From contig CAWAKC010000001.1 of the NCBI GenBank assembly GCA_963782525.1, forward strand, positions 192,001 to 256,000: DNA of 64,000 bases, read 5' to 3'. This stretch comes from Candidatus Bathyarchaeota archaeon. GTDB taxonomy: Archaea; Thermoproteota; Bathyarchaeia; Bathyarchaeales; Bathycorpusculaceae. A model generated the notes under the pieces. The model saw only the letters and a program-made list of their open reading frames with translations, ran no database searches and was not told where the DNA came from. A program made the position numbers and the translations under genes. Positions 1 to 64,000 of this stretch are shown piece after piece; positions within the stretch are counted from its first letter, which is position 1, and each line of letters starts with the position of its first letter.

Positions 1-944
1 CCAATTATTTGGAAGAAGAGATTGGTGCCTGGGGCAGGTCGTCCAAATTGTGCCCAAAGGAGTTGGCCGAAGAAGTACACGTTTGCAAATAATGCTGAGG
101 CAAAGATGACTGGCAAGTTTGAAACGTATAGCAATTTAATTGGGTATCTGCTACGGAAGCCTTTGTACCCTGCGTAACTCATTGGAAGCTCAATTCGGAT
201 GCCTTGCAAGTAGATAACTATGAGGAATACTGCGATTGTGGCGAAGAACCCCAGCAATGATGGATAGACGCCCCCTGCTGAACCGAAGGCCCATTGAACT
301 AAACTTTGTTGTCCGCCTAAGAGGGATGAAAGTGAACCAACGAATAAGCCAGTTGGAGGCGAGAAGGTTGACCACAGAATGTTCTGGGCGACACCAGCCA
401 TAATGAATAAGCTGATTCCGCTGCCTAGCCCCCAGCCCTTTTGGACGAGTTCATCCATTAACATCACAATTACACCCGTAATTATCAATTGTATGAAAAT
501 TACTATTATCACTGGTCCAGCAAGGTTTGTTCCATACATGCCGCTTAGAATGTATGCACCTGCTTGGATAGCGGTAAGGACGATGGTGAAGACTTTGCTT
601 GCCGAGGTAAAGAGTCCTCTATCTTCAGAGTTTGACATATCACACTTAATGATTGAGGAGCCGGCGAGTAACTGCAGAATTAACCCAGCCGTAACGATGG
701 GACCAATGCCCAACTCCATTAAGGTGCCTCGGTTTGAGGCGAAAATTACTCTTAATTGACCAAACTGGTCTGATGCTGAAGTTGCAACCCCGTAGAGCGG
801 GATTTCAGTCATGACAAGAAAAATTACGAGAACGAGTGCTGTCCAGAAGATTTTTTCGTTAAAACTGACTTTGCGCTCAGGCTTTTTGATTTCAGGTAAA
901 ACTCTGCCTATTGGTTTGAAGAGGCTGAGGAATCTTCCGGGCAT
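1..944 (-). CDS. secY: Preprotein translocase subunit SecY (3' part outside window)
   Basis: Manual translation from ATG 944: MPGRFLSLFKPIGRVLPEIKKPERKVSFNEKIFWT...IPLYG...GTLMELGIGPIVTAGLILQLL; follows uL15. Confidence 0.96.
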   Translation of the reverse strand, partial: MPGRFLSLFKPIGRVLPEIKKPERKVSFNEKIFWTALVLVIFLVMTEIPLYGVATSASDQFGQLRVIFASNRGTLMELGIGPIVTAGLILQLLAGSSIIKCDMSNSEDRGLFTSASKVFTIVLTAIQAGAYILSGMYGTNLAGPVIIVIFIQLIITGVIVMLMDELVQKGWGLGSGISLFIMAGVAQNILWSTFSPPTGLFVGSLSSLLGGQQSLVQWAFGSAGGVYPSLLGFFATIAVFLIVIYLQGIRIELPMSYAGYKGFRSRYPIKLLYVSNLPVIFASALFANVYFFGQLLWAQFGRPAPGTNLFFQII

Positions 945-953
945 CTAGAAACT

Positions 954-1364
954 TTACTCTCCGTTGGCTTGGGGAGCTACGATTTTTCCGCCCGCTTGAG
1001 TGACTTTCTCTTGCGCAGTCTTCGAGAATGATGCTACATGGATGGTTAGGGGTTTAGTTATTTTTCCTGTGCCCAACAGTTTGGTGTAGCCGAGTTCAGT
1101 TAAGTTGACTTCGTTGGTTTGTGCAAGTTGATCAAGTTTGACTAGGTTTATGGCGTTTACTTTGGTGTGAAGGCTTTTAGGTGAGGTGAAGCCGTGTTTG
1201 CCGAAGTAATTGGGTTCAGATGTAACGACTAAGCTCCAGAGGTGTTTGTGACGTCCGACTTTCCTTGCGCCTTTGCTGCCTGAGTCTCGGTGTTGGCCTA
1301 TTCTTCCGTAACCTTGTGTTCTTGAGCCTCTTGTTTTCCGGATTTTTCTTAGTTTATGTGGCAT
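954..1364 (-). CDS. rpl15: 50S ribosomal protein uL15
   Basis: MPHKLRKIRKTRGSRTQGYGRIGQHR...FGKHGF...KLLGTG; start moved to ATG 1364. Confidence 0.96.
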   Translation of the reverse strand: MPHKLRKIRKTRGSRTQGYGRIGQHRDSGSKGARKVGRHKHLWSLVVTSEPNYFGKHGFTSPKSLHTKVNAINLVKLDQLAQTNEVNLTELGYTKLLGTGKITKPLTIHVASFSKTAQEKVTQAGGKIVAPQANGE

Positions 1365-1797
1365 TTTGATCAGCTTCTTTATCCAATGTTTCTGCTTTTT
1401 TAAGCTTGATTTCGAGCACGCCATTCTTAAATTTGGTGTGCATCGCGTTTGGAATCACTACCGTCGGAAGATTTAAACTTTTATAGTATCTTCGATCTTT
1501 CGATTTTGCCGACAGCGTAATTTTCTGGTCTTTCACATTTATCTTGAGAGAATCCTTATTAAAGCCTACTATTTCAGCGACGATTGTTATCGTGTTGCCT
1601 TCTTGGAAAATATCTATTAGGGGTTTTTGTTCAGGTAAGCTACGTTTAGTAAAGCTTTTTGAAGGGCGGAAGTTCGTATGAGTTGGAATCGACTTGGGTC
1701 TTTTAGAGGTTTTATATGTTTCAGGTTCCTTGCCAGTCAACCCATTCAAATCTAGCCATTTCCGGTTCTTGCTTGATCTTCTCCATCTTGCACTCAT
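1354..1797 (-). CDS. Hsp20/alpha-crystallin domain protein
   Basis: PLIDIFQE...IVAEIVG...YYKSLNLP...FKNGVLEIKLKK; purine-rich SD-like stretch upstream. Confidence 0.85.
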   Translation of the reverse strand: MSARWRRSSKNRKWLDLNGLTGKEPETYKTSKRPKSIPTHTNFRPSKSFTKRSLPEQKPLIDIFQEGNTITIVAEIVGFNKDSLKINVKDQKITLSAKSKDRRYYKSLNLPTVVIPNAMHTKFKNGVLEIKLKKAETLDKEADQNAT

Positions 1798-1846
1798 TTT
1801 GTCTCTTTCCCCCTCTCCGATTAACTAACGCATTTCTCTGATGACA

Positions 1847-1854
1847 TTATAAAA
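1847..1854 (-). promoter_or_regulatory. TATA box for Hsp20-uL15-secY unit
   Basis: TTTTATAA on minus strand 50 nt upstream of ATG 1797. Confidence 0.5.
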
Positions 1855-2174
1855 CGTATCGCACATAAAGGGTGACAAAACACCTGAACAATACGAAGCA
1901 AAATATCCATGAAAACGGCGATTGAGTGGCGGTTTGACGGAGATGAATAGGATGCTTTGGCGTAAATTTAGAAAGTAAGCGGTAGTTCGTGGTTTTAACA
2001 TTCATCTGGCTTGGAAAGCTGCCAATACGGCTCCCTTATAGGTTCTGCATTGATAAACTATTTTGGACACAAATATGCAGTTTTAGAAAGTAAGATAATG
2101 AATAAATGGATGTGTTTTTGTTGCTAAAAGGAGTAACAAGTAAGGCTTATTTGCAAGTTTTTTCAATTGCTTTT

Positions 2175-2608
2175 ATGAGTAGTTCAATTGACGTTGATAC
2201 AGTCTTTATTATAATTCAAATAGTAATCGTTTTCATGCTTATTCTTGGGTTGCCATTGGCGAGGGGAGCACAAAATAGAAAAACCTGAGTAGACAGGGCT
2301 ATTTACCAATTTTTGCATTAGTCCTACGTACCCTTATGATCATCATCGTTATGGTGTTTTTAGCTATGGATGGTTTTATTCCAATAAAAGATTTGTCCAT
2401 GCCAAGAAGCTTATTTGTCGTTGTTTTTCATATGGTCATTGGGCGGTAGCGTTGGGATTAGGTTACGCGGTTATAGGTTTTTGGTTATCAAAACCTGTGG
2501 GAAACATGAATTGTTACGGAGCCATAAAAACTTATGTTACCGACTCTCATAACGTGGATCGTTTCACTTGTATTGGGTATAATCATGCATTTCTTTGAAA
2601 TTTTTTAA
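2175..2608 (+). pseudogene. Frameshifted multi-pass membrane protein (DUF420-like)
   Basis: Four hydrophobic segments joined by three frame changes: MSSSIDVDTVFIIIQIVIVF.../NLSRQGYLPIFALVL.../AVALGLGYAVIGFWL.../LMLPTLITWIVSLVLGIIMHFFEIF*. Confidence 0.6.
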
Positions 2609-2712
2609 TACTTTTGTCAGTAAAAATTTAATTAACGAAAGGCTACACGATAACGTTGAATTAAAAATTGTAGAAAAGTTGAATAAAATAGAATGATAAT
2701 TGCGCTGGTTGT

Positions 2713-3201
2713 TTAGACCATGCGTTGAACTAGTTCATTGATTGCTTCTCCACGGTAGCCTGCTTCGCCGCCTGCTTTGAAGCCTTTTTTGGTTTTGCCT
2801 TTGTAGCCTTTGCTTGGCGGATGGAGCCGGAAGCGCGCGACTATGTCTGGGAGTTTGCCGTATTGTACTTTGCATGACACGATGTCTTCTACGAGGTCAT
2901 CAACGTTTTTGTAGCCGATTTTTGTGAGGTATTCGCTGGTTAGTTTTTTGTCGCCTGCTAAGAGTGCACGTTTCTGTATCATCAGAGCTACGGTTTCTTT
3001 GGTGGGTTCACCGTAGGTTACGTAGCTGTTTATGCGTTGCAGCATGCCTTTGTAGGCGGGTCGGCTGTCGATTAGGACCGCATGGTTTGTGTGGCTTAAG
3101 TGGAGTAGGTTAAGTGTTTCTCTGGCTTCGCGTTGTGCGCTGACGGTTCCTCGGATTCTAACAACGACTAGTGGTTTGCATTCTTCGGTTTTCTGTGCCA
3201 T
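2713..3201 (-). CDS. rpl30: 50S ribosomal protein uL30
   Basis: VVRIRG...TLNLLHL...FRLHPPSKG...GYRGEAINELVQRM. Confidence 0.96.
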   Translation of the reverse strand: MAQKTEECKPLVVVRIRGTVSAQREARETLNLLHLSHTNHAVLIDSRPAYKGMLQRINSYVTYGEPTKETVALMIQKRALLAGDKKLTSEYLTKIGYKNVDDLVEDIVSCKVQYGKLPDIVARFRLHPPSKGYKGKTKKGFKAGGEAGYRGEAINELVQRMV

Positions 3202-3202
3202 T

Positions 3203-3859
3203 TTACCTCACCCAGTCCACTGTGGTAATCAAATTATAAGTCTTCCGTAACCCATCAAAGATTGCGCATGCATAAGACGGCACGGTTCTTGTGGAGCCGT
3301 AGCTTCTCATCCAAAGATCTTTGACGCCTGCTAAACCTAAGATTACTTTGGCCACTTCGCTTGAAACCAAGCCTAAGCCTCTTGGTCCTGGAACGATTAC
3401 TACTCGGACACCGCCACATTTGCCTTCCACTTCGAATGGAACAGAGTGTGGTTTTCCGCATCCGCATTCCCAACTTCCGCATCCACGTTTAACCGGGATG
3501 ATGTTGAGGCGGGCGTTTACTGCTGCTTTTTCGATAGCGTTTCGAACTTGGCTGGCTTTTCCGCTGCCTAAGCCGATGTAGCCGTCTCGGTTGCCGACTG
3601 CAACTATAGCTTTGAAACGGGATTTTTCGCCTGCGTCAGTTTGTTTCTGGACTAAGTTAACGTTTATGACTTCTTCTTGCAAGTCAGGAATCAAGGAGTC
3701 AACGATTTGTGACTCTGAGATTTTTATGCCTGATAGGAAGAGGTCTTCGATGCTTGTGATTTTGCCTTCCTGTATCATCTTGCCTAGTCTGGTTTTTGGT
3801 ATCCAGGCTTCTAAGTTAGTTGTTCGTTTTTCTCTTTCGTTTCGGTTTCTACTGCTCAT
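3203..3859 (-). CDS. rps5: 30S ribosomal protein uS5
   Basis: WIPKTRLG...QKQTDAG...RGCGSWEC...PGPRGLGLV. Confidence 0.97.
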   Translation of the reverse strand: MSSRNRNEREKRTTNLEAWIPKTRLGKMIQEGKITSIEDLFLSGIKISESQIVDSLIPDLQEEVINVNLVQKQTDAGEKSRFKAIVAVGNRDGYIGLGSGKASQVRNAIEKAAVNARLNIIPVKRGCGSWECGCGKPHSVPFEVEGKCGGVRVVIVPGPRGLGLVSSEVAKVILGLAGVKDLWMRSYGSTRTVPSYACAIFDGLRKTYNLITTVDWVR

Positions 3860-4800
3860 TCTTTCTTTCCACCTTTCTTAGCGGTCTTTGGTTTCGGCTC
3901 TTTTTCTTTAGGTGCTGATTCTTTTGTTGCAGCCTTCTCTTTAGTTGCTTTTTCTTTGGGCGCTTTCTCTTTGGTTACTGTTGCTTTTGCTTTAGATGCC
4001 TTCTTCTCTTTTGGGGCTTTTTCTTTGGTTGTTTTGGCTGCAGCTTTTTCTTTAACAGATGCAACTTCTGGTAGTTTTTCTTCTTTTGCTTTAGCTGGAG
4101 CCTTTTCTTTAGGAGCAGCTGCTTTGGGGGCTGGTGCTGCTTCGACTGCTGCCTTAGGAGCTTTTTCTTTTGGAGCAGCTTTTGGTTTGATGGCTTCTGG
4201 CGGTAATTTTGCGCTCTTAGTTCCAGCCATGATGTCAGCCTTAACTTTAGCGAAGTGCTCACCGATTTTTTCTGGAGCCACACCTTGCGCGTTGTACTGT
4301 GAGAATTTAGCGGTGTATTCTTCTGAGCCTACGCCTATGCTTTTAGCGTATTTTGCTATGTGGTCACCTTTCACGCGTTCTTTAACGATTTTTTCTTCGC
4401 TATGGGGAACCGCTACGCCTGCGTCTACGACACCGCTTAAGACAGCGAAGCTTCGTGAACCTTTTGTTGGTGAAACCAAGCCAAGGTCAAGGACTGCATC
4501 TTTGATGCCAGCCGCTTTAGCTTTCAAACCAGCCAATAACCCTGTTAGGTAAGCGGCGGGGATGTTACCTGTTGGAGCTCTCCAACCGTAAGATTTTATA
4601 AGTTCATGGCTGTTGGCTGACGCTAAAACTTCGTCGCCATGGGGCTTAGCAATTATTATTTGAACTTCAACATTTTTGTTGGACCCCCTTGTAACAAGCC
4701 GTGGTTTTCTGGATGTGACCAGAGCCTTGCGTGCTTGATAATCGGTTTTTCCTTCGCGTCTGCGTCGCAGTTGTACTCTGTAATTTGCTTTTTTCGCCAT
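3856..4800 (-). CDS. rpl18: 50S ribosomal protein uL18 with long K/A/E/P-rich C-terminal tail
   Basis: RRRREGKTDY...PRLV...N.PAAYLTG; ~120-aa low-complexity extension. Confidence 0.96.
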   Translation of the reverse strand: MAKKANYRVQLRRRREGKTDYQARKALVTSRKPRLVTRGSNKNVEVQIIIAKPHGDEVLASANSHELIKSYGWRAPTGNIPAAYLTGLLAGLKAKAAGIKDAVLDLGLVSPTKGSRSFAVLSGVVDAGVAVPHSEEKIVKERVKGDHIAKYAKSIGVGSEEYTAKFSQYNAQGVAPEKIGEHFAKVKADIMAGTKSAKLPPEAIKPKAAPKEKAPKAAVEAAPAPKAAAPKEKAPAKAKEEKLPEVASVKEKAAAKTTKEKAPKEKKASKAKATVTKEKAPKEKATKEKAATKESAPKEKEPKPKTAKKGGKKE

Positions 4801-5256
4801 CTAACGTTTCCTCCATAAATCATGCGCTTTCAAATTGCGCTCTAAGTCAGCAATAGACTCAAACCTTCCGCTGCCTGCCATCCTGTAGTATTGGGTGTAG
4901 GTGGTTTCGGTTATGACTTTTCTTGCTTTCAAATCTCTTAGCTTGCGCCGTAGAGAACGGATTCTTATCATCCAAGCTTCTTTCTTGGTGACTTTTGCGT
5001 GGCCTGCACCTTTGAGGCTTCCTGGACCGCTTCGTCTGCCCTTAAGTTTCTTAGCTCGGATAACTTTTGCTCGTGACCTGCTTACGCCTATCTCAGGCAA
5101 TGAAACGATAATTTTCTCGTGAATCAGTTTTCTTACTTCTTCACGTGTAATCGCGCCTTCAACATCGTCCATGCGTTCAGGATTAATCCAAACACGGTTC
5201 TGCCCAATCTTTAAGATTCTGGCAGCTAAACGTCTTTGTCCGCTTAAGTCAGTCAT
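4801..5256 (-). CDS. rpl19e: 50S ribosomal protein eL19
   Basis: QRRLAARILKIGQNRVWI...AITREEVRKLI...GRRSGPGS. Confidence 0.97.
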   Translation of the reverse strand: MTDLSGQRRLAARILKIGQNRVWINPERMDDVEGAITREEVRKLIHEKIIVSLPEIGVSRSRAKVIRAKKLKGRRSGPGSLKGAGHAKVTKKEAWMIRIRSLRRKLRDLKARKVITETTYTQYYRMAGSGRFESIADLERNLKAHDLWRKR

Positions 5257-5813
5257 TGTTTCTTTTCTCCCTTCTTTGGTTTAGGCTTTGCTTTTTCCTT
5301 TTTAGGAGCTTTCTTTTTGGTTTCTTTCTTGGGCGTCTCTTCTTTGACTGTTTTCTCTTCCACTTCGGCCTCTGGCGCTTCGCCTTCGGCTTCCTCGGTT
5401 TTTTCTTTGGTTTCCTTAGAGACTTTGATGTTTAAGATTTTGATGTTAAGGGCTTTTGCTTCCGCAATGATTAGGGCACGTTTTCTTTTGCCTACGGTAT
5501 GTGCGATGCGTGCTGCTTGAGTGTTAGGGTCGATAGTCGATAGGTCCGCTATATTGAAGACTATGACTTCGCGGTATCCTGATGGATGAAGGAATCGGGC
5601 TATTTTGGGTCCCTTGTAGCCCATGCTGGGTCCTGGAGGCCAACCTTTGATTTTTCGGCGTATCTTGTTGTCTAAGCCGCGGGGGCGTCTCCAGCTTAAG
5701 CTGAAGCGGTCGTATTTCCAGCTCTCAGCCCTTACGAATTTGGGTTTTTTGTTCCTTGCGCGCTCTCTAACTTTGAGTGCTTCGCGTGATGGAGACTGTT
5801 TCTTTTCGGTCAT
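5253..5813 (-). CDS. rpl32e: 50S ribosomal protein eL32 with charged tail
   Basis: PKFVR...WRRPRGLDNKIRR...LHPSGY. Confidence 0.96.
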   Translation of the reverse strand: MTEKKQSPSREALKVRERARNKKPKFVRAESWKYDRFSLSWRRPRGLDNKIRRKIKGWPPGPSMGYKGPKIARFLHPSGYREVIVFNIADLSTIDPNTQAARIAHTVGKRKRALIIAEAKALNIKILNIKVSKETKEKTEEAEGEAPEAEVEEKTVKEETPKKETKKKAPKKEKAKPKPKKGEKKQ

Positions 5814-6358
5814 TATGCCATTCCTTCGTTTCTTTCATATACGAATATGCCGTCGAGGAAAACTCGGGGATCCTTGTTTCGAACACGGGTTGCTTGTTCA
5901 ATGTTGGCAGCGGTTTGGCTTACTTCTTCCAAGTTTGCGCCTTCAACAATGATGTCATCGGGTTCAATCTTCACCTTGATATTGCCAGTTAATTTTATTC
6001 TGCGAGGTCTGCGTTCGCCTGTAAAGTTTTCAATCAAGATGGATTTGTCCTGTAGCTTTACTGATATTGGAAAGTGTGAGAAGACTATTTTGAGTTTGTA
6101 TTGGTAGCCTTTTGTTACGCCTGTTATCATGTTGTTAATGTGTGAGTAGATGGTACCTACGAGAGCAGCTTCCTTTTTGCGCGGCCACTTGGCTGAGATG
6201 CGGACGTTTTTACCTTCGCCTTCGATTGAGATTGAAGCAAACGAGAAGTCGCGTGTTAATGTTCCTTTGGCGCCTTTGACACTGATTTTTTTGCCCTCTA
6301 ACGTTAAGTTTACATCGTTTGGAACTTGAACAGTTTTAGATATTTCTGGAAGCCGCAT
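5813..6358 (-). CDS. rpl6: 50S ribosomal protein uL6
   Basis: HINNMITGVTKG...HFPI...DPRVFLDGIFV. Confidence 0.97.
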   Translation of the reverse strand: MRLPEISKTVQVPNDVNLTLEGKKISVKGAKGTLTRDFSFASISIEGEGKNVRISAKWPRKKEAALVGTIYSHINNMITGVTKGYQYKLKIVFSHFPISVKLQDKSILIENFTGERRPRRIKLTGNIKVKIEPDDIIVEGANLEEVSQTAANIEQATRVRNKDPRVFLDGIFVYERNEGMA

Positions 6359-6369
6359 AAGTTACACTC

Positions 6370-6753
6370 CTAATACACGAAGGCTAAGAGCCTTCCTCCA
6401 AGGTTTTTTTCTTCAGCATCTTTGTGAGCGATTACGCCTTTTGATGTTGAAACGACCATTATACCTACATCTCTTGAGGGTAGGAATTTCTTTTCCCATC
6501 CTTCGAATTCGTCAACTTTAACGGCGAAGCGTGGTTTAACTGGACCGCACTTGTTGATTCTGCCCAGCAGTTGAACTTTGAATTTGCCTTGTCGTCCGTC
6601 ATCGATGAATTCGAATTCTCCGATGTAACCGTTAAGTTGCATGATGCGTAGAACGCGTCCCAAAAGTTTAGAGGCAGGGCTAATTATGCATTCACGCTTG
6701 TTACGTGTTTCGTTGTTCTTGATGGTTATCAAACCATTTGTTAAGGTGTCCAT
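6370..6753 (-). CDS. rps8: 30S ribosomal protein uS8
   Basis: GYIGEFEFIDDGRQG...GRINKCG...STSKG...GGRLL. Confidence 0.97.
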   Translation of the reverse strand: MDTLTNGLITIKNNETRNKRECIISPASKLLGRVLRIMQLNGYIGEFEFIDDGRQGKFKVQLLGRINKCGPVKPRFAVKVDEFEGWEKKFLPSRDVGIMVVSTSKGVIAHKDAEEKNLGGRLLAFVY

Positions 6754-6765
6754 TTTTTTTAGCTC

Positions 6766-6930
6766 CTACTCATATTTTTTGAACCCTAATTTTGGGGCTG
6801 CTTCTCTAAAGCATGTTCTACATAGATATAAATCGTAACGTCTGATGACTGGTCCATACGAGCCACATCTAACACATGGGCGTGAACCTTTGCCGTATTT
6901 TCTTACTTTCTTAACTTGCTGTTTTCCCAT
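6766..6930 (-). CDS. rps14: 30S ribosomal protein uS14 (not in ORF track)
   Basis: Manual translation [54 protein letters not shown]; two CxxC; expected position. Confidence 0.96.
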
Positions 6931-6946
6931 ACATTCACTCTCTGGT

Positions 6947-7486
6947 TTAGACGATTTCGACTCCTAAGGTTTGTTTTATGAAGATGATTGATTCTTCAGG
7001 TGTTAAGAGATGTTTTGGACCGATGGTCTTGTTTTGTTTTCGGCGGATTCTGATTCTCTGTCCAGGGCGGTTAACGGCTACGCAGACGTCCATGCCGAAG
7101 ATGCCGATATCTGGATCATATTTCACGCCTGGAATTTCGATGTGTTCTTTTAGGCCGAAGGCAAAGTTGCCACGTTCGTCGAAGGAACGTTTCGAAACTT
7201 TGTTGTCCACTACCGGTAGCACTTTTTTGAGGAAATCCACCGCTTTTTGTTTGCGTAAAGTTACGACGACTGCGATTGACTCGCCTTCGCGTATGCCGAA
7301 GTCTCGAATGGTTTTTTTAGCTTTCTTTTTGACGGGTGTTTGACCGGTGATTTCTTGGAGAACTTTGTTAGCTTTCTCGAGTGGTTCGCCTGATTTGCCA
7401 ACGTTAAGGTTTACGACAACTTTGTCGATTCGTGGTTTAAGCATTGGATGCTGTTCCCAATTACTGATTATTGCTTCTTCAGACAA
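6947..7486 (-). CDS. rpl5: 50S ribosomal protein uL5
   Basis: [13 protein letters not shown]...FGIREGE...GNFAFG...[11 protein letters not shown]. Confidence 0.97.
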
Positions 7487-8243
7487 CTGCTGGTTCCTCC
7501 AGTGATGTTATGAGTGGTTCAGTTTCTCCTATGGAGAAGATGAAGTCAAGGATTGTTTGGCAACGTTTACCTTCGGAGTCTTCGATGACTACTAGGGCTT
7601 GGCGGCGTTTTTTGGCTTCTGTTTTTTCGATTTCAACTATCTTGCCTTGTTTGCCGATGTTTTTTCCGCCAGTAATTATTGCCAAGTTTCCTTCCTTTAC
7701 CTTCAATGTTTGAACTACTTGTTTTTCTGGATAAGTTACTTTCAGGATATCAAAGGTTTCAAATGTCACTTCAACAGGTTTTTTTGGGTCAGCTACTTTT
7801 ACTAGCATGACTGAACCATCGTGGACGGCGATTTGTACTCCGTTATGGACTGTGGCTTTGTTCTCTACCCTAAGCAACGATACATTGGATTCTTCCTTGC
7901 TTATTGGGGCTAAAAACAATCCTTTGTGTGACGGCATGACTCTGTAGTATTTGTTGCTGTCAGGTAAAGCAATGACATCCATTAAGCCAACTGGGATGTC
8001 ATCTTTTTTGTAGACTTTCCCGTTGACTATTACTTTGCCTTGCGAAATAATTATTTTGCCTTCCTTTCTTGTTTGTGCTACACCCAGCATGTCCCTTAAG
8101 ACCATCGTTAAGGGTACACATTTTTCCAGTGAATGTGAACCTGATGAAGGTTTCACTATCCATGGCAATTCTTTTCTGTGAATAGGCCAGAATGCTGGAG
8201 CTGGCTTCCGTTTCAGCCTTGCAGTTTTTCCTTTTTTACCCAT
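7479..8243 (-). CDS. rps4e: 30S ribosomal protein eS4
   Basis: LKRKPAPAFWPI...PVGLMDV...GGKNIG. Confidence 0.96.
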   Translation of the reverse strand: MGKKGKTARLKRKPAPAFWPIHRKELPWIVKPSSGSHSLEKCVPLTMVLRDMLGVAQTRKEGKIIISQGKVIVNGKVYKKDDIPVGLMDVIALPDSNKYYRVMPSHKGLFLAPISKEESNVSLLRVENKATVHNGVQIAVHDGSVMLVKVADPKKPVEVTFETFDILKVTYPEKQVVQTLKVKEGNLAIITGGKNIGKQGKIVEIEKTEAKKRRQALVVIEDSEGKRCQTILDFIFSIGETEPLITSLEEPAVV

Positions 8244-8245
8244 AT

Positions 8246-8938
8246 TTATTGTCCTCCCTTAGTTTTTACAGAGGTTTTTGGTTTAGCCTTAGCTTTTGGC
8301 GCGGCTTCTTCTTCCGCTGCCTTTTTTGCGGCTGGTGCCTTCTTTGTTGCCTTTTTAGCAGTTGGAGCTTTTTCTTCTTTTGCAGGTACAGCTTTTTTAG
8401 CGGCAGGTTTCTTTGCTGGTGCTTCGGTTGTCATTTCTGCTGCTGGTACTGCTGCAACTTGAGGCGTAGCTTCTTCTTTAACCGGTGTTACTTTAACTTT
8501 CTCTTCTTTGGCTGGAGCCTTTTCTGCTTTCTTTATTGGCTTAGCTTTTGGTTTCTCTGGCTTTGCTGTATGCTGCTTCCGTTCAAGGATTTTCTTGCGC
8601 CATTTATCGTCCAAGTTGAGGTTGCGTATTTCAACTTTGGATGGATGAATAGGAAGGAAAATGTTTGTTCCATCTACTTTTTCTCGTGTTAAACCTTCAA
8701 CGTATATGCGGAATGCTTTCAGGTCTACACGTGAAACTTTGCCTTCAAACCCTTTGTTGTCTCCGCGTTTAATCAAGATGGTGTCGCCTTTTCGCACTGG
8801 AAGAGTCTTGGCACCTCTTGATGCTGTAAGTTCACGGGAGAGTGGCGCTGACATGAGTTTGTGGCGGATGTGAGCTGGAGCGTTAAAGAGTCTTTTTCTT
8901 TGTTTGCCAGGGTTCTTTACTCGTTTTGTATCTTGCAT
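8246..8938 (-). CDS. rpl24: 50S ribosomal protein uL24 with K/A/E/P-rich tail
   Basis: KQRKRLFNAPAHIR...PVRKGD...IHPSKV; ~105-aa low-complexity extension. Confidence 0.96.
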   Translation of the reverse strand: MQDTKRVKNPGKQRKRLFNAPAHIRHKLMSAPLSRELTASRGAKTLPVRKGDTILIKRGDNKGFEGKVSRVDLKAFRIYVEGLTREKVDGTNIFLPIHPSKVEIRNLNLDDKWRKKILERKQHTAKPEKPKAKPIKKAEKAPAKEEKVKVTPVKEEATPQVAAVPAAEMTTEAPAKKPAAKKAVPAKEEKAPTAKKATKKAPAAKKAAEEEAAPKAKAKPKTSVKTKGGQ

Positions 8939-8948
8939 TATCTTACAC

Positions 8949-9392
8949 CTACACTATTATGCTGGAGGCACTTGCGATTCTTGGCCATCTCTCAGCTGCT
9001 TCTCTTGCTACTGGACCACGGATTTCTGAACCCTTCATTTCGCCGTCTGGAGTAATGATTACTGCGGCGTTATCTTCGAATTGTACCCAAACACCGTCGA
9101 TGCGTCTGAAGGTTTTTCTTTGGCGGACGATTACTGCTTGGAAGATTTTTTTGCGCATATCAGGTGAACCTTGACGGACGGAAACGGTTACTTTGTCGCC
9201 TACTGTGGCGGATGGGTAACGTCTTAGTCTGCCTTTGTAACCCATAGCTTGAATCAAGCGCAAAACACGTGCTCCTGTGTTATCTGTGCATCGTAGTTCG
9301 GATCCTGCTAAGAGGCCACGGCTGATTTTTTGTCCGTGACTAAGCATACCTTTTGCTGTTAGGGCTCTCTGCTTTGCCTTCGCTGCGCACAT
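8949..9392 (-). CDS. rpl14: 50S ribosomal protein uL14
   Basis: DNTGAR...AVIVRQRK...FEDNAAVI...GPVAREAAERWPRI. Confidence 0.97.
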   Translation of the reverse strand: MCAAKAKQRALTAKGMLSHGQKISRGLLAGSELRCTDNTGARVLRLIQAMGYKGRLRRYPSATVGDKVTVSVRQGSPDMRKKIFQAVIVRQRKTFRRIDGVWVQFEDNAAVIITPDGEMKGSEIRGPVAREAAERWPRIASASSIIV

Positions 9393-9393
9393 A

Positions 9394-9714
9394 TTATCGT
9401 TCCTCTCCTAATTTTTCAACAACCACGAATGAGACGGTTTTGCTGACTGGCCGGCACTCTGCAATTTTTACGCGGTCGCCTTCCTTAACGTCGATGCATG
9501 GTGGATTATGCGATGCAATGTGTCCGTGTCGTCTTTCGTAACGTACGAATTTTGTGGAGAATTGTGTGAATTCTCGGTCGACGATAACGGTTTTATCCAT
9601 TTTTGCAGTGTGAACGACGCCTTCCAAGACACGGCCTCTAACGGCTAGTGTTCCGTGGAATGGGCAATTTCGGTCATCACAAGTCTTTTTGGGTTTCTTG
9701 AAAGTCATAGACAT
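9394..9714 (-). CDS. rps17: 30S ribosomal protein uS17
   Basis: CDDRNCPFHG...KMDKTV...ECRPVSKT. Confidence 0.97.
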   Translation of the reverse strand: MSMTFKKPKKTCDDRNCPFHGTLAVRGRVLEGVVHTAKMDKTVIVDREFTQFSTKFVRYERRHGHIASHNPPCIDVKEGDRVKIAECRPVSKTVSFVVVEKLGEER

Positions 9715-9715
9715 A

Positions 9716-9997
9716 TTACCATAACCTCTTTACGCCTTTCTTTAGCCTGTCTTCAGATCTACCGACTAACAGTTTACCGTCAACTTCAACGGTTGTGCCA
9801 TCATCAAATGAGAAGTCAAACGTTGTAAGGTCTTTTATGACGCTTTTAGGTTGACCCTGATGAATGAGTGTAAGGGTGTTTCTTGTTTCAGCAACCACTG
9901 GACCTGCTAAGCCAAGGTAACCTGCATGAACACTCTGGGCAATCTTTGCTTGAGTACCGATAAACTCGTAGCGGATAATGTCTGGAGTTATTTTCAT
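9716..9997 (-). CDS. rnp1: Ribonuclease P protein component 1 (Rpp29/Pop4)
   Basis: EFIG...G.VVAETRNTL...VDGKLLVGRSEDRLK; conserved position between uL29 and uS17. Confidence 0.92.
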   Translation of the reverse strand: MKITPDIIRYEFIGTQAKIAQSVHAGYLGLAGPVVAETRNTLTLIHQGQPKSVIKDLTTFDFSFDDGTTVEVDGKLLVGRSEDRLKKGVKRLW

Positions 9998-10261
9998 TTG
10001 GAAACGGTCTCCTTAGCCTTTGGTTTTTTAGCTGCTTTTTCAGCTTTCTTAGCTACTTTTGCCTCTTTTTCTTCTGTTGGCTGGCGTATTCCCAGTTTCT
10101 TCTCGTTTTCTATAGTTAGTATCTGAGCGATACTTCTGCGTAGTTCCCTTACTCTTGTGGGGTTCTCTACGGCGCCGCCTGCGTTAATCATAGTTCTTAT
10201 ACGTGCAAGCTCGATACGTAAATCCAACAGTTTATTGTCCCTATCCTCTGTTGATAGAGCG

Positions 10262-10281
<20 letters not shown>
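9994..10281 (-). CDS. rpl29: 50S ribosomal protein uL29
   Basis: ELARIR...GGAVENPTRVRELRRSIAQILT. Confidence 0.95.
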
Positions 10282-11068
<787 letters not shown>

Positions 11069-11554
11069 TTATTGCTCTCCTTGAGTCGGTTTCTCTTCCA
11101 AGACAATTTCAACATGCGTTGTTTTATCGAATTTGGGTGAAGCTCTGCCGTGTGCTCTTGGCGTAAAACGCTTAAGTTTTATGCCTTGATATGCTGCTGC
11201 ATGCATTATTTTGAGGCGGTCAATGTCTAAGCTTTTGTTTTCTGCGTTTGCTTGGGCTGCTTCGATTACATGGAGAATTTGTTCAGCAGCTTTTATTGGG
11301 AACCTGCCTACGCAGTGATTTTCCAAACCGCCTTTGTGTCCAAGTTTTTTAGTATATCTTGAGTATGGAACGGCTTTTTTCTTAATCATTACGTCACGTA
11401 AAAACTCTTTAGATTGAACAAGATTCATGCCCTTAACAGCTCTACAGATTTCCCTAGCGGCTTTATGGGATACCTTAAGTTCTCTACCGCTGGCTTTCGC
11501 TGTTTTTTCTGGATTGAGCATTTCTTCAATTATTGAGTATCCCCATTTTGGCAT
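11069..11554 (-). CDS. rpl22: 50S ribosomal protein uL22
   Basis: MPKWGYS...VSHKAAREIC...GRFPIKAA...PRAHGRASP...HVEIVL. Confidence 0.96.
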   Translation of the reverse strand: MPKWGYSIIEEMLNPEKTAKASGRELKVSHKAAREICRAVKGMNLVQSKEFLRDVMIKKKAVPYSRYTKKLGHKGGLENHCVGRFPIKAAEQILHVIEAAQANAENKSLDIDRLKIMHAAAYQGIKLKRFTPRAHGRASPKFDKTTHVEIVLEEKPTQGEQ

Positions 11555-11592
11555 TAATATTTCTCCAGTGCGCATTCAAACACGTAAAAGCA

Positions 11593-11609
11593 ATTTATAT
11601 GGCTTTCCG
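11593..11609 (-). promoter_or_regulatory. BRE/TATA promoter of the r-protein operon
   Basis: CGGAAAGCC-ATATAAAT ~40 nt upstream of the uL22 ATG. Confidence 0.6.
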
Positions 11610-11892
11610 TATCACAACTAAGATTTTACTCTTAACTGACTAAGTGGGTGTTCCTGCGAGGAACTATTCGAACGCGTGAGGTGTACAGTTTTTGGATTAC
11701 GTTTAGGCTTTTATAGTTTGCTCATAAACACCCAGAGAAAACTCTAATTAACCCAAAACTACAACATGAAAAATAGTTTTTAACGTAATTTAATTAATTA
11801 GCAAAATAGCTCTGTTGAGAACCTATAATAAAAGATTAAAAACTAAAAAAAAATTAAACAGAAATAGCCTTTTTTATTATCCAACTTTTTGT

Positions 11893-12021
11893 TCAATTGT
11901 TTTGTTGTGAACGCAACAATCTTTCTTTCAGCCGTCTGTCTCTTTCCTTAATCTCTACACTAATCAAAGGGGCCATCGCTAATGCACTAAGATTCCACTC
12001 GACCTTCCTGATAAAATTCAT
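11893..12021 (-). CDS. Putative 42-aa small protein
   Basis: MNFIRKVEWNLSALAMAPLISVEIKERDRRLKERLLRSQQNN*; GGAG upstream, T-rich tract downstream. Confidence 0.45.
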   Translation of the reverse strand: MNFIRKVEWNLSALAMAPLISVEIKERDRRLKERLLRSQQNN

Positions 12022-12280
12022 AAAATTTTCTCTCCAAAACAATGTTAAGCAAAACTAAGCTTGCTACTTACCAATGAGAGGTTTAATCTATTAAAAACAA
12101 TGCTGTTGCTGCAAAGCTATAACAAGTCATAAGGCAGCGTCAATGTTAAGTTGTTGAGGGCATATTTGATTTTTTCCAACAATATGATTAGCACAACTTT
12201 TTCAGAGATTTTGGCGATGTGTTTATTTTTCACACTTAGGTAGTCTAATTAAGCAATAAACTTGAGGAGACAGCAAATCC

Positions 12281-13345
12281 ATGGATAAAACTGAAAAAAT
12301 CACTATGCTGCACGGTGCGGGCGGCTCAGTCATGCATGACCTTGTCAAAAACTACATCGTAAAATATTTGGGCGGGCTGGGCAACGCAGCTGAGGTACCA
12401 TTGGAAGCCATGGATGACGCTGCTGTCATCGGGGACATAGTCTTCAAAAGCGATTCCCACGCTGTGAAACCTATCTTTTTCCCGGGCGGGGACATTGGGC
12501 GCCTATCGATTTCTGGAACGGTTAATGATATTTCGTGTTTGGGTGCGGAGCCGTATGCGTTGGCTTGTGGGCTCATTTTGGAGGAGGGTTTGTTGCTGTC
12601 AGATTTGGAGAAGATTCTCGGCAGTATGAGGCAGGCTTGCATTGAAGCAAACGTGGGCATAGTTACGGGTGATACTAAGGTGGTGGAGCGCGGAAGTTTA
12701 GGAGGCTGCGTTATGAATGTTTCAGGTATCGGCAAACGCACAGCGGAGCTGGAGAGCAACCTCGCAGTGGTCAGGAAATATCAGGAACTTAAAACCCGAT
12801 GGGCACTCGACTCCAACCTCGTAGTCGGCGACAAAATTATTCTATCAGGCACCATTGGCGACCACGGTTTAGCGGTACTTTCGGCTCAGCAGGGCTTGAA
12901 GTTTGGAAGCGAAATAAAATCTGACGTGAAGCCGCTTAACCGCATGATTCAAAGTTTATTGGGGAAAGTCGGCGGCATCGTCGCCATCAAAGACCCAACC
13001 CGAGGCGGCTTAGCAGACGCTTTAAACGAGTGGACAGAAAAATCCAAAATCGGCGTCCTAATCCAAGAAGACAAAGTTCCAATACGCGATGACGTACAAA
13101 TTGCCTGTGACATGTTGGGTTTGGACCCCTTAGAAGTAGGCAACGAGGGCAAAATCATAATCGGCGTTGTCCCTCAAAAAGCAGAAGAAGCACTCGAATT
13201 CCTAAAACAAACTACGGAAGGCAAAGATGCCCAAATAATCGGCGAAACCACAACCGAATTCAAAGGCGTTGCAATGCAGACGGCTGTGGGTGGCAAAAGA
13301 ATAATCGCAAAACCAATCGGCGACCCAGTGCCCAGAATATGCTAG
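12281..13345 (+). CDS. hypE: Hydrogenase maturation protein HypE
   Basis: HGAGG...PIFFPGGDIG...TGDTKVV...DPTRGG...C-terminal PRIC. Confidence 0.97.
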   Translation: MDKTEKITMLHGAGGSVMHDLVKNYIVKYLGGLGNAAEVPLEAMDDAAVIGDIVFKSDSHAVKPIFFPGGDIGRLSISGTVNDISCLGAEPYALACGLILEEGLLLSDLEKILGSMRQACIEANVGIVTGDTKVVERGSLGGCVMNVSGIGKRTAELESNLAVVRKYQELKTRWALDSNLVVGDKIILSGTIGDHGLAVLSAQQGLKFGSEIKSDVKPLNRMIQSLLGKVGGIVAIKDPTRGGLADALNEWTEKSKIGVLIQEDKVPIRDDVQIACDMLGLDPLEVGNEGKIIIGVVPQKAEEALEFLKQTTEGKDAQIIGETTTEFKGVAMQTAVGGKRIIAKPIGDPVPRIC

Positions 13346-13610
13346 CGTATTTAGCTGCATGCTACAAGCAGTGCCAACATACGATTATATTCTGAAGTTA
13401 ACTAATGGAAATAGGCTTGTATACTCTATATTGCCAAGGGACGGCGCGAGGATAGGAAATAACTGTGATGGGTGGGAAAATCTGCACCAAAATACAGTTG
13501 CACCTTGAAGAACCTCCTCCATATCCACAACCGAACCCCGAACTTAGGAGCCAAGCCCGAACCCGCAAACCCAAGGACCAAGTGAGAACATATTTTCTTA
13601 AGGATATTCT

Positions 13611-14300
13611 ATGAAAGCCGAAGTTATTGATAAGTCAACTTACAGAGATCGCGTTTCGGTATTTAGGGATAGGTTTGAGGCGGGCAAGATTTTGTCTCAA
13701 GAACTCGTAGAGTTTGCAGGTAACAAAGACGTAATCGTATTAGCTGTGCCTGCAGGCGGAGTTCCAGTGGGCTATATTATTGCAAAGATACTTGGTGTCC
13801 CGATGGATGTAGTTGTGGTTAGGAAAGTGCAGGTTCCATGGGCACCTGAAGCTGGGTTCGGCGCAGTAACTTGGGATAACAAAGTTTTCCTAAACGAGAG
13901 GTTGGTTAAGCAGTTAGGCCTCAAAGAACAAGATATACAAACAGCAATAACCGAGACAAAGAAAAACATACAAGACAGGCTGAAGAGGTTTAGAGGAAAC
14001 GTGCCCATGCCCAAATTGGTAGGGAAGACTGTCATCATCGTTGATGACGGCTTAGCCTCAGGGTTCACTATGCTGGCTGCCGAAAGGTCCGTAAGGGATA
14101 GAGCACCACAAAAAATTGTCGTAGCTGTACCCACGGCTTCCTTAGGGGCAATTGAATTGCTTGCTTCCGAAGTTGACCAAATTGTATGCCTTAACATAAG
14201 AAGCGGGTCATTGTTTGCTGTTGCCGACGCCTACCTTAACTGGTATGATTTGACCGATGAAGAGGTCCAAAAGATACTCAAAGAAAGACAGCCAACTTAA
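13611..14300 (+). CDS. Type I phosphoribosyltransferase family protein
   Basis: FRDRFEAG...VPAGGVPV...PRPP-binding loop VIIVDDGLASGFT. Confidence 0.9.
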   Translation: MKAEVIDKSTYRDRVSVFRDRFEAGKILSQELVEFAGNKDVIVLAVPAGGVPVGYIIAKILGVPMDVVVVRKVQVPWAPEAGFGAVTWDNKVFLNERLVKQLGLKEQDIQTAITETKKNIQDRLKRFRGNVPMPKLVGKTVIIVDDGLASGFTMLAAERSVRDRAPQKIVVAVPTASLGAIELLASEVDQIVCLNIRSGSLFAVADAYLNWYDLTDEEVQKILKERQPT

Positions 14301-15388
14301 GGAATATTTGCTGCGACGTTTTTTGCCCAGACGCGGCAAGTGCCTTCGCTGCTGACCATGCATGCGCCAACGGGTTTTGCTGGCGTGCAGGCTTTCATGA
14401 AGAGGGGGCATTCTTTGGGCTTGATTTTTCCGATGATGACGAGGTGGCATTCACAGCCGAAGTTGATGTCTTTGCCTTCTTTGATGTGAACGTTGAATTT
14501 TTCTCTGGCATCAAACTCTTTGAGGGACTCGCGCAACTGCAAGGCGGAGTCAGGTAGTCTACCAATACCGCGCCAATTCCCAGCAGTGACCGTGAAGGCT
14601 TTCCGCATCATTTCCAGCGCTTTAGGGTTACCTTCAGGCTTTACCACCCGCGAATACTCATTCTCCAGCCTAGCGTCACTTTCGCTAACCTGCTTTAGAA
14701 GCATATAAATTGCCATTAGCACGTCGTTGGGCTCAAAGCCAGCCACAACCGTGGGCATCCGATAAACTCTGGTAAATAACTCGTAAGGTTTCAAGCCGAT
14801 TATGGCGCTTACGTGCCCGGGAGCGATGAAGCCGTCAATTTGTAGGTCGCCGACGCCGAGCAGTAGCTCCATGGCTGGAGGTATAAGACGGTGTGAAACT
14901 AAAAAGCTGAAGTTTTTAGGCAAATAGCCAAGTGCTTCCAGAGCCGTGATGGGTGCAGTGGTTTCGAAACCGACGGCGTGAAAAACAAACTGCTTAGTGG
15001 GTTCTTGTTTAGCCATTTCGACGGCGTCGGAGACTGCATAGACGATTCGAACATCAGCGCCAGTTGCTTTGGCTTCTAAAAGCGAGGATTGGCTGCCTGG
15101 CACTCGAAGAACGTCCCCGAAGCACGTTATCACTACGCCTTTTTGGGCTAACTGTACGGCTTCATCGATTTCTGCCGCAGGCACAATACACACTGGACAG
15201 CCCGGACCGGCGATTACCTCAACATTCTCAGGCAATAAGCTCCGCAAACCAAAATGAGTTATTGTCCATTCGTGGGTTCCGCAAACATGGCAAAACTTCA
15301 CCTGCCCCTTCTTCGGCATCACAGCCCTGATTTTTTCAGCGATGCTGTGTGCCAACTCTGGGTTTCGAAACTTCATGTTTTGTGCCAT
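14297..15388 (-). CDS. hypD: Hydrogenase maturation protein HypD
   Basis: VCGTH, GPGCPVC, GFETT, PGHVS, GACMVSSEGTC; start set at MAQNMKF. Confidence 0.97.
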   Translation of the reverse strand: MAQNMKFRNPELAHSIAEKIRAVMPKKGQVKFCHVCGTHEWTITHFGLRSLLPENVEVIAGPGCPVCIVPAAEIDEAVQLAQKGVVITCFGDVLRVPGSQSSLLEAKATGADVRIVYAVSDAVEMAKQEPTKQFVFHAVGFETTAPITALEALGYLPKNFSFLVSHRLIPPAMELLLGVGDLQIDGFIAPGHVSAIIGLKPYELFTRVYRMPTVVAGFEPNDVLMAIYMLLKQVSESDARLENEYSRVVKPEGNPKALEMMRKAFTVTAGNWRGIGRLPDSALQLRESLKEFDAREKFNVHIKEGKDINFGCECHLVIIGKIKPKECPLFMKACTPAKPVGACMVSSEGTCRVWAKNVAANIP

Positions 15389-15405
15389 GTTCTCAACTTG
15401 CCAAC

Positions 15406-15630
15406 TTATTCTCCCGCAGCATCCAAAACTTCGTTCCACAGGCTAAGGGTTTCTAAGGCTTCTTTTTCCTCAAGTACCTGAATGGCATAGCCAGCATGAA
15501 CCAGCACATATTCGCCCACTTTAGCCTCAACAAGCGAAACGTTAACATCTCGTAAGACGCCTTGACCGAAATCGACGTGGGCGGTTGTGCCGTCTAGGCT
15601 CATTATTTTTGCTGGAATTGCTAAACACAT
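15406..15630 (-). CDS. hypC: Hydrogenase chaperone HypC
   Basis: MCLAIPA...VLVHAGYAI. Confidence 0.97.
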   Translation of the reverse strand: MCLAIPAKIMSLDGTTAHVDFGQGVLRDVNVSLVEAKVGEYVLVHAGYAIQVLEEKEALETLSLWNEVLDAAGE

Positions 15631-15680
15631 AAGTATCAGTCTATTAAAGACGCATTGAACGGCGATAAAAACAGATTGGT

Positions 15681-17963
15681 CTAAAACCCTGAAAATCCAG
15701 CGACAACTGCTTGACCAAATGAGATCCCGCCATCACCAGCTGGAACCGATTCGTGCACATAAACCCGTAGCCCCGCAGACTCAACGGCATCACGCAAAAC
15801 CCCGACAAGAATTTGGTTACATGCAGCGCCTCCTGAAAAACCCAAATTTTTAACGCTTTTCTTGTTTGCAGCCCGAATCGCCAGCTCTCCCAAGCCTTTT
15901 GCAAGATAAACGTGGGCTGAGTAAGCTAAATCTGCAGCAGAAACCCTACCTAAACTCTCATAAATTGCCTCAAGCAAGCAGGAAGTATCCAAAACATCGT
16001 CATGAAGCAGGGGTTTTAACTGCAAAGTATCTTTTCCAGCTAAAGCAATGGATTCGAGTTTCATGGCGGGTTCGCCCTCATAAGTACGTTCAAAACAAAT
16101 ACCTAAAACGGCGGCGACAGAATCCAAAACCCGCCCACAACTCGTCGTCTCCATTGTATCTCTGCCGTTTTTGAGTTGGTTTAGGAGGAGTTTGGCTTCG
16201 ATTTTGCTGTGTGGTAGGTAACTGCTGTTTTTTGTTAGCCAGTCTTCAACGTTTAAGCCGGCTTTGTAAAGCATTCCTGCTGCAAGGCGGACGGGGTAGC
16301 GGCTGGCTAAGTCGCCTCCGAGCAGCGGCTGAGCTTCCAGATGTCCAAGGCGTTTGAAATCCGGTGATTCGCGCGTGCAGAATAGAACTTCTCCACCCCA
16401 AGCTCCGCCATCGATGCCATAGCCGTATCCATCGCAAACAACCGTGACGGCTTCATCCAACCCATGCTCCGCCATCAAACCAGCGGCATGGGCATGATGA
16501 TGCTGCACCTGAATCAACCTTGAACCTTCGACTTCAGCCATCTCCTTAGCCAGCAATGTTGTGGTGAATTTGGGATGCAAATCGCAAGCCACCACTTCGC
16601 TATGGCAGTTGGTTAAGTGCTGGAGGTGACTTGTTGCCTCTTGAAGAAAGCTGCGGGTTTCGATGTTTTCAACGTCGCCTATGTGTTGGCTAATGAAGGC
16701 TTTATCATCGAGCAGTATGCAGGAAGTGTTGTTTAGTTCACCGCCCAACGCCACCACGCAGCGGCTGGATTTTTGCTTAAGCCTTATGGGAGCTGGAGCG
16801 TAGCCGCGGCTTCGACGCAGGAAAACCTGGTGGTTGCCATGGACTCGCATGACTGAGTCGTCGCATCGGTGGGCAATTTGCCGGTTGTGAAACAGGAAAT
16901 AATCGACTGTGCCGCCGAGGATTTTTAGGGCTGCCTCGTTGTCCTTCACTATGGGCTGGTTGGGTGGGTTAGCGCTTGTCATCACGAACGCTGAGTCATT
17001 AACTTTGTCGAAGAGCATGTAATGCAAGCCTGTGTAGGGCAGCATGACTCCGATATTATGCAGGTGTGGCGCAACCAGCGGCGAGAGGTTGTAGCGGGTG
17101 TTTTTAGTGAGCAAGACAACTGGGCGTGCAGGGGAGGTCAGTAGGTCTTTTTCCTTCGAATCCACTTCGGCAAACTCTTTTGCTGCATCTAGGCTTCTTG
17201 CCATGATGGCGAATGGTTTTTCGCGTCGATGCTTCGTGGCTCGAAGCCGTTCTAAGGGGCCTTCTTTGAGGGTTGAAGCTGCTATGTGAAATCCGCCATA
17301 GCCCTTTACTGCAAGAACATTGCCTTCTGTGAGCAAATTTCCCGCCAACCGCACGGGGTCTTGAGTTTGGACTGACTCACCTGTGTTGGTTGTCAAGTAG
17401 GCTTTAGGTCCACAGGTTGGACACGCTACCGTTTGTGCATGAAAACGCCGATTCGCTGGGTCCTCATACTCTTTTTTGCAGAAGCCACAGAGCGGAAACT
17501 CTTTCAGGGTAGTGTTTTCTCGGTCGTAGGGCAAGCGTTCGATTACGGTGAATCGGGGTCCGCAGTCAGTACAAGTGATGAAGAAGTATTCAAAACGGGG
17601 GTCGTTGGGGTCTCTGAGCTCCTTTAAGCATTGGGTACAGATGGCTATGTCGGGAGGTATGATTGAACCTGAGGTTTCGACTTCTTGGGAGCTCTTGAAA
17701 ATCGTGAAGGTTTGATGTTGGTTTTTTCCTGAAAGTTCGGTGCAACTAATTTTTTCAATTTGGGCTAACGGAGGCTTCTCGTCAGTTAAACCCACCATAA
17801 AACGGTCAACACAAAGCGAGTCGCCTTCAAGAAGAATTTCAACGCCTGCATCGCCCCTGTTGCGGGCGTACCCTGCCAAACCATTTCGCACAGCTAAACG
17901 GTAGATGAAAGGGCGAAACCCCACACCTTGAACAATTCCCATAACGTTGATTTTTACTCGCAC
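15681..17963 (-). CDS. hypF: Carbamoyltransferase HypF
   Basis: GIVQGVGFRPF, CxxC zinc fingers, RRFHAQ, QHHHAH, DGGISFGQ. Confidence 0.97.
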   Translation of the reverse strand: MRVKINVMGIVQGVGFRPFIYRLAVRNGLAGYARNRGDAGVEILLEGDSLCVDRFMVGLTDEKPPLAQIEKISCTELSGKNQHQTFTIFKSSQEVETSGSIIPPDIAICTQCLKELRDPNDPRFEYFFITCTDCGPRFTVIERLPYDRENTTLKEFPLCGFCKKEYEDPANRRFHAQTVACPTCGPKAYLTTNTGESVQTQDPVRLAGNLLTEGNVLAVKGYGGFHIAASTLKEGPLERLRATKHRREKPFAIMARSLDAAKEFAEVDSKEKDLLTSPARPVVLLTKNTRYNLSPLVAPHLHNIGVMLPYTGLHYMLFDKVNDSAFVMTSANPPNQPIVKDNEAALKILGGTVDYFLFHNRQIAHRCDDSVMRVHGNHQVFLRRSRGYAPAPIRLKQKSSRCVVALGGELNNTSCILLDDKAFISQHIGDVENIETRSFLQEATSHLQHLTNCHSEVVACDLHPKFTTTLLAKEMAEVEGSRLIQVQHHHAHAAGLMAEHGLDEAVTVVCDGYGYGIDGGAWGGEVLFCTRESPDFKRLGHLEAQPLLGGDLASRYPVRLAAGMLYKAGLNVEDWLTKNSSYLPHSKIEAKLLLNQLKNGRDTMETTSCGRVLDSVAAVLGICFERTYEGEPAMKLESIALAGKDTLQLKPLLHDDVLDTSCLLEAIYESLGRVSAADLAYSAHVYLAKGLGELAIRAANKKSVKNLGFSGGAACNQILVGVLRDAVESAGLRVYVHESVPAGDGGISFGQAVVAGFSGF

Positions 17964-18062
17964 AACAGGAGCCTTAACTTAATTCATGCTCGAGGTTTTC
18001 TCTTATACATTTCGAAACATTTTCGGCAAAATTTAAACCAGACAATTTTGCATTTTACGGAT

Positions 18063-18272
18063 ATGAAATGGGTTACGTTTACCGTTGCTTTTGTCCTGAC
18101 CGTAGTCTTAGTCATTGGTGGCATAATGGCATATCCTGAGGTTTTGGGAAAAGCAGCAACCGCCAACAACGACTTTGTCTTTGAGCTCTTCCTGGGGCCA
18201 TTTGTGGTTTTGCTGTTTTTTGCTTGGGTCGGCGAAAAATTGGTTCTTAGAGTTTGGAAGAAAGAAGAGTAG
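18063..18272 (+). CDS. Small two-helix membrane protein
   Basis: MKWVTFTVAFVLTVVLVIGG...LFLGPFVVLLFFAWV; TTTAAA ~30 nt upstream. Confidence 0.65.
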   Translation: MKWVTFTVAFVLTVVLVIGGIMAYPEVLGKAATANNDFVFELFLGPFVVLLFFAWVGEKLVLRVWKKEE

Positions 18273-19889
18273 TCATGGTTTTTCTTGCAGTAGTCGCTTC
18301 AATACTTTTCCGGCGGGGTTGAGAGGTAGTTCTTTTCTGAATTCTACTTCTCGGATTGCTTTGTAATGGGCAACTTTGTTATTAATAAAAATTAAGATTT
18401 CCTCTGCTGACACCGTTGCTTTCTCTTTGAGGACTATGTAGGCTTTAGGCACTTCACCTGCCATTTGGTCGGGTTTTCCGACAACCGCACAGAGTTTCAC
18501 TGCAGGATGCTCGTAAAGGATGTCTTCGAGTTCTCTTGCGTAAACACTGTAGTCTTTGGTTTTTATGAGGTCTTTTTTGCGGTCGGTTATGTAGAAGTAG
18601 CCATCGCTGTCCATTCGTGCGATGTCCCCGGTGAGAAGCCACCCATCCCTAAGCACCTGAGCTGTTTCTTCGGGTCGGCGCCAATACCCCTTCATAACCT
18701 GCGAACCCTTCACTTCTAACTCGCCCGTTTCACCCTGCCTAAGGGGTTTACCTGTTTCTAAATCAACTATTCGCGCGTCGGTATCGGGCAGGGGCAACCC
18801 GATGGAACCAACCTTAACAGTTTTCATTGACGAATCCACTGGCGTGCAATGCGTCACCGGCGAAGCTTCAGTTAACCCGTAGCCTTCTGCGAGGAACCCA
18901 CCCGTGACCTTCATGAATTTTTTCTGAACTTGCGGCGGTAGAGAAGAAGCACCCGAAATACACACGCGAATAGAGGTTAAGTCATATTTGCCCAATTCTG
19001 GGTTGGCAATCAGTGCCGAGTACATGGTTGGGACGCCACAGAAAACAGTGACTGTTTGTTTTTGAACGGTTTCTAAAATCTTGGTTGGCTCAAATTTCGG
19101 AGCCAACACCATTTTTGCGCCCAAACTAATGGGCACGGTCATGCTGGTGGTCATGCCGTAGATGTGGAAAAGGGGGAGTGCTGTTAGGAACGTTTCTTGG
19201 GCTGGGTTGCCCTTTATCCAAGCGGCGAATGCAAGGGCGTTTGAGACAAGGTTGCTGTGGGTCAGCATGGCACCTTTTGCTGTCCCAGTTGTGCCGCCTG
19301 TGTATTGAAGAGCAGCCAAATCCGCCGTTGGATTAACTTTGAGTTTTGGAGCTGTTTTTGGGTTGCTTTCAAGCAACTGTGATAGAATTAGGGTGTTTGG
19401 ATAATTTAGAGAAGGCGCATTTTCGTCTAACATAGTAATTATTAGATGTTTAAGCTGGGTTTTTTCTCTAACTTTCTCGATAATCGGATAAAGAGAATCT
19501 AACGCAACGATAATTTGGGCTTCTGAATCGCAGAGCTGGTACTCGACTTCGCGCTCCCGATGCAGAGGACTAATCGCTGTCACAACTGCGCCTGCCTTGA
19601 GGACCCCAAAATAACCGATTAAGAACTGTGGAATGTTGGGCAAGAAAAGCGCCACACGGTCGCCCTTTGCAACACCCAAGTTTGTTAGTGCATTGGCGAA
19701 CTGATTTGAAAGCAAATCCAGTTTCACATAAGAGATTTCGCAAGCGCCGTAAACGATGGCTGTCTTATTGGGATATGTCTCGGCTGTTTTCTGCAAGAGC
19801 CCTTGGAGAGGAACAGCAGGATACCTTATGGTCTTAGGCACATCTGCAGGCCACGCTTTAAACCAGGGCTTACGGTCAGCAACCATCAC
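18273..19889 (-). CDS. Long-chain fatty acid-CoA ligase (AMP-binding)
   Basis: YTGGTTGTAKG, EGYGLTE, TGDIA, DRKKDLI, GKVLKR. Confidence 0.94.
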   Translation of the reverse strand: MMVADRKPWFKAWPADVPKTIRYPAVPLQGLLQKTAETYPNKTAIVYGACEISYVKLDLLSNQFANALTNLGVAKGDRVALFLPNIPQFLIGYFGVLKAGAVVTAISPLHREREVEYQLCDSEAQIIVALDSLYPIIEKVREKTQLKHLIITMLDENAPSLNYPNTLILSQLLESNPKTAPKLKVNPTADLAALQYTGGTTGTAKGAMLTHSNLVSNALAFAAWIKGNPAQETFLTALPLFHIYGMTTSMTVPISLGAKMVLAPKFEPTKILETVQKQTVTVFCGVPTMYSALIANPELGKYDLTSIRVCISGASSLPPQVQKKFMKVTGGFLAEGYGLTEASPVTHCTPVDSSMKTVKVGSIGLPLPDTDARIVDLETGKPLRQGETGELEVKGSQVMKGYWRRPEETAQVLRDGWLLTGDIARMDSDGYFYITDRKKDLIKTKDYSVYARELEDILYEHPAVKLCAVVGKPDQMAGEVPKAYIVLKEKATVSAEEILIFINNKVAHYKAIREVEFRKELPLNPAGKVLKRLLQEKP

Positions 19890-19933
19890 ATCAAGCCAAC
19901 ATGTCCCAAATAAGCAAGTGCGTATTTAAAAAG

Positions 19934-20043
19934 TGGTGCCGGGGACGGGATTCGAGCCCGCGACTTCTGGGCATAGGGCGATTGGCCCCTTTTGCACTCC
20001 AGATTATGAGTCTGGCGCCCTAGCCAGGCTAGGCTACCCCGGC
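19934..20043 (-). tRNA. tRNA-Met(CAT), elongator type, with 32-nt intron at 45/46 and encoded CCA
   Basis: GCCGGGG/CCCCGGC acceptor, CCAGA-CTCATAA-TCTGG anticodon arm, GCGGG/CCCGT T arm; 78 nt after splicing; G1-C72 and no triple G-C anticodon stem, so not initiator. Confidence 0.92.
19965..19996 (-). other. tRNA intron with relaxed bulge-helix-bulge motif
   Basis: Central helix CTGG/CCAG with bulges AG|T and AA|G; excision restores variable loop AGGTC. Confidence 0.88.
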
Positions 20044-20249
20044 AATTAACCACCGAATTTTCTAGCCGTGTCTTTTTAGTCTGTTTTCCTTCATTTAAAC
20101 TTTTAAATAGTAATTGCCAAGATGTAACCATTGAAATAACAATTAAAAAACAACTCCAATATCATGATGCCAAAAAAGAAAGAATCACTAACAACAACAG
20201 GCATAACTAATAATTCATTGCACAATTTTCATTAATTTTTTGTGCAGAG

Positions 20250-20372
20250 TCAACGGATGTATTCTTTTCGTTTATTTTGGGTTTCTTTCGCGTTGGCTAT
20301 TAAAGCAGCTTCAAACATAATTGCATCGACGTCGCCGAAGGTTTGCTTTATTGCAACTTTCATTTGAGTCAA
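20250..20372 (-). CDS. Putative 40-aa small protein
   Basis: TTG start after GAGG; MTQMKVAIKQTFGDVDAIMFEAALIANAKETQNKRKEYIR*. Confidence 0.45.
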   Translation of the reverse strand: MTQMKVAIKQTFGDVDAIMFEAALIANAKETQNKRKEYIR

Positions 20373-20723
20373 ATTTAAGTCCTCAAAAACATACTAACTT
20401 AAATGTGAGCCAGCAAATATTCAAACGCAATAATACTTCAAGAGTTTTGGCTCTATATTTTACTTAAGGCTGTAGCGCTAATATAGTTGTGTGGTTTCGT
20501 TAACGCAACAACAAAAAGGGGGTTTATACCAAAAATTCTGTATAAAACCCGTGATCAGTACGTCAATGTTGACAAGTTTCAGCCAATTAATACTCAAAGA
20601 CGAATCTAAAACGCTTAATTTTCATTAACAACCCGCAATCAAACCATTAATGGCAACATTTAACGGTATTTTTGTTACAATAAATTTATTGGATTGAAAA
20701 CCCAACCTTAAAGTGGTAAGGTT

Positions 20724-21323
20724 ATGTCTTCAAACAATGACGATTACCCTGAATGGTTCAAAAAACGCCGCAACTCCTCCAAAGACCCCTTTTTCGGCGA
20801 AATAGACGACATGTTCCGCGAAATGGAGAAAATGATGGATGAAGAACTCAAAAACTTCACCGAAAAAGTCCCCAAAGAATACGTTAAAGAACGCAAATTG
20901 CCGGACGGCAGCACCGTTAAAGAGTTGGGACCATTCGTTTATGGTTACAGCATGAAGATTGGCCCAGATGGAAAACCGGAAATTCAAGAGTTTGGAAACC
21001 TCAAAAAAGGCATCAAGGGCCCACCGCAAGTTAAAGAGGAACGGGAACCCCTCGTAGACATCATGGAAACCAATGACGACGTTCACGTAGTTGTGGAGTT
21101 GCCAGGGGTGGAAAAAACCGACATAAAACTCCACGGCACCGAAGATGAGTTAACAATTTCGGTTGATATACCACACTACAAGTACTTCAAAGAAGTTGCT
21201 CTGCCAGTTAAGGTTAAGGTTAAAGAGGCAATCTCAACCTACAAGAACGGCGTGTTGGAAGTTGTGCTTCCCAAAGCTGAGGTTTTAGACAAGCCAAAGG
21301 GAGAACCAATCGACATAGGCTAA
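20724..21323 (+). CDS. hsp20: Archaeal small heat shock protein Hsp20
   Basis: GPFVYGYSMKIGPDGKPEIQEFGN...EREPLVD...YKNGVLEV. Confidence 0.95.
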   Translation: MSSNNDDYPEWFKKRRNSSKDPFFGEIDDMFREMEKMMDEELKNFTEKVPKEYVKERKLPDGSTVKELGPFVYGYSMKIGPDGKPEIQEFGNLKKGIKGPPQVKEEREPLVDIMETNDDVHVVVELPGVEKTDIKLHGTEDELTISVDIPHYKYFKEVALPVKVKVKEAISTYKNGVLEVVLPKAEVLDKPKGEPIDIG

Positions 21324-21371
21324 AAGCATAAAACTTTCACTCACCCAATAATCCCTAGAGTAGCTATTGCA

Positions 21372-21785
21372 ATGACGCATGAAAACTCAGAAATCGACAC
21401 GTTAAACGCTATCTGTCGAGAAGCTAAAGCAGCGGGTAAACTGTCTGGCGACAACCTAACAGAGCTCTATGAACTTTTTGGATCCAGGTTCACTAAAGCC
21501 CTCGACGCCCTAAAAGAGGGGAGAGCAAAAAGGTACATTTTTAAGCCCAGCGGCAGAACCGTCTGGATCGTGGTGGGCAGGGAACGTGATTACTTGATTA
21601 TGCCTGAAGCGGAATTCTGTACCTGTGACGACTTCTACTTCCGTGTCCTCGACAAGAAAGTCCATATGTGCTATCACATATTAACGCAGAAGATTGCCCA
21701 GAACTTGGGTTGGTTTGAGACGATACAGGAAGATGATGAATGCTTTGACATGTTGATGAATGAGTGGAAAAAAGCTACTGCTTAA
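21372..21785 (+). CDS. SWIM-type zinc finger protein
   Basis: WIVVG...FCTCDDF...CYH. Confidence 0.75.
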   Translation: MTHENSEIDTLNAICREAKAAGKLSGDNLTELYELFGSRFTKALDALKEGRAKRYIFKPSGRTVWIVVGRERDYLIMPEAEFCTCDDFYFRVLDKKVHMCYHILTQKIAQNLGWFETIQEDDECFDMLMNEWKKATA

Positions 21786-21969
21786 ATATGAAGAGTTACA
21801 AGAATACAGTAAAATGCAGGGAGAATCGCTATGGACCTAAGTGCATATTTCACCGTACTCCAGTACACCTTGATGGGTGCAACCTTTATTGCTTTAGTGC
21901 TAATCTTCATGTACGTATACTATGGCAAGGAAGAAGAAACAACCGAATAAACCCCAGCTTTTTAACCGC

Positions 21970-22257
21970 TTATCTTCTTGGTCGTCTATTCACTACCAGA
22001 AACAACACTATACTTATGGCAGTTAGGATTATGCTGATTGCTATTAGCCAGCCTGCGTCTGGTCCAGCACCAAAAACGATCGGGATTGGTCCGATGAGGA
22101 TGACTCCGCCTATACTTCCTGACCCACTCAAAAACACAGAAGCAACAACAATTACGGCAATCCCAACAAAAACTAACGCTAAACCTAAGAACAAAAAACC
22201 AAGCAACCTGCCAGAGACGCCGATCCCTTCATCTTCAGCTTCTTCATCACTCAACAT
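21970..22257 (-). CDS. DUF131/TIGR00304 family membrane protein
   Basis: GGVILIGPIPIVFG between hydrophobic helices. Confidence 0.8.
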   Translation of the reverse strand: MLSDEEAEDEGIGVSGRLLGFLFLGLALVFVGIAVIVVASVFLSGSGSIGGVILIGPIPIVFGAGPDAGWLIAISIILTAISIVLFLVVNRRPRR

Positions 22258-22261
22258 TAGG

Positions 22262-22522
22262 TTACCTCAACAGCCAATAGTAGACTACAGTAATAATTAA
22301 AACCACAATAGTAAGCGCTAACGCAAACGCCACAACAGTTTTGACTGATTTTTTGTCTGTACCAAAAATTATCGGAATCGGCCCAATCATTATGACACCT
22401 GCACCCTGCACTTTACCCTTTTTGGAGCTACCAGCAGAAGCAAGAACAATCACAGCTACGATAATTATTATTCCAACAACGACCAATGCTACGCCAAGTG
22501 TATAAAAATCTGTAATATCCAC
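22262..22522 (-). CDS. DUF131/TIGR00304 family membrane protein (tandem paralog)
   Basis: AGVIMIGPIPIIFGTD. Confidence 0.8.
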   Translation of the reverse strand: MDITDFYTLGVALVVVGIIIIVAVIVLASAGSSKKGKVQGAGVIMIGPIPIIFGTDKKSVKTVVAFALALTIVVLIITVVYYWLLR

Positions 22523-22638
22523 TTTTTCTCTTCAGCCCTAAAAGCACATGAACCAGCGTTTTTAATAAACGTAGCCAGCGGCCCCTTGAAATGCAAAAAA
22601 TTAAAAGCCCCAACGCCGCTCTATCGTGTCGGCGCAAA

Positions 22639-23796
22639 ATGACCACCCAAGACCTCATCGAAGAAATCCAGCGGCAGAACCCTCTAATCAGCCTTGAGCA
22701 AATCCAAGAGCGACTGAAGGCTGAGAGAGAAAAGACTGGTGGTTTATTGGGCGACGAAACATTGCTTCGGTTGATTGCCGCTAAATTCGGCGTTCAAGTC
22801 CAACTTAACCTTGTCCAACACAGTGCAGTCCTATCCACAAGTCGTCTGTTTGCGGGGTTGTACGATGTTACGGTTGCAGGTAGGTTAATTGCTGTTTTTC
22901 CTGCCAAAACCTTTCAGGGCGCTGAGAAATCGGGCAAGTTTGCGACTTTGATGCTTGCGGATGAAGAGGGGCTTTTGCGGGTGGTTTTGTGGAATGAGAA
23001 GGCAGAATTGGTTGAGAGGGGCGAGTTGAAAGCAGGGCAAGCGGTCAAATTGCTGCATGGGTACACGCGGGAAGATCGCTGTGGCAAAACGGAGCTGCAT
23101 TTGGGCACCAAGAGCGAAATCGAAGTGGAACCTAAAAACAAAGCTAACGAATATACCTCAATTGACAAGTTCGCAACGAAAATCAATACCTTAAACATCG
23201 CGGCTGGCAACGTTAACCTTTCAGGCGTGGTAAAGGAGATTTTAGGCGAAAGTACCTTCATCAGAAGCGACACCAGCGTCGGCACAGTTACACGCCTAAC
23301 TTTAGCAGACGGCTCAGGTCAGATAACCGTAGTTTTTTGGAACGAAAAAGCAACCGAACTGGAAAGCACACTCAAAGCAAATGCACGGTTGCTATTGGTT
23401 AATGCTCGGGTGAAAGAGGGACAAACCGGTGGCATGGAAATTCATGTTGACTCCAACACATTCATGGAGGTTCAAGCCGCGGCATTAAACTCAACTAAAA
23501 TTGCTTGCTTAGCTGAGAACCAAATAGTCAACGTTGAAGGCACCGTTTCGGCGTTAAGGGAGAACAAGGAAGTTACAACGTCCAAAGGCGAAACGATCAA
23601 GCTCATGGCTTTTGACTTAAAAGATGAAAGCGGCAGCATTCGCATTTCTGTTTGGAGAGAACAGGCAGAAGCTCTCAGGGACCTGAAAATCGGCAATAAA
23701 CTGAGCTTGAAAAATGTTTATGTGAAAAAGGGATTTGGGGGCAAAGTGGAGTTATCTACCCGGTCTGCAACGGTTGCTTCAGTTGTTAAGCTTTGA
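22639..23796 (+). CDS. Replication protein A-like multi-OB-fold ssDNA-binding protein
   Basis: Three repeats of L.D..G.(L/I)...W.E.A; start at 22639 or 22591. Confidence 0.88.
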   Translation: MTTQDLIEEIQRQNPLISLEQIQERLKAEREKTGGLLGDETLLRLIAAKFGVQVQLNLVQHSAVLSTSRLFAGLYDVTVAGRLIAVFPAKTFQGAEKSGKFATLMLADEEGLLRVVLWNEKAELVERGELKAGQAVKLLHGYTREDRCGKTELHLGTKSEIEVEPKNKANEYTSIDKFATKINTLNIAAGNVNLSGVVKEILGESTFIRSDTSVGTVTRLTLADGSGQITVVFWNEKATELESTLKANARLLLVNARVKEGQTGGMEIHVDSNTFMEVQAAALNSTKIACLAENQIVNVEGTVSALRENKEVTTSKGETIKLMAFDLKDESGSIRISVWREQAEALRDLKIGNKLSLKNVYVKKGFGGKVELSTRSATVASVVKL

Positions 23797-24811
23797 GTTT
23801 TGCTACTATTGCGTCTGCCATTTCGCTTGTAGTTGCTTTTCCATCTAAGTCTGCAGTTCTGACCTTTCCCTCTTTGAGCACGGCGATAACTGCTTTCTCG
23901 ATTTTAGCCGCAGCCATCTTTTCGCCAAGATAATCAAGCATCATTGCACCCGCCATTATTGTTGCGATTGGGTTAAAAAACCGGTTCATGCCAGCGTATT
24001 TGGGTGCTGAGCCATGGACGGGTTCGAACATTCCGTAGGTTGCTCCGATGTTGGCGCCTGCCGCTAAGCCTAAACTGCCGGTTACCTGTGCGGCTTCGTC
24101 GCTTAGGATGTCGCCGAATAGGTTGGTTGTGACCATGACGTCATAGGATTCGGGTTTCTTGATAAGTTGCATGGTTGCTGCATCGATGTGTAAGTCGTCA
24201 ACTTCTACATCGGGATAATTCTTCTGTGCTTCTTTGACTGCATCCTTGAAGATACCGTCAGTTATGCGCAGGATGTTGCCTTTATGGACGTAGGTTAAGT
24301 GTTTTCGACGTTGGGATGCCAGTTTGAAGGCGAATTCGGCAATTTTCAGAGAAGCATCGTGGGTGATTATTCTTAATGCAACACCGACGCCTGGGGCTAA
24401 AAGGGATTCTGCGCCAGAATACATGCCTTCCGTGTTCTCTCGCACAACGATTAGGTCGATGTTGGGTTTTAGGGATTCTACGCTTGGAAAACTCTTGCAT
24501 GGACGCACGTTCGCATAGAGGTTGAACATTCGCCTAAGCGTCACGGCTACGCTTACTGGTGCGCCTGGTTCTTCAGGTGTAATCATGGGTCCTTTGAGGC
24601 ACGCATCGGTTTTTTTGATTAACTCAATGGTTTCTTTGGGTAGGTTGGTGCCGTACTGGACTATGCAGTGGTATCCTGCTTCGCCGTAGAGAAAGTTAAG
24701 TTTGAATTTTGATTTCTCTTGGACTGCTTCGAGGACTTTAACGGTTGCCTCGGTAACTTCGGGTCCTATGCCGTCGCCTTTGAGCGTGGCTATGTTGTAA
24801 GTTTTAACCAT
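23786..24811 (-). CDS. Isocitrate/homoisocitrate/isopropylmalate dehydrogenase family protein
   Basis: GDGIGPEV, LYANVRP, RENTEG, NLFGDILSD, EPVHGSAP. Confidence 0.92.
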   Translation of the reverse strand: MVKTYNIATLKGDGIGPEVTEATVKVLEAVQEKSKFKLNFLYGEAGYHCIVQYGTNLPKETIELIKKTDACLKGPMITPEEPGAPVSVAVTLRRMFNLYANVRPCKSFPSVESLKPNIDLIVVRENTEGMYSGAESLLAPGVGVALRIITHDASLKIAEFAFKLASQRRKHLTYVHKGNILRITDGIFKDAVKEAQKNYPDVEVDDLHIDAATMQLIKKPESYDVMVTTNLFGDILSDEAAQVTGSLGLAAGANIGATYGMFEPVHGSAPKYAGMNRFFNPIATIMAGAMMLDYLGEKMAAAKIEKAVIAVLKEGKVRTADLDGKATTSEMADAIVAKLKA

Positions 24812-24835
24812 TTGGGTTGCCTTCTGGGTTTGTAA

Positions 24836-25408
24836 TTAGTGTTTTTGCTTATCAGCATTGCTGTTGGCTTTGGTTTTTTTTGGCAAAGTTTCCGCTAAAC
24901 CTTCAGCTTCATTTTTTAAGTAAAGTTGACGATTGTCTACGTCTTTTTCTTTGTAACGACGCATTGTCGAAGCATTCGTTTTCACTCGTTCAAAACGTTT
25001 TTGACTGTTGAGTCGCTCTGCAAGTTTAACCACGTCATTTGGCTTGCTAAACTTCTCCACCGTGCCATCTTCACGTGTTCGCTCGACTTTTATGCAGTCG
25101 TCAACCATGCAGTTGAATACGCAGGCGCCACAGTAAACACACAAATCCTCCATGATGCCGACTTTGCCCGTGCCCCAATACAACGCGTTAGTTGGACAAG
25201 CCTTTAAGCATAATCTGCATTGTGCGCCGACACAAGTGAATTCATTTATGCTGATTTTGCCATCCTTGAAAAGCTCCTTAACCCCTGTTGGTTCAAGAAG
25301 TTCTTTGCGCCGCTGCCGCTTTTCAGCTTCTTCATCAACCTGTGCACTGCTTTCTTCTTCCATCAGCTCGTATACAGAAGGTGGTTTCGACGGCATTTTG
25401 ACAATCAC
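24836..25408 (-). CDS. 2x[4Fe-4S] ferredoxin-domain protein
   Basis: CVGAQCRLCLKACP and CVYCGACVFNC. Confidence 0.85.
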   Translation of the reverse strand: MIVKMPSKPPSVYELMEEESSAQVDEEAEKRQRRKELLEPTGVKELFKDGKISINEFTCVGAQCRLCLKACPTNALYWGTGKVGIMEDLCVYCGACVFNCMVDDCIKVERTREDGTVEKFSKPNDVVKLAERLNSQKRFERVKTNASTMRRYKEKDVDNRQLYLKNEAEGLAETLPKKTKANSNADKQKH

Positions 25409-25515
25409 AGGAAATGATTTGTTTTCAAAATAGGTTTATGAATTATAATTACTTATCCCATCAATTTTGGATTTATCATTCATATTTCTGAGGATTCCGA
25501 ACCGTTTAGGCTTTC

Positions 25516-26039
25516 GGTAGAAATGCAATATAAAAACGTTAAAAGTTGCTTCATCATACTTTGTCCAGCCAGTATCCATAGCGAGCGAATTTCGCCAGCT
25601 GTAGTTGCAGTAGTTTCCTTGAAAATCTTTCTTCCTGAACTCGGTAGATGTACGTATTTCTCAGAGCTGTTATCTTCTTTTCAAATAGAAGAAGAAAAAC
25701 ACATTTCCTACAGAATTGCCGTCCTTCTTCTTTCAAATACACTACAAGCCCTCTTAGCTGAAAGAAGAAGACACAGAACTGCACACAGCCACTTTCTTCT
25801 TCTTTCAGAGAATAAAAGAAATCGGTTTTTCCCTAATAAAAATTTTTTATGCCATCAACTTGACTGAAAGAACAACAACACTGCACTGCCACTTGTTGTT
25901 GTTCTACCGATCAATGAAGCCAACCATTTAACGGGTAGAAGAAGAAGATTGAAAAATTTGCTCTTCTTCTTCTTTCAACTTAGGTTCCAGTCGAAAGAAC
26001 ACCTATGTGAAGTTTGACTATTTGGGTCTTTCTTCTATT
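25516..26039. repeat. Array of ~41-52-bp imperfect palindromic units (GGTAGAASAA / TTSTTCTTTCA arms)
   Basis: Clearest units 25684-25735, 25758-25808, 25865-25908, 25934-25977; degenerate units at 25516, 25643, 25992. Confidence 0.8.
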
Positions 26040-26061
26040 CAATCTCTCCTAATTCCACGTC

Positions 26062-26197
26062 TATTCATTTCCTAGTTGACGACAAAGGCAAACACCTATC
26101 CGCCCACACCAAAGAGGCAATATGGCAACGCATTCAACCCTTCATCAATCAACAACACGTCCACAATCAAGGGACAGTTCTTTGCGGTGAAACACAT
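26062..26197 (-). ncRNA. Candidate bridge/seek RNA region of the IS110 element
   Basis: Only sizeable non-coding part of the element (3' of transposase); inferred from family biology. Confidence 0.4.
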
Positions 26198-27187
26198 CTA
26201 AGGTTGATCATAAAACGGCCGCTTATTCTTAAGCACCGAAAAACAAACCACCAACAACTTCCTAGCAGCAGCCACCCTAGCGGTATTCTTCCCCTTCCTC
26301 CCAGCCAAACAACGATAAGAGCGGCTAATCCAAGTATCATACTTACTAACATGTGTTGAAGCGCACTCAATCATGATCCAACGCAGCCACCTACTACCCT
26401 CCTTAGTTATGTTTCCATGACGAACCATGCCTCCTGATTGATAAGTGGAAGGCACCAACCCAGCATAGCTGCAAAGCTTCTCAGCAAACGGAAAACGGCT
26501 AATATCGCCAATCTCACTCTTCAATAGAAGAGCCGAATAATAGCCAATCCCTGGAACAGTCATCAAAAGTTTAACATCTCCATCGACTTCAGCTTCACTC
26601 TTAAGCTCCTTAGACAACACCTTAATTTCTTCACTGAAAACATCGATAAGCCTCAAGTAAGATTCAACCGGATCCAAACCTAAGCCATGAAGCCAAACCA
26701 CCCCCGCCTTGGTCCACAAGCCATGATCCTCCGGCCACTTCAATCCTTGATAAGTCAGATAACTTTTGATTTTCACTCGCAGTCTAACTCTTTCCCTAAC
26801 TAGGAAAGCTCGTCTGCGAACCCTCTCTCGCAAAGCGCCTGTCTCCTCGTCAGGTACGTATGATAGTGGCAACCAATCCATCCTAAGCAGCTGTGCAATA
26901 GCTTTAGAATCCACGCGATCGCTTTTAATTTTAGCCTCAGCAATCAACTTAGTCTTCTTCGGATGAGAAACCACCGCGTCAAAGCCTTCTTTCTTTAGTT
27001 GGCGATAGAGTGATGCAACAGCTGTAGAAGACTCCATGGCGACTTTTCCAACTTTGTGCTGCGAGAGGTAAGAAGCTACTTTCTCATTCTCCATCCTTGC
27101 CTGATCTACAATCTTTCCTTCGGAGTTCAAAATAGTCGCATAAGTGCTATCCTTATGCACATCCAACCCACAAACCAAGGCGCTCAT
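26198..27187 (-). CDS. IS110-family transposase/recombinase
   Basis: GLDVHK, AMES, KSDRVD, TVPGIG, SYAGLVP...QSG, AAARKL; start MSALV at 27187. Confidence 0.95.
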   Translation of the reverse strand: MSALVCGLDVHKDSTYATILNSEGKIVDQARMENEKVASYLSQHKVGKVAMESSTAVASLYRQLKKEGFDAVVSHPKKTKLIAEAKIKSDRVDSKAIAQLLRMDWLPLSYVPDEETGALRERVRRRAFLVRERVRLRVKIKSYLTYQGLKWPEDHGLWTKAGVVWLHGLGLDPVESYLRLIDVFSEEIKVLSKELKSEAEVDGDVKLLMTVPGIGYYSALLLKSEIGDISRFPFAEKLCSYAGLVPSTYQSGGMVRHGNITKEGSRWLRWIMIECASTHVSKYDTWISRSYRCLAGRKGKNTARVAAARKLLVVCFSVLKNKRPFYDQP

Positions 27188-27225
27188 GATATGGCGTGAG
27201 CGCCCACGTCGTATAACACTTCCCA

Positions 27226-27269
27226 TACCATCAACAACAAACAAAATTTTGACGTGCTGTTGTTCTACC
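27226..27269. repeat. Further palindromic unit beyond the IS
   Basis: Minus strand GGTAGAACAACAGCA...TTGTTGTTG, same left arm as unit 25865-25908. Confidence 0.6.
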
Positions 27270-27412
27270 ACCAATCTCAGCAACCGACCATAAAGTGAAG
27301 ATAGGCCAAAAAAGGTAAACAGTTTCAGCTTAAACCAGCCATTTTATTCCCTGTGGGTTTAATAAATTGGCTTTAATTAGAGAAAAGCAAACTGTTTTGA
27401 AAGAGGACCCCC

Positions 27413-28876
27413 ATGAGCCAACCGCAAACACAAAACAAACCAAACCAAAGTTCTACGCCGCACAGCCGAATAATACTGGCAATTATTGTGCTTGGCACAC
27501 TAATGGGTTCCCTAGACAGCACCATAGTCCTCTTAGCATTTCCAACCATAAACGACAACCTCCACTCCGACCTCGCCACTTCAATTTGGATAATCTTGGC
27601 CTATCTGTTGGTGATTGCCGTTGCAACTACGCAGATGGGCAGAATTGGCGATATATATGGGCGAAGCAGAATATTCAACACAGGCTTCATAATCTTCACC
27701 GTCGGCTCAGTCCTTTGCGGATTCTCAACCCACATCTACCTGCTCATCGCCTTTAGGGTAGTTCAAGCCGCAGGCGGCGCCATCATGCAAGCAACCAGCG
27801 GAGCCATAATCGCCGATGTATTCCCGCCCCAAATCCGAGGCAGAGCATACGGCTACAACTCCTTAGGATTTACTGCAGGAGCGATGCTTGGAATAGTCTT
27901 TGGAGGAGTAATAACCACTTTCATCGGTTGGCAGTACATATTCTTCATAAACATTCCAATCGGCATAATCGCAACGGTGACCGGCTTCAAGTACATAAAA
28001 GACACCCATAAAGCGCCGTCGAAACTTAACCTGCCCGGCATGGGACTGCTCGCCGTAGCACTTGTGTTGTTGTCTTTGGGCTTGGTTAATTTTGCTGCGG
28101 AAGGAATCAGCACTACCAGCATCATCTTAGCCATCATTGGTGCTGCATTGATTCCGGTGTTCTTCTGGTATGATCGCCATCTCAAAAACTCGTTGATTGA
28201 CTATGAAGCCCTCAAAAACAAAATTTTACGAAACGCGATCCTCTCAGCCTTCTTCCTCAGCATAGGCTACTTCGCCGTAGTATTCCTAGTTATCATGTAC
28301 CTACAGGGCATTAGGGGACTGTCGCCGTTAGATGCTTCGCTTCTGCTCGTACCAGGGTATGTAGCGGGAAGTTTTCTGGGTCCAATCATGGGCAGACTCA
28401 GCGACAAATACGGCTCAAGAGACATAGCCACCATCGGCGTTTTCTTCTTAGCACTAGCCATCCTAGTTTACTTAACCATGAGTACAACCTCCCCGCTCTG
28501 GATTGTCCTATTAGCTTCAGCGATCTCAGGCTTAGGCACCTCAATGTTCTTCCCAGCCAACAACAGCGCAGTCATGGCAAACGCCCGCCAAGGCTCCTTT
28601 GGCAGCATCTCAGGATTGCTAAGAACTGTGCAGAACATCGGCTTGGTTGGAAGCTACGTCTTAGCCATATCGGTTGCAGCAGCGTCAGTTCCTAGGCAAG
28701 TGGCGTTTGAAGTCTTCATCGGAACATCCAGTCTCTCTGGAGGGGTAAGCACTGCGTTCTTGGGAGGCATACACAACGCATTCTACGCTTCCATAACCAT
28801 ACTGGTAATTGCAGCTGTGCTTTCGTATTTTAGGGGAAAAGAAGTCAGGAATCAGCCGACAAACCCTAAAACCTAA
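27413..28876 (+). CDS. MFS transporter, DHA2/EmrB-like
   Basis: LDSTIV..A.P, GRIGDIYGR, WQYIFFINIPIG, GRLSDKYG. Confidence 0.92.
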   Translation: MSQPQTQNKPNQSSTPHSRIILAIIVLGTLMGSLDSTIVLLAFPTINDNLHSDLATSIWIILAYLLVIAVATTQMGRIGDIYGRSRIFNTGFIIFTVGSVLCGFSTHIYLLIAFRVVQAAGGAIMQATSGAIIADVFPPQIRGRAYGYNSLGFTAGAMLGIVFGGVITTFIGWQYIFFINIPIGIIATVTGFKYIKDTHKAPSKLNLPGMGLLAVALVLLSLGLVNFAAEGISTTSIILAIIGAALIPVFFWYDRHLKNSLIDYEALKNKILRNAILSAFFLSIGYFAVVFLVIMYLQGIRGLSPLDASLLLVPGYVAGSFLGPIMGRLSDKYGSRDIATIGVFFLALAILVYLTMSTTSPLWIVLLASAISGLGTSMFFPANNSAVMANARQGSFGSISGLLRTVQNIGLVGSYVLAISVAAASVPRQVAFEVFIGTSSLSGGVSTAFLGGIHNAFYASITILVIAAVLSYFRGKEVRNQPTNPKT

Positions 28877-28929
28877 TACCGCCAACCCACAACTGTTATA
28901 ATAGCACATTTACGGCTGGGGAAAATGAC

Positions 28930-29880
28930 GTGGGTAAACTAAAATTCGGCGTATTCCTACCCTTCTACGCATTCCAAGCCAAAACGCCGACTGAACAGTT
29001 TGAAACCCTCAAAACCATCGTTTTAGATTGCGAACGCTACGAATACGATTCGGTTTGGCTTGACGACCACTTAATGTACAATAACTGGCCTATCCTTGAA
29101 TCCTGGACCACCCTGTCTTCACTCTCCACTTTAACCAACAAGATACGGTTGGGAACTATGGTTTCCTGCATCCAACATCGAAACCCTGCTTTACTCGCCA
29201 AATCCGCCGCCACCCTCGACGTTCTCTCGAACGGAAGATTAGAGTTTGGCATCGGTGCAGGCGCTCAAGAAGCAGAGCATTTAGCTTATGGGTTTGGTTT
29301 TCCCAAGCTGAACGATAGAATTGAGCAGTTGGGGGAGGCTTTAGAAGTAATTAAGCTGTTGTGGACTCAGGAAAAAACAACCTACCAAGGCAAACACTAC
29401 TCGCTGAAAGATGCTGTCTGTGAACCTAAACCTCTACAGAAACCTCATATTCCTATAACGGTGGGTGGCAGCGAAGAAAAATACACCCTTAAAGTCACCG
29501 CGAAGTACGCGGACCGGTTTGACTGGGGATACCTGCCCTCCGTCGAGGTTTATAAACATAAACTTGAGGTTTTAGAGAATCATTGCAAGGCAGTGGGCAG
29601 AAATTTCGGTGAAATTGAACGCTCTGCTTGGCCAAACGGACAAATACTGATAGCAGAAAACCAAAATGCACTTGACGAAAAAATCAAGAAATTAAAGCCG
29701 CCGAACATGAGCTTGCAAGATTACATGAAGGGAACCTTGGCTGTAACAGCAAACGAATGCCGAAATCCCCTGCAGGGCTACATCGATTTGGGCGCAACTT
29801 ATTTTATGCTATACTTCGCCGACTTACCAAGCACAGATGGGTTAAGACTATTCGCCGAAGCCATCGCCAACAAGTTTTAA
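28930..29880 (+). CDS. LLM-class (F420/flavin-dependent) oxidoreductase
   Basis: DSVWLDDH, RNPALLAKSAATLDVLSNGRLEFGIGAG, PKPLQKPH. Confidence 0.9.
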   Translation: MGKLKFGVFLPFYAFQAKTPTEQFETLKTIVLDCERYEYDSVWLDDHLMYNNWPILESWTTLSSLSTLTNKIRLGTMVSCIQHRNPALLAKSAATLDVLSNGRLEFGIGAGAQEAEHLAYGFGFPKLNDRIEQLGEALEVIKLLWTQEKTTYQGKHYSLKDAVCEPKPLQKPHIPITVGGSEEKYTLKVTAKYADRFDWGYLPSVEVYKHKLEVLENHCKAVGRNFGEIERSAWPNGQILIAENQNALDEKIKKLKPPNMSLQDYMKGTLAVTANECRNPLQGYIDLGATYFMLYFADLPSTDGLRLFAEAIANKF

Positions 29881-29881
29881 T

Positions 29882-30208
29882 TTAGAGGTCCCCCCGGGCA
29901 ATATGCAATAACTCATGAACTATAATTTCGTCTAACGTGTGATAGGAGTTTTCTCTCACCAAAATAATGAATTCTGCATCGTTGTTTTCGTCGCCGTTAA
30001 ACACGCAGGCATCTGTGCCCTTGGTTGAAAGAAGCCTGCCCCACTCCTCAATTTCCCGAAAATCATCCTCAATGCAATGGCGATGTTGAAGGACGCGGTT
30101 GAAGTCGTCGTCGCTTAGTCTGAAGGCTTTAACTTTTGGCAAAGGCTTGTCACTCAATGTTTTCCAGGCAGTTGTTAGGCGCCTTTTAGATATGCGCTCG
30201 GTTTTCAT
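29882..30208 (-). CDS. Hypothetical protein with C-terminal HExxH motif
   Basis: IIVHELLHIARG; start 30208 (SD-like GAAGGA) or 30232. Confidence 0.7.
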   Translation of the reverse strand: MKTERISKRRLTTAWKTLSDKPLPKVKAFRLSDDDFNRVLQHRHCIEDDFREIEEWGRLLSTKGTDACVFNGDENNDAEFIILVRENSYHTLDEIIVHELLHIARGDL

Positions 30209-30431
30209 TTGGATTCCTTCAACCAAAACCATACGAAACCACCATTTATTGTGTTTTTCGTTAAAAGAAACTTACCACTTCAGGCAAGTCGCATTAAAAA
30301 TCAGCGTTTTTAGCTGTAAAAGCGTTTGCGGTAGTCAAGCTACTACTACAACCAAATTAAGTTCAGGGTTAAAAAGTTATCCCTAAACCGCCTGTACTAA
30401 GAATTGGTGTCTAAAAATAAGGAGAGGTTGG

Positions 30432-31949
30432 CTATTGGTGGTTTTTGTTGTTGTAGTCGGTTGTCAACACGTTCATGCCGCTGAGCACCGCTTCCATGCT
30501 GGCTTTAACGATGTCTTCGCGCACACCCATCGCCGTGACGGTTCGGTTGCCCTTGCGCATGTGCACAAGAACTTCAACCATAGCATCTGTTCCTCCCGTG
30601 ATAGCTTTGACATTGTACTGCTCCAGCGTTATGGGTTCAGTTTCTGCGATGGCATCTTTCACGGCATTTATGGCCGCATCCACGGGACCAACGCCCACAG
30701 CCGCACCCCAAACGACTTTCCCATTAAGTTTTAGGCGTACTGAAGCGGTTGAGGTTACTTTGTCGCCGCCAACATACGTCATTTCTTCAAGTTGAATCGG
30801 TTTGTCTCCGCCCAAACCCATAACGGTTTCAGCTATGGCGAGGACATCGGCATCCATGACGGTTTTGCCTTTGTCGCCGAGTTCTTTTATGCGCTGGAAA
30901 ATCTGTTTGAATTGTGATTCTGTGGGTTTTAAGCCCATGTTGTTGAGGTCGGCGCGTATGGCGTTGGAACCTGAGTGTTTTCCGGCGGCGATGCGTCTTT
31001 GGCACCCGACCAATTCAGGAGCAATCGGCTCATAAGTTAAAGGGTTAGCGAGGACGCCTTGGGTGTGGATTCCAGATTCGTGAGTGAAGGCGTTTTCTCC
31101 CACAACAGCTTTGTTAGGTTGCACATGAACACCCGTTAACCGTGAAACCAGCTGGGATGTGCCATAGAGCAACTCGGTTTTGATGTTCAGGTCCAGCTTG
31201 TAGAGCGACCGCAGAGTTATCACTATTTCTTCCAAGGCTGCGTTACCTGCGCGTTCGCCGAGTCCGTTGATTGTTGAATGGCATTCTTCCGCTCCTGAGC
31301 CTAAAGCAGCCACGGTGTTGGCGACTGCCATGCCAAAGTCATTGTGGCAATGGACGGCTATTGGGACTTTTATGGATTCTTTGAGGTTGCTGAAGAACTC
31401 TGCGGCACGTTCAGGCGTTAGGATTCCTACGGTATCGCATGGAACAACCCTGTCCACGCCAGCATCAACCGCTGCCAGAAACACTTTGGTTAAGTATTCG
31501 AAGTCTGAGCGGGTTGCATCCTCAGCTAGCAGCTCTACCGATAAACCATGCGCTTTAGCGTACGAGACAACTTCATGGGTTGTTGCAAGGATTTGCTCAC
31601 GAGTCTTACGCAACTTAACCTCTATATGCAAATCAGAAGTTGGAATAATCATCGCGACGCCTGAAGCTCCACTTTTCAGTACAGAGTCAACGTCATTTTT
31701 GGTGCCTCTTGCAGCACTAAAAACCTGCGCCCGAAGCCCCTGCTTAGCAATTAAGGCAACTGATTCCATTTCACCCTCAGAAACCGCCGCGAACCCAGCC
31801 TCAATAAAATCTACACCAAGCTCATCCAGCCTCTGGGCTATACGCAATTTGTTTTCAGGAACAAGAGATACTCCGGGTGTTTGTTCACCATCACGCAGGG
31901 TGGTGTCTAAAAACTTTACAGACTTAGGGAAGCGGTTGAATAAAGCAAT
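30432..31949 (-). CDS. cimA: (R)-citramalate synthase / LeuA-family enzyme; no canonical in-frame start
   Basis: Frame extends past the ORF-track start through FLDTTLRDGEQTPGV; HCHNDFG, GLGERAGN, HESGIH, regulatory domain. Confidence 0.75.
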   Translation of the reverse strand: MALFNRFPKSVKFLDTTLRDGEQTPGVSLVPENKLRIAQRLDELGVDFIEAGFAAVSEGEMESVALIAKQGLRAQVFSAARGTKNDVDSVLKSGASGVAMIIPTSDLHIEVKLRKTREQILATTHEVVSYAKAHGLSVELLAEDATRSDFEYLTKVFLAAVDAGVDRVVPCDTVGILTPERAAEFFSNLKESIKVPIAVHCHNDFGMAVANTVAALGSGAEECHSTINGLGERAGNAALEEIVITLRSLYKLDLNIKTELLYGTSQLVSRLTGVHVQPNKAVVGENAFTHESGIHTQGVLANPLTYEPIAPELVGCQRRIAAGKHSGSNAIRADLNNMGLKPTESQFKQIFQRIKELGDKGKTVMDADVLAIAETVMGLGGDKPIQLEEMTYVGGDKVTSTASVRLKLNGKVVWGAAVGVGPVDAAINAVKDAIAETEPITLEQYNVKAITGGTDAMVEVLVHMRKGNRTVTAMGVREDIVKASMEAVLSGMNVLTTDYNNKNHQ

Positions 31950-32035
31950 ACCCCATTTAAATCACATTCATTTTCAAGGGGGCAAGCTTAAATATAAAAT
32001 TATTGGTGAGTTAAGATTGCATAGAGGCAAATTGT

Positions 32036-33664
32036 ATGCGTAGTGACCAGATTAAGAAAGGAACTGAGAAAGCGCCTCATCGAGCGCTCCTGAAATCGTT
32101 GGGTTTAGAAGACGATGATATAGCTAAGCCGTTGATTGGATTAGCTAACAGTTACACAAACATCGTTCCCGGGCATATTCATCTCCGCACCATTGGGGAA
32201 GCGGTTAAAGAAGGCATCTTAGCTGCTGGTGGCACACCGTTTGAATTCAGTACGATTGCGGTTTGCGACGGCATCGCCATGGGGCACGAAGGAATGCGGT
32301 ATTCCTTGCCTTCACGCGAAATAATCGCTGATTCCGTGGAGATTATGCTTCAAGCTCATAGTTTAGACGGATTGGTTATGATTTCGAACTGTGACAAAAT
32401 CACTCCAGGCATGCTGATGGCAGCTGCAAGAGTCGACATCCCAGCAATTATGGTTACAGGTGGACCCATGGCTGCTGGACACTACCGCGGCAAAAAGATC
32501 AGTTACTCATCAATGCCAGAAGCACTTGGACAGGTGGCTGCTGGAAAGATGACGGAAGGAGAACTTTGCGAGTTGGAAGAAAATGCGTGTCCAGGATGCG
32601 GCAGTTGCAGCGGCATGTTCACCGCCAATACCATGGCGTGTTTAACTGAAGCCTTGGGGATGTCTTTGCCGTACTGCGGAACCTCACTTGCGAACAGCGC
32701 ATTCAAACTGCGGTTAGCCAGAGCTACAGGCAAACAAATCCTTAAACTAATCAAAGACGACCTCAAACCTTCGCAGATTCTTACAAAGGAAGCCTTCGAA
32801 AATGCCATCGCAGTCGATATGGCTCTTGGCGGCTCAACCAACACCACGCTACACCTGCCGGCAATCGCTAAAGAAGCAGGCTTAACCCTTCCTCTGTCAA
32901 GATTCGACGAAATCGGACGAAAAGTGCCCCACTTATGCAGCATGATTCCAAGCGGATCTTACGCCCTTGAAGACTTAGACGCAGCTGGTGGAGTTCCTGC
33001 AGTCATGAACGAACTCAAAACTCTGCTTAACCTAAACGTTCCAACGGTCTCAGGAAAAACAGTCGGCGAAAACATCAAGAACGCAGTGGTCCTCGACAGA
33101 GAAGTCATCCACAGCCTTGCCAACCCAGTTCACAAAGAAGGCGGCATCGCCATATTAACCGGCAACCTTGCACCCAAAGGCTCAGTCATAAAAACTGCAG
33201 GCGTCTCACCAAAAATGCAAAAGCACACGGGCCCAGCAAAAATCTACGACTCAGAAAAAGAAGCCCTAACAGCCATCCGAGGAGGTCAAATCAAAGCAGG
33301 CGACGTGGTCGTCATTCGCTACGAGGGACCAAGAGGTGGACCTGGAATGCCTGAAATGCTGTTTCCAACCGCTACCATCGCAGGCATGGGACTCAGCGAA
33401 AGCGTCGCACTAATCACTGATGGACGCTTCTCAGGTGCCACACGAGGAGGCAGCATCGGACACGTTGCTCCAGAAGCCTTCGACGGTGGACCAATTGGAG
33501 TCCTAAAAAATGGCGACACCATAACCATCGATATCCCAAACCGCGTCCTAAAAGTGGAACTGTCCGACAAAGAACTCAAAGCCCGTTTAGCTGCTTGGAA
33601 ACCAAGAGAACCCAAAATCAAAAAGGGCATCCTCTCCCGCTACAATCCAGCGCCAACCGAATAA
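32036..33664 (+). CDS. ilvD: Dihydroxy-acid dehydratase
   Basis: [33 protein letters not shown]. Confidence 0.97.
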
Positions 33665-33706
33665 AATAAAAACTGAAAGGAGCAAAGAAATGGTGGGCTG
33701 CTTGGT

Positions 33707-33958
33707 TTACCAGTAGCGTCCCCCCATCATGCCCATTCCCATACCCATTCGGTAGGAATGAACGCCTTGTTGTGGAACTTTGGAGTAGCCGCTGTTGGGT
33801 GCTAAGTATACGTTATTGCCAGTGTAGCCTTGTGGGGTTTGGCTGTAGGTACCGGTTTGGTTTTGGGTGTTTACGTATTGTGCGTAGGTTACTCCAGCAA
33901 CTGCCATGATTACAAGCGACAGTGCCAAAGTTACGAGGATTATTTTTGTTTTAGTCAT
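33707..33958 (-). CDS. Small exported/membrane-anchored protein with Met/Gly tail
   Basis: N-terminal signal helix; ends MGMGMGMMGGRYW; GAGGTG SD. Confidence 0.75.
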   Translation of the reverse strand: MTKTKIILVTLALSLVIMAVAGVTYAQYVNTQNQTGTYSQTPQGYTGNNVYLAPNSGYSKVPQQGVHSYRMGMGMGMMGGRYW

Positions 33959-34011
33959 TTGTGTTTTTCACCTCAACATACATATGGGCTTGGGGTGGTT
34001 TGAGGGTTGGC

Positions 34012-34075
34012 TGATACAGGTTTGAAACGGTTTGGTGAAACGGTTTCTTCGTGTTTTGATGGTAAAAACCTGTAT
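34012..34075. promoter_or_regulatory. Putative operator in divergent promoter
   Basis: TGAAACGGTTT twice (34023, 34036); ATACAGGTTT/AAACCTGTAT inverted pair (34014, 34066). Confidence 0.55.
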
Positions 34076-34128
34076 AACACTGTGATAAGCCTTAAATCCC
34101 CCGTGAATACGTCTAATTTAGATATAAA

Positions 34129-34737
34129 ATGAAAAGAGTTAACATGTTTCTAACCATACTGATTGCATCCATAGCAGCCTTAGTAGCTTCAACAGCCATA
34201 GGCTTCGCCGTCTTCGCTTCCACCCAAAACTCAATCAATTGGATGAGCCAAATGTGGGGAGGAGGAAGCACAAGCTCAAGTACAGGCGGGATGGGAGGCA
34301 TGATGGGACAAACAGGAACCGCACAAGTTACCGCTAATCCGTCGCTGACTTACTTCGGCGTTTTATTCGCTGTATTGGTTAGCGTCACAGTCGTTGGAAT
34401 AATCGGGATAGCATACTACTTAGTTTATCCACAGATTCGAACGGGCGCCATGCCAGCGATGCCAAGCACGTCAGTAGCTCAACCAGTATCAAACGGATCC
34501 ACGCCATATGAATCCGTCTCAAAAACCCTAACTGAAGAAGAACGCAAAATCATTGAAGTCCTAAACAAACACGAAGGCAAATACCTTCAAAAATACATCC
34601 GAAACGAAACAGGCCTAAGCCGACTCCAAACCCACCGCATCATCGCACGCTTAGCCGACAGAGGCATCGTTTCGCTGGAAAAAACCGGCAACACCAATCA
34701 AGTTTACTTGTCTAGTTGGCTGCAACAAAAGAACTAG
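34129..34737 (+). CDS. Membrane-anchored winged-helix transcriptional regulator
   Basis: Two TM helices around a Met/Gly loop; C-terminal LTEEERKII...LQKYI...TGLSRLQTHRIIARLADRGIV. Confidence 0.82.
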   Translation: MKRVNMFLTILIASIAALVASTAIGFAVFASTQNSINWMSQMWGGGSTSSSTGGMGGMMGQTGTAQVTANPSLTYFGVLFAVLVSVTVVGIIGIAYYLVYPQIRTGAMPAMPSTSVAQPVSNGSTPYESVSKTLTEEERKIIEVLNKHEGKYLQKYIRNETGLSRLQTHRIIARLADRGIVSLEKTGNTNQVYLSSWLQQKN

Positions 34738-35368
34738 CAAACCAACTTCGTAATTTAAAAAACAAAAATTATCCTCTATTTTTTAATTATTTAATACAAT
34801 TTTTTTGAGCAAAAGAGGAATAGAACTTAGCGGTTGTTGTTTCATCCATGCAACAACATCGCCTTATATCAAATTGTATCGTTAGAGGGTTTAGAAGCAA
34901 ACTACTAAGAGCCAAGTTGGGCGGGTCTGGCGACTAACAAAGGAGGAGGCACCTGCGACTATTTTTGCCCTCACCGATGTTAGCCCATGGCTAAATTCGC
35001 TTAATTAACTACTTTTCCCCCTTAAACCAATTTGACAGATTTTTGATGTGTAGAAATGGTTAGGAAGGATTTGTAAAATTAAAGAATGCCCAACAGGCTC
35101 ATCACTTTTTCAAGTAATTGTCTGGTTGCCAACTGTAAAGGTTTAATCGGAAACCGTAAACTTTTTATTTGCACAGCTAGTTCTTTTTAAAGAACGTGGA
35201 GTTTAAAGAGGCATGAACATGAGGGATCGTCACCTCAATAGTTGGGATCGTCGGGTACAACTTTTCTAATTCACCCAGATTACCCTCTAAATATACCACT
35301 AAAAAATTCTCGCAAACAATAATCCTAGACGACAGTATAGTTGTTAAATCAAACCATAGGAGACTGAA

Positions 35369-37081
35369 TTGAAAATGGCAAAAATGTCTGGTGCACAAGC
35401 ACTCTTAGAATCCCTTGAACATCAAAAAGTTGAAGTTATCTTCGGCATATTAGGCGGCGCAATCCTCCCAGTATACGATGCGTTATGCGGCAACAAGAAA
35501 ATCCGCCACATCCTCGCACGACATGAGCAGTGTGCAGCACATGAAGCTGAAGGTTACGCAAGAGCCAGCGGAAGAGCAGGCGTATGCATGGCAACCAGCG
35601 GCCCGGGAGCCACCAACCTAGTGACAGGAATCGCTAACGCCTACATGGATTCCTCGCCGATAATTGCTTTAACTGGACAAATTCCAGCCTCAGGCACCAA
35701 CACCAGCTACATGATTGGCAGAGATGCCTTCCAAGAAGCAGACATCATCGGCATCACCACCGCCATCACCAAATACAGTTACCAGCCACGAACCGTTACT
35801 GAAATTCCCCTCATGGTTAACAATGCCTTCTACATAGCAACAACAGGCAGACCTGGACCCGTCCTAATTGATCTACCAAAGAACGTCCAATCAGGAATGG
35901 CCGAAGTCGAATTTACGAATAAAATTGATTTACGCGGCTACAAACTACCGACCGAACCGAATCCAGCAAGAATCAGCGAAGCTTCAGACCTGTTAGCCAA
36001 AGCTCAATGCCCGATCATTCTGGCAGGCGGCGGAGTCATAACTGCAGGTGCATCCGATGAACTGGTTAAAATGTCAGATTTACTGATGGCGCCAGTCGCT
36101 ACTACCTTCATGGGAAAAGGAGCATTCCCAGAAAATAACCCATTATCACTCGGAAGCATCGGCATGCATGGTAATCCAGCAGCTAACAAACTGATGGGTG
36201 AAGCAGACGTATTACTGGCTGTCGGAACAAGGTTTTCTGACCGCGCAACCGCAAACCTAGACAGCTTTGCCCCAAACGCTAAAAAGATTCACATAGACAT
36301 CGACGACGCAGAAATCAACAAGAACATCGAAATTGACGTTCCCATCGTTGCAGACGCTAAAGTCGCGATGAAGATGCTTTACACTGCAGTCTCACAGAAA
36401 TTGCGGAAGGGCGAAGGCAAAGCATGGACGAAACGAGTGAAAGAAGCTAAAGAACAGCTAAGTCCCCTTCTAAAAGAGTTGCCTAAAGACTTAATGCCTA
36501 AAGCGTTGCTAGTGGAGCTAAGGAAACTGTTGCAGGAAAACGCCATAGTCACTACCGAAGTGGGGCAAAACCAAATGTGGTCTGCGCTATACTTCCAAGC
36601 ATTAAAACCACGCACATTCATCAGTTCAGGCGGACTTGGAACCATGGGATTTGGTTTCCCAGCAGCAATAGGCGCAAAAGTCGCGTGCCCAGACCGACCA
36701 GTCGTGGACGTCGCAGGCGACGGCAGCTTCATAATGTCCGAGCAAGAACTAGCGTGCTCAGTAACGGAGAACATCCCAGTCACAGTCATCGTGCTAAACA
36801 ACTCAATCCTTGGCATGGTGGCGCAGTGGCAACGTATGCTCTACAAACGTCGCTACATGGCTGTTCACTTAGGCAAAACTCCAGACTTCGTTAAGTTGGC
36901 AGAAGCTTACGGAGCCCAAGGCATACGTGCAACGTCAATCGAGGAGTTCCACAAAGCTGTTAAGACAGCACTTACTAGTAAAGTAACAACGGTAATCGAC
37001 GTGCCCATTGGCTCAGAAACCGATGTGGTTCCCTTTGTGCCTCCAGGCTGCGGTTTACCCCAACAGATAGGTGACTACTAA
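35369..37081 (+). CDS. ilvB: Acetolactate synthase large subunit
   Basis: RHEQ, TSGPGATN, GRPGPVLIDLP, GTMGFG, GDGSF. Confidence 0.96.
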   Translation: MKMAKMSGAQALLESLEHQKVEVIFGILGGAILPVYDALCGNKKIRHILARHEQCAAHEAEGYARASGRAGVCMATSGPGATNLVTGIANAYMDSSPIIALTGQIPASGTNTSYMIGRDAFQEADIIGITTAITKYSYQPRTVTEIPLMVNNAFYIATTGRPGPVLIDLPKNVQSGMAEVEFTNKIDLRGYKLPTEPNPARISEASDLLAKAQCPIILAGGGVITAGASDELVKMSDLLMAPVATTFMGKGAFPENNPLSLGSIGMHGNPAANKLMGEADVLLAVGTRFSDRATANLDSFAPNAKKIHIDIDDAEINKNIEIDVPIVADAKVAMKMLYTAVSQKLRKGEGKAWTKRVKEAKEQLSPLLKELPKDLMPKALLVELRKLLQENAIVTTEVGQNQMWSALYFQALKPRTFISSGGLGTMGFGFPAAIGAKVACPDRPVVDVAGDGSFIMSEQELACSVTENIPVTVIVLNNSILGMVAQWQRMLYKRRYMAVHLGKTPDFVKLAEAYGAQGIRATSIEEFHKAVKTALTSKVTTVIDVPIGSETDVVPFVPPGCGLPQQIGDY

Positions 37082-37593
37082 TGGAAACAGGAAAAACCAA
37101 AGTAATCAGCATCCTAGTTGAAAACAAACCAGGTGTACTCCATACCATCGCAAACCTGTTCCGACGAAGAAACTTTAACATCGAATCCATCACGGTTGGC
37201 CCCACACAACAAGAGAACATATCACGCATGACCATAACAATCAAAGGAGACGAAAAAACAACCGAACAAGTTGTCAAACAAGTCGCCAAACAAATCGACG
37301 TCCTCAAAGTCGACGAGCTCTCACAAGGCAACTTCGTAATCCGCGAACTATCTTTGATAAAAGTTAACGTGCCAACCTCAAAAGAACGCAGCGACATAAT
37401 CAACTGTGTAGAAGTCTTCCGGGGCAGAATAATTGATGTCTCAACTGACAGCGTAACAGTTGAAATCACCGGAACCCCCGACAAAATCGACGCATTCCTC
37501 AACCTCATGAAAACCTACGGAGTCATAGAACTCGCCAGAACAGGCATAACAGCCCTAGCCAGAGGCGCAAAATCGATAAGAATCGACGAATAA
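37081..37593 (+). CDS. ilvN: Acetolactate synthase small subunit
   Basis: VENKPGVL...FRRRNFNIESITV...ELARTG. Confidence 0.95.
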   Translation: METGKTKVISILVENKPGVLHTIANLFRRRNFNIESITVGPTQQENISRMTITIKGDEKTTEQVVKQVAKQIDVLKVDELSQGNFVIRELSLIKVNVPTSKERSDIINCVEVFRGRIIDVSTDSVTVEITGTPDKIDAFLNLMKTYGVIELARTGITALARGAKSIRIDE

Positions 37594-37689
37594 ACAGCAT
37601 TGACATAGCGGAAATACTTAATTGCTTGTTCTTTAAAATTCCCATTTATCTTAGGCATATTTAGGTTAATTCAAGGTAAAGGAAAGACT

Positions 37690-38958
37690 ATGAACATAAC
37701 AGAAAAAATCTTAGCCAAGGCTTCAGGAAAGAAAGCCGTACATCCAGGCGAAATCGTCGACGCAAACGTCGACATGATCATGATACATGACTTAACTGGA
37801 CCCTTAGCGGTTGAAGCCTTCAAAAAAATAGGCTCACAAAAAGTTTGGAATAACAAAAAAGTAGTGGTAATTCTGGACCATCAGGTTCCAGCAGAATCAG
37901 TAAAAGCAGCAGAACTTCACAAAACCATGAGGCAATTCGCCAAAGACCAAAACGTCACCTTCTACGACGTAGGCAGAGGCGGAATATGCCACCAAGTTAT
38001 GCCAGAAAAAGGACATGTAACACCAGGCAACGTAATCGTTGGCGCAGACAGCCACACATGCACCTACGGAGCATTCGGCGCATTCGCCACAGGTATCGGC
38101 TCAACCGAAGCAGCCGCGGTTATGGCTACAGGAAAAATCTGGTTCAAAGTACCCCCAACAATCAAAGTTAACGTTAAAGGCACCTTCAAAAAGTACGTTA
38201 CCCCAAAAGACCTAATCCTAAACGTAATCGGCAATTTAGGTGTAGATGGCGCCATATACAAAGCAGCGGAATTCACAGGTCCAACTATCCAAAAAATGAG
38301 CATAGCAGGGCGTATGACCGTTTGCAACATGGCAGTTGAGATGGGCGCCAAAAACGGCATAATCGCACCCGACGAAACAACAAGCAAATTCTTAGAAAGC
38401 AGAGTCAAAAACTTACCAGACTTCAAAGCCTTGCAAAGTGACAAAGACGCAGTTTACGAGCGCACAGTTAAATTTGATGTTTCTACGATGGAGCCACAGG
38501 TAGCTTGCCCATCCTCAGTTGACAACGTGAAACCCATCGCGGAAGTTGGAAACGTGCCAATCGAACAGGCATTCATCGGTTCCTGCACAAACGGCAGAAT
38601 CGAAGACTTACGCTTAGCTGCAGAAGTCATCAAAGGCAAACGCGTCAAAGACGGCGTACGAGCCTTAGTTATTCCTGCTTCCCAAGAAGTCTACCGTCAA
38701 GCCTTAAACGAGGGCTTAATGGAAATCTTCACCGACGCAGGCGCCATAGTGTGCGGTTCCGCATGTGGACCATGCTTAGGCGGCCACATCGGCTTACTGG
38801 CAGCGGGCGAATCATGCGTTAGCAGCAGCAACCGCAACTTCATCGGCAGAATGGGCAGCACCCAAGCAAACGTCTACTTAGCATCACCCGCAACCGTAGC
38901 GGCATCAGCAATCACAGGCAAATTAACAGACCCCACAAAGCTGGAGACAAAACCATGA
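37690..38958 (+). CDS. leuC: 3-isopropylmalate dehydratase large subunit
   Basis: GICHQV, DSHTCT, IGSCTNGR, CGPCLG, NRNFIGR. Confidence 0.93.
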   Translation: MNITEKILAKASGKKAVHPGEIVDANVDMIMIHDLTGPLAVEAFKKIGSQKVWNNKKVVVILDHQVPAESVKAAELHKTMRQFAKDQNVTFYDVGRGGICHQVMPEKGHVTPGNVIVGADSHTCTYGAFGAFATGIGSTEAAAVMATGKIWFKVPPTIKVNVKGTFKKYVTPKDLILNVIGNLGVDGAIYKAAEFTGPTIQKMSIAGRMTVCNMAVEMGAKNGIIAPDETTSKFLESRVKNLPDFKALQSDKDAVYERTVKFDVSTMEPQVACPSSVDNVKPIAEVGNVPIEQAFIGSCTNGRIEDLRLAAEVIKGKRVKDGVRALVIPASQEVYRQALNEGLMEIFTDAGAIVCGSACGPCLGGHIGLLAAGESCVSSSNRNFIGRMGSTQANVYLASPATVAASAITGKLTDPTKLETKP

Positions 38959-39455
38959 ACAGCAAAATCAAAGCGCCAGCCATAAAATTCGGCAACAACA
39001 TAGACACAGACGTCATCCTACCAGGCAAATACCTAATCTTAGTTGACCCATGCGAATTAGCAAAACACGCATTGGAAAGCTTAGACACCGAATTCGTCAA
39101 CAAAGCCAAAAAAGGCGTCATATTAGTTGGCGGCAAAAACTTCGGCTGCGGCTCAAGCAGAGAGCAGGCGCCCTTAGCGTTAAAGTATTCAGGCGTCAAA
39201 TGCGTCATCGCCGAATCGTTCGCCCGCATCTTCTTCCGCAACGCAATAAACATTGGTTTACCCGTAATCGAATGCAAAGGCATATCAAGCGCGGTGGAAA
39301 CAGGCGACGAATTAGTCGTTGACTTTGAGACGGGCAAAATCGAAAACGCTTCAAACGGCAAAAAATTCCAAGTCGAAAAACTGCCACCATTCATCCTAGA
39401 AATCTTAGCTGATGACGGATTAATCGAGAACTTAAAAGGAAAGATGAAAAAATGA
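38955..39455 (+). CDS. leuD: 3-isopropylmalate dehydratase small subunit
   Basis: IDTDVILP, NFGCGSSREQA, SFARIFFRN. Confidence 0.93.
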   Translation: MNSKIKAPAIKFGNNIDTDVILPGKYLILVDPCELAKHALESLDTEFVNKAKKGVILVGGKNFGCGSSREQAPLALKYSGVKCVIAESFARIFFRNAINIGLPVIECKGISSAVETGDELVVDFETGKIENASNGKKFQVEKLPPFILEILADDGLIENLKGKMKK

Positions 39456-40489
39456 CAGAATACAAAATATCCTTAATTCCCGGCGATGGCATCGGGCCAG
39501 AATTAACCGAAGCCACCCTAAAAGTCTTAGATGCAGTTCAGAAAAAATTCGGCGTTAAACTGCAGATCATTGAAGCTGAAGCAGGCGACGTTGCCCTTGA
39601 AAGAGTAGGCGCCGCATTGCCAGCAGATACCATTGAGAAAGTTAAGAACTCCCACGCTTGCCTAAAAGGACCCGTAGGCGAATCAGCAGCAGACGTCATC
39701 GTTAAATTGCGCGTCATGTTTGACCTTTACGCTAACCTACGCCCATTAAAGGCATACCCCAACGTTCCAGTCGCCAGACCAGACATCGACATGCTCTTTG
39801 TCCGCGAAAACACTGAAGACGTCTACAAAGGCTTAGAATTCACAATCGGCGCAGACACCACCTTGTGCCTACGCGTTATCACACGAGGAAACTGCGAACG
39901 CATCGCTCACAAAGCCTTCCAAATGGCACGCCTACGCAACGGCAAAAAGAAAGTCACAGCCATTCACAAAGCCAACGTTATGCGTGTAACCGACGGTTTA
40001 TTTCGTGACGTCTGCCGCGAAGTCAGCAAAGGCTATCCCGACATCGCGTTTAACGAACTCTACGTTGACGCCGCATCCATGCGACTAATTAAAGAACCAG
40101 AAATATTCGATGTCTTCTGCACTTGCAACATGTTCGGCGACATCCTCAGCGATGAAGCCGCACAGCAAATCGGAGGCTTAGGCATGGCTCCAGGCGCAAA
40201 CGTCGGCGAAAACTTTGGATTATTCGAACCCATCCATGGCTCCGCACCAAACAGAGCAGGAAAACATACCGCCAACCCAATCTCCATGATACTTTCAGCG
40301 AAAATGATGCTGGAGTGGCTGGGAGAAAAATACGGTGACAAGAAATGCTTACAAGCAGGCGCAGCCATAGAGAACGGTGTAGTTTACGCTTTGCGTAACC
40401 GTCAATCTGTTCCAGACTGCGGCGGCACCACCACAACCGTGGGCATGGCAGAAGCTATCGCTGCAGCCCTAACTGTGAAAAGTGGCTGA
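39452..40489 (+). CDS. leuB: 3-isopropylmalate dehydrogenase
   Basis: GDGIGPE, LYANLRP, NMFGDILSD, EPIHGSAP; operon context. Confidence 0.9.
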   Translation: MTEYKISLIPGDGIGPELTEATLKVLDAVQKKFGVKLQIIEAEAGDVALERVGAALPADTIEKVKNSHACLKGPVGESAADVIVKLRVMFDLYANLRPLKAYPNVPVARPDIDMLFVRENTEDVYKGLEFTIGADTTLCLRVITRGNCERIAHKAFQMARLRNGKKKVTAIHKANVMRVTDGLFRDVCREVSKGYPDIAFNELYVDAASMRLIKEPEIFDVFCTCNMFGDILSDEAAQQIGGLGMAPGANVGENFGLFEPIHGSAPNRAGKHTANPISMILSAKMMLEWLGEKYGDKKCLQAGAAIENGVVYALRNRQSVPDCGGTTTTVGMAEAIAAALTVKSG

Positions 40490-42020
40490 AAGCATGACCA
40501 ACAAAACCTCAAAAAGCATCCGAATTTTTGACACAACCTTAAGAGACGGGGAACAAACCCCCGGAGTTTCTTTAACTGCAGACGATAAGATTGAGATAGC
40601 AGTCCAACTCAGCAAACTAGGCGTAGACGTTATTGAGGCGGGTTTTCCGAGTTCTTCTGATGGCGAAAAAAAAGTCGTCAAAGATATTGCCAACTTGGGT
40701 TTGACCTCAGAAATCTGTAGTTTATCTCGGGCAACGAGAGGAGACATTGACGCAGCAATAGCTTGTGACGTTGATTTAGTTCACGTTTTCATACCAACCT
40801 CACCAGTCCAGATGAAGTATGCAGTTAATTTGACTCCCGAACAGGTATTGGCTTCCACAGTTGATTCGGTTTCTTACGTGAAGAAGCATGGTGTAAAATG
40901 TGAGTTTTCGCCGATGGATGCCACACGTTCCGAGATGCCCTTCTTAAAACAGGTTTGTAAAGCCGCACAGGATGCAGGCATGGATAGCCTAAATGTACCT
41001 GACACCGTCGGCATCATGATTCCAAAAACCACAATAAAACTCATTGAAGAATTAAAAACCGTAGTCACCGTGCCTATAAGCACCCATTGTCATGACGACT
41101 TTGGTTTAGCTGTCGCAAACAGTCTAGCAGCGGTCGAAGCTGGCGCAGCCCAAGTGCATGTCGCCGTCAACGGCTTAGGTGAACGGGCAGGCAACGCGTC
41201 GCTAGAAGAAGTCGTGATGGCGCTGCACATTATTTACAAGTACAAAACAAACGTCAACACCCGTTTACTCTACAGCACATCGCGAATGGTTGCGTCCTTA
41301 ACTGGCATTACGGTGCAAGCTAACAAGGCAATCGTTGGCGAAAACGCCTTTGCCCACGAATCAGGCATCCACACACGCGGTGTAACAGAGAAACCGTTAA
41401 CTTTCGAACCAATAAACCCCGAATTAGTCGGCAGAACAAGAAAACTTGTCGCAGGCAAATTAGCTGGAACCCGAGGAATAAAAGCGGAACTTGAAGAAAT
41501 CGGCATCCACCCAACCGAAGAGCAACTCAAAGAAATCGTTCAACGCGTCAAAGATTTAGGCGACAAAGGCAAGATGGTCACTGATGCCGACTTGATTGCG
41601 TTGACTTCTGCTGTGATGGGTGAGGTGCTCGGTGAAGAAAAAATCATTGACTTATGCGACATGGCAGTCGTCACAGGCATCAAAGTCATTCCAACCGCTT
41701 CTGTACGCTTAATTTTAAATGGCAAAGAATACGTTGCCGCCGAAACAGGCGTGGGACCAGTAGACGCTGTTTTGAAGGCAATTCAGAAGTTGACCAGCAG
41801 CATAGAAAACATCCGCCTAAGCGAATACCGACTCGAAGCTATCACAGGCGGTTCAAACGCGGTGGCTGAAGTCGTTATAAAAGTCGAGGATGAAAAAGGC
41901 AACATCGTCAGCGCCCGAGCAGCCCGAGAAGACATCGTTATGGCATCTGTTGAAGCAATGATAAATGGCATAAACAAACTCTTGCTAAAGAACCATCAAA
42001 AGCAGGGAAACAAAAAGTGA
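40482..42020 (+). CDS. leuA: 2-isopropylmalate synthase
   Basis: FDTTLRDGEQ, EAGFP, HCHDDFG, GLGERAGN; in leu operon. Confidence 0.9.
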   Translation: MAESMTNKTSKSIRIFDTTLRDGEQTPGVSLTADDKIEIAVQLSKLGVDVIEAGFPSSSDGEKKVVKDIANLGLTSEICSLSRATRGDIDAAIACDVDLVHVFIPTSPVQMKYAVNLTPEQVLASTVDSVSYVKKHGVKCEFSPMDATRSEMPFLKQVCKAAQDAGMDSLNVPDTVGIMIPKTTIKLIEELKTVVTVPISTHCHDDFGLAVANSLAAVEAGAAQVHVAVNGLGERAGNASLEEVVMALHIIYKYKTNVNTRLLYSTSRMVASLTGITVQANKAIVGENAFAHESGIHTRGVTEKPLTFEPINPELVGRTRKLVAGKLAGTRGIKAELEEIGIHPTEEQLKEIVQRVKDLGDKGKMVTDADLIALTSAVMGEVLGEEKIIDLCDMAVVTGIKVIPTASVRLILNGKEYVAAETGVGPVDAVLKAIQKLTSSIENIRLSEYRLEAITGGSNAVAEVVIKVEDEKGNIVSARAAREDIVMASVEAMINGINKLLLKNHQKQGNKK

Positions 42021-42829
42021 AAGTATCCTACCAGGGTGAAACTGGAGCCTACAGTGAAATGGCTGTCTTCAAGTTTTTCGGCAGCAAAGTAGAGCCAGTT
42101 CCCTGCAAAGATTTCCGAGACGTTTTTGAATCCGTTAAAACAGGCGCAGTTCCTAATGGTGTGGTTCCGATTGAGAACTCTATTGAAGGCAGCGTCAACC
42201 AAAACTACGACTTATTCCTCGCTTACGACCTCAAAGTTTGCGGAGAAGTCGCAGTAAAACTTGCCCATGTCCTGATCGCTAACCCCCAAACCAAATTCGA
42301 AAACATCGAAACAGTCTACTCGCACCCCCAAGCACTAGCACAATGCCGCAGTTACCTTGAAAAACACAGATGGGAAATTATCCCCGCCTACGACACCGCC
42401 GGAGCAGTCAAAGCCATCAAAGAAAAAGGACTTTTTAACGCTGCGGCCATTGCAAGCGAAAAAGCCGCAGACCTCTACGACATGAAGATTCTTGCCCGAG
42501 ACATCGCTGATAACCCATCAAACTACACGCGATTTCTTGTCCTATCCCATGAAGATGCCGCACCAACTGGAGACGACAAAACCTCAATAATATTTTCAGC
42601 TAAACATGCTCCCGGCACCTTATACCATGCTCTTGGAGAGTTTGCATCAAGAAACATCAACCTAACAAGAATCGAATCCAGACCCACAAAAACAACTGCT
42701 TGGCAATACAACTTTTACTTGGACTTTGAGGGCCATCGAACCGAGAAACGTTGTGCAGAAGCACTGCAAGCCCTAGAAAAGTATGCGACTTTCGTGAAAA
42801 TTCTGGGATCATACCCCAGAGCAATCTAA
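42017..42829 (+). CDS. pheA: Prephenate dehydratase
   Basis: PIENSIEG, SHPQALAQC, NYTRF, ACT domain IESRP. Confidence 0.95.
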   Translation: MKVSYQGETGAYSEMAVFKFFGSKVEPVPCKDFRDVFESVKTGAVPNGVVPIENSIEGSVNQNYDLFLAYDLKVCGEVAVKLAHVLIANPQTKFENIETVYSHPQALAQCRSYLEKHRWEIIPAYDTAGAVKAIKEKGLFNAAAIASEKAADLYDMKILARDIADNPSNYTRFLVLSHEDAAPTGDDKTSIIFSAKHAPGTLYHALGEFASRNINLTRIESRPTKTTAWQYNFYLDFEGHRTEKRCAEALQALEKYATFVKILGSYPRAI

Positions 42830-42854
42830 TTCTCTTCTTATTTTCCCGCTTGAA

Positions 42855-43205
42855 TTATTTTTTTGCTTTCTTTGGCGGCAACTCGGCAGCATACTTCATT
42901 GATTTGTCTAGCCATTCGGTGAAAGCCTTGTTGTCTGAGTAGAGGGATTTTGGCAAGACAACGTAGCCCTTCATGGCTCTGCCGGGCATGGGTTCAAAAG
43001 CGGCGACGCTTGGGCAATCCTTCTTTATCTCCGCCATATCAGCTTCAGAAAGGCGTAAGAAAAGTTTGTCACCGTGCACTCCCACAAACATGTTGCCGTT
43101 AAAGAAGTAGGCGGGGTACCCGAACATTTTCCTGTAATCGCAGTTTTTATCCTTCATTTTATCCATTATAAAATCAAGTTCTTGTGGGGCTTTCTTCCAT
43201 TCCAT
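42855..43205 (-). CDS. TfoX/Sxy N-terminal domain protein
   Basis: RKMFG...NGNMFVG...FEPMPGRAMKGY. Confidence 0.82.
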   Translation of the reverse strand: MEWKKAPQELDFIMDKMKDKNCDYRKMFGYPAYFFNGNMFVGVHGDKLFLRLSEADMAEIKKDCPSVAAFEPMPGRAMKGYVVLPKSLYSDNKAFTEWLDKSMKYAAELPPKKAKK

Positions 43206-43296
43206 AAAAAATCCCTAAATAGTTTTATCGATTGTAATTACTTGAGTATTTCTGTCTAACCATTTTTTCTATTGATTATTGCTTTACAATTGATTT

Positions 43297-43767
43297 CTAT
43301 ATCAGTGGCTTGATTTTTTCAGCTATTTCAGTTGGTTTGATCGGGTTGCCGCAGTGTTTGCAGATTAGGATTTTGCCGTTCTCCGGGAGGTCAACCATGT
43401 TGCCACATTTGGGGCAGTTATACGCGGACATTACGACACCGTTTTCTTTGAGGAAAACTCTTAGCGAAGCAAAGTTGACGATAGCCCCAGAAATGTTGAC
43501 TGATTGGGACTTCTCCTGCTCTTGACGACTCGGTAATGCTTCTTTTGCCTCTGCAACAATGGGACCGTTGAACACTTCATGTGCACAGAGCTGGCAAAGC
43601 TTTTTTCCCTTGTACTGGGGGAATTCTTTGCGTTTACCAAACTGCATCGACCCAATAACGAACCATTTTATGTAGCCTTTCTTGAGTTGTTTGTTCCAGA
43701 ACACCATTTTTTGTTCGTTCCAAGCGAGTTCTTTGCCGCATCTTGCACAGTTTTCCATGAACGTCAC
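43297..43767 (-). CDS. Hypothetical protein with four CxxC motifs
   Basis: CARC, CQLC, CPKC, CKHC. Confidence 0.75.
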   Translation of the reverse strand: MTFMENCARCGKELAWNEQKMVFWNKQLKKGYIKWFVIGSMQFGKRKEFPQYKGKKLCQLCAHEVFNGPIVAEAKEALPSRQEQEKSQSVNISGAIVNFASLRVFLKENGVVMSAYNCPKCGNMVDLPENGKILICKHCGNPIKPTEIAEKIKPLI

Positions 43768-43821
43768 GTCTGCTTATCGTGGTGTTTGGAGTAATTAGAT
43801 TTTGCGCTCAAACGGGGGTAT

Positions 43822-44451
43822 TTACCGTCTCACGGTGTTTTTGTAGAAATTTTCGATTATGCAGTGACCCTCAGGATGAGTTTCGCCCTGGATCACGATG
43901 CGTTCGGGATGAAATTGGACGCCAAAGAAGGGTTTGGTTTTATGTTTGACGGCCTCTACTTCGCAGGAAACTGAATCAGCCATCAACGTGAACCCTGCGG
44001 CGTCAAGACCGCCTTTTAGGACATAGTCGTAGTGGTTTTCAGCTAAGGGCGAAGTGTGTCCTTCTTTGAACCCAGAGAAAATTTGGTCTGACTGGATAAT
44101 CCTGACTTCCTCAAACCTGCTGGCAACCTGCTTAGGAAGGGAACCCACTTCGGCGCCAAAAGCCCAGCACAGCAGTTGATGACCGAAACAAATACCCAAC
44201 AAAGGCACGCCGAAATTTCTTATAATCACCTCAACACCTTCGAATTTGGTTCTATCCGAGGATAGAACGATTCTGGCGGCAGACCCACTGAGGACAACAG
44301 CATCTATGTCATTTACTATTTGATAGTCCCGCGACATATCCCTAAAATTAGCAACTGTGCACTCGCCAAATCGGCTTATTACAGTAAATAAATCCGTGCT
44401 AACTTTGCCAGTAAACGAACAGTTGACAAGCAGAGTTTTAGTCATCGACAA
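43822..44451 (-). CDS. Class I glutamine amidotransferase
   Basis: LSGS, PLLGICFGHQ, GVQFHPE. Confidence 0.9.
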   Translation of the reverse strand: MSMTKTLLVNCSFTGKVSTDLFTVISRFGECTVANFRDMSRDYQIVNDIDAVVLSGSAARIVLSSDRTKFEGVEVIIRNFGVPLLGICFGHQLLCWAFGAEVGSLPKQVASRFEEVRIIQSDQIFSGFKEGHTSPLAENHYDYVLKGGLDAAGFTLMADSVSCEVEAVKHKTKPFFGVQFHPERIVIQGETHPEGHCIIENFYKNTVRR

Positions 44452-44453
44452 GC

Positions 44454-45326
44454 CTATTTTTCTGTTGATTCCAGCATTTTGTACATAACGTCATAGGACT
44501 CGGCGAAGTCGCTGTCGGTTTCTTTGAGCTTTTTCTTTAGCTGCTCCATACGTTCGACAATTGCTTTGGTGTCTTTGTTTTTAATTAGTGTAAGCAGTTC
44601 TTGGGCTTTAGCCATGAAAGTATCTTCGATTTTTTCGAGTTCAGGTAGGCTTGTTTGAACACTCGCATAGAGATCGGGAGTCTCCAGCGCCGTAGCTTCT
44701 GCCAAGGTGAAGAGCATTCGGTAGGTGGTGCCAGCAACTTTTTTGGTTTCAGACAAATTCTTCTGTTCGAGCAAGGTTTCACAGGCGACTAAGCCCAGAA
44801 AATGCGGCAGCCCAAGCACGACTGACATTAATTCGTCGTGTTTTTTGGGGGTCATTATGAAAACGTGTGCGTCTTCTCGCTCAAGCCACAGCTTATAATG
44901 CTCAGCTAACTCGTTCTCTTTGGAGTTTGTTGGAGTTAAAACGTAAGCTTTGTGTTTGACCCCGTTGCTTCCTGGACCGAAAACGGGATGCGTACCCAAA
45001 ACAGTTGCTTCTTTTATGTATTGGTGCATGATTTTTACGGGGGATTCTTTGATTGAGCAAATATCCATAACCACTTGCCCTTCATGCAAGACAGGGCTGA
45101 TCGTTTTAACGACCTCTTCGATGGCATTTATGGATACGCAGAGGAGAACCTGGTCAGCATCCGCCACTGCTTCCTCGAAGTTTGTAGTTAAATCAACGAG
45201 GAGGGCTTTTTGTTTTTCAAGTTTCGCTTTTTTTCTATCCGCTAAAATAACGTCGTAACCTTTAGACTGAAAGAAATCGGCGAACCAAACGCCCATCTTG
45301 CCAGCCCCGATTACGGCGATTTTCAT
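44454..45326 (-). CDS. tyrA: Prephenate dehydrogenase
   Basis: GAGKMG, DICSIK, HPVFGP, HDELMS. Confidence 0.93.
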   Translation of the reverse strand: MKIAVIGAGKMGVWFADFFQSKGYDVILADRKKAKLEKQKALLVDLTTNFEEAVADADQVLLCVSINAIEEVVKTISPVLHEGQVVMDICSIKESPVKIMHQYIKEATVLGTHPVFGPGSNGVKHKAYVLTPTNSKENELAEHYKLWLEREDAHVFIMTPKKHDELMSVVLGLPHFLGLVACETLLEQKNLSETKKVAGTTYRMLFTLAEATALETPDLYASVQTSLPELEKIEDTFMAKAQELLTLIKNKDTKAIVERMEQLKKKLKETDSDFAESYDVMYKMLESTEK

Positions 45327-46405
45327 TGCTTTGCTGCCTCACAGATTTTATCAAGTCCAACCTCGATTTCGTTGTCTGGCGCAGTTAGGGAGATGCGAAA
45401 GTGCTCGCGGTAATCGCCAAATGCGGTGCCTGGAGCCACAGCTACGCCTTTGTCGAGCAGGTTTAGAGTATATTTTTCGCTGTCTAAACCGTCGAGTTTC
45501 GGGAACACGTAGAAGGGAGCGTCGGGTTTGGTAAATTTGAAGCCTGCCGCCGAGAGCTTAACACTTGCAAGGTCTGCCCGTTTTTTGTATTTGGCTTTAA
45601 TTTTGGATGCAATTTGCTTATGCAGTTCTAACCCTTTGAGAGCTGCGTCTTGGATAAAGACCGGTACGTTATTGATGGTGATTTGGTTGAGTTTAGTTAT
45701 TTGGTCGATTAACATTTTGTTTGCGATTAAGTAGCCTATGCGCCAGCCGGTCATAGTGAAGGTTTTAGAAAAGCCATTTGAGAGGATGTGTTTGCATTCG
45801 CCGTCGTAGTCGAGGATACTTTTAGTTTTCACAAAGCTGATTGCGCCATAAACCTCGTCGGAGAGTATGGTTACTCCTTTTTTGTTGGCTAACTTGACTA
45901 TGCCGTCGAGGGTTTTAGTATCCATGACTTTGCTGGTGGGGTTGTTTGGGTTATTGAGGATAATCATTTTGGTTTCATTGTCAATTAATGCATCGAGCTT
46001 GGCGAGGTCAATTTTCCAGCCGTCTTCCATTTCGGTTCGCAGCAGCTGGGTTTTGGCTCCGAAGCTTTTCGCGATTAAATCGTAAGCTGTCCAGTACGGC
46101 GTGGGAATTATGACGTTGCCGCCGTTTTTAAGCATCAAAAACATCGTGGCGAATATGCCCCATTTTGAACCCGGAGTAATAACCACGTTTTCTGCTTTAA
46201 CGCCGTGGCCCTCAGCGATTTTCTGACGCAATTTAAGCTCGCCATAGGAAGAGGAATACTTGGTTTTTCCGGACTTCATAGAAGCGTATGCAGCTTCTAC
46301 GATTTCGGGCGGCGTAGCCATGTCTGGGTCGCCAAGGTTTAATCGAATTATCTTTTTTCCTTCACTTTCCAATTTGAGGGCTTTCTCGTTTATCTCGTAG
46401 AGCAT
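45323..46405 (-). CDS. PLP-dependent class I/II aminotransferase (probably aromatic)
   Basis: NPNNPT, SDEVY, SKTFTMTGWRIG. Confidence 0.92.
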   Translation of the reverse strand: MLYEINEKALKLESEGKKIIRLNLGDPDMATPPEIVEAAYASMKSGKTKYSSSYGELKLRQKIAEGHGVKAENVVITPGSKWGIFATMFLMLKNGGNVIIPTPYWTAYDLIAKSFGAKTQLLRTEMEDGWKIDLAKLDALIDNETKMIILNNPNNPTSKVMDTKTLDGIVKLANKKGVTILSDEVYGAISFVKTKSILDYDGECKHILSNGFSKTFTMTGWRIGYLIANKMLIDQITKLNQITINNVPVFIQDAALKGLELHKQIASKIKAKYKKRADLASVKLSAAGFKFTKPDAPFYVFPKLDGLDSEKYTLNLLDKGVAVAPGTAFGDYREHFRISLTAPDNEIEVGLDKICEAAKQ

Positions 46406-46433
46406 ACAGGTTTGGACTCTCCGTTAGAGCGCT

Positions 46434-46694
46434 TTATTCTTGAACAGCACTGCACATATTAACTATTTCGCGGTAAACCGCTTCAACGTGCCCAGCGGCA
46501 AGACCCAATTCAGCCCCTTTTGCCCGTATCCGCTTGAAAACTTCGTTCTCTCTGGAGAGGTCGCGGACTGGTTTTCCCTGCTTTTTCTTCGCAGCGCCAA
46601 TTGCCTTACAAGTTTTAACACGCTCGCAGAGAGCGGTTAAGATTTGGTCGTCGATTTCATCCACGTTTTTTCTGAGCTTTGGGATTTCAGTCAT
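46434..46694 (-). CDS. Chorismate mutase type II (AroQ)
   Basis: LRKNVDEIDDQIL...ER...IG..K...D.SRE. Confidence 0.9.
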   Translation of the reverse strand: MTEIPKLRKNVDEIDDQILTALCERVKTCKAIGAAKKKQGKPVRDLSRENEVFKRIRAKGAELGLAAGHVEAVYREIVNMCSAVQE

Positions 46695-46695
46695 G

Positions 46696-47799
46696 TTAAT
46701 GCTCCTTGAGGACCTTGGGGATGTAACCTGAACGGATCAGGTGGTCAGCTAAAGTTATTGCAGCGGCTGTTTCGATGGCGGGCACCGCCTTGGGTACGAC
46801 ACAGGGGTCGTGTCTGCCCTTAACGCTTATTGAGGCTTCTTCCATTGAGGAGAGGTTAACGGTTTTCTGTTCTTTAGCAATAGACGGCGTAGGCTTAATC
46901 GCCACACGAATCATAATTGGCATACCGCTGGATAAACCGCCCAAGATGCCTCCTGCGTTCTCCGTGGAAGTTATGATCTTCCCGTTCTTGAGCAGAAAAG
47001 CGTCGTTGTTCTGTGAACCAGTCAACTCAGTAGCCCTAAACCCAGCGCCAAACTCAACACCCTTTACAGCGGGAACACTAAACAATGCTTTCGCTAAATC
47101 AGCATCCAATGAATCAAACAATGGCTCGCCAATTCCTGCTGGCATGTTTAGTGCAATGCATTCTATGACTCCGCCCAAACTTTCGCCTTCTTTTCGAGCA
47201 TTCACGATGGCTTCCTCCATTTTTTCTGCGCATGCCAAGTCGGGGCACCTTGTTGCAGCCGCATTTTTGTTTTTGCGGATTTCTGCTGCACTGAATTTTT
47301 TGTCGGTTCTAATTTTCCCTATCGATTGGGTATAAGCTAAAACATCGATGTCGTATCTTCCGAGAAGTTTTTTTGCTATGGTTCCAGCCATGATTAGGGC
47401 GACGGTAACTCTGCCTGAGAAGCGTCCGCCGCCTCGGTAATCGTTGAAGCCGCCGTATCGGATGCGGGCGGGGTAGTCGGAGTGGCCGGGGCGTGGCAAG
47501 TCTTTAATGTCTTCATAATCACTTGAGTTAGTTTCTTTGTTCTCAACTGTCAAAGCGATTGGAGCACCAGTCGTGAACCCATTAAATAATCCGCTGAGAA
47601 TCTTAACAATGTCCTTCTCGATACGGGCAGAAACAATTTTGGGCTCCGCTGGAATCCTACGGTCAAGCTCTTCCTGAAAATCTGCTTCTGAGAGCGGCAA
47701 TCCAGCTGGGCAACCGTCTACGACTACGCCAACGACTTTGCCGTGACTCTCACCAAACGTGGTAACTACGAATTCTTTACCTATCGAATTTCCCGCCAA
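46696..47799 (-). CDS. aroC: Chorismate synthase
   Basis: FGESHG, RPGHSD, KPTPSI, GRHDPC. Confidence 0.97.
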   Translation of the reverse strand: MAGNSIGKEFVVTTFGESHGKVVGVVVDGCPAGLPLSEADFQEELDRRIPAEPKIVSARIEKDIVKILSGLFNGFTTGAPIALTVENKETNSSDYEDIKDLPRPGHSDYPARIRYGGFNDYRGGGRFSGRVTVALIMAGTIAKKLLGRYDIDVLAYTQSIGKIRTDKKFSAAEIRKNKNAAATRCPDLACAEKMEEAIVNARKEGESLGGVIECIALNMPAGIGEPLFDSLDADLAKALFSVPAVKGVEFGAGFRATELTGSQNNDAFLLKNGKIITSTENAGGILGGLSSGMPIMIRVAIKPTPSIAKEQKTVNLSSMEEASISVKGRHDPCVVPKAVPAIETAAAITLADHLIRSGYIPKVLKEH

Positions 47800-49075
47800 C
47801 TAAGTTAGCTCCTAATTGTTTTAGATGAGTGAAGAACTGCGGATAAGACTTTCTGACGCACTCAGCGTTCTGAATAGTGGTTTCTCCTTCAGCGCCAAGT
47901 GCAGCGACAGCGCATGCCATGGCGATTCGATGATCATTATGCGGGTCAATCATGGCTCCGTGCAGACGCCGTCCGCCTTCAACGATTAACCCATCTTCGG
48001 TAGCGCTGATGTCGGCACCCATTTTTCCCAGTTCGACATAGAGCGATTGAAGTCTATCAGACTCCTTGAGCCTGAGCCTATTTGCTCCAAAAATGTGCGA
48101 TGTACCCTCTGCGTAACATGCAAGGGCTGCGATTGCGGGAACAAGATCAGGAATATTCTTAGCATCCACTTCTAAGGGTTTGAGTAACCTGCCTAAGCCT
48201 TCGATTTCAATGCTGTCTGCGCAAACTTTCCCGTTGACGCCCATATGCTTGAGGAAGCCCATTATGGATTTGTCGCCTTGAACGCTGCTGTATTCAAGGT
48301 TGTTTATTTGAACTTTCGAGGTGGTTATTGCCGCCGCAACAAGAAGAAAAGCAGCTGAAGAGAAATCGCCCGGAACCCTTCCGTCCGCTGGATTGTAGCT
48401 TTGGCCTACTGGAATATGAATGTGATTTTCATGTGCAGGAACCTTAATTCCATGGTCAGCAAGAACTGCCTCAGTCATTTTGACGTAATCCTCAGACTCC
48501 AACGGCGAAGTTAACGTTATTTCAGTATCCACTTGAGCATTTGGGCAAGCAAACATCAACCCTGAAATGAATTGTGAACTTACATCGCCGGGAATGGATG
48601 TTTCGCCTCCAACGATGCCGCCGCCCTCCACGAAAACGGCGTCTTTGTCACCGAATTTTCCAACATGTACTTTGGCACCGAGTTCACTGAGGCTTGCCAA
48701 TAATGGTTCTACGGGTCGCTTCTCGATTGAACCTCTAAACACCAATGTTGAAGGACCCTTTGCCAGAGCAGCCATGGGTATCATGAAACGCAATGTGGCA
48801 CCCGATTCTCCGCAGTCAATTGGCTCTTTTGCACCTTTAAGCTTCAATGCTCCTTGGATTGTCCAGCAACCGTCAGCAGTCGTGACTTTTGCACCCAAAG
48901 CTTTGACAGCACGCAGGGTGGCTTCTGTATCCTCCGATAATAGGGGATTAGATATTTTGGAGGAACCAGCCGAAAGAGCAGCGGCAATAATCATCCTCTG
49001 AGTATAAGACTTAGACGGTGGAGCACAAACTTGACCACTTAACTGTCCAGTTTTCTTAACAATTACGTCTACCAT
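47777..49075 (-). CDS. aroA: 3-phosphoshikimate 1-carboxyvinyltransferase
   Basis: PPSKS, GESGATLRF, SSQFIS, KESDR, DHRIAM, KSYPQF. Confidence 0.96.
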   Translation of the reverse strand: MVDVIVKKTGQLSGQVCAPPSKSYTQRMIIAAALSAGSSKISNPLLSEDTEATLRAVKALGAKVTTADGCWTIQGALKLKGAKEPIDCGESGATLRFMIPMAALAKGPSTLVFRGSIEKRPVEPLLASLSELGAKVHVGKFGDKDAVFVEGGGIVGGETSIPGDVSSQFISGLMFACPNAQVDTEITLTSPLESEDYVKMTEAVLADHGIKVPAHENHIHIPVGQSYNPADGRVPGDFSSAAFLLVAAAITTSKVQINNLEYSSVQGDKSIMGFLKHMGVNGKVCADSIEIEGLGRLLKPLEVDAKNIPDLVPAIAALACYAEGTSHIFGANRLRLKESDRLQSLYVELGKMGADISATEDGLIVEGGRRLHGAMIDPHNDHRIAMACAVAALGAEGETTIQNAECVRKSYPQFFTHLKQLGANLVGGKFDR

Positions 49076-49947
49076 ACTATTGCACCTTGGGCTTTTTTGC
49101 AATTTATTTGTGTCTGCAAGATTTCGCCTTCATACTTTTGCAGTGCAGCCTTTACAGAATCGACTTTATCCTTGGGAACCACCGCGGTTACGCCGGGTCC
49201 TTTGCCGCAGAGCCCAGACGCCACCGCTCCAGCAGCCAATGCGTCGATAGCTATTGCGGTGTTGAAGTTGGAGGCTGAAGAGTAGATTAAGCCGTTGATG
49301 GTCAGGGCTTCCCAAACTTTCCCTTCCAAAGCCTTTTCGAAAGCGATTTCCACGAGGGGTTTAACGGATTTGAGCCGGTTTATATGGGAGTCGATGGTGT
49401 AGGCTTTTTGGGGTGGCACATGGAAGAGAACCTTCAAATCCTCATTCAGCGGCATTTGCTTGATTAGTTCCCGTTTTAGGTTATCGGTGATGACTATGCC
49501 GCCAAAATAGGAAGCACAAGCATCATCAAACGCACCTGTAACCGTAACTTTGGCATCAAAAGCCGCTTCAACACCTATGTTGATGATTTCTAAGTCGCTG
49601 AGCTTTTTGCCCAGTGCCGTTGTGGTGGCTAGTGCAGTTGCATTTGCGGCTGCGCTACTACTTTTGAGCCCCCTTGCGATGGGAATGTTTGAAGTGGTTT
49701 TTACTTTCACGCCAAAACTTTTCTCTAAATTGAACAGTTGCAGAACTCGGGTTACGGTTTTTTCTATGAGGAGCGTGCTTTCAGTGGGGTCAGAAGCTAT
49801 CTCAGTTCTGATAACGCCTGGTTCATCAGTTAATTTGACTTCAGCTTTAGTCCACAAATCAACCCCAAACGCGGCGCCTTTTCCCAGGGCAATCGCGTTC
49901 ACGATCGTTGCAGCCCCATGAACAACAGCCACAGCTTTCCCAGTCAC
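49069..49947 (-). CDS. aroK: Archaeal (GHMP-type) shikimate kinase
   Basis: IVNAIALGKG, IPIARGLKSSSA, TGAFDDACAS. Confidence 0.95.
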   Translation of the reverse strand: MTGKAVAVVHGAATIVNAIALGKGAAFGVDLWTKAEVKLTDEPGVIRTEIASDPTESTLLIEKTVTRVLQLFNLEKSFGVKVKTTSNIPIARGLKSSSAAANATALATTTALGKKLSDLEIINIGVEAAFDAKVTVTGAFDDACASYFGGIVITDNLKRELIKQMPLNEDLKVLFHVPPQKAYTIDSHINRLKSVKPLVEIAFEKALEGKVWEALTINGLIYSSASNFNTAIAIDALAAGAVASGLCGKGPGVTAVVPKDKVDSVKAALQKYEGEILQTQINCKKAQGAIVW

Positions 49948-49949
49948 AA

Positions 49950-50807
49950 TTACACCTTCTGCAAATGATTAAGCGCTGCCTGCCTCATAACTTCAACGGG
50001 AGCAGACTTCCCCGTCCAGATTTCAAATGATGCCGCACCTTGATAAATCAACATCTCAACTCCGCTGACGACTTTGGCGCCTGCGGCTTTGGCGTCTTTT
50101 GCTAGTTGGGTTTCGATTGGATTGTAAACGATGTCTATTACTGCCAAATTGGGTCCTATCAGCTTAGGCGGAATTAGGCTTTCGTCGGGTTTGGGTTTCA
50201 TCCCAACGGATGTTGCGTTGATTAGGATGTCTGAGTCTTGGAGGTTGTGCTGTATTTCCTTTGGCGAGAGGGCGCCTGAAACTATTTTCTTGTTAGCGGT
50301 CTTTTCCAGCAGTTTAGCTAATTCTTGGGCTGGTTTTAGGGTTCGGTTCAAAACTGCCAGCTCGTCGGATTCTCGGGCCATCGTGTAAGCTATGGCTCTT
50401 GCCGCTCCTCCTGCGCCAAGCAACAGAATTTTCCTACCTTTGGGTTCCACATCGTTTTCCCTTAAGGCTTTTAGTGCGCCGACTCCATCGGTGTTAAAGC
50501 CAAAAAGCTTGCCGTCCCGATTTAAGATGGTATTAACTGAGTTAATTATTTGCGCGGATAAATCTACTCGGTCTAAATATTTCAGGATTGAACTTTTATG
50601 TGGCATGGTAACGTTTAGCCCTCTTATGTTCAGGGCGCGCATGCCGTTCACCGCGTTTTCCAGTCCTACAGGCTTCACCTTGAATGCTAAAAATGTGTAG
50701 TCGAGTTTGAGGGCTTGAAAAGCTGCATTATGCATTATTGGGCTTAAGGTGTGTTCTATCGGGTCGCCGATGACTCCGCAAACACGTGTTTTCCCCGTTA
50801 TAACCAT
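49950..50807 (-). CDS. aroE: Shikimate dehydrogenase
   Basis: LSPIMHN, NVTMPHK, NTDG, GAGGAARA, MLIYQG. Confidence 0.96.
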   Translation of the reverse strand: MVITGKTRVCGVIGDPIEHTLSPIMHNAAFQALKLDYTFLAFKVKPVGLENAVNGMRALNIRGLNVTMPHKSSILKYLDRVDLSAQIINSVNTILNRDGKLFGFNTDGVGALKALRENDVEPKGRKILLLGAGGAARAIAYTMARESDELAVLNRTLKPAQELAKLLEKTANKKIVSGALSPKEIQHNLQDSDILINATSVGMKPKPDESLIPPKLIGPNLAVIDIVYNPIETQLAKDAKAAGAKVVSGVEMLIYQGAASFEIWTGKSAPVEVMRQAALNHLQKV

Positions 50808-50808
50808 G

Positions 50809-51492
50809 CTACTTTACCCCTAAAAGACCGTAAGCAGTCCTCATTTCACCTATGCTCATCTGGCCAGCGGCGGTTTCACTTCCATTTTCCAGAGAAGCGA
50901 AAGTAAAGAATGCCCCAAACATTGGCGAGAGAAGCCTTGAAACCTTACCATGTTCACCCATGCAGAAACAAACCAGTTTACCTTTGCTGGATGCAAAAGA
51001 AACAAAACCTAGAACCGGAAGGTTGTCTTCTACATGGTTGGCGGTTGTCACAATCTTGCAAATGCTCGCTCTACTGGCAAGCTCCTTATCAAGAACATCC
51101 TCCATAGCTGTAACGCTGAGTGCACCGTCGAATTTGTGATATGAAACGATTGGTTTAGCCCCCAACTGCTTAAGTTGGCTGATTGTTTCTATATGTTTTG
51201 GGCTTGATAAGTTAACGTCAACATATTCAAAACCGCTCTTGGCAGCAAAAAGTAGTGTTTGTTGCCATTCAATCTCTGTGCCCGAGAAGTATCCCTTTTC
51301 GCTTTGAAGTTTGTTAGCGGCTATTAAAGGGATTTTTGTACTCGCCGTTATGTCTGATAATTTTCTGGAAATTTCAAGCCAATCCAGTCGGACCTCAATA
51401 AAGTCTGCTTTGGCTTTCTCTGCCTTCTCAATTAGATTTAATGCTTCTATGTTGTTTTTTGGGAGAATCGAAACGCAGATTCTCGCGGTCAC
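50809..51492 (-). CDS. aroD: 3-dehydroquinate dehydratase type I
   Basis: EVRLD, IVSYH, KIV, MGEHGKVSR, TAAGQ. Confidence 0.92.
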   Translation of the reverse strand: MTARICVSILPKNNIEALNLIEKAEKAKADFIEVRLDWLEISRKLSDITASTKIPLIAANKLQSEKGYFSGTEIEWQQTLLFAAKSGFEYVDVNLSSPKHIETISQLKQLGAKPIVSYHKFDGALSVTAMEDVLDKELASRASICKIVTTANHVEDNLPVLGFVSFASSKGKLVCFCMGEHGKVSRLLSPMFGAFFTFASLENGSETAAGQMSIGEMRTAYGLLGVK

Positions 51493-52499
51493 TTTTCAAT
51501 CACCGTTTCTTCTGGCACAGATATGCCGAAGTGTCGTCCTCCCTTCGCAGCTAAATGTACGATGACTTCGTCGTTGGGTTTGAGTTCGGTGACTGGTTTT
51601 GAGGCTGTTGGTGTGACTAAGCGTATGGTTTCGGCGTTTTGGAGTATGGTTTTTATTAATTTGCCTTCGACCTGTGCCTCTACTAGAATGAGAGGTCGGA
51701 TTTCAATTTTTATGCGTCCCACGTTGGTCGTTCGGGTTTTGCCTTCGCGGTTGACGATTATGACTTCGTCGCCTGCTTTGAATTCTTGGAGGTACCTTGT
51801 AGTTTGTAAATTGCCCAAAGTATACATCGATAATGTCCCGGCATTGACTCTGAAGGGACGTGAGGCAACGTAAGGGTTCTCGTTAACTTCTGCTTCGATC
51901 AGGAATAAACCTGCGCTTTGGCTTCCAACTAGCATACCTTCGCCCTGCTTCATCAACTCGCATGTGTCTACACAGACCCGAGCGCCGGTGCCGATGGGTT
52001 TTGTGGAGACGATTTTGGCGATTGCCATTTCCAGCTGTAGGGCTTCTGGCTTCACTATGGCGATGGTTTTTAGGAGCTCCTCTGGATTTGAAGTCTTGAG
52101 CAACACGCCATCGGTTCCTAACTCGAGCGTTTCAAGCGCCACTTTCGCTTCTTCAGCGTTGATGACTTCAGCTATAATCTTGCTCTTCCCTTTAACACGG
52201 GCAATCAAGTTTTCAAGAGGAATAACACGCCAATTCGCACAACTGATAAGCAAGTAACTTGCACCAGCCTCCGCTACTTTAACGGTTAAGTTCTCAGTTG
52301 ACTTGTCACTTAGACAGATTCTTGCAACCTTCTTCGTCACATCCAACTTTTGAGAATCTACCGATGGAGAGACAACTTTTAGGCTTTGTTTGTTTGCCAG
52401 AAAAGTGGTTTTGTCCCCTTCAACGATTGCATCAGCGTATTGGTTAACAAGTGTGGATAGGGCTTCTTTGTTTTCGGTTTCTACCCAAAGTTCCTTCAA
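51489..52499 (-). CDS. aroB': 3-dehydroquinate synthase II (AroB')
   Basis: WRVIPLENLIA, RVCVDTC, RPFRVNAG, LQNAETI, GRHFG. Confidence 0.94.
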   Translation of the reverse strand: MKELWVETENKEALSTLVNQYADAIVEGDKTTFLANKQSLKVVSPSVDSQKLDVTKKVARICLSDKSTENLTVKVAEAGASYLLISCANWRVIPLENLIARVKGKSKIIAEVINAEEAKVALETLELGTDGVLLKTSNPEELLKTIAIVKPEALQLEMAIAKIVSTKPIGTGARVCVDTCELMKQGEGMLVGSQSAGLFLIEAEVNENPYVASRPFRVNAGTLSMYTLGNLQTTRYLQEFKAGDEVIIVNREGKTRTTNVGRIKIEIRPLILVEAQVEGKLIKTILQNAETIRLVTPTASKPVTELKPNDEVIVHLAAKGGRHFGISVPEETVIEK

Positions 52500-53287
52500 C
52501 GCTTTTCACCAAGAAACTTAAGCGCCTGCTCCACAGACGCGTTTTCATGAACGATCGCTGAAAGTGACTTTGACAATAGTGTTGGTTTGTCGCATTGGAA
52601 TATATTTCGCCCGATTGAAAGACCTGCAGCCCCTGCTTTCATGGCGTCAGCGGTGGTTTGCAGGATTTCCTCTAAGGTTTTGCACTTTGGTCCTCCAGCG
52701 ATGACGACTGGCACTGGACAGCTTTCGGTAACTGTTTTGAAACTATCTATGCTGCCTGTGTAGTTTGTTTTAATGATGTCTGCGCCAAGTTCAGCGCCGA
52801 TTCGGGCAGCATGAGCAACAACGTTTACGTCGTGTTCATTCGGTATTTTTGGTCCCCGCGGATACATCATAGCTAAAAGCGGCATCCCGAAAACGTCACA
52901 TTCGTCGGCAACTTTGCCGAGGTTGTGTAGCATTTTGTCTTCATCCTGCGAACCGACGTTAACATGGACACTAACGGCATCTGCGCCGACTCGTATGGCG
53001 CCTTGAACGCTGCAGACTTGGACTTTTCCGTTTAAGTTGGGGCTAAGATTCGACATGCCAGAGAGCATTACAATTAAGCCAGCGTTTTCAACGTCAACTT
53101 GTTTGGCTATGCCCTTGTGGACAAGGATAGCGTCGACTTTGCCCTTTACTAGTTGATCAATGATTTGCTGCATGTTGGTTATGCCTTGGATGGGTCCGAC
53201 GGTGACGCCGTGATCCATAGGCACGATTACTGTGTGGTTGTCTTTTTGCATGATTCTTCTTAGTCTACGGGTTTTTCCTGAATTCAT
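52496..53287 (-). CDS. aroA': 2-amino-3,7-dideoxy-D-threo-hept-6-ulosonate synthase (AroA', class I aldolase)
   Basis: PMDHG, AMMYPRG, ELGADIIKT, AGG, GRNIFQ; adjacent to aroB'. Confidence 0.9.
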   Translation of the reverse strand: MNSGKTRRLRRIMQKDNHTVIVPMDHGVTVGPIQGITNMQQIIDQLVKGKVDAILVHKGIAKQVDVENAGLIVMLSGMSNLSPNLNGKVQVCSVQGAIRVGADAVSVHVNVGSQDEDKMLHNLGKVADECDVFGMPLLAMMYPRGPKIPNEHDVNVVAHAARIGAELGADIIKTNYTGSIDSFKTVTESCPVPVVIAGGPKCKTLEEILQTTADAMKAGAAGLSIGRNIFQCDKPTLLSKSLSAIVHENASVEQALKFLGEKR

Positions 53288-53297
53288 CTTTTTCCAC

Positions 53298-54533
53298 CTA
53301 GTGTGTTTTAAGCGAGTTTTTAATTAACTTTAATGCCTTTTCTTTATCATTCCAATCTACAAACAACAAAATACTTGAGGTGATAGTGAGGATACCTGAG
53401 ATGTTTATGCCGTTAACTCGCAGGTCTTCGCTGATTTTGCCGATGATGCCGTGGGTTTCTTCCAATCCGACTCCGCTGGTCTTGAGAAAGACAAGATCTT
53501 TTTTCACAGCCATAGCTATGGTTTCTTTGTTGCTTATGGTTATTTTGTGGATTTGGTTGAAAAGTGTATCGATGTTTTTTTCCTGGGGAACGTAGAGGAT
53601 GATTGAATTAGTGTTCATGGACATGCCGAGAAGCATAGAGTTTTCTTTGACTTTCTCAACCATTTCTGTAACGACTTGTGGGTTGGCTGATATGCCGTTT
53701 CCAATCACAGTTATCTCTGAGACGGGGGTAGGATGAGCGATTTCAACATCAAGCTCTGAGGCTAAACTGCCTTTAATTAGGGTGCCTGCCCTGCTCAAAT
53801 CGCTATGTGCATTGCTGATTACTTTAACGTCTATGTCTTTGGGTTTGTACTTGAGGGCTTTGCTATGAATGAATTTAGCGCCTGAATCTGCTAACCCAAC
53901 AAGTGTGGTTACGTCGGTTTCTGGGAGCAGTTTGGGGGACGCAATGATTTTGGGGTCGCCGGACATAATGCCGTCGGCATCTGTTACCAATACTACTTGG
54001 TTTGCGTTGATTCCCTGTGCGATTATGAATGCGGTGGTGTCGCTTCCGCCTCTGCCCAAAGTGGTGATTTTTCCATCTTTGGTTTTGCCCACGAAACCCG
54101 CTATTACGGGTATTGTGCCTTTTTCGACGAGTGGTAGGATGCATTCTTTGATGTTTTTGTCGCATTCTTTGAGGATTGGGTTGGCGTTTTGGAAGGAGTC
54201 GTCGGTGATTATTGGCCATTTGTTATCCATGGGGTCGAAGTAGCATGCGTCGACACCATTGTTTCTCAAGGCTGCGGCGAATATGCGTACGCTGGTGCGT
54301 TCACCCATGGAGAGGATGTCGTCTAATTCGTGTTTCTGGAGTTTTCCGTTCGAAGTGTTTTTGGCGGTGGTCATGAGGACATCGGTTGTTTTGCCCATAG
54401 CGGAGACTACGACGGCGATTTTAGTGCCTTTTTTAGCTTCATTAACAACAGCAACTACCGCTTTGAGGAGTCTCTCATGGTCAGCGAGGCTAGAGCCACC
54501 GAATTTAACAACTATAGTTTTGCTAGTTTGCAT
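53298..54533 (-). CDS. lysC: Aspartate kinase
   Basis: VVKFGGSS, VVSAMG, TTLGRGGSD, DPK; C-terminal ACT-like domains. Confidence 0.92.
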   Translation of the reverse strand: MQTSKTIVVKFGGSSLADHERLLKAVVAVVNEAKKGTKIAVVVSAMGKTTDVLMTTAKNTSNGKLQKHELDDILSMGERTSVRIFAAALRNNGVDACYFDPMDNKWPIITDDSFQNANPILKECDKNIKECILPLVEKGTIPVIAGFVGKTKDGKITTLGRGGSDTTAFIIAQGINANQVVLVTDADGIMSGDPKIIASPKLLPETDVTTLVGLADSGAKFIHSKALKYKPKDIDVKVISNAHSDLSRAGTLIKGSLASELDVEIAHPTPVSEITVIGNGISANPQVVTEMVEKVKENSMLLGMSMNTNSIILYVPQEKNIDTLFNQIHKITISNKETIAMAVKKDLVFLKTSGVGLEETHGIIGKISEDLRVNGINISGILTITSSILLFVDWNDKEKALKLIKNSLKTH

Positions 54534-54552
54534 TTAGGTACCCCCGTTTTTC

Positions 54553-54590
54553 GCCCAGAACTATTCTCAAAAAATTTGTTAGTTCTGGGC
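54553..54590 (-). promoter_or_regulatory. Leader hairpin (putative attenuator)
   Basis: Perfect 11-bp arms GCCCAGAACTA/TAGTTCTGGGC, 16-nt loop containing T6, between leader stop and GGGGGT SD. Confidence 0.75.
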
Positions 54591-54677
54591 TTATGGAAAA
54601 TGGTAATAATAAAAATAGTAGTCGAAGCTAGGAAACAGTGACGCAGTGATGTTGATTTTGTTTTTTGCGTTGAGCAT
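54591..54677 (-). CDS. Putative Tyr/Phe-rich leader peptide (28 aa)
   Basis: MLNAKNKINITASLFPSFDYYFYYYHFP*; 9 of last 14 codons Phe/Tyr; first ORF after the operon promoter. Confidence 0.78.
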   Translation of the reverse strand: MLNAKNKINITASLFPSFDYYFYYYHFP

Positions 54678-54710
54678 TGCTTCGAACCTGCCAATCAGTT
54701 CATCTTCCAA

Positions 54711-54728
54711 AAAATATAAGCGTTTCGG
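54711..54728 (-). promoter_or_regulatory. BRE/TATA promoter of the lysC-aro operon
   Basis: CCGAAACG-CTTATATTTT ~35 nt upstream of the leader ATG. Confidence 0.65.
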
Positions 54729-54938
54729 ATTCAAGCTAAAGTTTAACTAATAATTTTTTGCAGTAGGACCATTTTCTGCCCTGTTTTGTTCATTCGATGG
54801 GTTATTTGAAACCATTTGGAATTCATTGTAGAAACCTAATTGAATTAGTTTATATTGGCATTTTTTAGCTAACTTGTGTGCTCTCAGCAGATTTTTATTC
54901 CCGATTCCCCTAGTACAAATCGGTTTTGGTGAACAAAT

Positions 54939-56750
54939 ATGCAGGGATGGACAGGTTTTTTCTTAAAAGTCGAGTTAACCAAAAGCACGGCTGTTGCTGA
55001 ACCTTACAGTGAAGATTTAGCTTTGAATTTTTTAGGCGGCAGAGGCTTCGCAATCAAAATTCTCTGGGACACCCTAAAACATGGAACTGACCCTCTCTCA
55101 CCCGAAAACAAACTAATCTTCGCCACAGGACCACTAACGGGAATCGGACTACCCAACAGCGGCAAACTAGTCATTGCCTCAAAAAGCCCTTTGACCGGCG
55201 GTTACGGCGACGGCAACTCTGGCAGCTGGGCAGCTGTGAACATACGCAAAGCAGGCTACGACGCACTCGTCATCGAAGGCAAAGCATCCCAACCAGTCAT
55301 ACTTCACATCAAAAATCGAACGTGGGAGTTTTTGGATGCGGGGGATCTGTGGGGTAAAAGCTCCTTTGAAGTCGAGGACCAACTCAGAAAAAAATATTCC
55401 AAGTTAGCAGGCATAATGTCCATCGGACCTGCAGGAGAGAACCTTGTAAAGTTCGCAACAGTGGTTTCTCAGAATGGACGTGCGGGTGGACGACCTGGGA
55501 TGGGCGCTGTCATGGGCTCAAAAAATCTCAAAGCCATTGTAGTCGAAGGTACCCAACCAATCCCCCTCGCTTTTCCCGATGAAATGAAAAAATTAGCTGT
55601 TGACGGCTACAAGGAACTTTTAACTAAACCACTCTATAGTTTCTGGAAAAGGCAAGGCACTATGTCCACGGTTGACTGGTGCCAAGAAAACAGCTGTCTT
55701 CCAACGCACAATTACAGGCAAGGCGTTTTCGACAAGGCAGAAGGCATAAGCGGCTTTACGATGGAGAAGATGAAGGTTTCCAACCGCGGCTGCCCACAGT
55801 GCAACATGACCTGCGGAAACGTGGTTAAGGACAGTGAAGGAAAAGATTCAGAGCTGGATTATGAGAACGTGGTTATGCTTGGCTCCAACATTGGTTTGGG
55901 AAACCTTGCGCAAGTAGCTACCTTAAACCGGTTGGCAGACGAATTCAGCTTTGATGGTATTTCTCTTGGGAGCGTAATTGGGTTTGCCATGGAAGCTTCG
56001 GAGAAGGGGCTAATTCCCGAGAAGATTGGTTGGGGCGATTTTGAAGCGATTAAGGCATTGATTAACGATATTGCGTACAGGCGAGGTTTGGGTGCGGTTT
56101 TAGCGGAAGGTGTCCGATCCGCAGCCGCAACCATTGGCAAAGGCTCTAGCGATTGGGCGATGCATGTTAAAGGCTTAGAAGTCTCCGCCTACGACTGCCA
56201 CACCGCACCAGGCATGGCGTTGGCATACGGAACCAGCTCAATTGGCGCCCACCACAAAGACGCTTGGATAATAACTTGGGAACAGAAATATGGCAGAGAA
56301 AAATACGACGAAGCAAAAGTCGACCATCTAATCCAAACCCAACTCCTACGCGGCGGAGCCTTCGAAGCACTCACCGTTTGCCGTTTTCCACACGGCTCAT
56401 TGGGCTTTGAGCTCGAATGGTACCAAAAGTACCTGCGGGCTTCAACTGGACGGAACTTTTCTATGGATCAGCTAAACCAGATTAGCGACAGAATACTTAC
56501 TTTAATTCGTGCTTTCTGGGTGCGGGAATACGGTGGCAAGTGGAGTCGTGATTTGGATGTTCCGCCAATGCGATGGTTCAAAGAGCCACTAACCGAAGGA
56601 CCCTTGAAGGGCGCTGTGCTTGATTTGGAAAAATACAACAAGATGTTGGACATTTACTATCAGAAGCGCGGCTGGAGCGAAGAGGGTGTTCCAACAAAAG
56701 AAACGTTGGAGAGGTTAGGGCTGGCTGACGTAGCAAGTCACTTAAGTTAA
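54939..56750 (+). CDS. aor: Aldehyde:ferredoxin oxidoreductase family (W/Mo-pterin)
   Basis: LGGRG, KSPLTG, GRPGMGAVMGSKNLKAI, CPQCNMTC, LAEG, YYQKRGW. Confidence 0.92.
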   Translation: MQGWTGFFLKVELTKSTAVAEPYSEDLALNFLGGRGFAIKILWDTLKHGTDPLSPENKLIFATGPLTGIGLPNSGKLVIASKSPLTGGYGDGNSGSWAAVNIRKAGYDALVIEGKASQPVILHIKNRTWEFLDAGDLWGKSSFEVEDQLRKKYSKLAGIMSIGPAGENLVKFATVVSQNGRAGGRPGMGAVMGSKNLKAIVVEGTQPIPLAFPDEMKKLAVDGYKELLTKPLYSFWKRQGTMSTVDWCQENSCLPTHNYRQGVFDKAEGISGFTMEKMKVSNRGCPQCNMTCGNVVKDSEGKDSELDYENVVMLGSNIGLGNLAQVATLNRLADEFSFDGISLGSVIGFAMEASEKGLIPEKIGWGDFEAIKALINDIAYRRGLGAVLAEGVRSAAATIGKGSSDWAMHVKGLEVSAYDCHTAPGMALAYGTSSIGAHHKDAWIITWEQKYGREKYDEAKVDHLIQTQLLRGGAFEALTVCRFPHGSLGFELEWYQKYLRASTGRNFSMDQLNQISDRILTLIRAFWVREYGGKWSRDLDVPPMRWFKEPLTEGPLKGAVLDLEKYNKMLDIYYQKRGWSEEGVPTKETLERLGLADVASHLS

Positions 56751-56758
56751 GCTAAAAG

Positions 56759-58201
56759 CTAGTATGACCTTGCGAAGTACGCTGTTTCCTTAGCTTTCTC
56801 TTCGCACACGATACAGTTAGTGGTTGGCTGCTCTACCTGAAAAGGTCGAATGCGAATGGTAGCGCCTGTTTCATCCTTTACTTTTGCCTCGCAATCTGGG
56901 CTGCCGCACCATGCTGCTTTGATGAAGCCGCCTTTTTCTTCTAGCACCTTCTTGAATTCATCGTAACTCTGCACGGAAGAGGTTTTTTCTTGGAGTATGG
57001 CTTTGGCTTTAGCGAGCAGGTTGTCTTGAATTTCTTGCAGTAGCTTCTCTACGGTTGCTGGAATGTCGGCTTCGGTAACGGGGTTTTTTTGGCCTGTGTC
57101 ACGTCGGACCATAACGACTTGTCCTGCTTTGAGGTCTCTTGGGCCAAGTTCTATGCGTATTGGGATGCCTTTGAGTTCCCATTGGTGGAATTTCCAGCCC
57201 GGCGTGTACTCGTTGCGGTCGTCAAGGATTACGCTTACGCCTTTGGCTTTTAGAGTCGCTGCGATTTCTTTGGTTTTTGCAGCGATTGCTTCAGCTTCAA
57301 TGCCCTTGAATGGAATCGGAACGATGACAACTTGAGTTGGTGCAACTTTGGGCGGCATAATCAAGCCTTTGTCGTCACCGTGAACCATAATCATAGCGCC
57401 AATGAGCCGCGTAGTAATACCCCAGCTGGTTTGCCAAACGTAATGGTCTTGTTTGTCTTCGCCTATGAATTTTACATCAAAGACTTTGGCGAAGTGTTGG
57501 CCGAGGTTGTGGCTGGTTCCCATCTGAAGGGCTTTCCCGTCAGGCATGATGGATTCGAGCGCTGTGGTGTAGAGGGCGCCAGCAAACTTTTCGCTGTCAC
57601 TCTTGGTGCCGATAACTACTGGAATTGCCAAGTAATTCTCTATAACGTCCTTGTACTCGCCAAGGGCGTACATAACTTCAGCTTCCGCTTCCTCCGCGGT
57701 TGCGTGTGCAGTGTGCCCTTCTTGCCAAAGGAACTCGCGAGTCCGCAAAAACAGCTTCGTCGCCTTGGTTTCCCAGCGAACGATGTTGCACCACTGGTTA
57801 ATCTTAAGCGGCAAGTCGCGCCAACTACGAATCCATTTGCTGAACATGGCGTACATGATGGTTTCGCTGGTGGGACGAACAGCCAGTTTCTCCTCAAGAG
57901 GGGTATCTCCGCCCTGAGTAATCCACGCCACTTCTGGAGTGAACCCTGCGAAGTGTTCAGCTTCTTTTTTGAGGAATGCCTCAGGAATAAACATGGGAAA
58001 ATACGTGTTGCGGTGTCCAGTGGCTTTGATTTTTTGGTTAACTACCTCTTGAATTTTTTCCCAAACAGCGTATGCGTCTGGACGAATAATCATGCAGCCT
58101 TTAACAGGCGCGTAATCTGCAAGTTCAGCTTTCAAAACAACTTCAACATACCATTCGCTGAAATCTTCACATTTCTTAAAGGTTACACCAGTATCAGACA
58201 T
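56759..58201 (-). CDS. proS: Proline-tRNA ligase (archaeal/eukaryotic type)
   Basis: RPTSET, FLRTREFLWQEGHT, QMGTSHNLGQ, C-terminal ARSY; start set at MSDTG. Confidence 0.97.
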   Translation of the reverse strand: MSDTGVTFKKCEDFSEWYVEVVLKAELADYAPVKGCMIIRPDAYAVWEKIQEVVNQKIKATGHRNTYFPMFIPEAFLKKEAEHFAGFTPEVAWITQGGDTPLEEKLAVRPTSETIMYAMFSKWIRSWRDLPLKINQWCNIVRWETKATKLFLRTREFLWQEGHTAHATAEEAEAEVMYALGEYKDVIENYLAIPVVIGTKSDSEKFAGALYTTALESIMPDGKALQMGTSHNLGQHFAKVFDVKFIGEDKQDHYVWQTSWGITTRLIGAMIMVHGDDKGLIMPPKVAPTQVVIVPIPFKGIEAEAIAAKTKEIAATLKAKGVSVILDDRNEYTPGWKFHQWELKGIPIRIELGPRDLKAGQVVMVRRDTGQKNPVTEADIPATVEKLLQEIQDNLLAKAKAILQEKTSSVQSYDEFKKVLEEKGGFIKAAWCGSPDCEAKVKDETGATIRIRPFQVEQPTTNCIVCEEKAKETAYFARSY

Positions 58202-58390
58202 GAGGGATCTCTTCTTGCTTCTTGTATGCCTGCACCTGGATATAAAACCGTAACGGGAACAATTCCTCAAAAACCGATTGCCCTCAGGGGATAGGATCTA
58301 TTGGCTAGAAATCAACCCAATAATAGTTTTAAAATTGGTAGTTAAAAATCTGGAAGGATTGATGGAGTGAAAGTACAAAAAATCTAACTA

Positions 58391-58408
58391 AAAACAAAAA
58401 AGAAAAAA
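58391..58408 (-). terminator. Oligo-T terminator after the ABC operon
   Basis: TTTTTTCTTTTTTGTTTTT just after the stop at 58411. Confidence 0.6.
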
Positions 58409-58410
58409 GG

Positions 58411-58566
58411 TTATTTTTTGAAGAGCCCCTTTTTTTCGGGGTAGTCTTTGCATTCGTAGATTCGTAGTTGGCGTTGGGGTTCGATGCGGCATCGTTTGCG
58501 TGCGTTCTTGCGCCTCAAAAGCGGCGCAAGTTGAAAGAAGGGGCATTTGCTGCAGAGTGTACTCAT
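58411..58566 (-). CDS. Small basic 4-Cys protein (51 aa, not in ORF track)
   Basis: MSTLCSKCPFFQLAPLLRRKNARKRCRIEPQRQLRIYECKDYPEKKGLFKK*; AGGAG SD. Confidence 0.65.
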   Translation of the reverse strand: MSTLCSKCPFFQLAPLLRRKNARKRCRIEPQRQLRIYECKDYPEKKGLFKK

Positions 58567-58576
58567 TGTGGTTCTC

Positions 58577-59758
58577 CTAACGTGTCATCATTCTTCGGAA
58601 GACTGGCAGTGCAATCGCTATCATGACTATGCCGAACACGATAAGGACTATGAGGTCTGTTGATATCTGTGGTATACCAGCGCCGAGCACCATGACTTTT
58701 CGTAGAGCATCGGAAGCATACGTTAGCGGTAGCACTTTGCTGATGTCTTGCATATACCATGGCATCTGCTGTATCGGGAAGAATACTCCGCTGAGGAACA
58801 TCATCGGGAACATCAGGGTCATCATAAACATCTGTGCGGTTTCTTGGTCTTTAGTGAAGGAGGTTATGACGATGCCTAAGCCGACGAAGCTAAAGACACC
58901 AAGTAGTAGCAGTGCGAACACGAGTAAGATGCTACCTTGTATGGCGACTCCAAATATGCCGATGGCTAACGCCAAGATTATTACGCCTTGGATTAAGCCT
59001 CTGCCCGTTTGAGCCATCGTCTTGCCCAGCAAGATTGAGAGACGGTTTACTGGTGCAACCATCATGCCGTCCATTGTGCCAATTTCTTTTTCCTGTGAGA
59101 TGGCAACTGGCAAGCCTGTCATGACGCTCATCATGACGGTCATAGCCATGATGCCTGGAGCGATGAAGTCAAAGTAGCTTGGGTGACCTGAAACAACACC
59201 TTGGGTCTGTACGGTGTAAGGCTGCACAACTGCGAGCGGGTTTGTAGCGTTCAATGGCAGGACGTTGTGTATGGCGAGTTGTTGACCCATGGCGTTAAAG
59301 ACGCCAGTTAATGCAGCTTGGATTGTGGCGGATATCTGTGGGTTGGATTCGTCGCTGACAATGATAATGGTGCCTTGTTGCCCAGACAGGAGGGTTTGAC
59401 TGAAGTTGCTTGGAATCACTATGCCTCCTTCAAGGTCTCCTCTTTGCACCATATCTTTGAGGTCTGCTGTACTTGACACATTGGTTATTATTAGCATGTG
59501 AGTTTGGCCGTTAATCTGTTGTAGACCTGTGAGGAAGCTTTGGCTTGCAAAAACGCTGTTGAAGCCTGAGTCTTCGTTTACCAAGCCAACTTTCAAGTCG
59601 GTAATGGTTCCGTTGGATGGATAGATAAAGCCGACCATAACCATCATGAACAATGGCATAACGATTAAGAGCACTAAGCCAAGCCTGTTGCGGAACAATT
59701 CAGTTAAGTCTTTCATCGCTATTCGGAAGCTATGTTGCATTACAGTTTTTACAGTCAT
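58577..59758 (-). CDS. ABC-2 type exporter permease
   Basis: YFDFIAPGI, EKEIGT, FLSGVFFP, PLTYASDALR. Confidence 0.93.
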   Translation of the reverse strand: MTVKTVMQHSFRIAMKDLTELFRNRLGLVLLIVMPLFMMVMVGFIYPSNGTITDLKVGLVNEDSGFNSVFASQSFLTGLQQINGQTHMLIITNVSSTADLKDMVQRGDLEGGIVIPSNFSQTLLSGQQGTIIIVSDESNPQISATIQAALTGVFNAMGQQLAIHNVLPLNATNPLAVVQPYTVQTQGVVSGHPSYFDFIAPGIMAMTVMMSVMTGLPVAISQEKEIGTMDGMMVAPVNRLSILLGKTMAQTGRGLIQGVIILALAIGIFGVAIQGSILLVFALLLLGVFSFVGLGIVITSFTKDQETAQMFMMTLMFPMMFLSGVFFPIQQMPWYMQDISKVLPLTYASDALRKVMVLGAGIPQISTDLIVLIVFGIVMIAIALPVFRRMMTR

Positions 59759-59764
59759 CTTCTA

Positions 59765-60790
59765 TCACCTTACCCTTCTTGGTGCTCCACCAAAACGCCT
59801 TCCTGGACCCTGCTGCATCGGAATTTTTTCAGTAGCACTATCCCTCACTTCGTGACCGGTAATATGCAAGAATACGTCCTCAAGCGAAGGCTGCAGGTTT
59901 GCCATGGAAGTGATTTTCCCGTTTTTGGTTCGGACAGTATCGATTATGTTGTCAAAGGCATCTTCCCCATGAACAATGAGATGTACACTTGTTGAGTTTT
60001 CTTGGGTTACAGCGTCTGCGCATTTGAGTGCTTTTATTGAGGCTACTAAATCAGGTGTTAGGTTTGCGATTTCAAGTTTAATAATCATAGTGTCTCCTCC
60101 TGAAATTATCTTTTTAAGGTTAGTTGAAGTATCTAGGGCTATGATTTTTCCATGGTCAACGATGGCTATGCGGTCACATAACAAGTCCGCATCAACCATC
60201 ATATGAGTGGTTATTATAACAGTAGTTCCCTGTTCCTGATTGAGTTTCTTAACAAAATCCCTAATTTCGACCGAAGACTGGGGATCTAAACCTAATGTGG
60301 GTTCGTCTAGGAACAGTACTTGTGGCATGTTGAGTAAAGCACGCACTACGTTCATTCTTTGGCGCATACCTGTCGAAAAAGTACCTACTTGAGCATTCTT
60401 CCATTTGGTGAGTTGGACGAGTTCGAGTAATTCGTCGATTCGCTTGTTTAGGGTGTCTTTGGGGATGTTGAAGAGGCTGCCGAAGAACCAGAGGTTCTCT
60501 TTAGCGGTTAGGCGGTTGTAGATTATCATTTTTTCTGAGACTATGCCGATTAGTTTGCGGACGTCCATGTCGTTTTTGACGGTGTCGTATCCACCTATGG
60601 TGGCTGTTCCTTTTGTGGGTCTTGACAGGGTGGAGAGCATACGCAGAGTAGTGCTTTTGCCTGCTCCGTTTGGGCCTAGTAATCCGAAGATTTCGCCTTT
60701 TTTTACATCGAAGGATATGTCATCTACCGCGGTGAATTTGTTGAACATCTTTGTTAGATGATTTACTTCGATGATGGATTCGTTTGCCAT
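59765..60790 (-). CDS. ABC exporter ATP-binding protein (DrrA-like)
   Basis: GPNGAGKST, FSTGM, LDEPT, PSLEDVF. Confidence 0.95.
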   Translation of the reverse strand: MANESIIEVNHLTKMFNKFTAVDDISFDVKKGEIFGLLGPNGAGKSTTLRMLSTLSRPTKGTATIGGYDTVKNDMDVRKLIGIVSEKMIIYNRLTAKENLWFFGSLFNIPKDTLNKRIDELLELVQLTKWKNAQVGTFSTGMRQRMNVVRALLNMPQVLFLDEPTLGLDPQSSVEIRDFVKKLNQEQGTTVIITTHMMVDADLLCDRIAIVDHGKIIALDTSTNLKKIISGGDTMIIKLEIANLTPDLVASIKALKCADAVTQENSTSVHLIVHGEDAFDNIIDTVRTKNGKITSMANLQPSLEDVFLHITGHEVRDSATEKIPMQQGPGRRFGGAPRRVR

Positions 60791-60808
60791 TTTGGGTCCT
60801 CGTTAATT

Positions 60809-60868
60809 TGCAATATTATTCAGTGCAATATATAGCGGTAAAATATAAGTATTACCCATATACAATAT
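60809..60868. promoter_or_regulatory. Divergent promoter with TRCAATAT repeats (possible PadR sites)
   Basis: TGCAATAT at 60809 and 60824, TACAATAT at 60861. Confidence 0.35.
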
Positions 60869-61463
60869 GTTCCGAACCAAGATGCCGTCAGAAAACGAAG
60901 AAACGACCACATCCAACTGGATGAAAGAAGCCCAGAAAGGCTACATACGCATGGGCGTCCTTATCTTACTCAACAAAAAACCCAGTCACGGCTACGAAAT
61001 CATGAAAGAAATAAACAGCCGCACCAAAGGCTTTTGGCAACCAACCGCAGGCGGCGTCTACCCCATCTTGCGCGACCTCGAAAAGTCAGGATACATAAAA
61101 GGGCACTGGGAAACACAGAAAAACCGAAGATTGAAAGTGTACAAAATTACCCAGTCAGGCGAACTCATCCTAAGACACGCAATCGTAAAACAAACGGAAA
61201 TTTTCAATAACATCGGTGTTCTGTTCCGCGAGTTTTCCCGAGATGTTCTCAAAGTCGAAGCCACTGACAGTTCTATGCCGTCTATTCCTTCTCCTTTTAC
61301 GGCTTTCCTCGAGGAAGAAGTTGACGCAGACAAAAACCTCACACAACTTGAGCACCAAAGAAAACATATGCGTGAAACTGTGAAGGGGATGCAGGAACGA
61401 CTAAAACTGATTGATAAACGAATTGCGGGACTTAAGAAAGAAACTAAGACAGATTCCACCTGA
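60867..61463 (+). CDS. PadR-family transcriptional regulator
   Basis: HGYEIM...GGVYPILRDLEKSG...KVYKITQSG. Confidence 0.92.
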   Translation: MFRTKMPSENEETTTSNWMKEAQKGYIRMGVLILLNKKPSHGYEIMKEINSRTKGFWQPTAGGVYPILRDLEKSGYIKGHWETQKNRRLKVYKITQSGELILRHAIVKQTEIFNNIGVLFREFSRDVLKVEATDSSMPSIPSPFTAFLEEEVDADKNLTQLEHQRKHMRETVKGMQERLKLIDKRIAGLKKETKTDST

Positions 61464-61586
61464 AAAAACATTTAGTTTTTTAAATTAGAAAACTCAACCA
61501 CGCTTTTTTGGGCGAAACGGTTTGGCGGTTGGTGTAAAGAATTAAATCTGTGACTGTCTAATGTTTTAGGAGAGAGTGAAGATAGC

Positions 61587-61910
61587 TTGTTTCGTGTTAG
61601 AGTCAACAAAATCGAATCTACCCGCGACTTAGACGGTAACCTTGGAAAAAGAATCGAACTGCTCGAAGAACGCGAAGTTAACCCATACATAGTAAGACCC
61701 CAATCTGACGAAGCCAAGATGGCGCAGGATATTATGCAGGCGCTTCAAACACAGATGCCATTTCTGCCTCAGCGCACTCAAATGGCGACGCCGAAAATAA
61801 TTCTGTTCTTAACCGAACAAGAATACGATAACTTGGGCATAACCTTCGATGTAAACCAGGTTTACGAGGTTGCCCTCGAGAACCAAGCAATTCGTTTTAG
61901 GAAAGTTTGA
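61587..61910 (+). CDS. Arcadin-1-like protein
   Basis: RIELLEERE...QMPF...PKIILFLTEQEY..LG..FDVNQVYEV.LEN.AI resembles recalled Pyrobaculum arcadin-1 over its full length. Confidence 0.72.
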   Translation: MFRVRVNKIESTRDLDGNLGKRIELLEEREVNPYIVRPQSDEAKMAQDIMQALQTQMPFLPQRTQMATPKIILFLTEQEYDNLGITFDVNQVYEVALENQAIRFRKV

Positions 61911-62244
61911 GAAGTTCACTTCTCATTCCTTTAAGCACTGAATGCTTGGGATGAAACGAAAGAACAAACATCATGTTCCTGATTTTATCGCTTATTTCTG
62001 CTAACCCGGACATTTTGCCTTCATCACAATAGAGCGGTATGGGTTCGCCGGCATTCTCTTCGTAGTAGACGTAGATGGGTGAAGGTGCCCTGTCGATTCG
62101 AACCATCTCAAAATCTAAATTCAAACGTTTAGCAGTTTCTTTTGCAGCTGTCCTTACTGATTCAAGCCGTTTCCCGCTTGGAAGCCCGGTTGAGGCATAA
62201 ACCATCAGTTTTCCACAGTTTTCTTTAAACATGCTAATCATCAT
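61897..62244 (-). CDS. Hypothetical protein
   Basis: Protein-like 115-aa ORF with GGGGAG SD; no family recognised. Confidence 0.7.
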   Translation of the reverse strand: MMISMFKENCGKLMVYASTGLPSGKRLESVRTAAKETAKRLNLDFEMVRIDRAPSPIYVYYEENAGEPIPLYCDEGKMSGLAEISDKIRNMMFVLSFHPKHSVLKGMRSELLKLS

Positions 62245-62418
62245 GCTCCCCTATCGTTGAAATCTCTTTTAAAACACTCTCGGCAACGACGGTTTCTGTC
62301 AGCGGAGGGTTCAGTGAAAGTGAACCCTTTGTACGCATGGATTGTTGCTGTGCAAGGGCAATCACAACGACTTAAATTCCAATTAAAAGCACCGTTATTA
62401 TGTAGAGGTGAAAAATAA

Positions 62419-62844
62419 ATGGCGATTGGCGAAAAACTATGGGAAGGTAAAGGCAAAAGTGGAGCAAGCTTCATAAAATCAGTTGGAATGGAAGGCGTAA
62501 CTTCGATGTACACGTGGACGGCTCAAATGAAAGGCATGGGGAAAGCTAAGGGCGTAGACTGCAACCTAAACGTGACGGGCAAAAGCATGACTCCTCCCAA
62601 AGGGTTAGCAGCATCAATGGACCAAGGCATGCTTATGACTATGACAGGGGATATGGCCGTGTTAAAAGGCTTTGATCTCATGAAGATGGTACCCGGCAAA
62701 AACCCTTCAAGCGTTGGTTTGTGGAGTTTCATGACTATGTCTGAGAAGCTGGGTTGGCTAAACGAAACAATTGCTCTAGTTACTTTTGAAGCGGCTGACC
62801 CAATGTGGATGGAAATGAACATTACAATCTGGGAATGGAAGTAG
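62419..62844 (+). CDS. Hypothetical Met/Gly-rich protein
   Basis: GAGGTG SD; 141 aa ending IWEWK. Confidence 0.75.
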   Translation: MAIGEKLWEGKGKSGASFIKSVGMEGVTSMYTWTAQMKGMGKAKGVDCNLNVTGKSMTPPKGLAASMDQGMLMTMTGDMAVLKGFDLMKMVPGKNPSSVGLWSFMTMSEKLGWLNETIALVTFEAADPMWMEMNITIWEWK

Positions 62845-62853
62845 GCTGAATTT

Positions 62854-63312
62854 ATGCAAGAACACGAAACATGGAAGATGCCTGATTGGTGGTGCCGAAA
62901 CGAAAAACCAGCTAATGACAACGTTTATTTTGAGAAGATGTGCAGAGTGATTTTTCAAGCAGGTTTAAACTGGCAAGTCATCGACGGCAAATGGGCAACC
63001 ACAAAGAAGGCTTTTGCAAATTTTGACATCCAAGAAGTAGCTTGCTTTACAGACTCAGACGTTCAAAGACTCCTGCTTGACCCAGGGATAGTTCGCAACA
63101 AAGGCAAAATCAAAGCCATAATCCAGAACGCACAGAACTTTGTAGCCATCGAAAAACGTTACGGGTCATTCCAAAAATACATAGACAGCTTAGACAAATC
63201 CGACAACTACGCAAATGCAACCAAAGAGTTGGTCAACAGCTTCAAGTGGTTAGGTTCACCTTCCGCAAGTCTTTTCTTGTATACCGTGGGCGAAAAAATC
63301 GAGCCATGGTAA
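62854..63312 (+). CDS. tag: DNA-3-methyladenine glycosylase I family
   Basis: FQAGLNW, AFANFD, GIVRNKGKIKAIIQNA, FKWLG. Confidence 0.85.
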   Translation: MQEHETWKMPDWWCRNEKPANDNVYFEKMCRVIFQAGLNWQVIDGKWATTKKAFANFDIQEVACFTDSDVQRLLLDPGIVRNKGKIKAIIQNAQNFVAIEKRYGSFQKYIDSLDKSDNYANATKELVNSFKWLGSPSASLFLYTVGEKIEPW

Positions 63313-63380
63313 AAACACCTTTTCCTTTTTTGTTAAAATTATATTTTTAAAGATAAACTTCTATCTTAACCTGAGAAAAA

Positions 63381-63656
63381 ATGGTAAACGTTAGAGCACA
63401 CATTTTTGTCAGTGGCAGAGTTCAGGGTGTTTTCTTTAGGCAAAGCACTCAACTGCAAGCTCAAAACTCAGGTGTTAAAGGTTGGGCAAGAAACTTATCG
63501 GATGGAAGAGTGGAAGCTGTTTTTGAAGGCGACAAATCAGCCGTCCAGAAGTTAGTTGATTATTGCTGGCATGGCCCCCTCGCTGCAAAAGTAGAAAACA
63601 TTGAAATTAACTATGAATTGTACAAGGGCGAATTTTCAGGTTTTGAAACATTCTAG
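63381..63656 (+). CDS. acyP: Acylphosphatase
   Basis: SGRVQGVFFR, GWARNLSDGRVE, GPLAA. Confidence 0.95.
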   Translation: MVNVRAHIFVSGRVQGVFFRQSTQLQAQNSGVKGWARNLSDGRVEAVFEGDKSAVQKLVDYCWHGPLAAKVENIEINYELYKGEFSGFETF

Positions 63657-63657
63657 C

Positions 63658-63999
63658 CTAAGCTTTTTTCTTGGGCACCCTAAAATGTGAATCTTTTCCA
63701 GCGCTAATGTATTCGCCTCCCATTCCGCGCACTGCTGAAGCGATTTTAGCAAAGTTTTCGGAACCCAGAAACTGTTTGGGTTTAATTATGATGTAATCTC
63801 CTTTTTCGTCGAAGCTCAGGCGGCTTTCGAGTTCTTCTGGGAACGACATGCGGATGTCGTCGAGGGTTCTCATCTTCGAGGATTCACGCGGCGCAATTGT
63901 CGGTGGTTGTGCAATTGGGGCTTGGGGTGCTGGCGAGCGGGCGGGAGGCTGAGTGATCTGCCCTACTGCAAGAGACTTCAGGGATGCGGAAACTGAACG
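63658..63999 (-). CDS. Hypothetical protein, C-terminal part
   Basis: Frame open to window edge: Pro-rich linker then FPEELE...FLGSENFAKI...GGEYISAGKDSHFRVP. Confidence 0.7.
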   Translation of the reverse strand, partial: RSVSASLKSLAVGQITQPPARSPAPQAPIAQPPTIAPRESSKMRTLDDIRMSFPEELESRLSFDEKGDYIIIKPKQFLGSENFAKIASAVRGMGGEYISAGKDSHFRVPKKKA

Positions 64000-64000
64000 G

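What the first reader, a model, noticed from the sequence alone, without database searches (positions are those of the whole stretch)
54534..54728. Tyr/Phe-rich leader peptide plus hairpin: candidate ribosome-mediated attenuation of an archaeal aromatic amino acid operon
Seen, in order on the minus strand: BRE/TATA; a 28-codon ORF ending FPSFDYYFYYYHFP* (5 Tyr and 4 Phe in 14 codons); directly after the stop a perfect 11-bp hairpin with U6 in its loop; then GAAAAAC-GGGGGT (SD) 6 nt before the lysC ATG. The final leader codons (UAUUACCAUUUUC) can pair imperfectly with GAAAAACGGGGGUA, extending the stem over the SD. The operon makes chorismate, prephenate and Tyr. Established: bacterial pheL/pheM-type leaders sense charged tRNA by ribosome stalling; archaea couple transcription and translation and terminate at U-tracts with aCPSF1/FttA. 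Inference: stalling on Tyr/Phe codons frees the SD and/or masks U-rich termination signals. I know of no characterised leader-peptide attenuator for an archaeal Phe/Tyr operon, but could not check the literature.
Basis: partly seen in the sequence, partly recalled or inferred. Interest (0 to 1): 0.9.

Follow-up and report, generated by a model that had tools for sequence, protein, structure and literature searches.

The report
Archaeal Tyr/Phe-rich leader peptide, aro operon
A tiny gene packed with tyrosine and phenylalanine codons, followed at once by an RNA hairpin, sits in front of the aromatic amino acid operon of a Bathyarchaeia archaeon and of many relatives, which suggests that archaea can gauge amino acid supply by ribosome speed as bacteria do.

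Summary
On the minus strand, a BRE/TATA-like box is followed by a 28-codon ORF (54677-54591) ending FPSFDYYFYYYHFP. A perfect 11-bp hairpin starts right after its stop, followed by a Shine-Dalgarno sequence (SD, the ribosome-binding motif) and an aspartate kinase gene. That gene opens an aro operon of the archaeal aspartate-semialdehyde/DKFP pathway.

I analysed 108 orthologous loci from 25 families of the phylum.
- 77 have an upstream ORF with at least 6 Phe/Tyr/Trp among its last 12 residues. The same procedure finds this in 16 of 1154 upstream regions of the genome itself.
- 79 have at least 5 aromatic residues plus a stop-abutting hairpin.
- N-termini and nucleotide sequences differ between families, but the in-frame aromatic tail, the hairpin position and the SD just after it persist.

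The best reading is a ribosome-sensed Tyr/Phe leader, an attenuator. How the signal is passed on is unresolved. The window has no terminator-type U-run after the hairpin and no conserved antiterminator. Control at the level of translation is favoured but unproven.

Eight full-text searches found no archaeal precedent.

The parts
54711..54728 (-). BRE/TATA-like promoter element (CCGAAACG-CTTATATTTT)
   Evidence: Read. The block CGAAACGCTTATATTT recurs at the same distance upstream of the leader in most of the same-genus loci printed (variants such as GAAATGCTTATAT in a few; I made no formal count). Its function as a promoter is inferred. It puts the transcript start about 12 nt before the leader ATG.
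54679..54688 (-). A-box GGTTCGAAGC: 5' arm of helix P1. It lies just 5' of the leader ATG and includes the AGGU-like putative ribosome-binding site of the leader.
   Evidence: RNAalifold predicts this helix on its own. 95% of cells in the main helix are paired in 46 sequences, but with one-sided changes only.
54591..54677 (-). Leader ORF of 28 codons plus TAA: MLNAKNKINITASLFPSFDYYFYYYHFP
   Evidence: An equivalent ORF is present in 27 of 27 loci of the first set. 77 of 108 loci have at least 6 aromatic residues in the last 12.
54620..54628 (-). B-box GCTTCGACT (codons Ser-Phe-Asp and the first base of Tyr): 3' arm of P1
54594..54635 (-). Aromatic regulatory tract, codons F15 to P28 (4 Phe, 5 Tyr)
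   Evidence: The pattern S-F-[DEG]-Y-x-F-Y-Y is conserved across family f1.
54553..54590 (-). Hairpin P2: 11-bp stem starting on the base after the stop codon, with a 16-nt loop holding AAA/TTTTTT
   Evidence: -16.6 kcal/mol; 3 of 11 pairs have compensatory double changes. The position next to the stop is kept in 79 of 108 loci, against 31 of 120 random uORF stops.
54540..54545 (-). Shine-Dalgarno GGGGGT of the aspartate kinase gene, 7 nt after P2 and 6 nt before the ATG
   Evidence: G-rich SD-like motifs stand at this place in the relatives.
53298..54533 (-). Aspartate kinase (AA_kinase + ACT), first gene of the operon
43822..53287 (-). Rest of the aro operon: ADH synthase, DHQ synthase II, aroD, aroE, archaeal shikimate kinase, EPSP synthase, chorismate synthase, chorismate mutase, aminotransferase, prephenate dehydrogenase and a GATase-like ORF
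   Evidence: EPSP synthase and chorismate synthase were named from their translations only and were not scanned.

Best explanation
The region is a ribosome-sensed leader, an attenuator in the broad sense, for the aromatic amino acid operon of a Bathyarchaeia archaeon.

Proposed sequence of events:
1. Transcription starts about 12 nt before the leader ATG (inferred from the conserved BRE/TATA).
2. The 28-codon leader is translated.
3. When charged tRNA-Tyr or tRNA-Phe is scarce, the ribosome lingers on the 9 aromatic codons that fill the last 14 positions.
4. A ribosome held there keeps the 3' arm of helix P1 and the U-rich tail out of any pairing.
5. When the ribosome is on the last codons, it also opens the GC-rich base of hairpin P2, which begins at the stop codon.
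6. [quoted passage not shown]
7. When Tyr and Phe are plentiful, the ribosome finishes and leaves. P1 closes the leader's own start region, P2 re-forms, and the operon is expressed less.

Shown: the anatomy and its conservation in frame across many families.

Inferred: translation of the leader, sensing through charged tRNA, the direction of the response, and above all the output step. I favour control of translation initiation over transcription termination, with roughly 0.4 of the total on that detail.
For: 1. In-frame conservation with sequence turnover. All 27 loci of the first set (24 same-genus, 3 from two other families) carry a 24-29-codon ORF with a variable N-terminus and an aromatic tail.

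2. Breadth. Of 108 loci from 25 families, 77 have at least 6 and 87 at least 5 Phe/Tyr/Trp in the last 12 residues. 16 of the 25 families have at least one locus with 6 or more, including families of other classes. Tails such as FFDFFYYYFYFE, PYYYYYYYCFF and FGYFYFYYFGP share no alignable nucleotides with the window. The background rate is 16 of 1154.

3. Fixed geometry. In every row with at least 5 aromatic residues, the last aromatic codon is 0-2 codons from the stop. A hairpin of -10 kcal/mol or stronger starts within -3 to +9 nt of the stop in 79 of the 87 loci with at least 5 aromatic residues, against 31 of 120 random uORF stops. In the window the SD starts 7 nt after the hairpin; in relatives the hairpin ends mostly 8-22 nt before the start codon, which leaves the SD about 0-10 nt behind it.

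4. Structure. RNAalifold on 46 family-f1 leaders returns exactly two helices, P1 and P2. 91.8% of 916 cells are paired, against 28-45% when the partners are slid. P2 has compensatory double changes at 3 of 11 pairs, and its sequence is entirely different in other families.

5. Logic. The operon makes chorismate, prephenate and Tyr from aspartate semialdehyde. Some leaders in other families also hold Trp.

6. Weak modelling support. The mean unpaired fraction of the kinase RBS rises from 0.40 for naked RNA to 0.50 with a ribosome 2 codons before the stop, in 49 of 73 loci.

7. A bacterial precedent for amino-acid-sensing translational attenuation exists: mycobacterial polycysteine short ORFs (10.1101/834739, abstract and outline read).
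Against: - No expression data exist. The transcript start, translation of the leader and any response to Tyr or Phe are untested.
- The RNA-library contigs that I laid come from relatives and cannot show starts or ends.
- Modelling effects are small. 12 of 73 loci go the wrong way at the -2 codon position. A stricter 'SD core open' measure is near zero in all states, and equally so for control genes.
- Tail:RBS pairing is only compositional.
- In the window, the last Tyr codon is 3 codons before the stop. A ribosome stalled for lack of Tyr would therefore barely reach P2. This estimate rests on a footprint recalled from bacterial ribosomes.
- P1 shows no compensatory changes, and its 3' arm is also constrained as coding sequence.
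- Third codon positions of TTT-TAT-TAT are nearly invariant in family f1, which hints at an extra RNA-level or codon-specific constraint that I cannot explain.
- Families f26 (7 of 7 loci) and f35 (6 of 6) lack the aromatic-rich tail and carry a different conserved peptide.
- No comparable leader was found before other amino acid genes of this genome.
Confidence: 0.7

Rival explanations
1. Classical bacterial-type transcription attenuation. P2 would be, or belong to, a premature terminator, and ribosome stalling would select an antiterminator so that RNA polymerase reads on into the operon.
For: A hairpin lies between the leader and the first gene. In 10 of 31 loci outside the core of family f1, a T-run of 4 or more follows the hairpin, for example L086 and L097. 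31 of 46 f1 loci have a T-run of 5 or more inside the hairpin, and oligo-T alone can terminate archaeal polymerases (recalled). P1 closing the leader start would suit a single co-transcriptional decision. In families f58 and f62 the last sense codons GGT CCC repeat the 3' arm of the hairpin, giving three mutually exclusive segments.
Against: In the window and in all 46 f1 loci, no T-run longer than 3 follows the hairpin. No conserved alternative pairing appears when either P2 arm, the tail or the P1 arm is masked. With a single hairpin the logic is inverted: a lagging ribosome would let the hairpin form, and termination would rise under starvation. The loop T-run is missing in several species, with 2 or fewer T in L026, L051 and L062.
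Confidence: 0.15
2. Nascent-peptide arrest of the TnaC type. The conserved peptide would sense free aromatic amino acid in the exit tunnel and hold the ribosome at or near the stop codon. The occupied hairpin base would then change downstream expression.
For: The peptide motif is conserved beyond its aromatic residues: S-F-[DEG]-Y-x-F-Y-Y in f1 and G-D-x-L-F-G-D-G-V-Y in f26. Many leaders end in Pro-stop, FP in the window clade and GP in f58/f62. The stop codon abuts or lies within the hairpin base.
Against: Tails of different families share composition rather than a motif, as expected for codon sensing. Many leaders end in N, E, T, S, F or Y instead of Pro. No tool here can test tunnel sensing.
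Confidence: 0.07
3. The ORF is not a sensor. Either it encodes a small functional aromatic peptide, or it only serves translational coupling or reinitiation. The hairpin would then be a protein-binding or stabilising element regulated in some other way.
For: The stem sequence GCCCAG...CTGGGC is almost invariant across f1 and f7, more than pairing alone requires. A leader ORF close to a gene can raise its translation by reinitiation, as proposed for bacteria (PMC4833913, abstract and passages read). The genome has no other amino-acid-type leaders.
Against: The composition matches the pathway's products, and it is the only property shared by all families. N-termini are unconstrained. Loop lengths vary widely across the f1 hairpins in the alignment, which speaks against a dimeric DNA operator. 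The stop-to-start distance of 43-82 nt, with a stable hairpin in between, is poor for simple reinitiation.
Confidence: 0.08

Closest known systems
Bacterial ribosome-mediated transcription attenuators of amino acid operons (pheL-pheA, trpL, hisL type)
   Same: A short leader ORF lies between the promoter and the first biosynthetic gene. It carries clustered codons for the pathway's end products, which run up to the last codons, and RNA helices flank and follow it.
   Different: The host is an archaeon. Only two conserved helices are present. No U-run follows the hairpin in the window. No antiterminator was found. The hairpin starts at the stop codon and ends 7 nt before the SD. The window gives no Rfam match. 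The features of the bacterial systems are recalled from general knowledge and from abstracts listed.
Mycobacterial polycysteine leaderless short ORFs (cysteine-responsive translational attenuators)
   Same: Amino acid supply is sensed by ribosomes stalling on clustered cognate codons in a short ORF. The output there is release of structures that sequester the next gene's ribosome-binding site (10.1101/834739, abstract). This is the mechanism I favour here.
   Different: Different domain of life and different amino acid. Here a short 5' UTR with its own closing helix (P1) is inferred. Sequestration of the downstream RBS is not demonstrable by folding.
ermC/cat-type translational attenuation
   Same: A ribosome stalled in a leader ORF remodels a hairpin next to the downstream RBS (recalled; related papers were only listed).
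   Different: There the stall is caused by a drug plus the nascent peptide, not by lack of charged tRNA. There the SD lies inside the hairpin, whereas here it lies just outside.
TnaC arrest peptide of E. coli
   Same: A leader peptide, often with Pro before the stop, whose ribosome occupancy at the end of the ORF controls downstream genes (PMC8429421, abstract seen in the listing).
   Different: TnaC senses free Trp and induces a catabolic operon through Rho. Here the operon is biosynthetic and the shared feature is codon composition.
Protein-based control of archaeal aromatic/trp genes (for example TrpY)
   Same: The regulatory goal is the same.
   Different: That control uses DNA-binding repression at the promoter (recalled, not checked). 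Nothing comparable was tested here.

Membership tests
Bacterial leader-peptide transcription attenuators (trpL/pheL/hisL class) | Short leader ORF with clustered codons cognate to the operon's end products | tested here: met
   9 of the last 14 codons are Tyr or Phe. The feature is conserved in frame in 77 of 108 loci, against 16 of 1154 background regions.
Bacterial leader-peptide transcription attenuators (trpL/pheL/hisL class) | Intrinsic terminator (hairpin followed directly by a U-run) between the leader and the first gene | tested here: not met
   In the window the hairpin is followed by GAAAAAC. 0 of 46 family-f1 loci have more than 3 T in the 14 nt after the hairpin, and 10 of 31 other loci have 4 or more.
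Bacterial leader-peptide transcription attenuators (trpL/pheL/hisL class) | Mutually exclusive antiterminator overlapping the terminator and controlled by ribosome position | tested here: not met
   RNAalifold with either P2 arm, the tail or the P1 arm masked gives no new conserved helix in 46 sequences. A three-segment arrangement is visible by eye only in f58 and f62.
Bacterial leader-peptide transcription attenuators (trpL/pheL/hisL class) | Operon expression responds to charged tRNA through leader translation | not testable with these tools
   No cultures, Ribo-seq or raw RNA reads were available. Contigs only.
Translational attenuators (ermC type; mycobacterial polyCys short ORFs) | Leader ORF with a defined stall tract upstream of the regulated gene | tested here: met
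Translational attenuators (ermC type; mycobacterial polyCys short ORFs) | RNA structure that hides the downstream RBS and is opened by the stalled ribosome | tested here: inconclusive
   The hairpin ends 7 nt before the SD but does not include it. Tail:RBS pairing is 5.7 bp against 5.6 bp when shuffled. RBS accessibility rises from 0.40 to 0.50 in 49 of 73 loci. The SD-core measure is uninformative, since controls are equally closed.
Rfam leader families and other curated RNA families | Match to a covariance model at its gathering score | tested here: not met
   cmscan of the whole window gives one hit only, a tRNA at 19937-20043.
TnaC-like arrest peptides | Conserved peptide residues needed for arrest, and sensing of a free amino acid at the stop codon | not testable with these tools
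   Motif conservation exists within families but not between them.

The most novel reading that the evidence does not exclude
This would be the first amino-acid-responsive, ribosome-mediated leader-peptide attenuator in Archaea. It would be an old and widespread device of Bathyarchaeia and of other classes of the same phylum, with its own two-helix design. Aromatic codons close the leader's own start region (P1). [quoted passage not shown] Family-specific versions would exist, including a Phe/Tyr/Trp-poor conserved peptide in two families that may work as an arrest peptide. If so, sensing charged tRNA by ribosome speed is not a bacterial speciality.
Probability: 0.55. Interest if true: 0.9.

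Novelty: new variant of a known kind. Interest (0 to 1): 0.85.

Why it matters
Leader-peptide attenuation is the textbook example of gene control that relies on ribosomes following RNA polymerase, and it is described as bacterial. Archaea also couple transcription and translation. Yet in the texts I could search I found no archaeal operon controlled by a leader rich in its own end-product codons. A 2021 review of archaeal coupling never uses the word stem 'attenuat' (PMC8116511, term search).

This locus, with at least 77 relatives in 16 families, offers a concrete and testable case. It comes with natural sequence variants that already act as a mutational series. It would also improve annotation: these ORFs are too short for gene callers. 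It points to Tyr/Phe supply as a regulated quantity in uncultured Bathyarchaeia.

Tried and rejected

2. Expression evidence. The look-up of sequencing runs listed 17 RNA runs that each hold only 5-8% of the sampled words. Laying four of them gave contigs 90-96% alike, that is from relatives, over the kinase gene. One 206-nt contig of an RNA library spans 54523-54728. That range includes the presumed TATA box, so the contig may be DNA or read-through. Contigs show no starts, ends or levels, so I draw no conclusion and name no habitat.

3. Folding with ribosome masks. The effects are small and mixed. The probability that the SD core is fully open is about 0 in every state, and equally low for 80 control genes (Mann-Whitney p = 0.12). 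The measure cannot discriminate.

5. Other leaders in this genome.
- The top residue-enriched upstream ORFs (Cys/Gln repeat, Met, His, Thr/Ile, Phe) precede a tRNA methyltransferase, a GDPD protein, a periplasmic-binding protein, an OB-fold protein, an Endo_dU protein or ORFs without a family. None precedes a cognate biosynthetic gene.
- trpE has no Trp-rich upstream ORF.
- pheA lies inside a leuB-leuA-pheA operon.
- The scan used crude ORF calls and ATG starts only, so 'not found with this scan' is all I can say.

6. A second Phe/Tyr-rich uORF (MKYYFDFYYF, L035) has no clear hairpin and no recognisable downstream gene.

7. I considered a repeat or mobile element and rejected it.

8. I considered an internal promoter in the AT-rich loop. 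It is not general, because loops are GC-rich in other families.

9. Rows dropped.
- L002, L003 and L030-L032 are paralogous kinases, not the aro-linked orthologue.
- L012, L029 and L092 were left out of the 108-locus summary because fewer than 300 nt of upstream sequence were held. L012 and L029 do show the leader.
- L063 and L064 were left out because the hairpin parse failed.
- Only loci with at least 5 aromatic residues entered.
- L108-L154 were used only for their record titles.

10. Supplementary files of papers were not opened. Ribo-seq supplements of PMC11456600 and PMC10117724 could list archaeal uORFs that bear on the novelty claim.
Full report
WHAT IS THERE. On the minus strand the order of elements is as follows.
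- A BRE/TATA-like block, CCGAAACG-CTTATATTTT, at 54728-54711.
- GGTTCGAAGC (the A-box) at 54688-54679.
- A leader ORF at 54677-54591: MLNAKNKINITASLFPSFDYYFYYYHFP, stop TAA.
- A perfect 11-bp hairpin, P2, whose first base is the base after the stop. Its arms are 54590-54580 and 54563-54553, and its 16-nt loop holds AAA followed by T6.
- The spacer GAAAAAC, the Shine-Dalgarno sequence (SD) GGGGGT at 54545-54540, six further bases, and the ATG at 54533.

The gene that follows is an aspartate kinase (Pfam AA_kinase plus ACT; NCBIfam NF005159 above its cut-off). After it come 2-amino-3,7-dideoxy-D-threo-hept-6-ulosonate synthase (TIGR01949), 3-dehydroquinate synthase II, aroD, aroE, the archaeal GHMP shikimate kinase, ORFs that read as EPSP synthase and chorismate synthase, chorismate mutase, an aminotransferase and prephenate dehydrogenase.

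This is the archaeal route that starts from aspartate semialdehyde. That explains a dedicated aspartate kinase at the head of an aro operon. The pathway itself is from general knowledge; PMC4162585 was seen as a listing and abstract only. Prephenate dehydratase is not in the operon. It sits at 42017-42829 on the plus strand, at the end of a leuB-leuA-pheA string.

Record titles of close relatives name the organism group as Candidatus Bathyarchaeia/Bathyarchaeota, some as Bathycorpusculum. The genome held is 2.87 Mb in 12 contigs with 43% G+C.

IS IT MORE THAN CHANCE.
- Among 2598 ATG-started upstream ORFs of 8-45 codons in this genome, the leader ranks 10th for enrichment of one residue class. 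The hits above it are trinucleotide repeats or lie before unrelated genes.
- I applied to the genome's own 1154 upstream regions the same 'take the most aromatic uORF' rule that I later used on relatives. 16 reach 6 or more Phe/Tyr/Trp in the last 12 residues, and 2 reach 8 or more. This locus is one of the two.
- The motifs are not a dispersed repeat.
- Rfam has no match.

COMPARATIVE TEST. The kinase orthologue is found in the following samples.
- 23 of 24 other genomes of the genus.
- 97 of 301 genomes sampled from the class.
- 71 of 401 genomes sampled from the phylum.

All 27 loci of the first set have a 24-29-codon ORF with a fast-changing N-terminus and the tail S-F-[DEG]-Y-x-F-Y-Y.... 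I then fetched 63 more loci across the class and 20 from other classes.

In a uniform summary of 108 loci, three were dropped for lack of upstream sequence.
- 77 have 6 or more aromatic residues in the last 12.
- 87 have 5 or more.
- 79 combine 5 or more with a hairpin of -10 kcal/mol or stronger that starts within -3 to +9 nt of the stop. The same permissive hairpin search hits 31 of 120 random uORF stops of this genome.

Sixteen of the 25 families sampled have at least one locus with 6 or more. The nucleotide sequences of tails and hairpins are unrelated between families. What persists is:
- an in-frame ATG;
- an aromatic run that reaches to within 0-2 codons of the stop;
- a hairpin at the stop;
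- a G-rich SD shortly after the hairpin, which ends mostly 8-22 nt before the start codon.

This is the pattern expected if selection acts on translation of Phe/Tyr(/Trp) codons at a fixed distance from a structure. Related genomes are not independent samples, so the family count carries more weight than the locus count.

STRUCTURE. On an alignment of 46 family-f1 leaders, RNAalifold predicts two helices and nothing else.
- P2 is the hairpin that starts at the stop codon.
- P1 pairs the A-box, just 5' of the leader ATG, with the Ser-Phe-Asp codons that open the aromatic tract.

For the 20 pairs I specified, 91.8% of 916 cells are standard pairs, against 28-45% with slid partners. P2 has double compensatory changes at 3 of 11 pairs (15 cells, reached by 0 of 500 shuffles). 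P1 varies on one side only. P1 is therefore supported by energy and conservation, not by covariation, and its 3' arm is also coding sequence.

Leader-start:tail pairing is stronger than with shuffled tail codons: 6.5 against 2.8 expected pairs, higher in 56 of 73 loci. An equivalent helix with a different sequence appears in L027. By eye, one also appears in family f30, between the region just upstream of the leader start and the Asp-Phe-Phe codons (sequence). The ensemble calculation did not recover it, giving 0.3-2.5 pairs there.

If the TATA box is real, the transcript starts about 12 nt before the ATG. P1 would then be a 5'-terminal helix that closes the leader's own start region once the tail has been made (inference).

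HOW IT MOST LIKELY WORKS. The sensing step follows from the anatomy: slow decoding of Tyr/Phe codons when their charged tRNAs are scarce. The output step does not.

A trp/pheL-type switch needs a terminator and an overlapping antiterminator.
- In the window, and in all 46 f1 loci, no T-run longer than 3 follows the hairpin.
- Masking either arm, the tail or the P1 arm brings up no conserved alternative helix.
- With a single hairpin, a lagging ribosome would favour hairpin formation, which gives the wrong sign for a biosynthetic operon.

It is 2 or fewer in L026, L051 and L062. It follows an A-run with which it can pair.

I therefore favour control of translation of the kinase gene. A ribosome held on the tail removes P1 and any pairing of the U-rich tail. 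When it is on the last codons it also opens the GC-rich foot of P2, next to the SD. Once the ribosome has left, both helices re-form.

Support for this last step is weak.
- The unpaired fraction of the RBS is 0.40 naked, 0.48 with the A site 5 codons before the stop, 0.50 at 2 codons and 0.46 at the stop. Control genes average 0.45.
- Tail:RBS pairing is purely compositional: 5.7 against 5.6 pairs.
- A stricter SD-core measure is uninformative.

In other lineages the design looks more explicit. In f58 and f62 the last codons GGT CCC repeat the 3' arm of the hairpin, and a C/U-rich segment abuts the SD. In f5 the 3' arm is an anti-SD-like CU-rich run next to GGAGGTG. I saw these by eye and did not test them.

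RIVALS. The rivals are transcription termination, nascent-peptide arrest, and a non-sensing ORF with a protein-binding hairpin. They are set out in their own section with the evidence for and against each. The near-invariance of the stem sequence across f1 and f7, and of the third positions in TTT-TAT-TAT, is not explained by my model.

WHAT IS KNOWN. Eight full-text searches returned only bacterial and eukaryotic systems. They combined archaea, Bathyarchaeia, leader peptide, attenuation, uORF, ribosome stalling, FttA and the DKFP pathway.

In the papers I opened:
- The archaeal coupling review PMC8116511 has no word beginning 'attenuat' (term search).
- A 2025 commentary lists attenuation only among roles shown for coupling in general (PMC13681488, one passage).
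- The Haloferax and Methanosarcina Ribo-seq papers mention 5'-UTR small ORFs only as 'reminiscent' of leader peptides or as potential uORFs (PMC10117724 and PMC11456600, passages).
- PMC2965389 mentions archaea only in its reference list.

The closest mechanistic precedent is the mycobacterial polycysteine short ORF, in which stalled ribosomes block structures that sequester the next RBS (10.1101/834739, abstract and outline). Subscription journals are largely outside the library, so 'not in print' means 'not found in these searches'.

VERDICT. The feature is real, conserved and ancient within this archaeal phylum. It works like a leader-peptide attenuator at the sensing end. It fails two defining features of the bacterial transcription-attenuator family, and its output mechanism is open. 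I rate it a new variant of a known kind, with high interest.

Noticed in passing
L068-L074 (family f26) and L076-L081 (family f35), 60-170 nt upstream of the aro-linked kinase: These families lack the aromatic-rich tail. Instead they carry another conserved short ORF at the same place: M-G-D-x-L-F-G-D-G-V-Y... in 7 of 7 f26 loci, and ...F-G-G-H-(L/I)-Y-G-..-W or M-G-G-H-L-Y-W-H in the 6 f35 loci. It has one each of Phe, Tyr and sometimes Trp, with Gly, Asp and His conserved. It may be an arrest-type or RNA-constrained variant of the leader.
   Followed up: partly
L155-L159 (families f58 and f62, other classes of the phylum): The leaders end ...F-G-P-stop. The codons GGT CCC repeat the sequence of the hairpin's 3' arm, so the tail end, the 5' arm and the 3' arm could pair alternately. 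In L155 the 3' arm runs into CCTC-TTCG-GGGTGG next to the start. This looks like a three-segment switch that the window's own family lacks.
   Followed up: no
window 19937-20043 (-): Rfam finds a tRNA of 107 nt (55.7 bits), whereas ARAGORN reports no tRNA in the whole window. It is probably an intron-bearing archaeal tRNA.
   Followed up: no
window 22392-22505 (+): An upstream ORF with a Thr/Ile-rich stretch (TITATIIIIPTTTNAT) lies 85 nt before an OB-fold gene of the RPA/tRNA_anti-codon type, not before a Thr/Ile biosynthesis gene.
   Followed up: partly
L036 (G000 C3:320800-324500), L037 and L041: A trinucleotide repeat reads as 10 consecutive Cys on one strand and as a poly-Gln ORF (MQLQQQ...) on the other. 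Similar MQLQQQ... ORFs occur at two further places in the genome. The neighbours are a GCD14-type tRNA methyltransferase and ORFs without a family.
   Followed up: partly
L035 2532-2564 (-) (G000 C1, outside the window): A second Phe/Tyr-rich mini-ORF, MKYYFDFYYF, sits 124 nt upstream of a 102-aa ORF with no Pfam family. No clear hairpin follows it.
   Followed up: partly
window 39452-42829 (+): Prephenate dehydratase overlaps the end of a 2-isopropylmalate/citramalate synthase-like gene, which is preceded by an isopropylmalate dehydrogenase-like gene. Phe synthesis is thus wired to a leu-type operon that converges on the aro operon. The leu-type names are read from the translations and were not scanned.
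   Followed up: partly
L125, L141, L144: Records whose kinase is 78-82% identical to the window's are titled Methanocella sp. or Nitrososphaerota archaeon, while the other close relatives are titled Bathyarchaeota/Bathyarchaeia. These are probably labelling or binning differences.
   Followed up: no
family f1 alignment A1, tail codons: The third positions of the codons TTT-TAT-TAT in the tail are almost invariant across 46 species whose kinases are only 65-100% identical. This suggests a codon-specific or RNA-level constraint on top of the amino acid identity.
   Followed up: no
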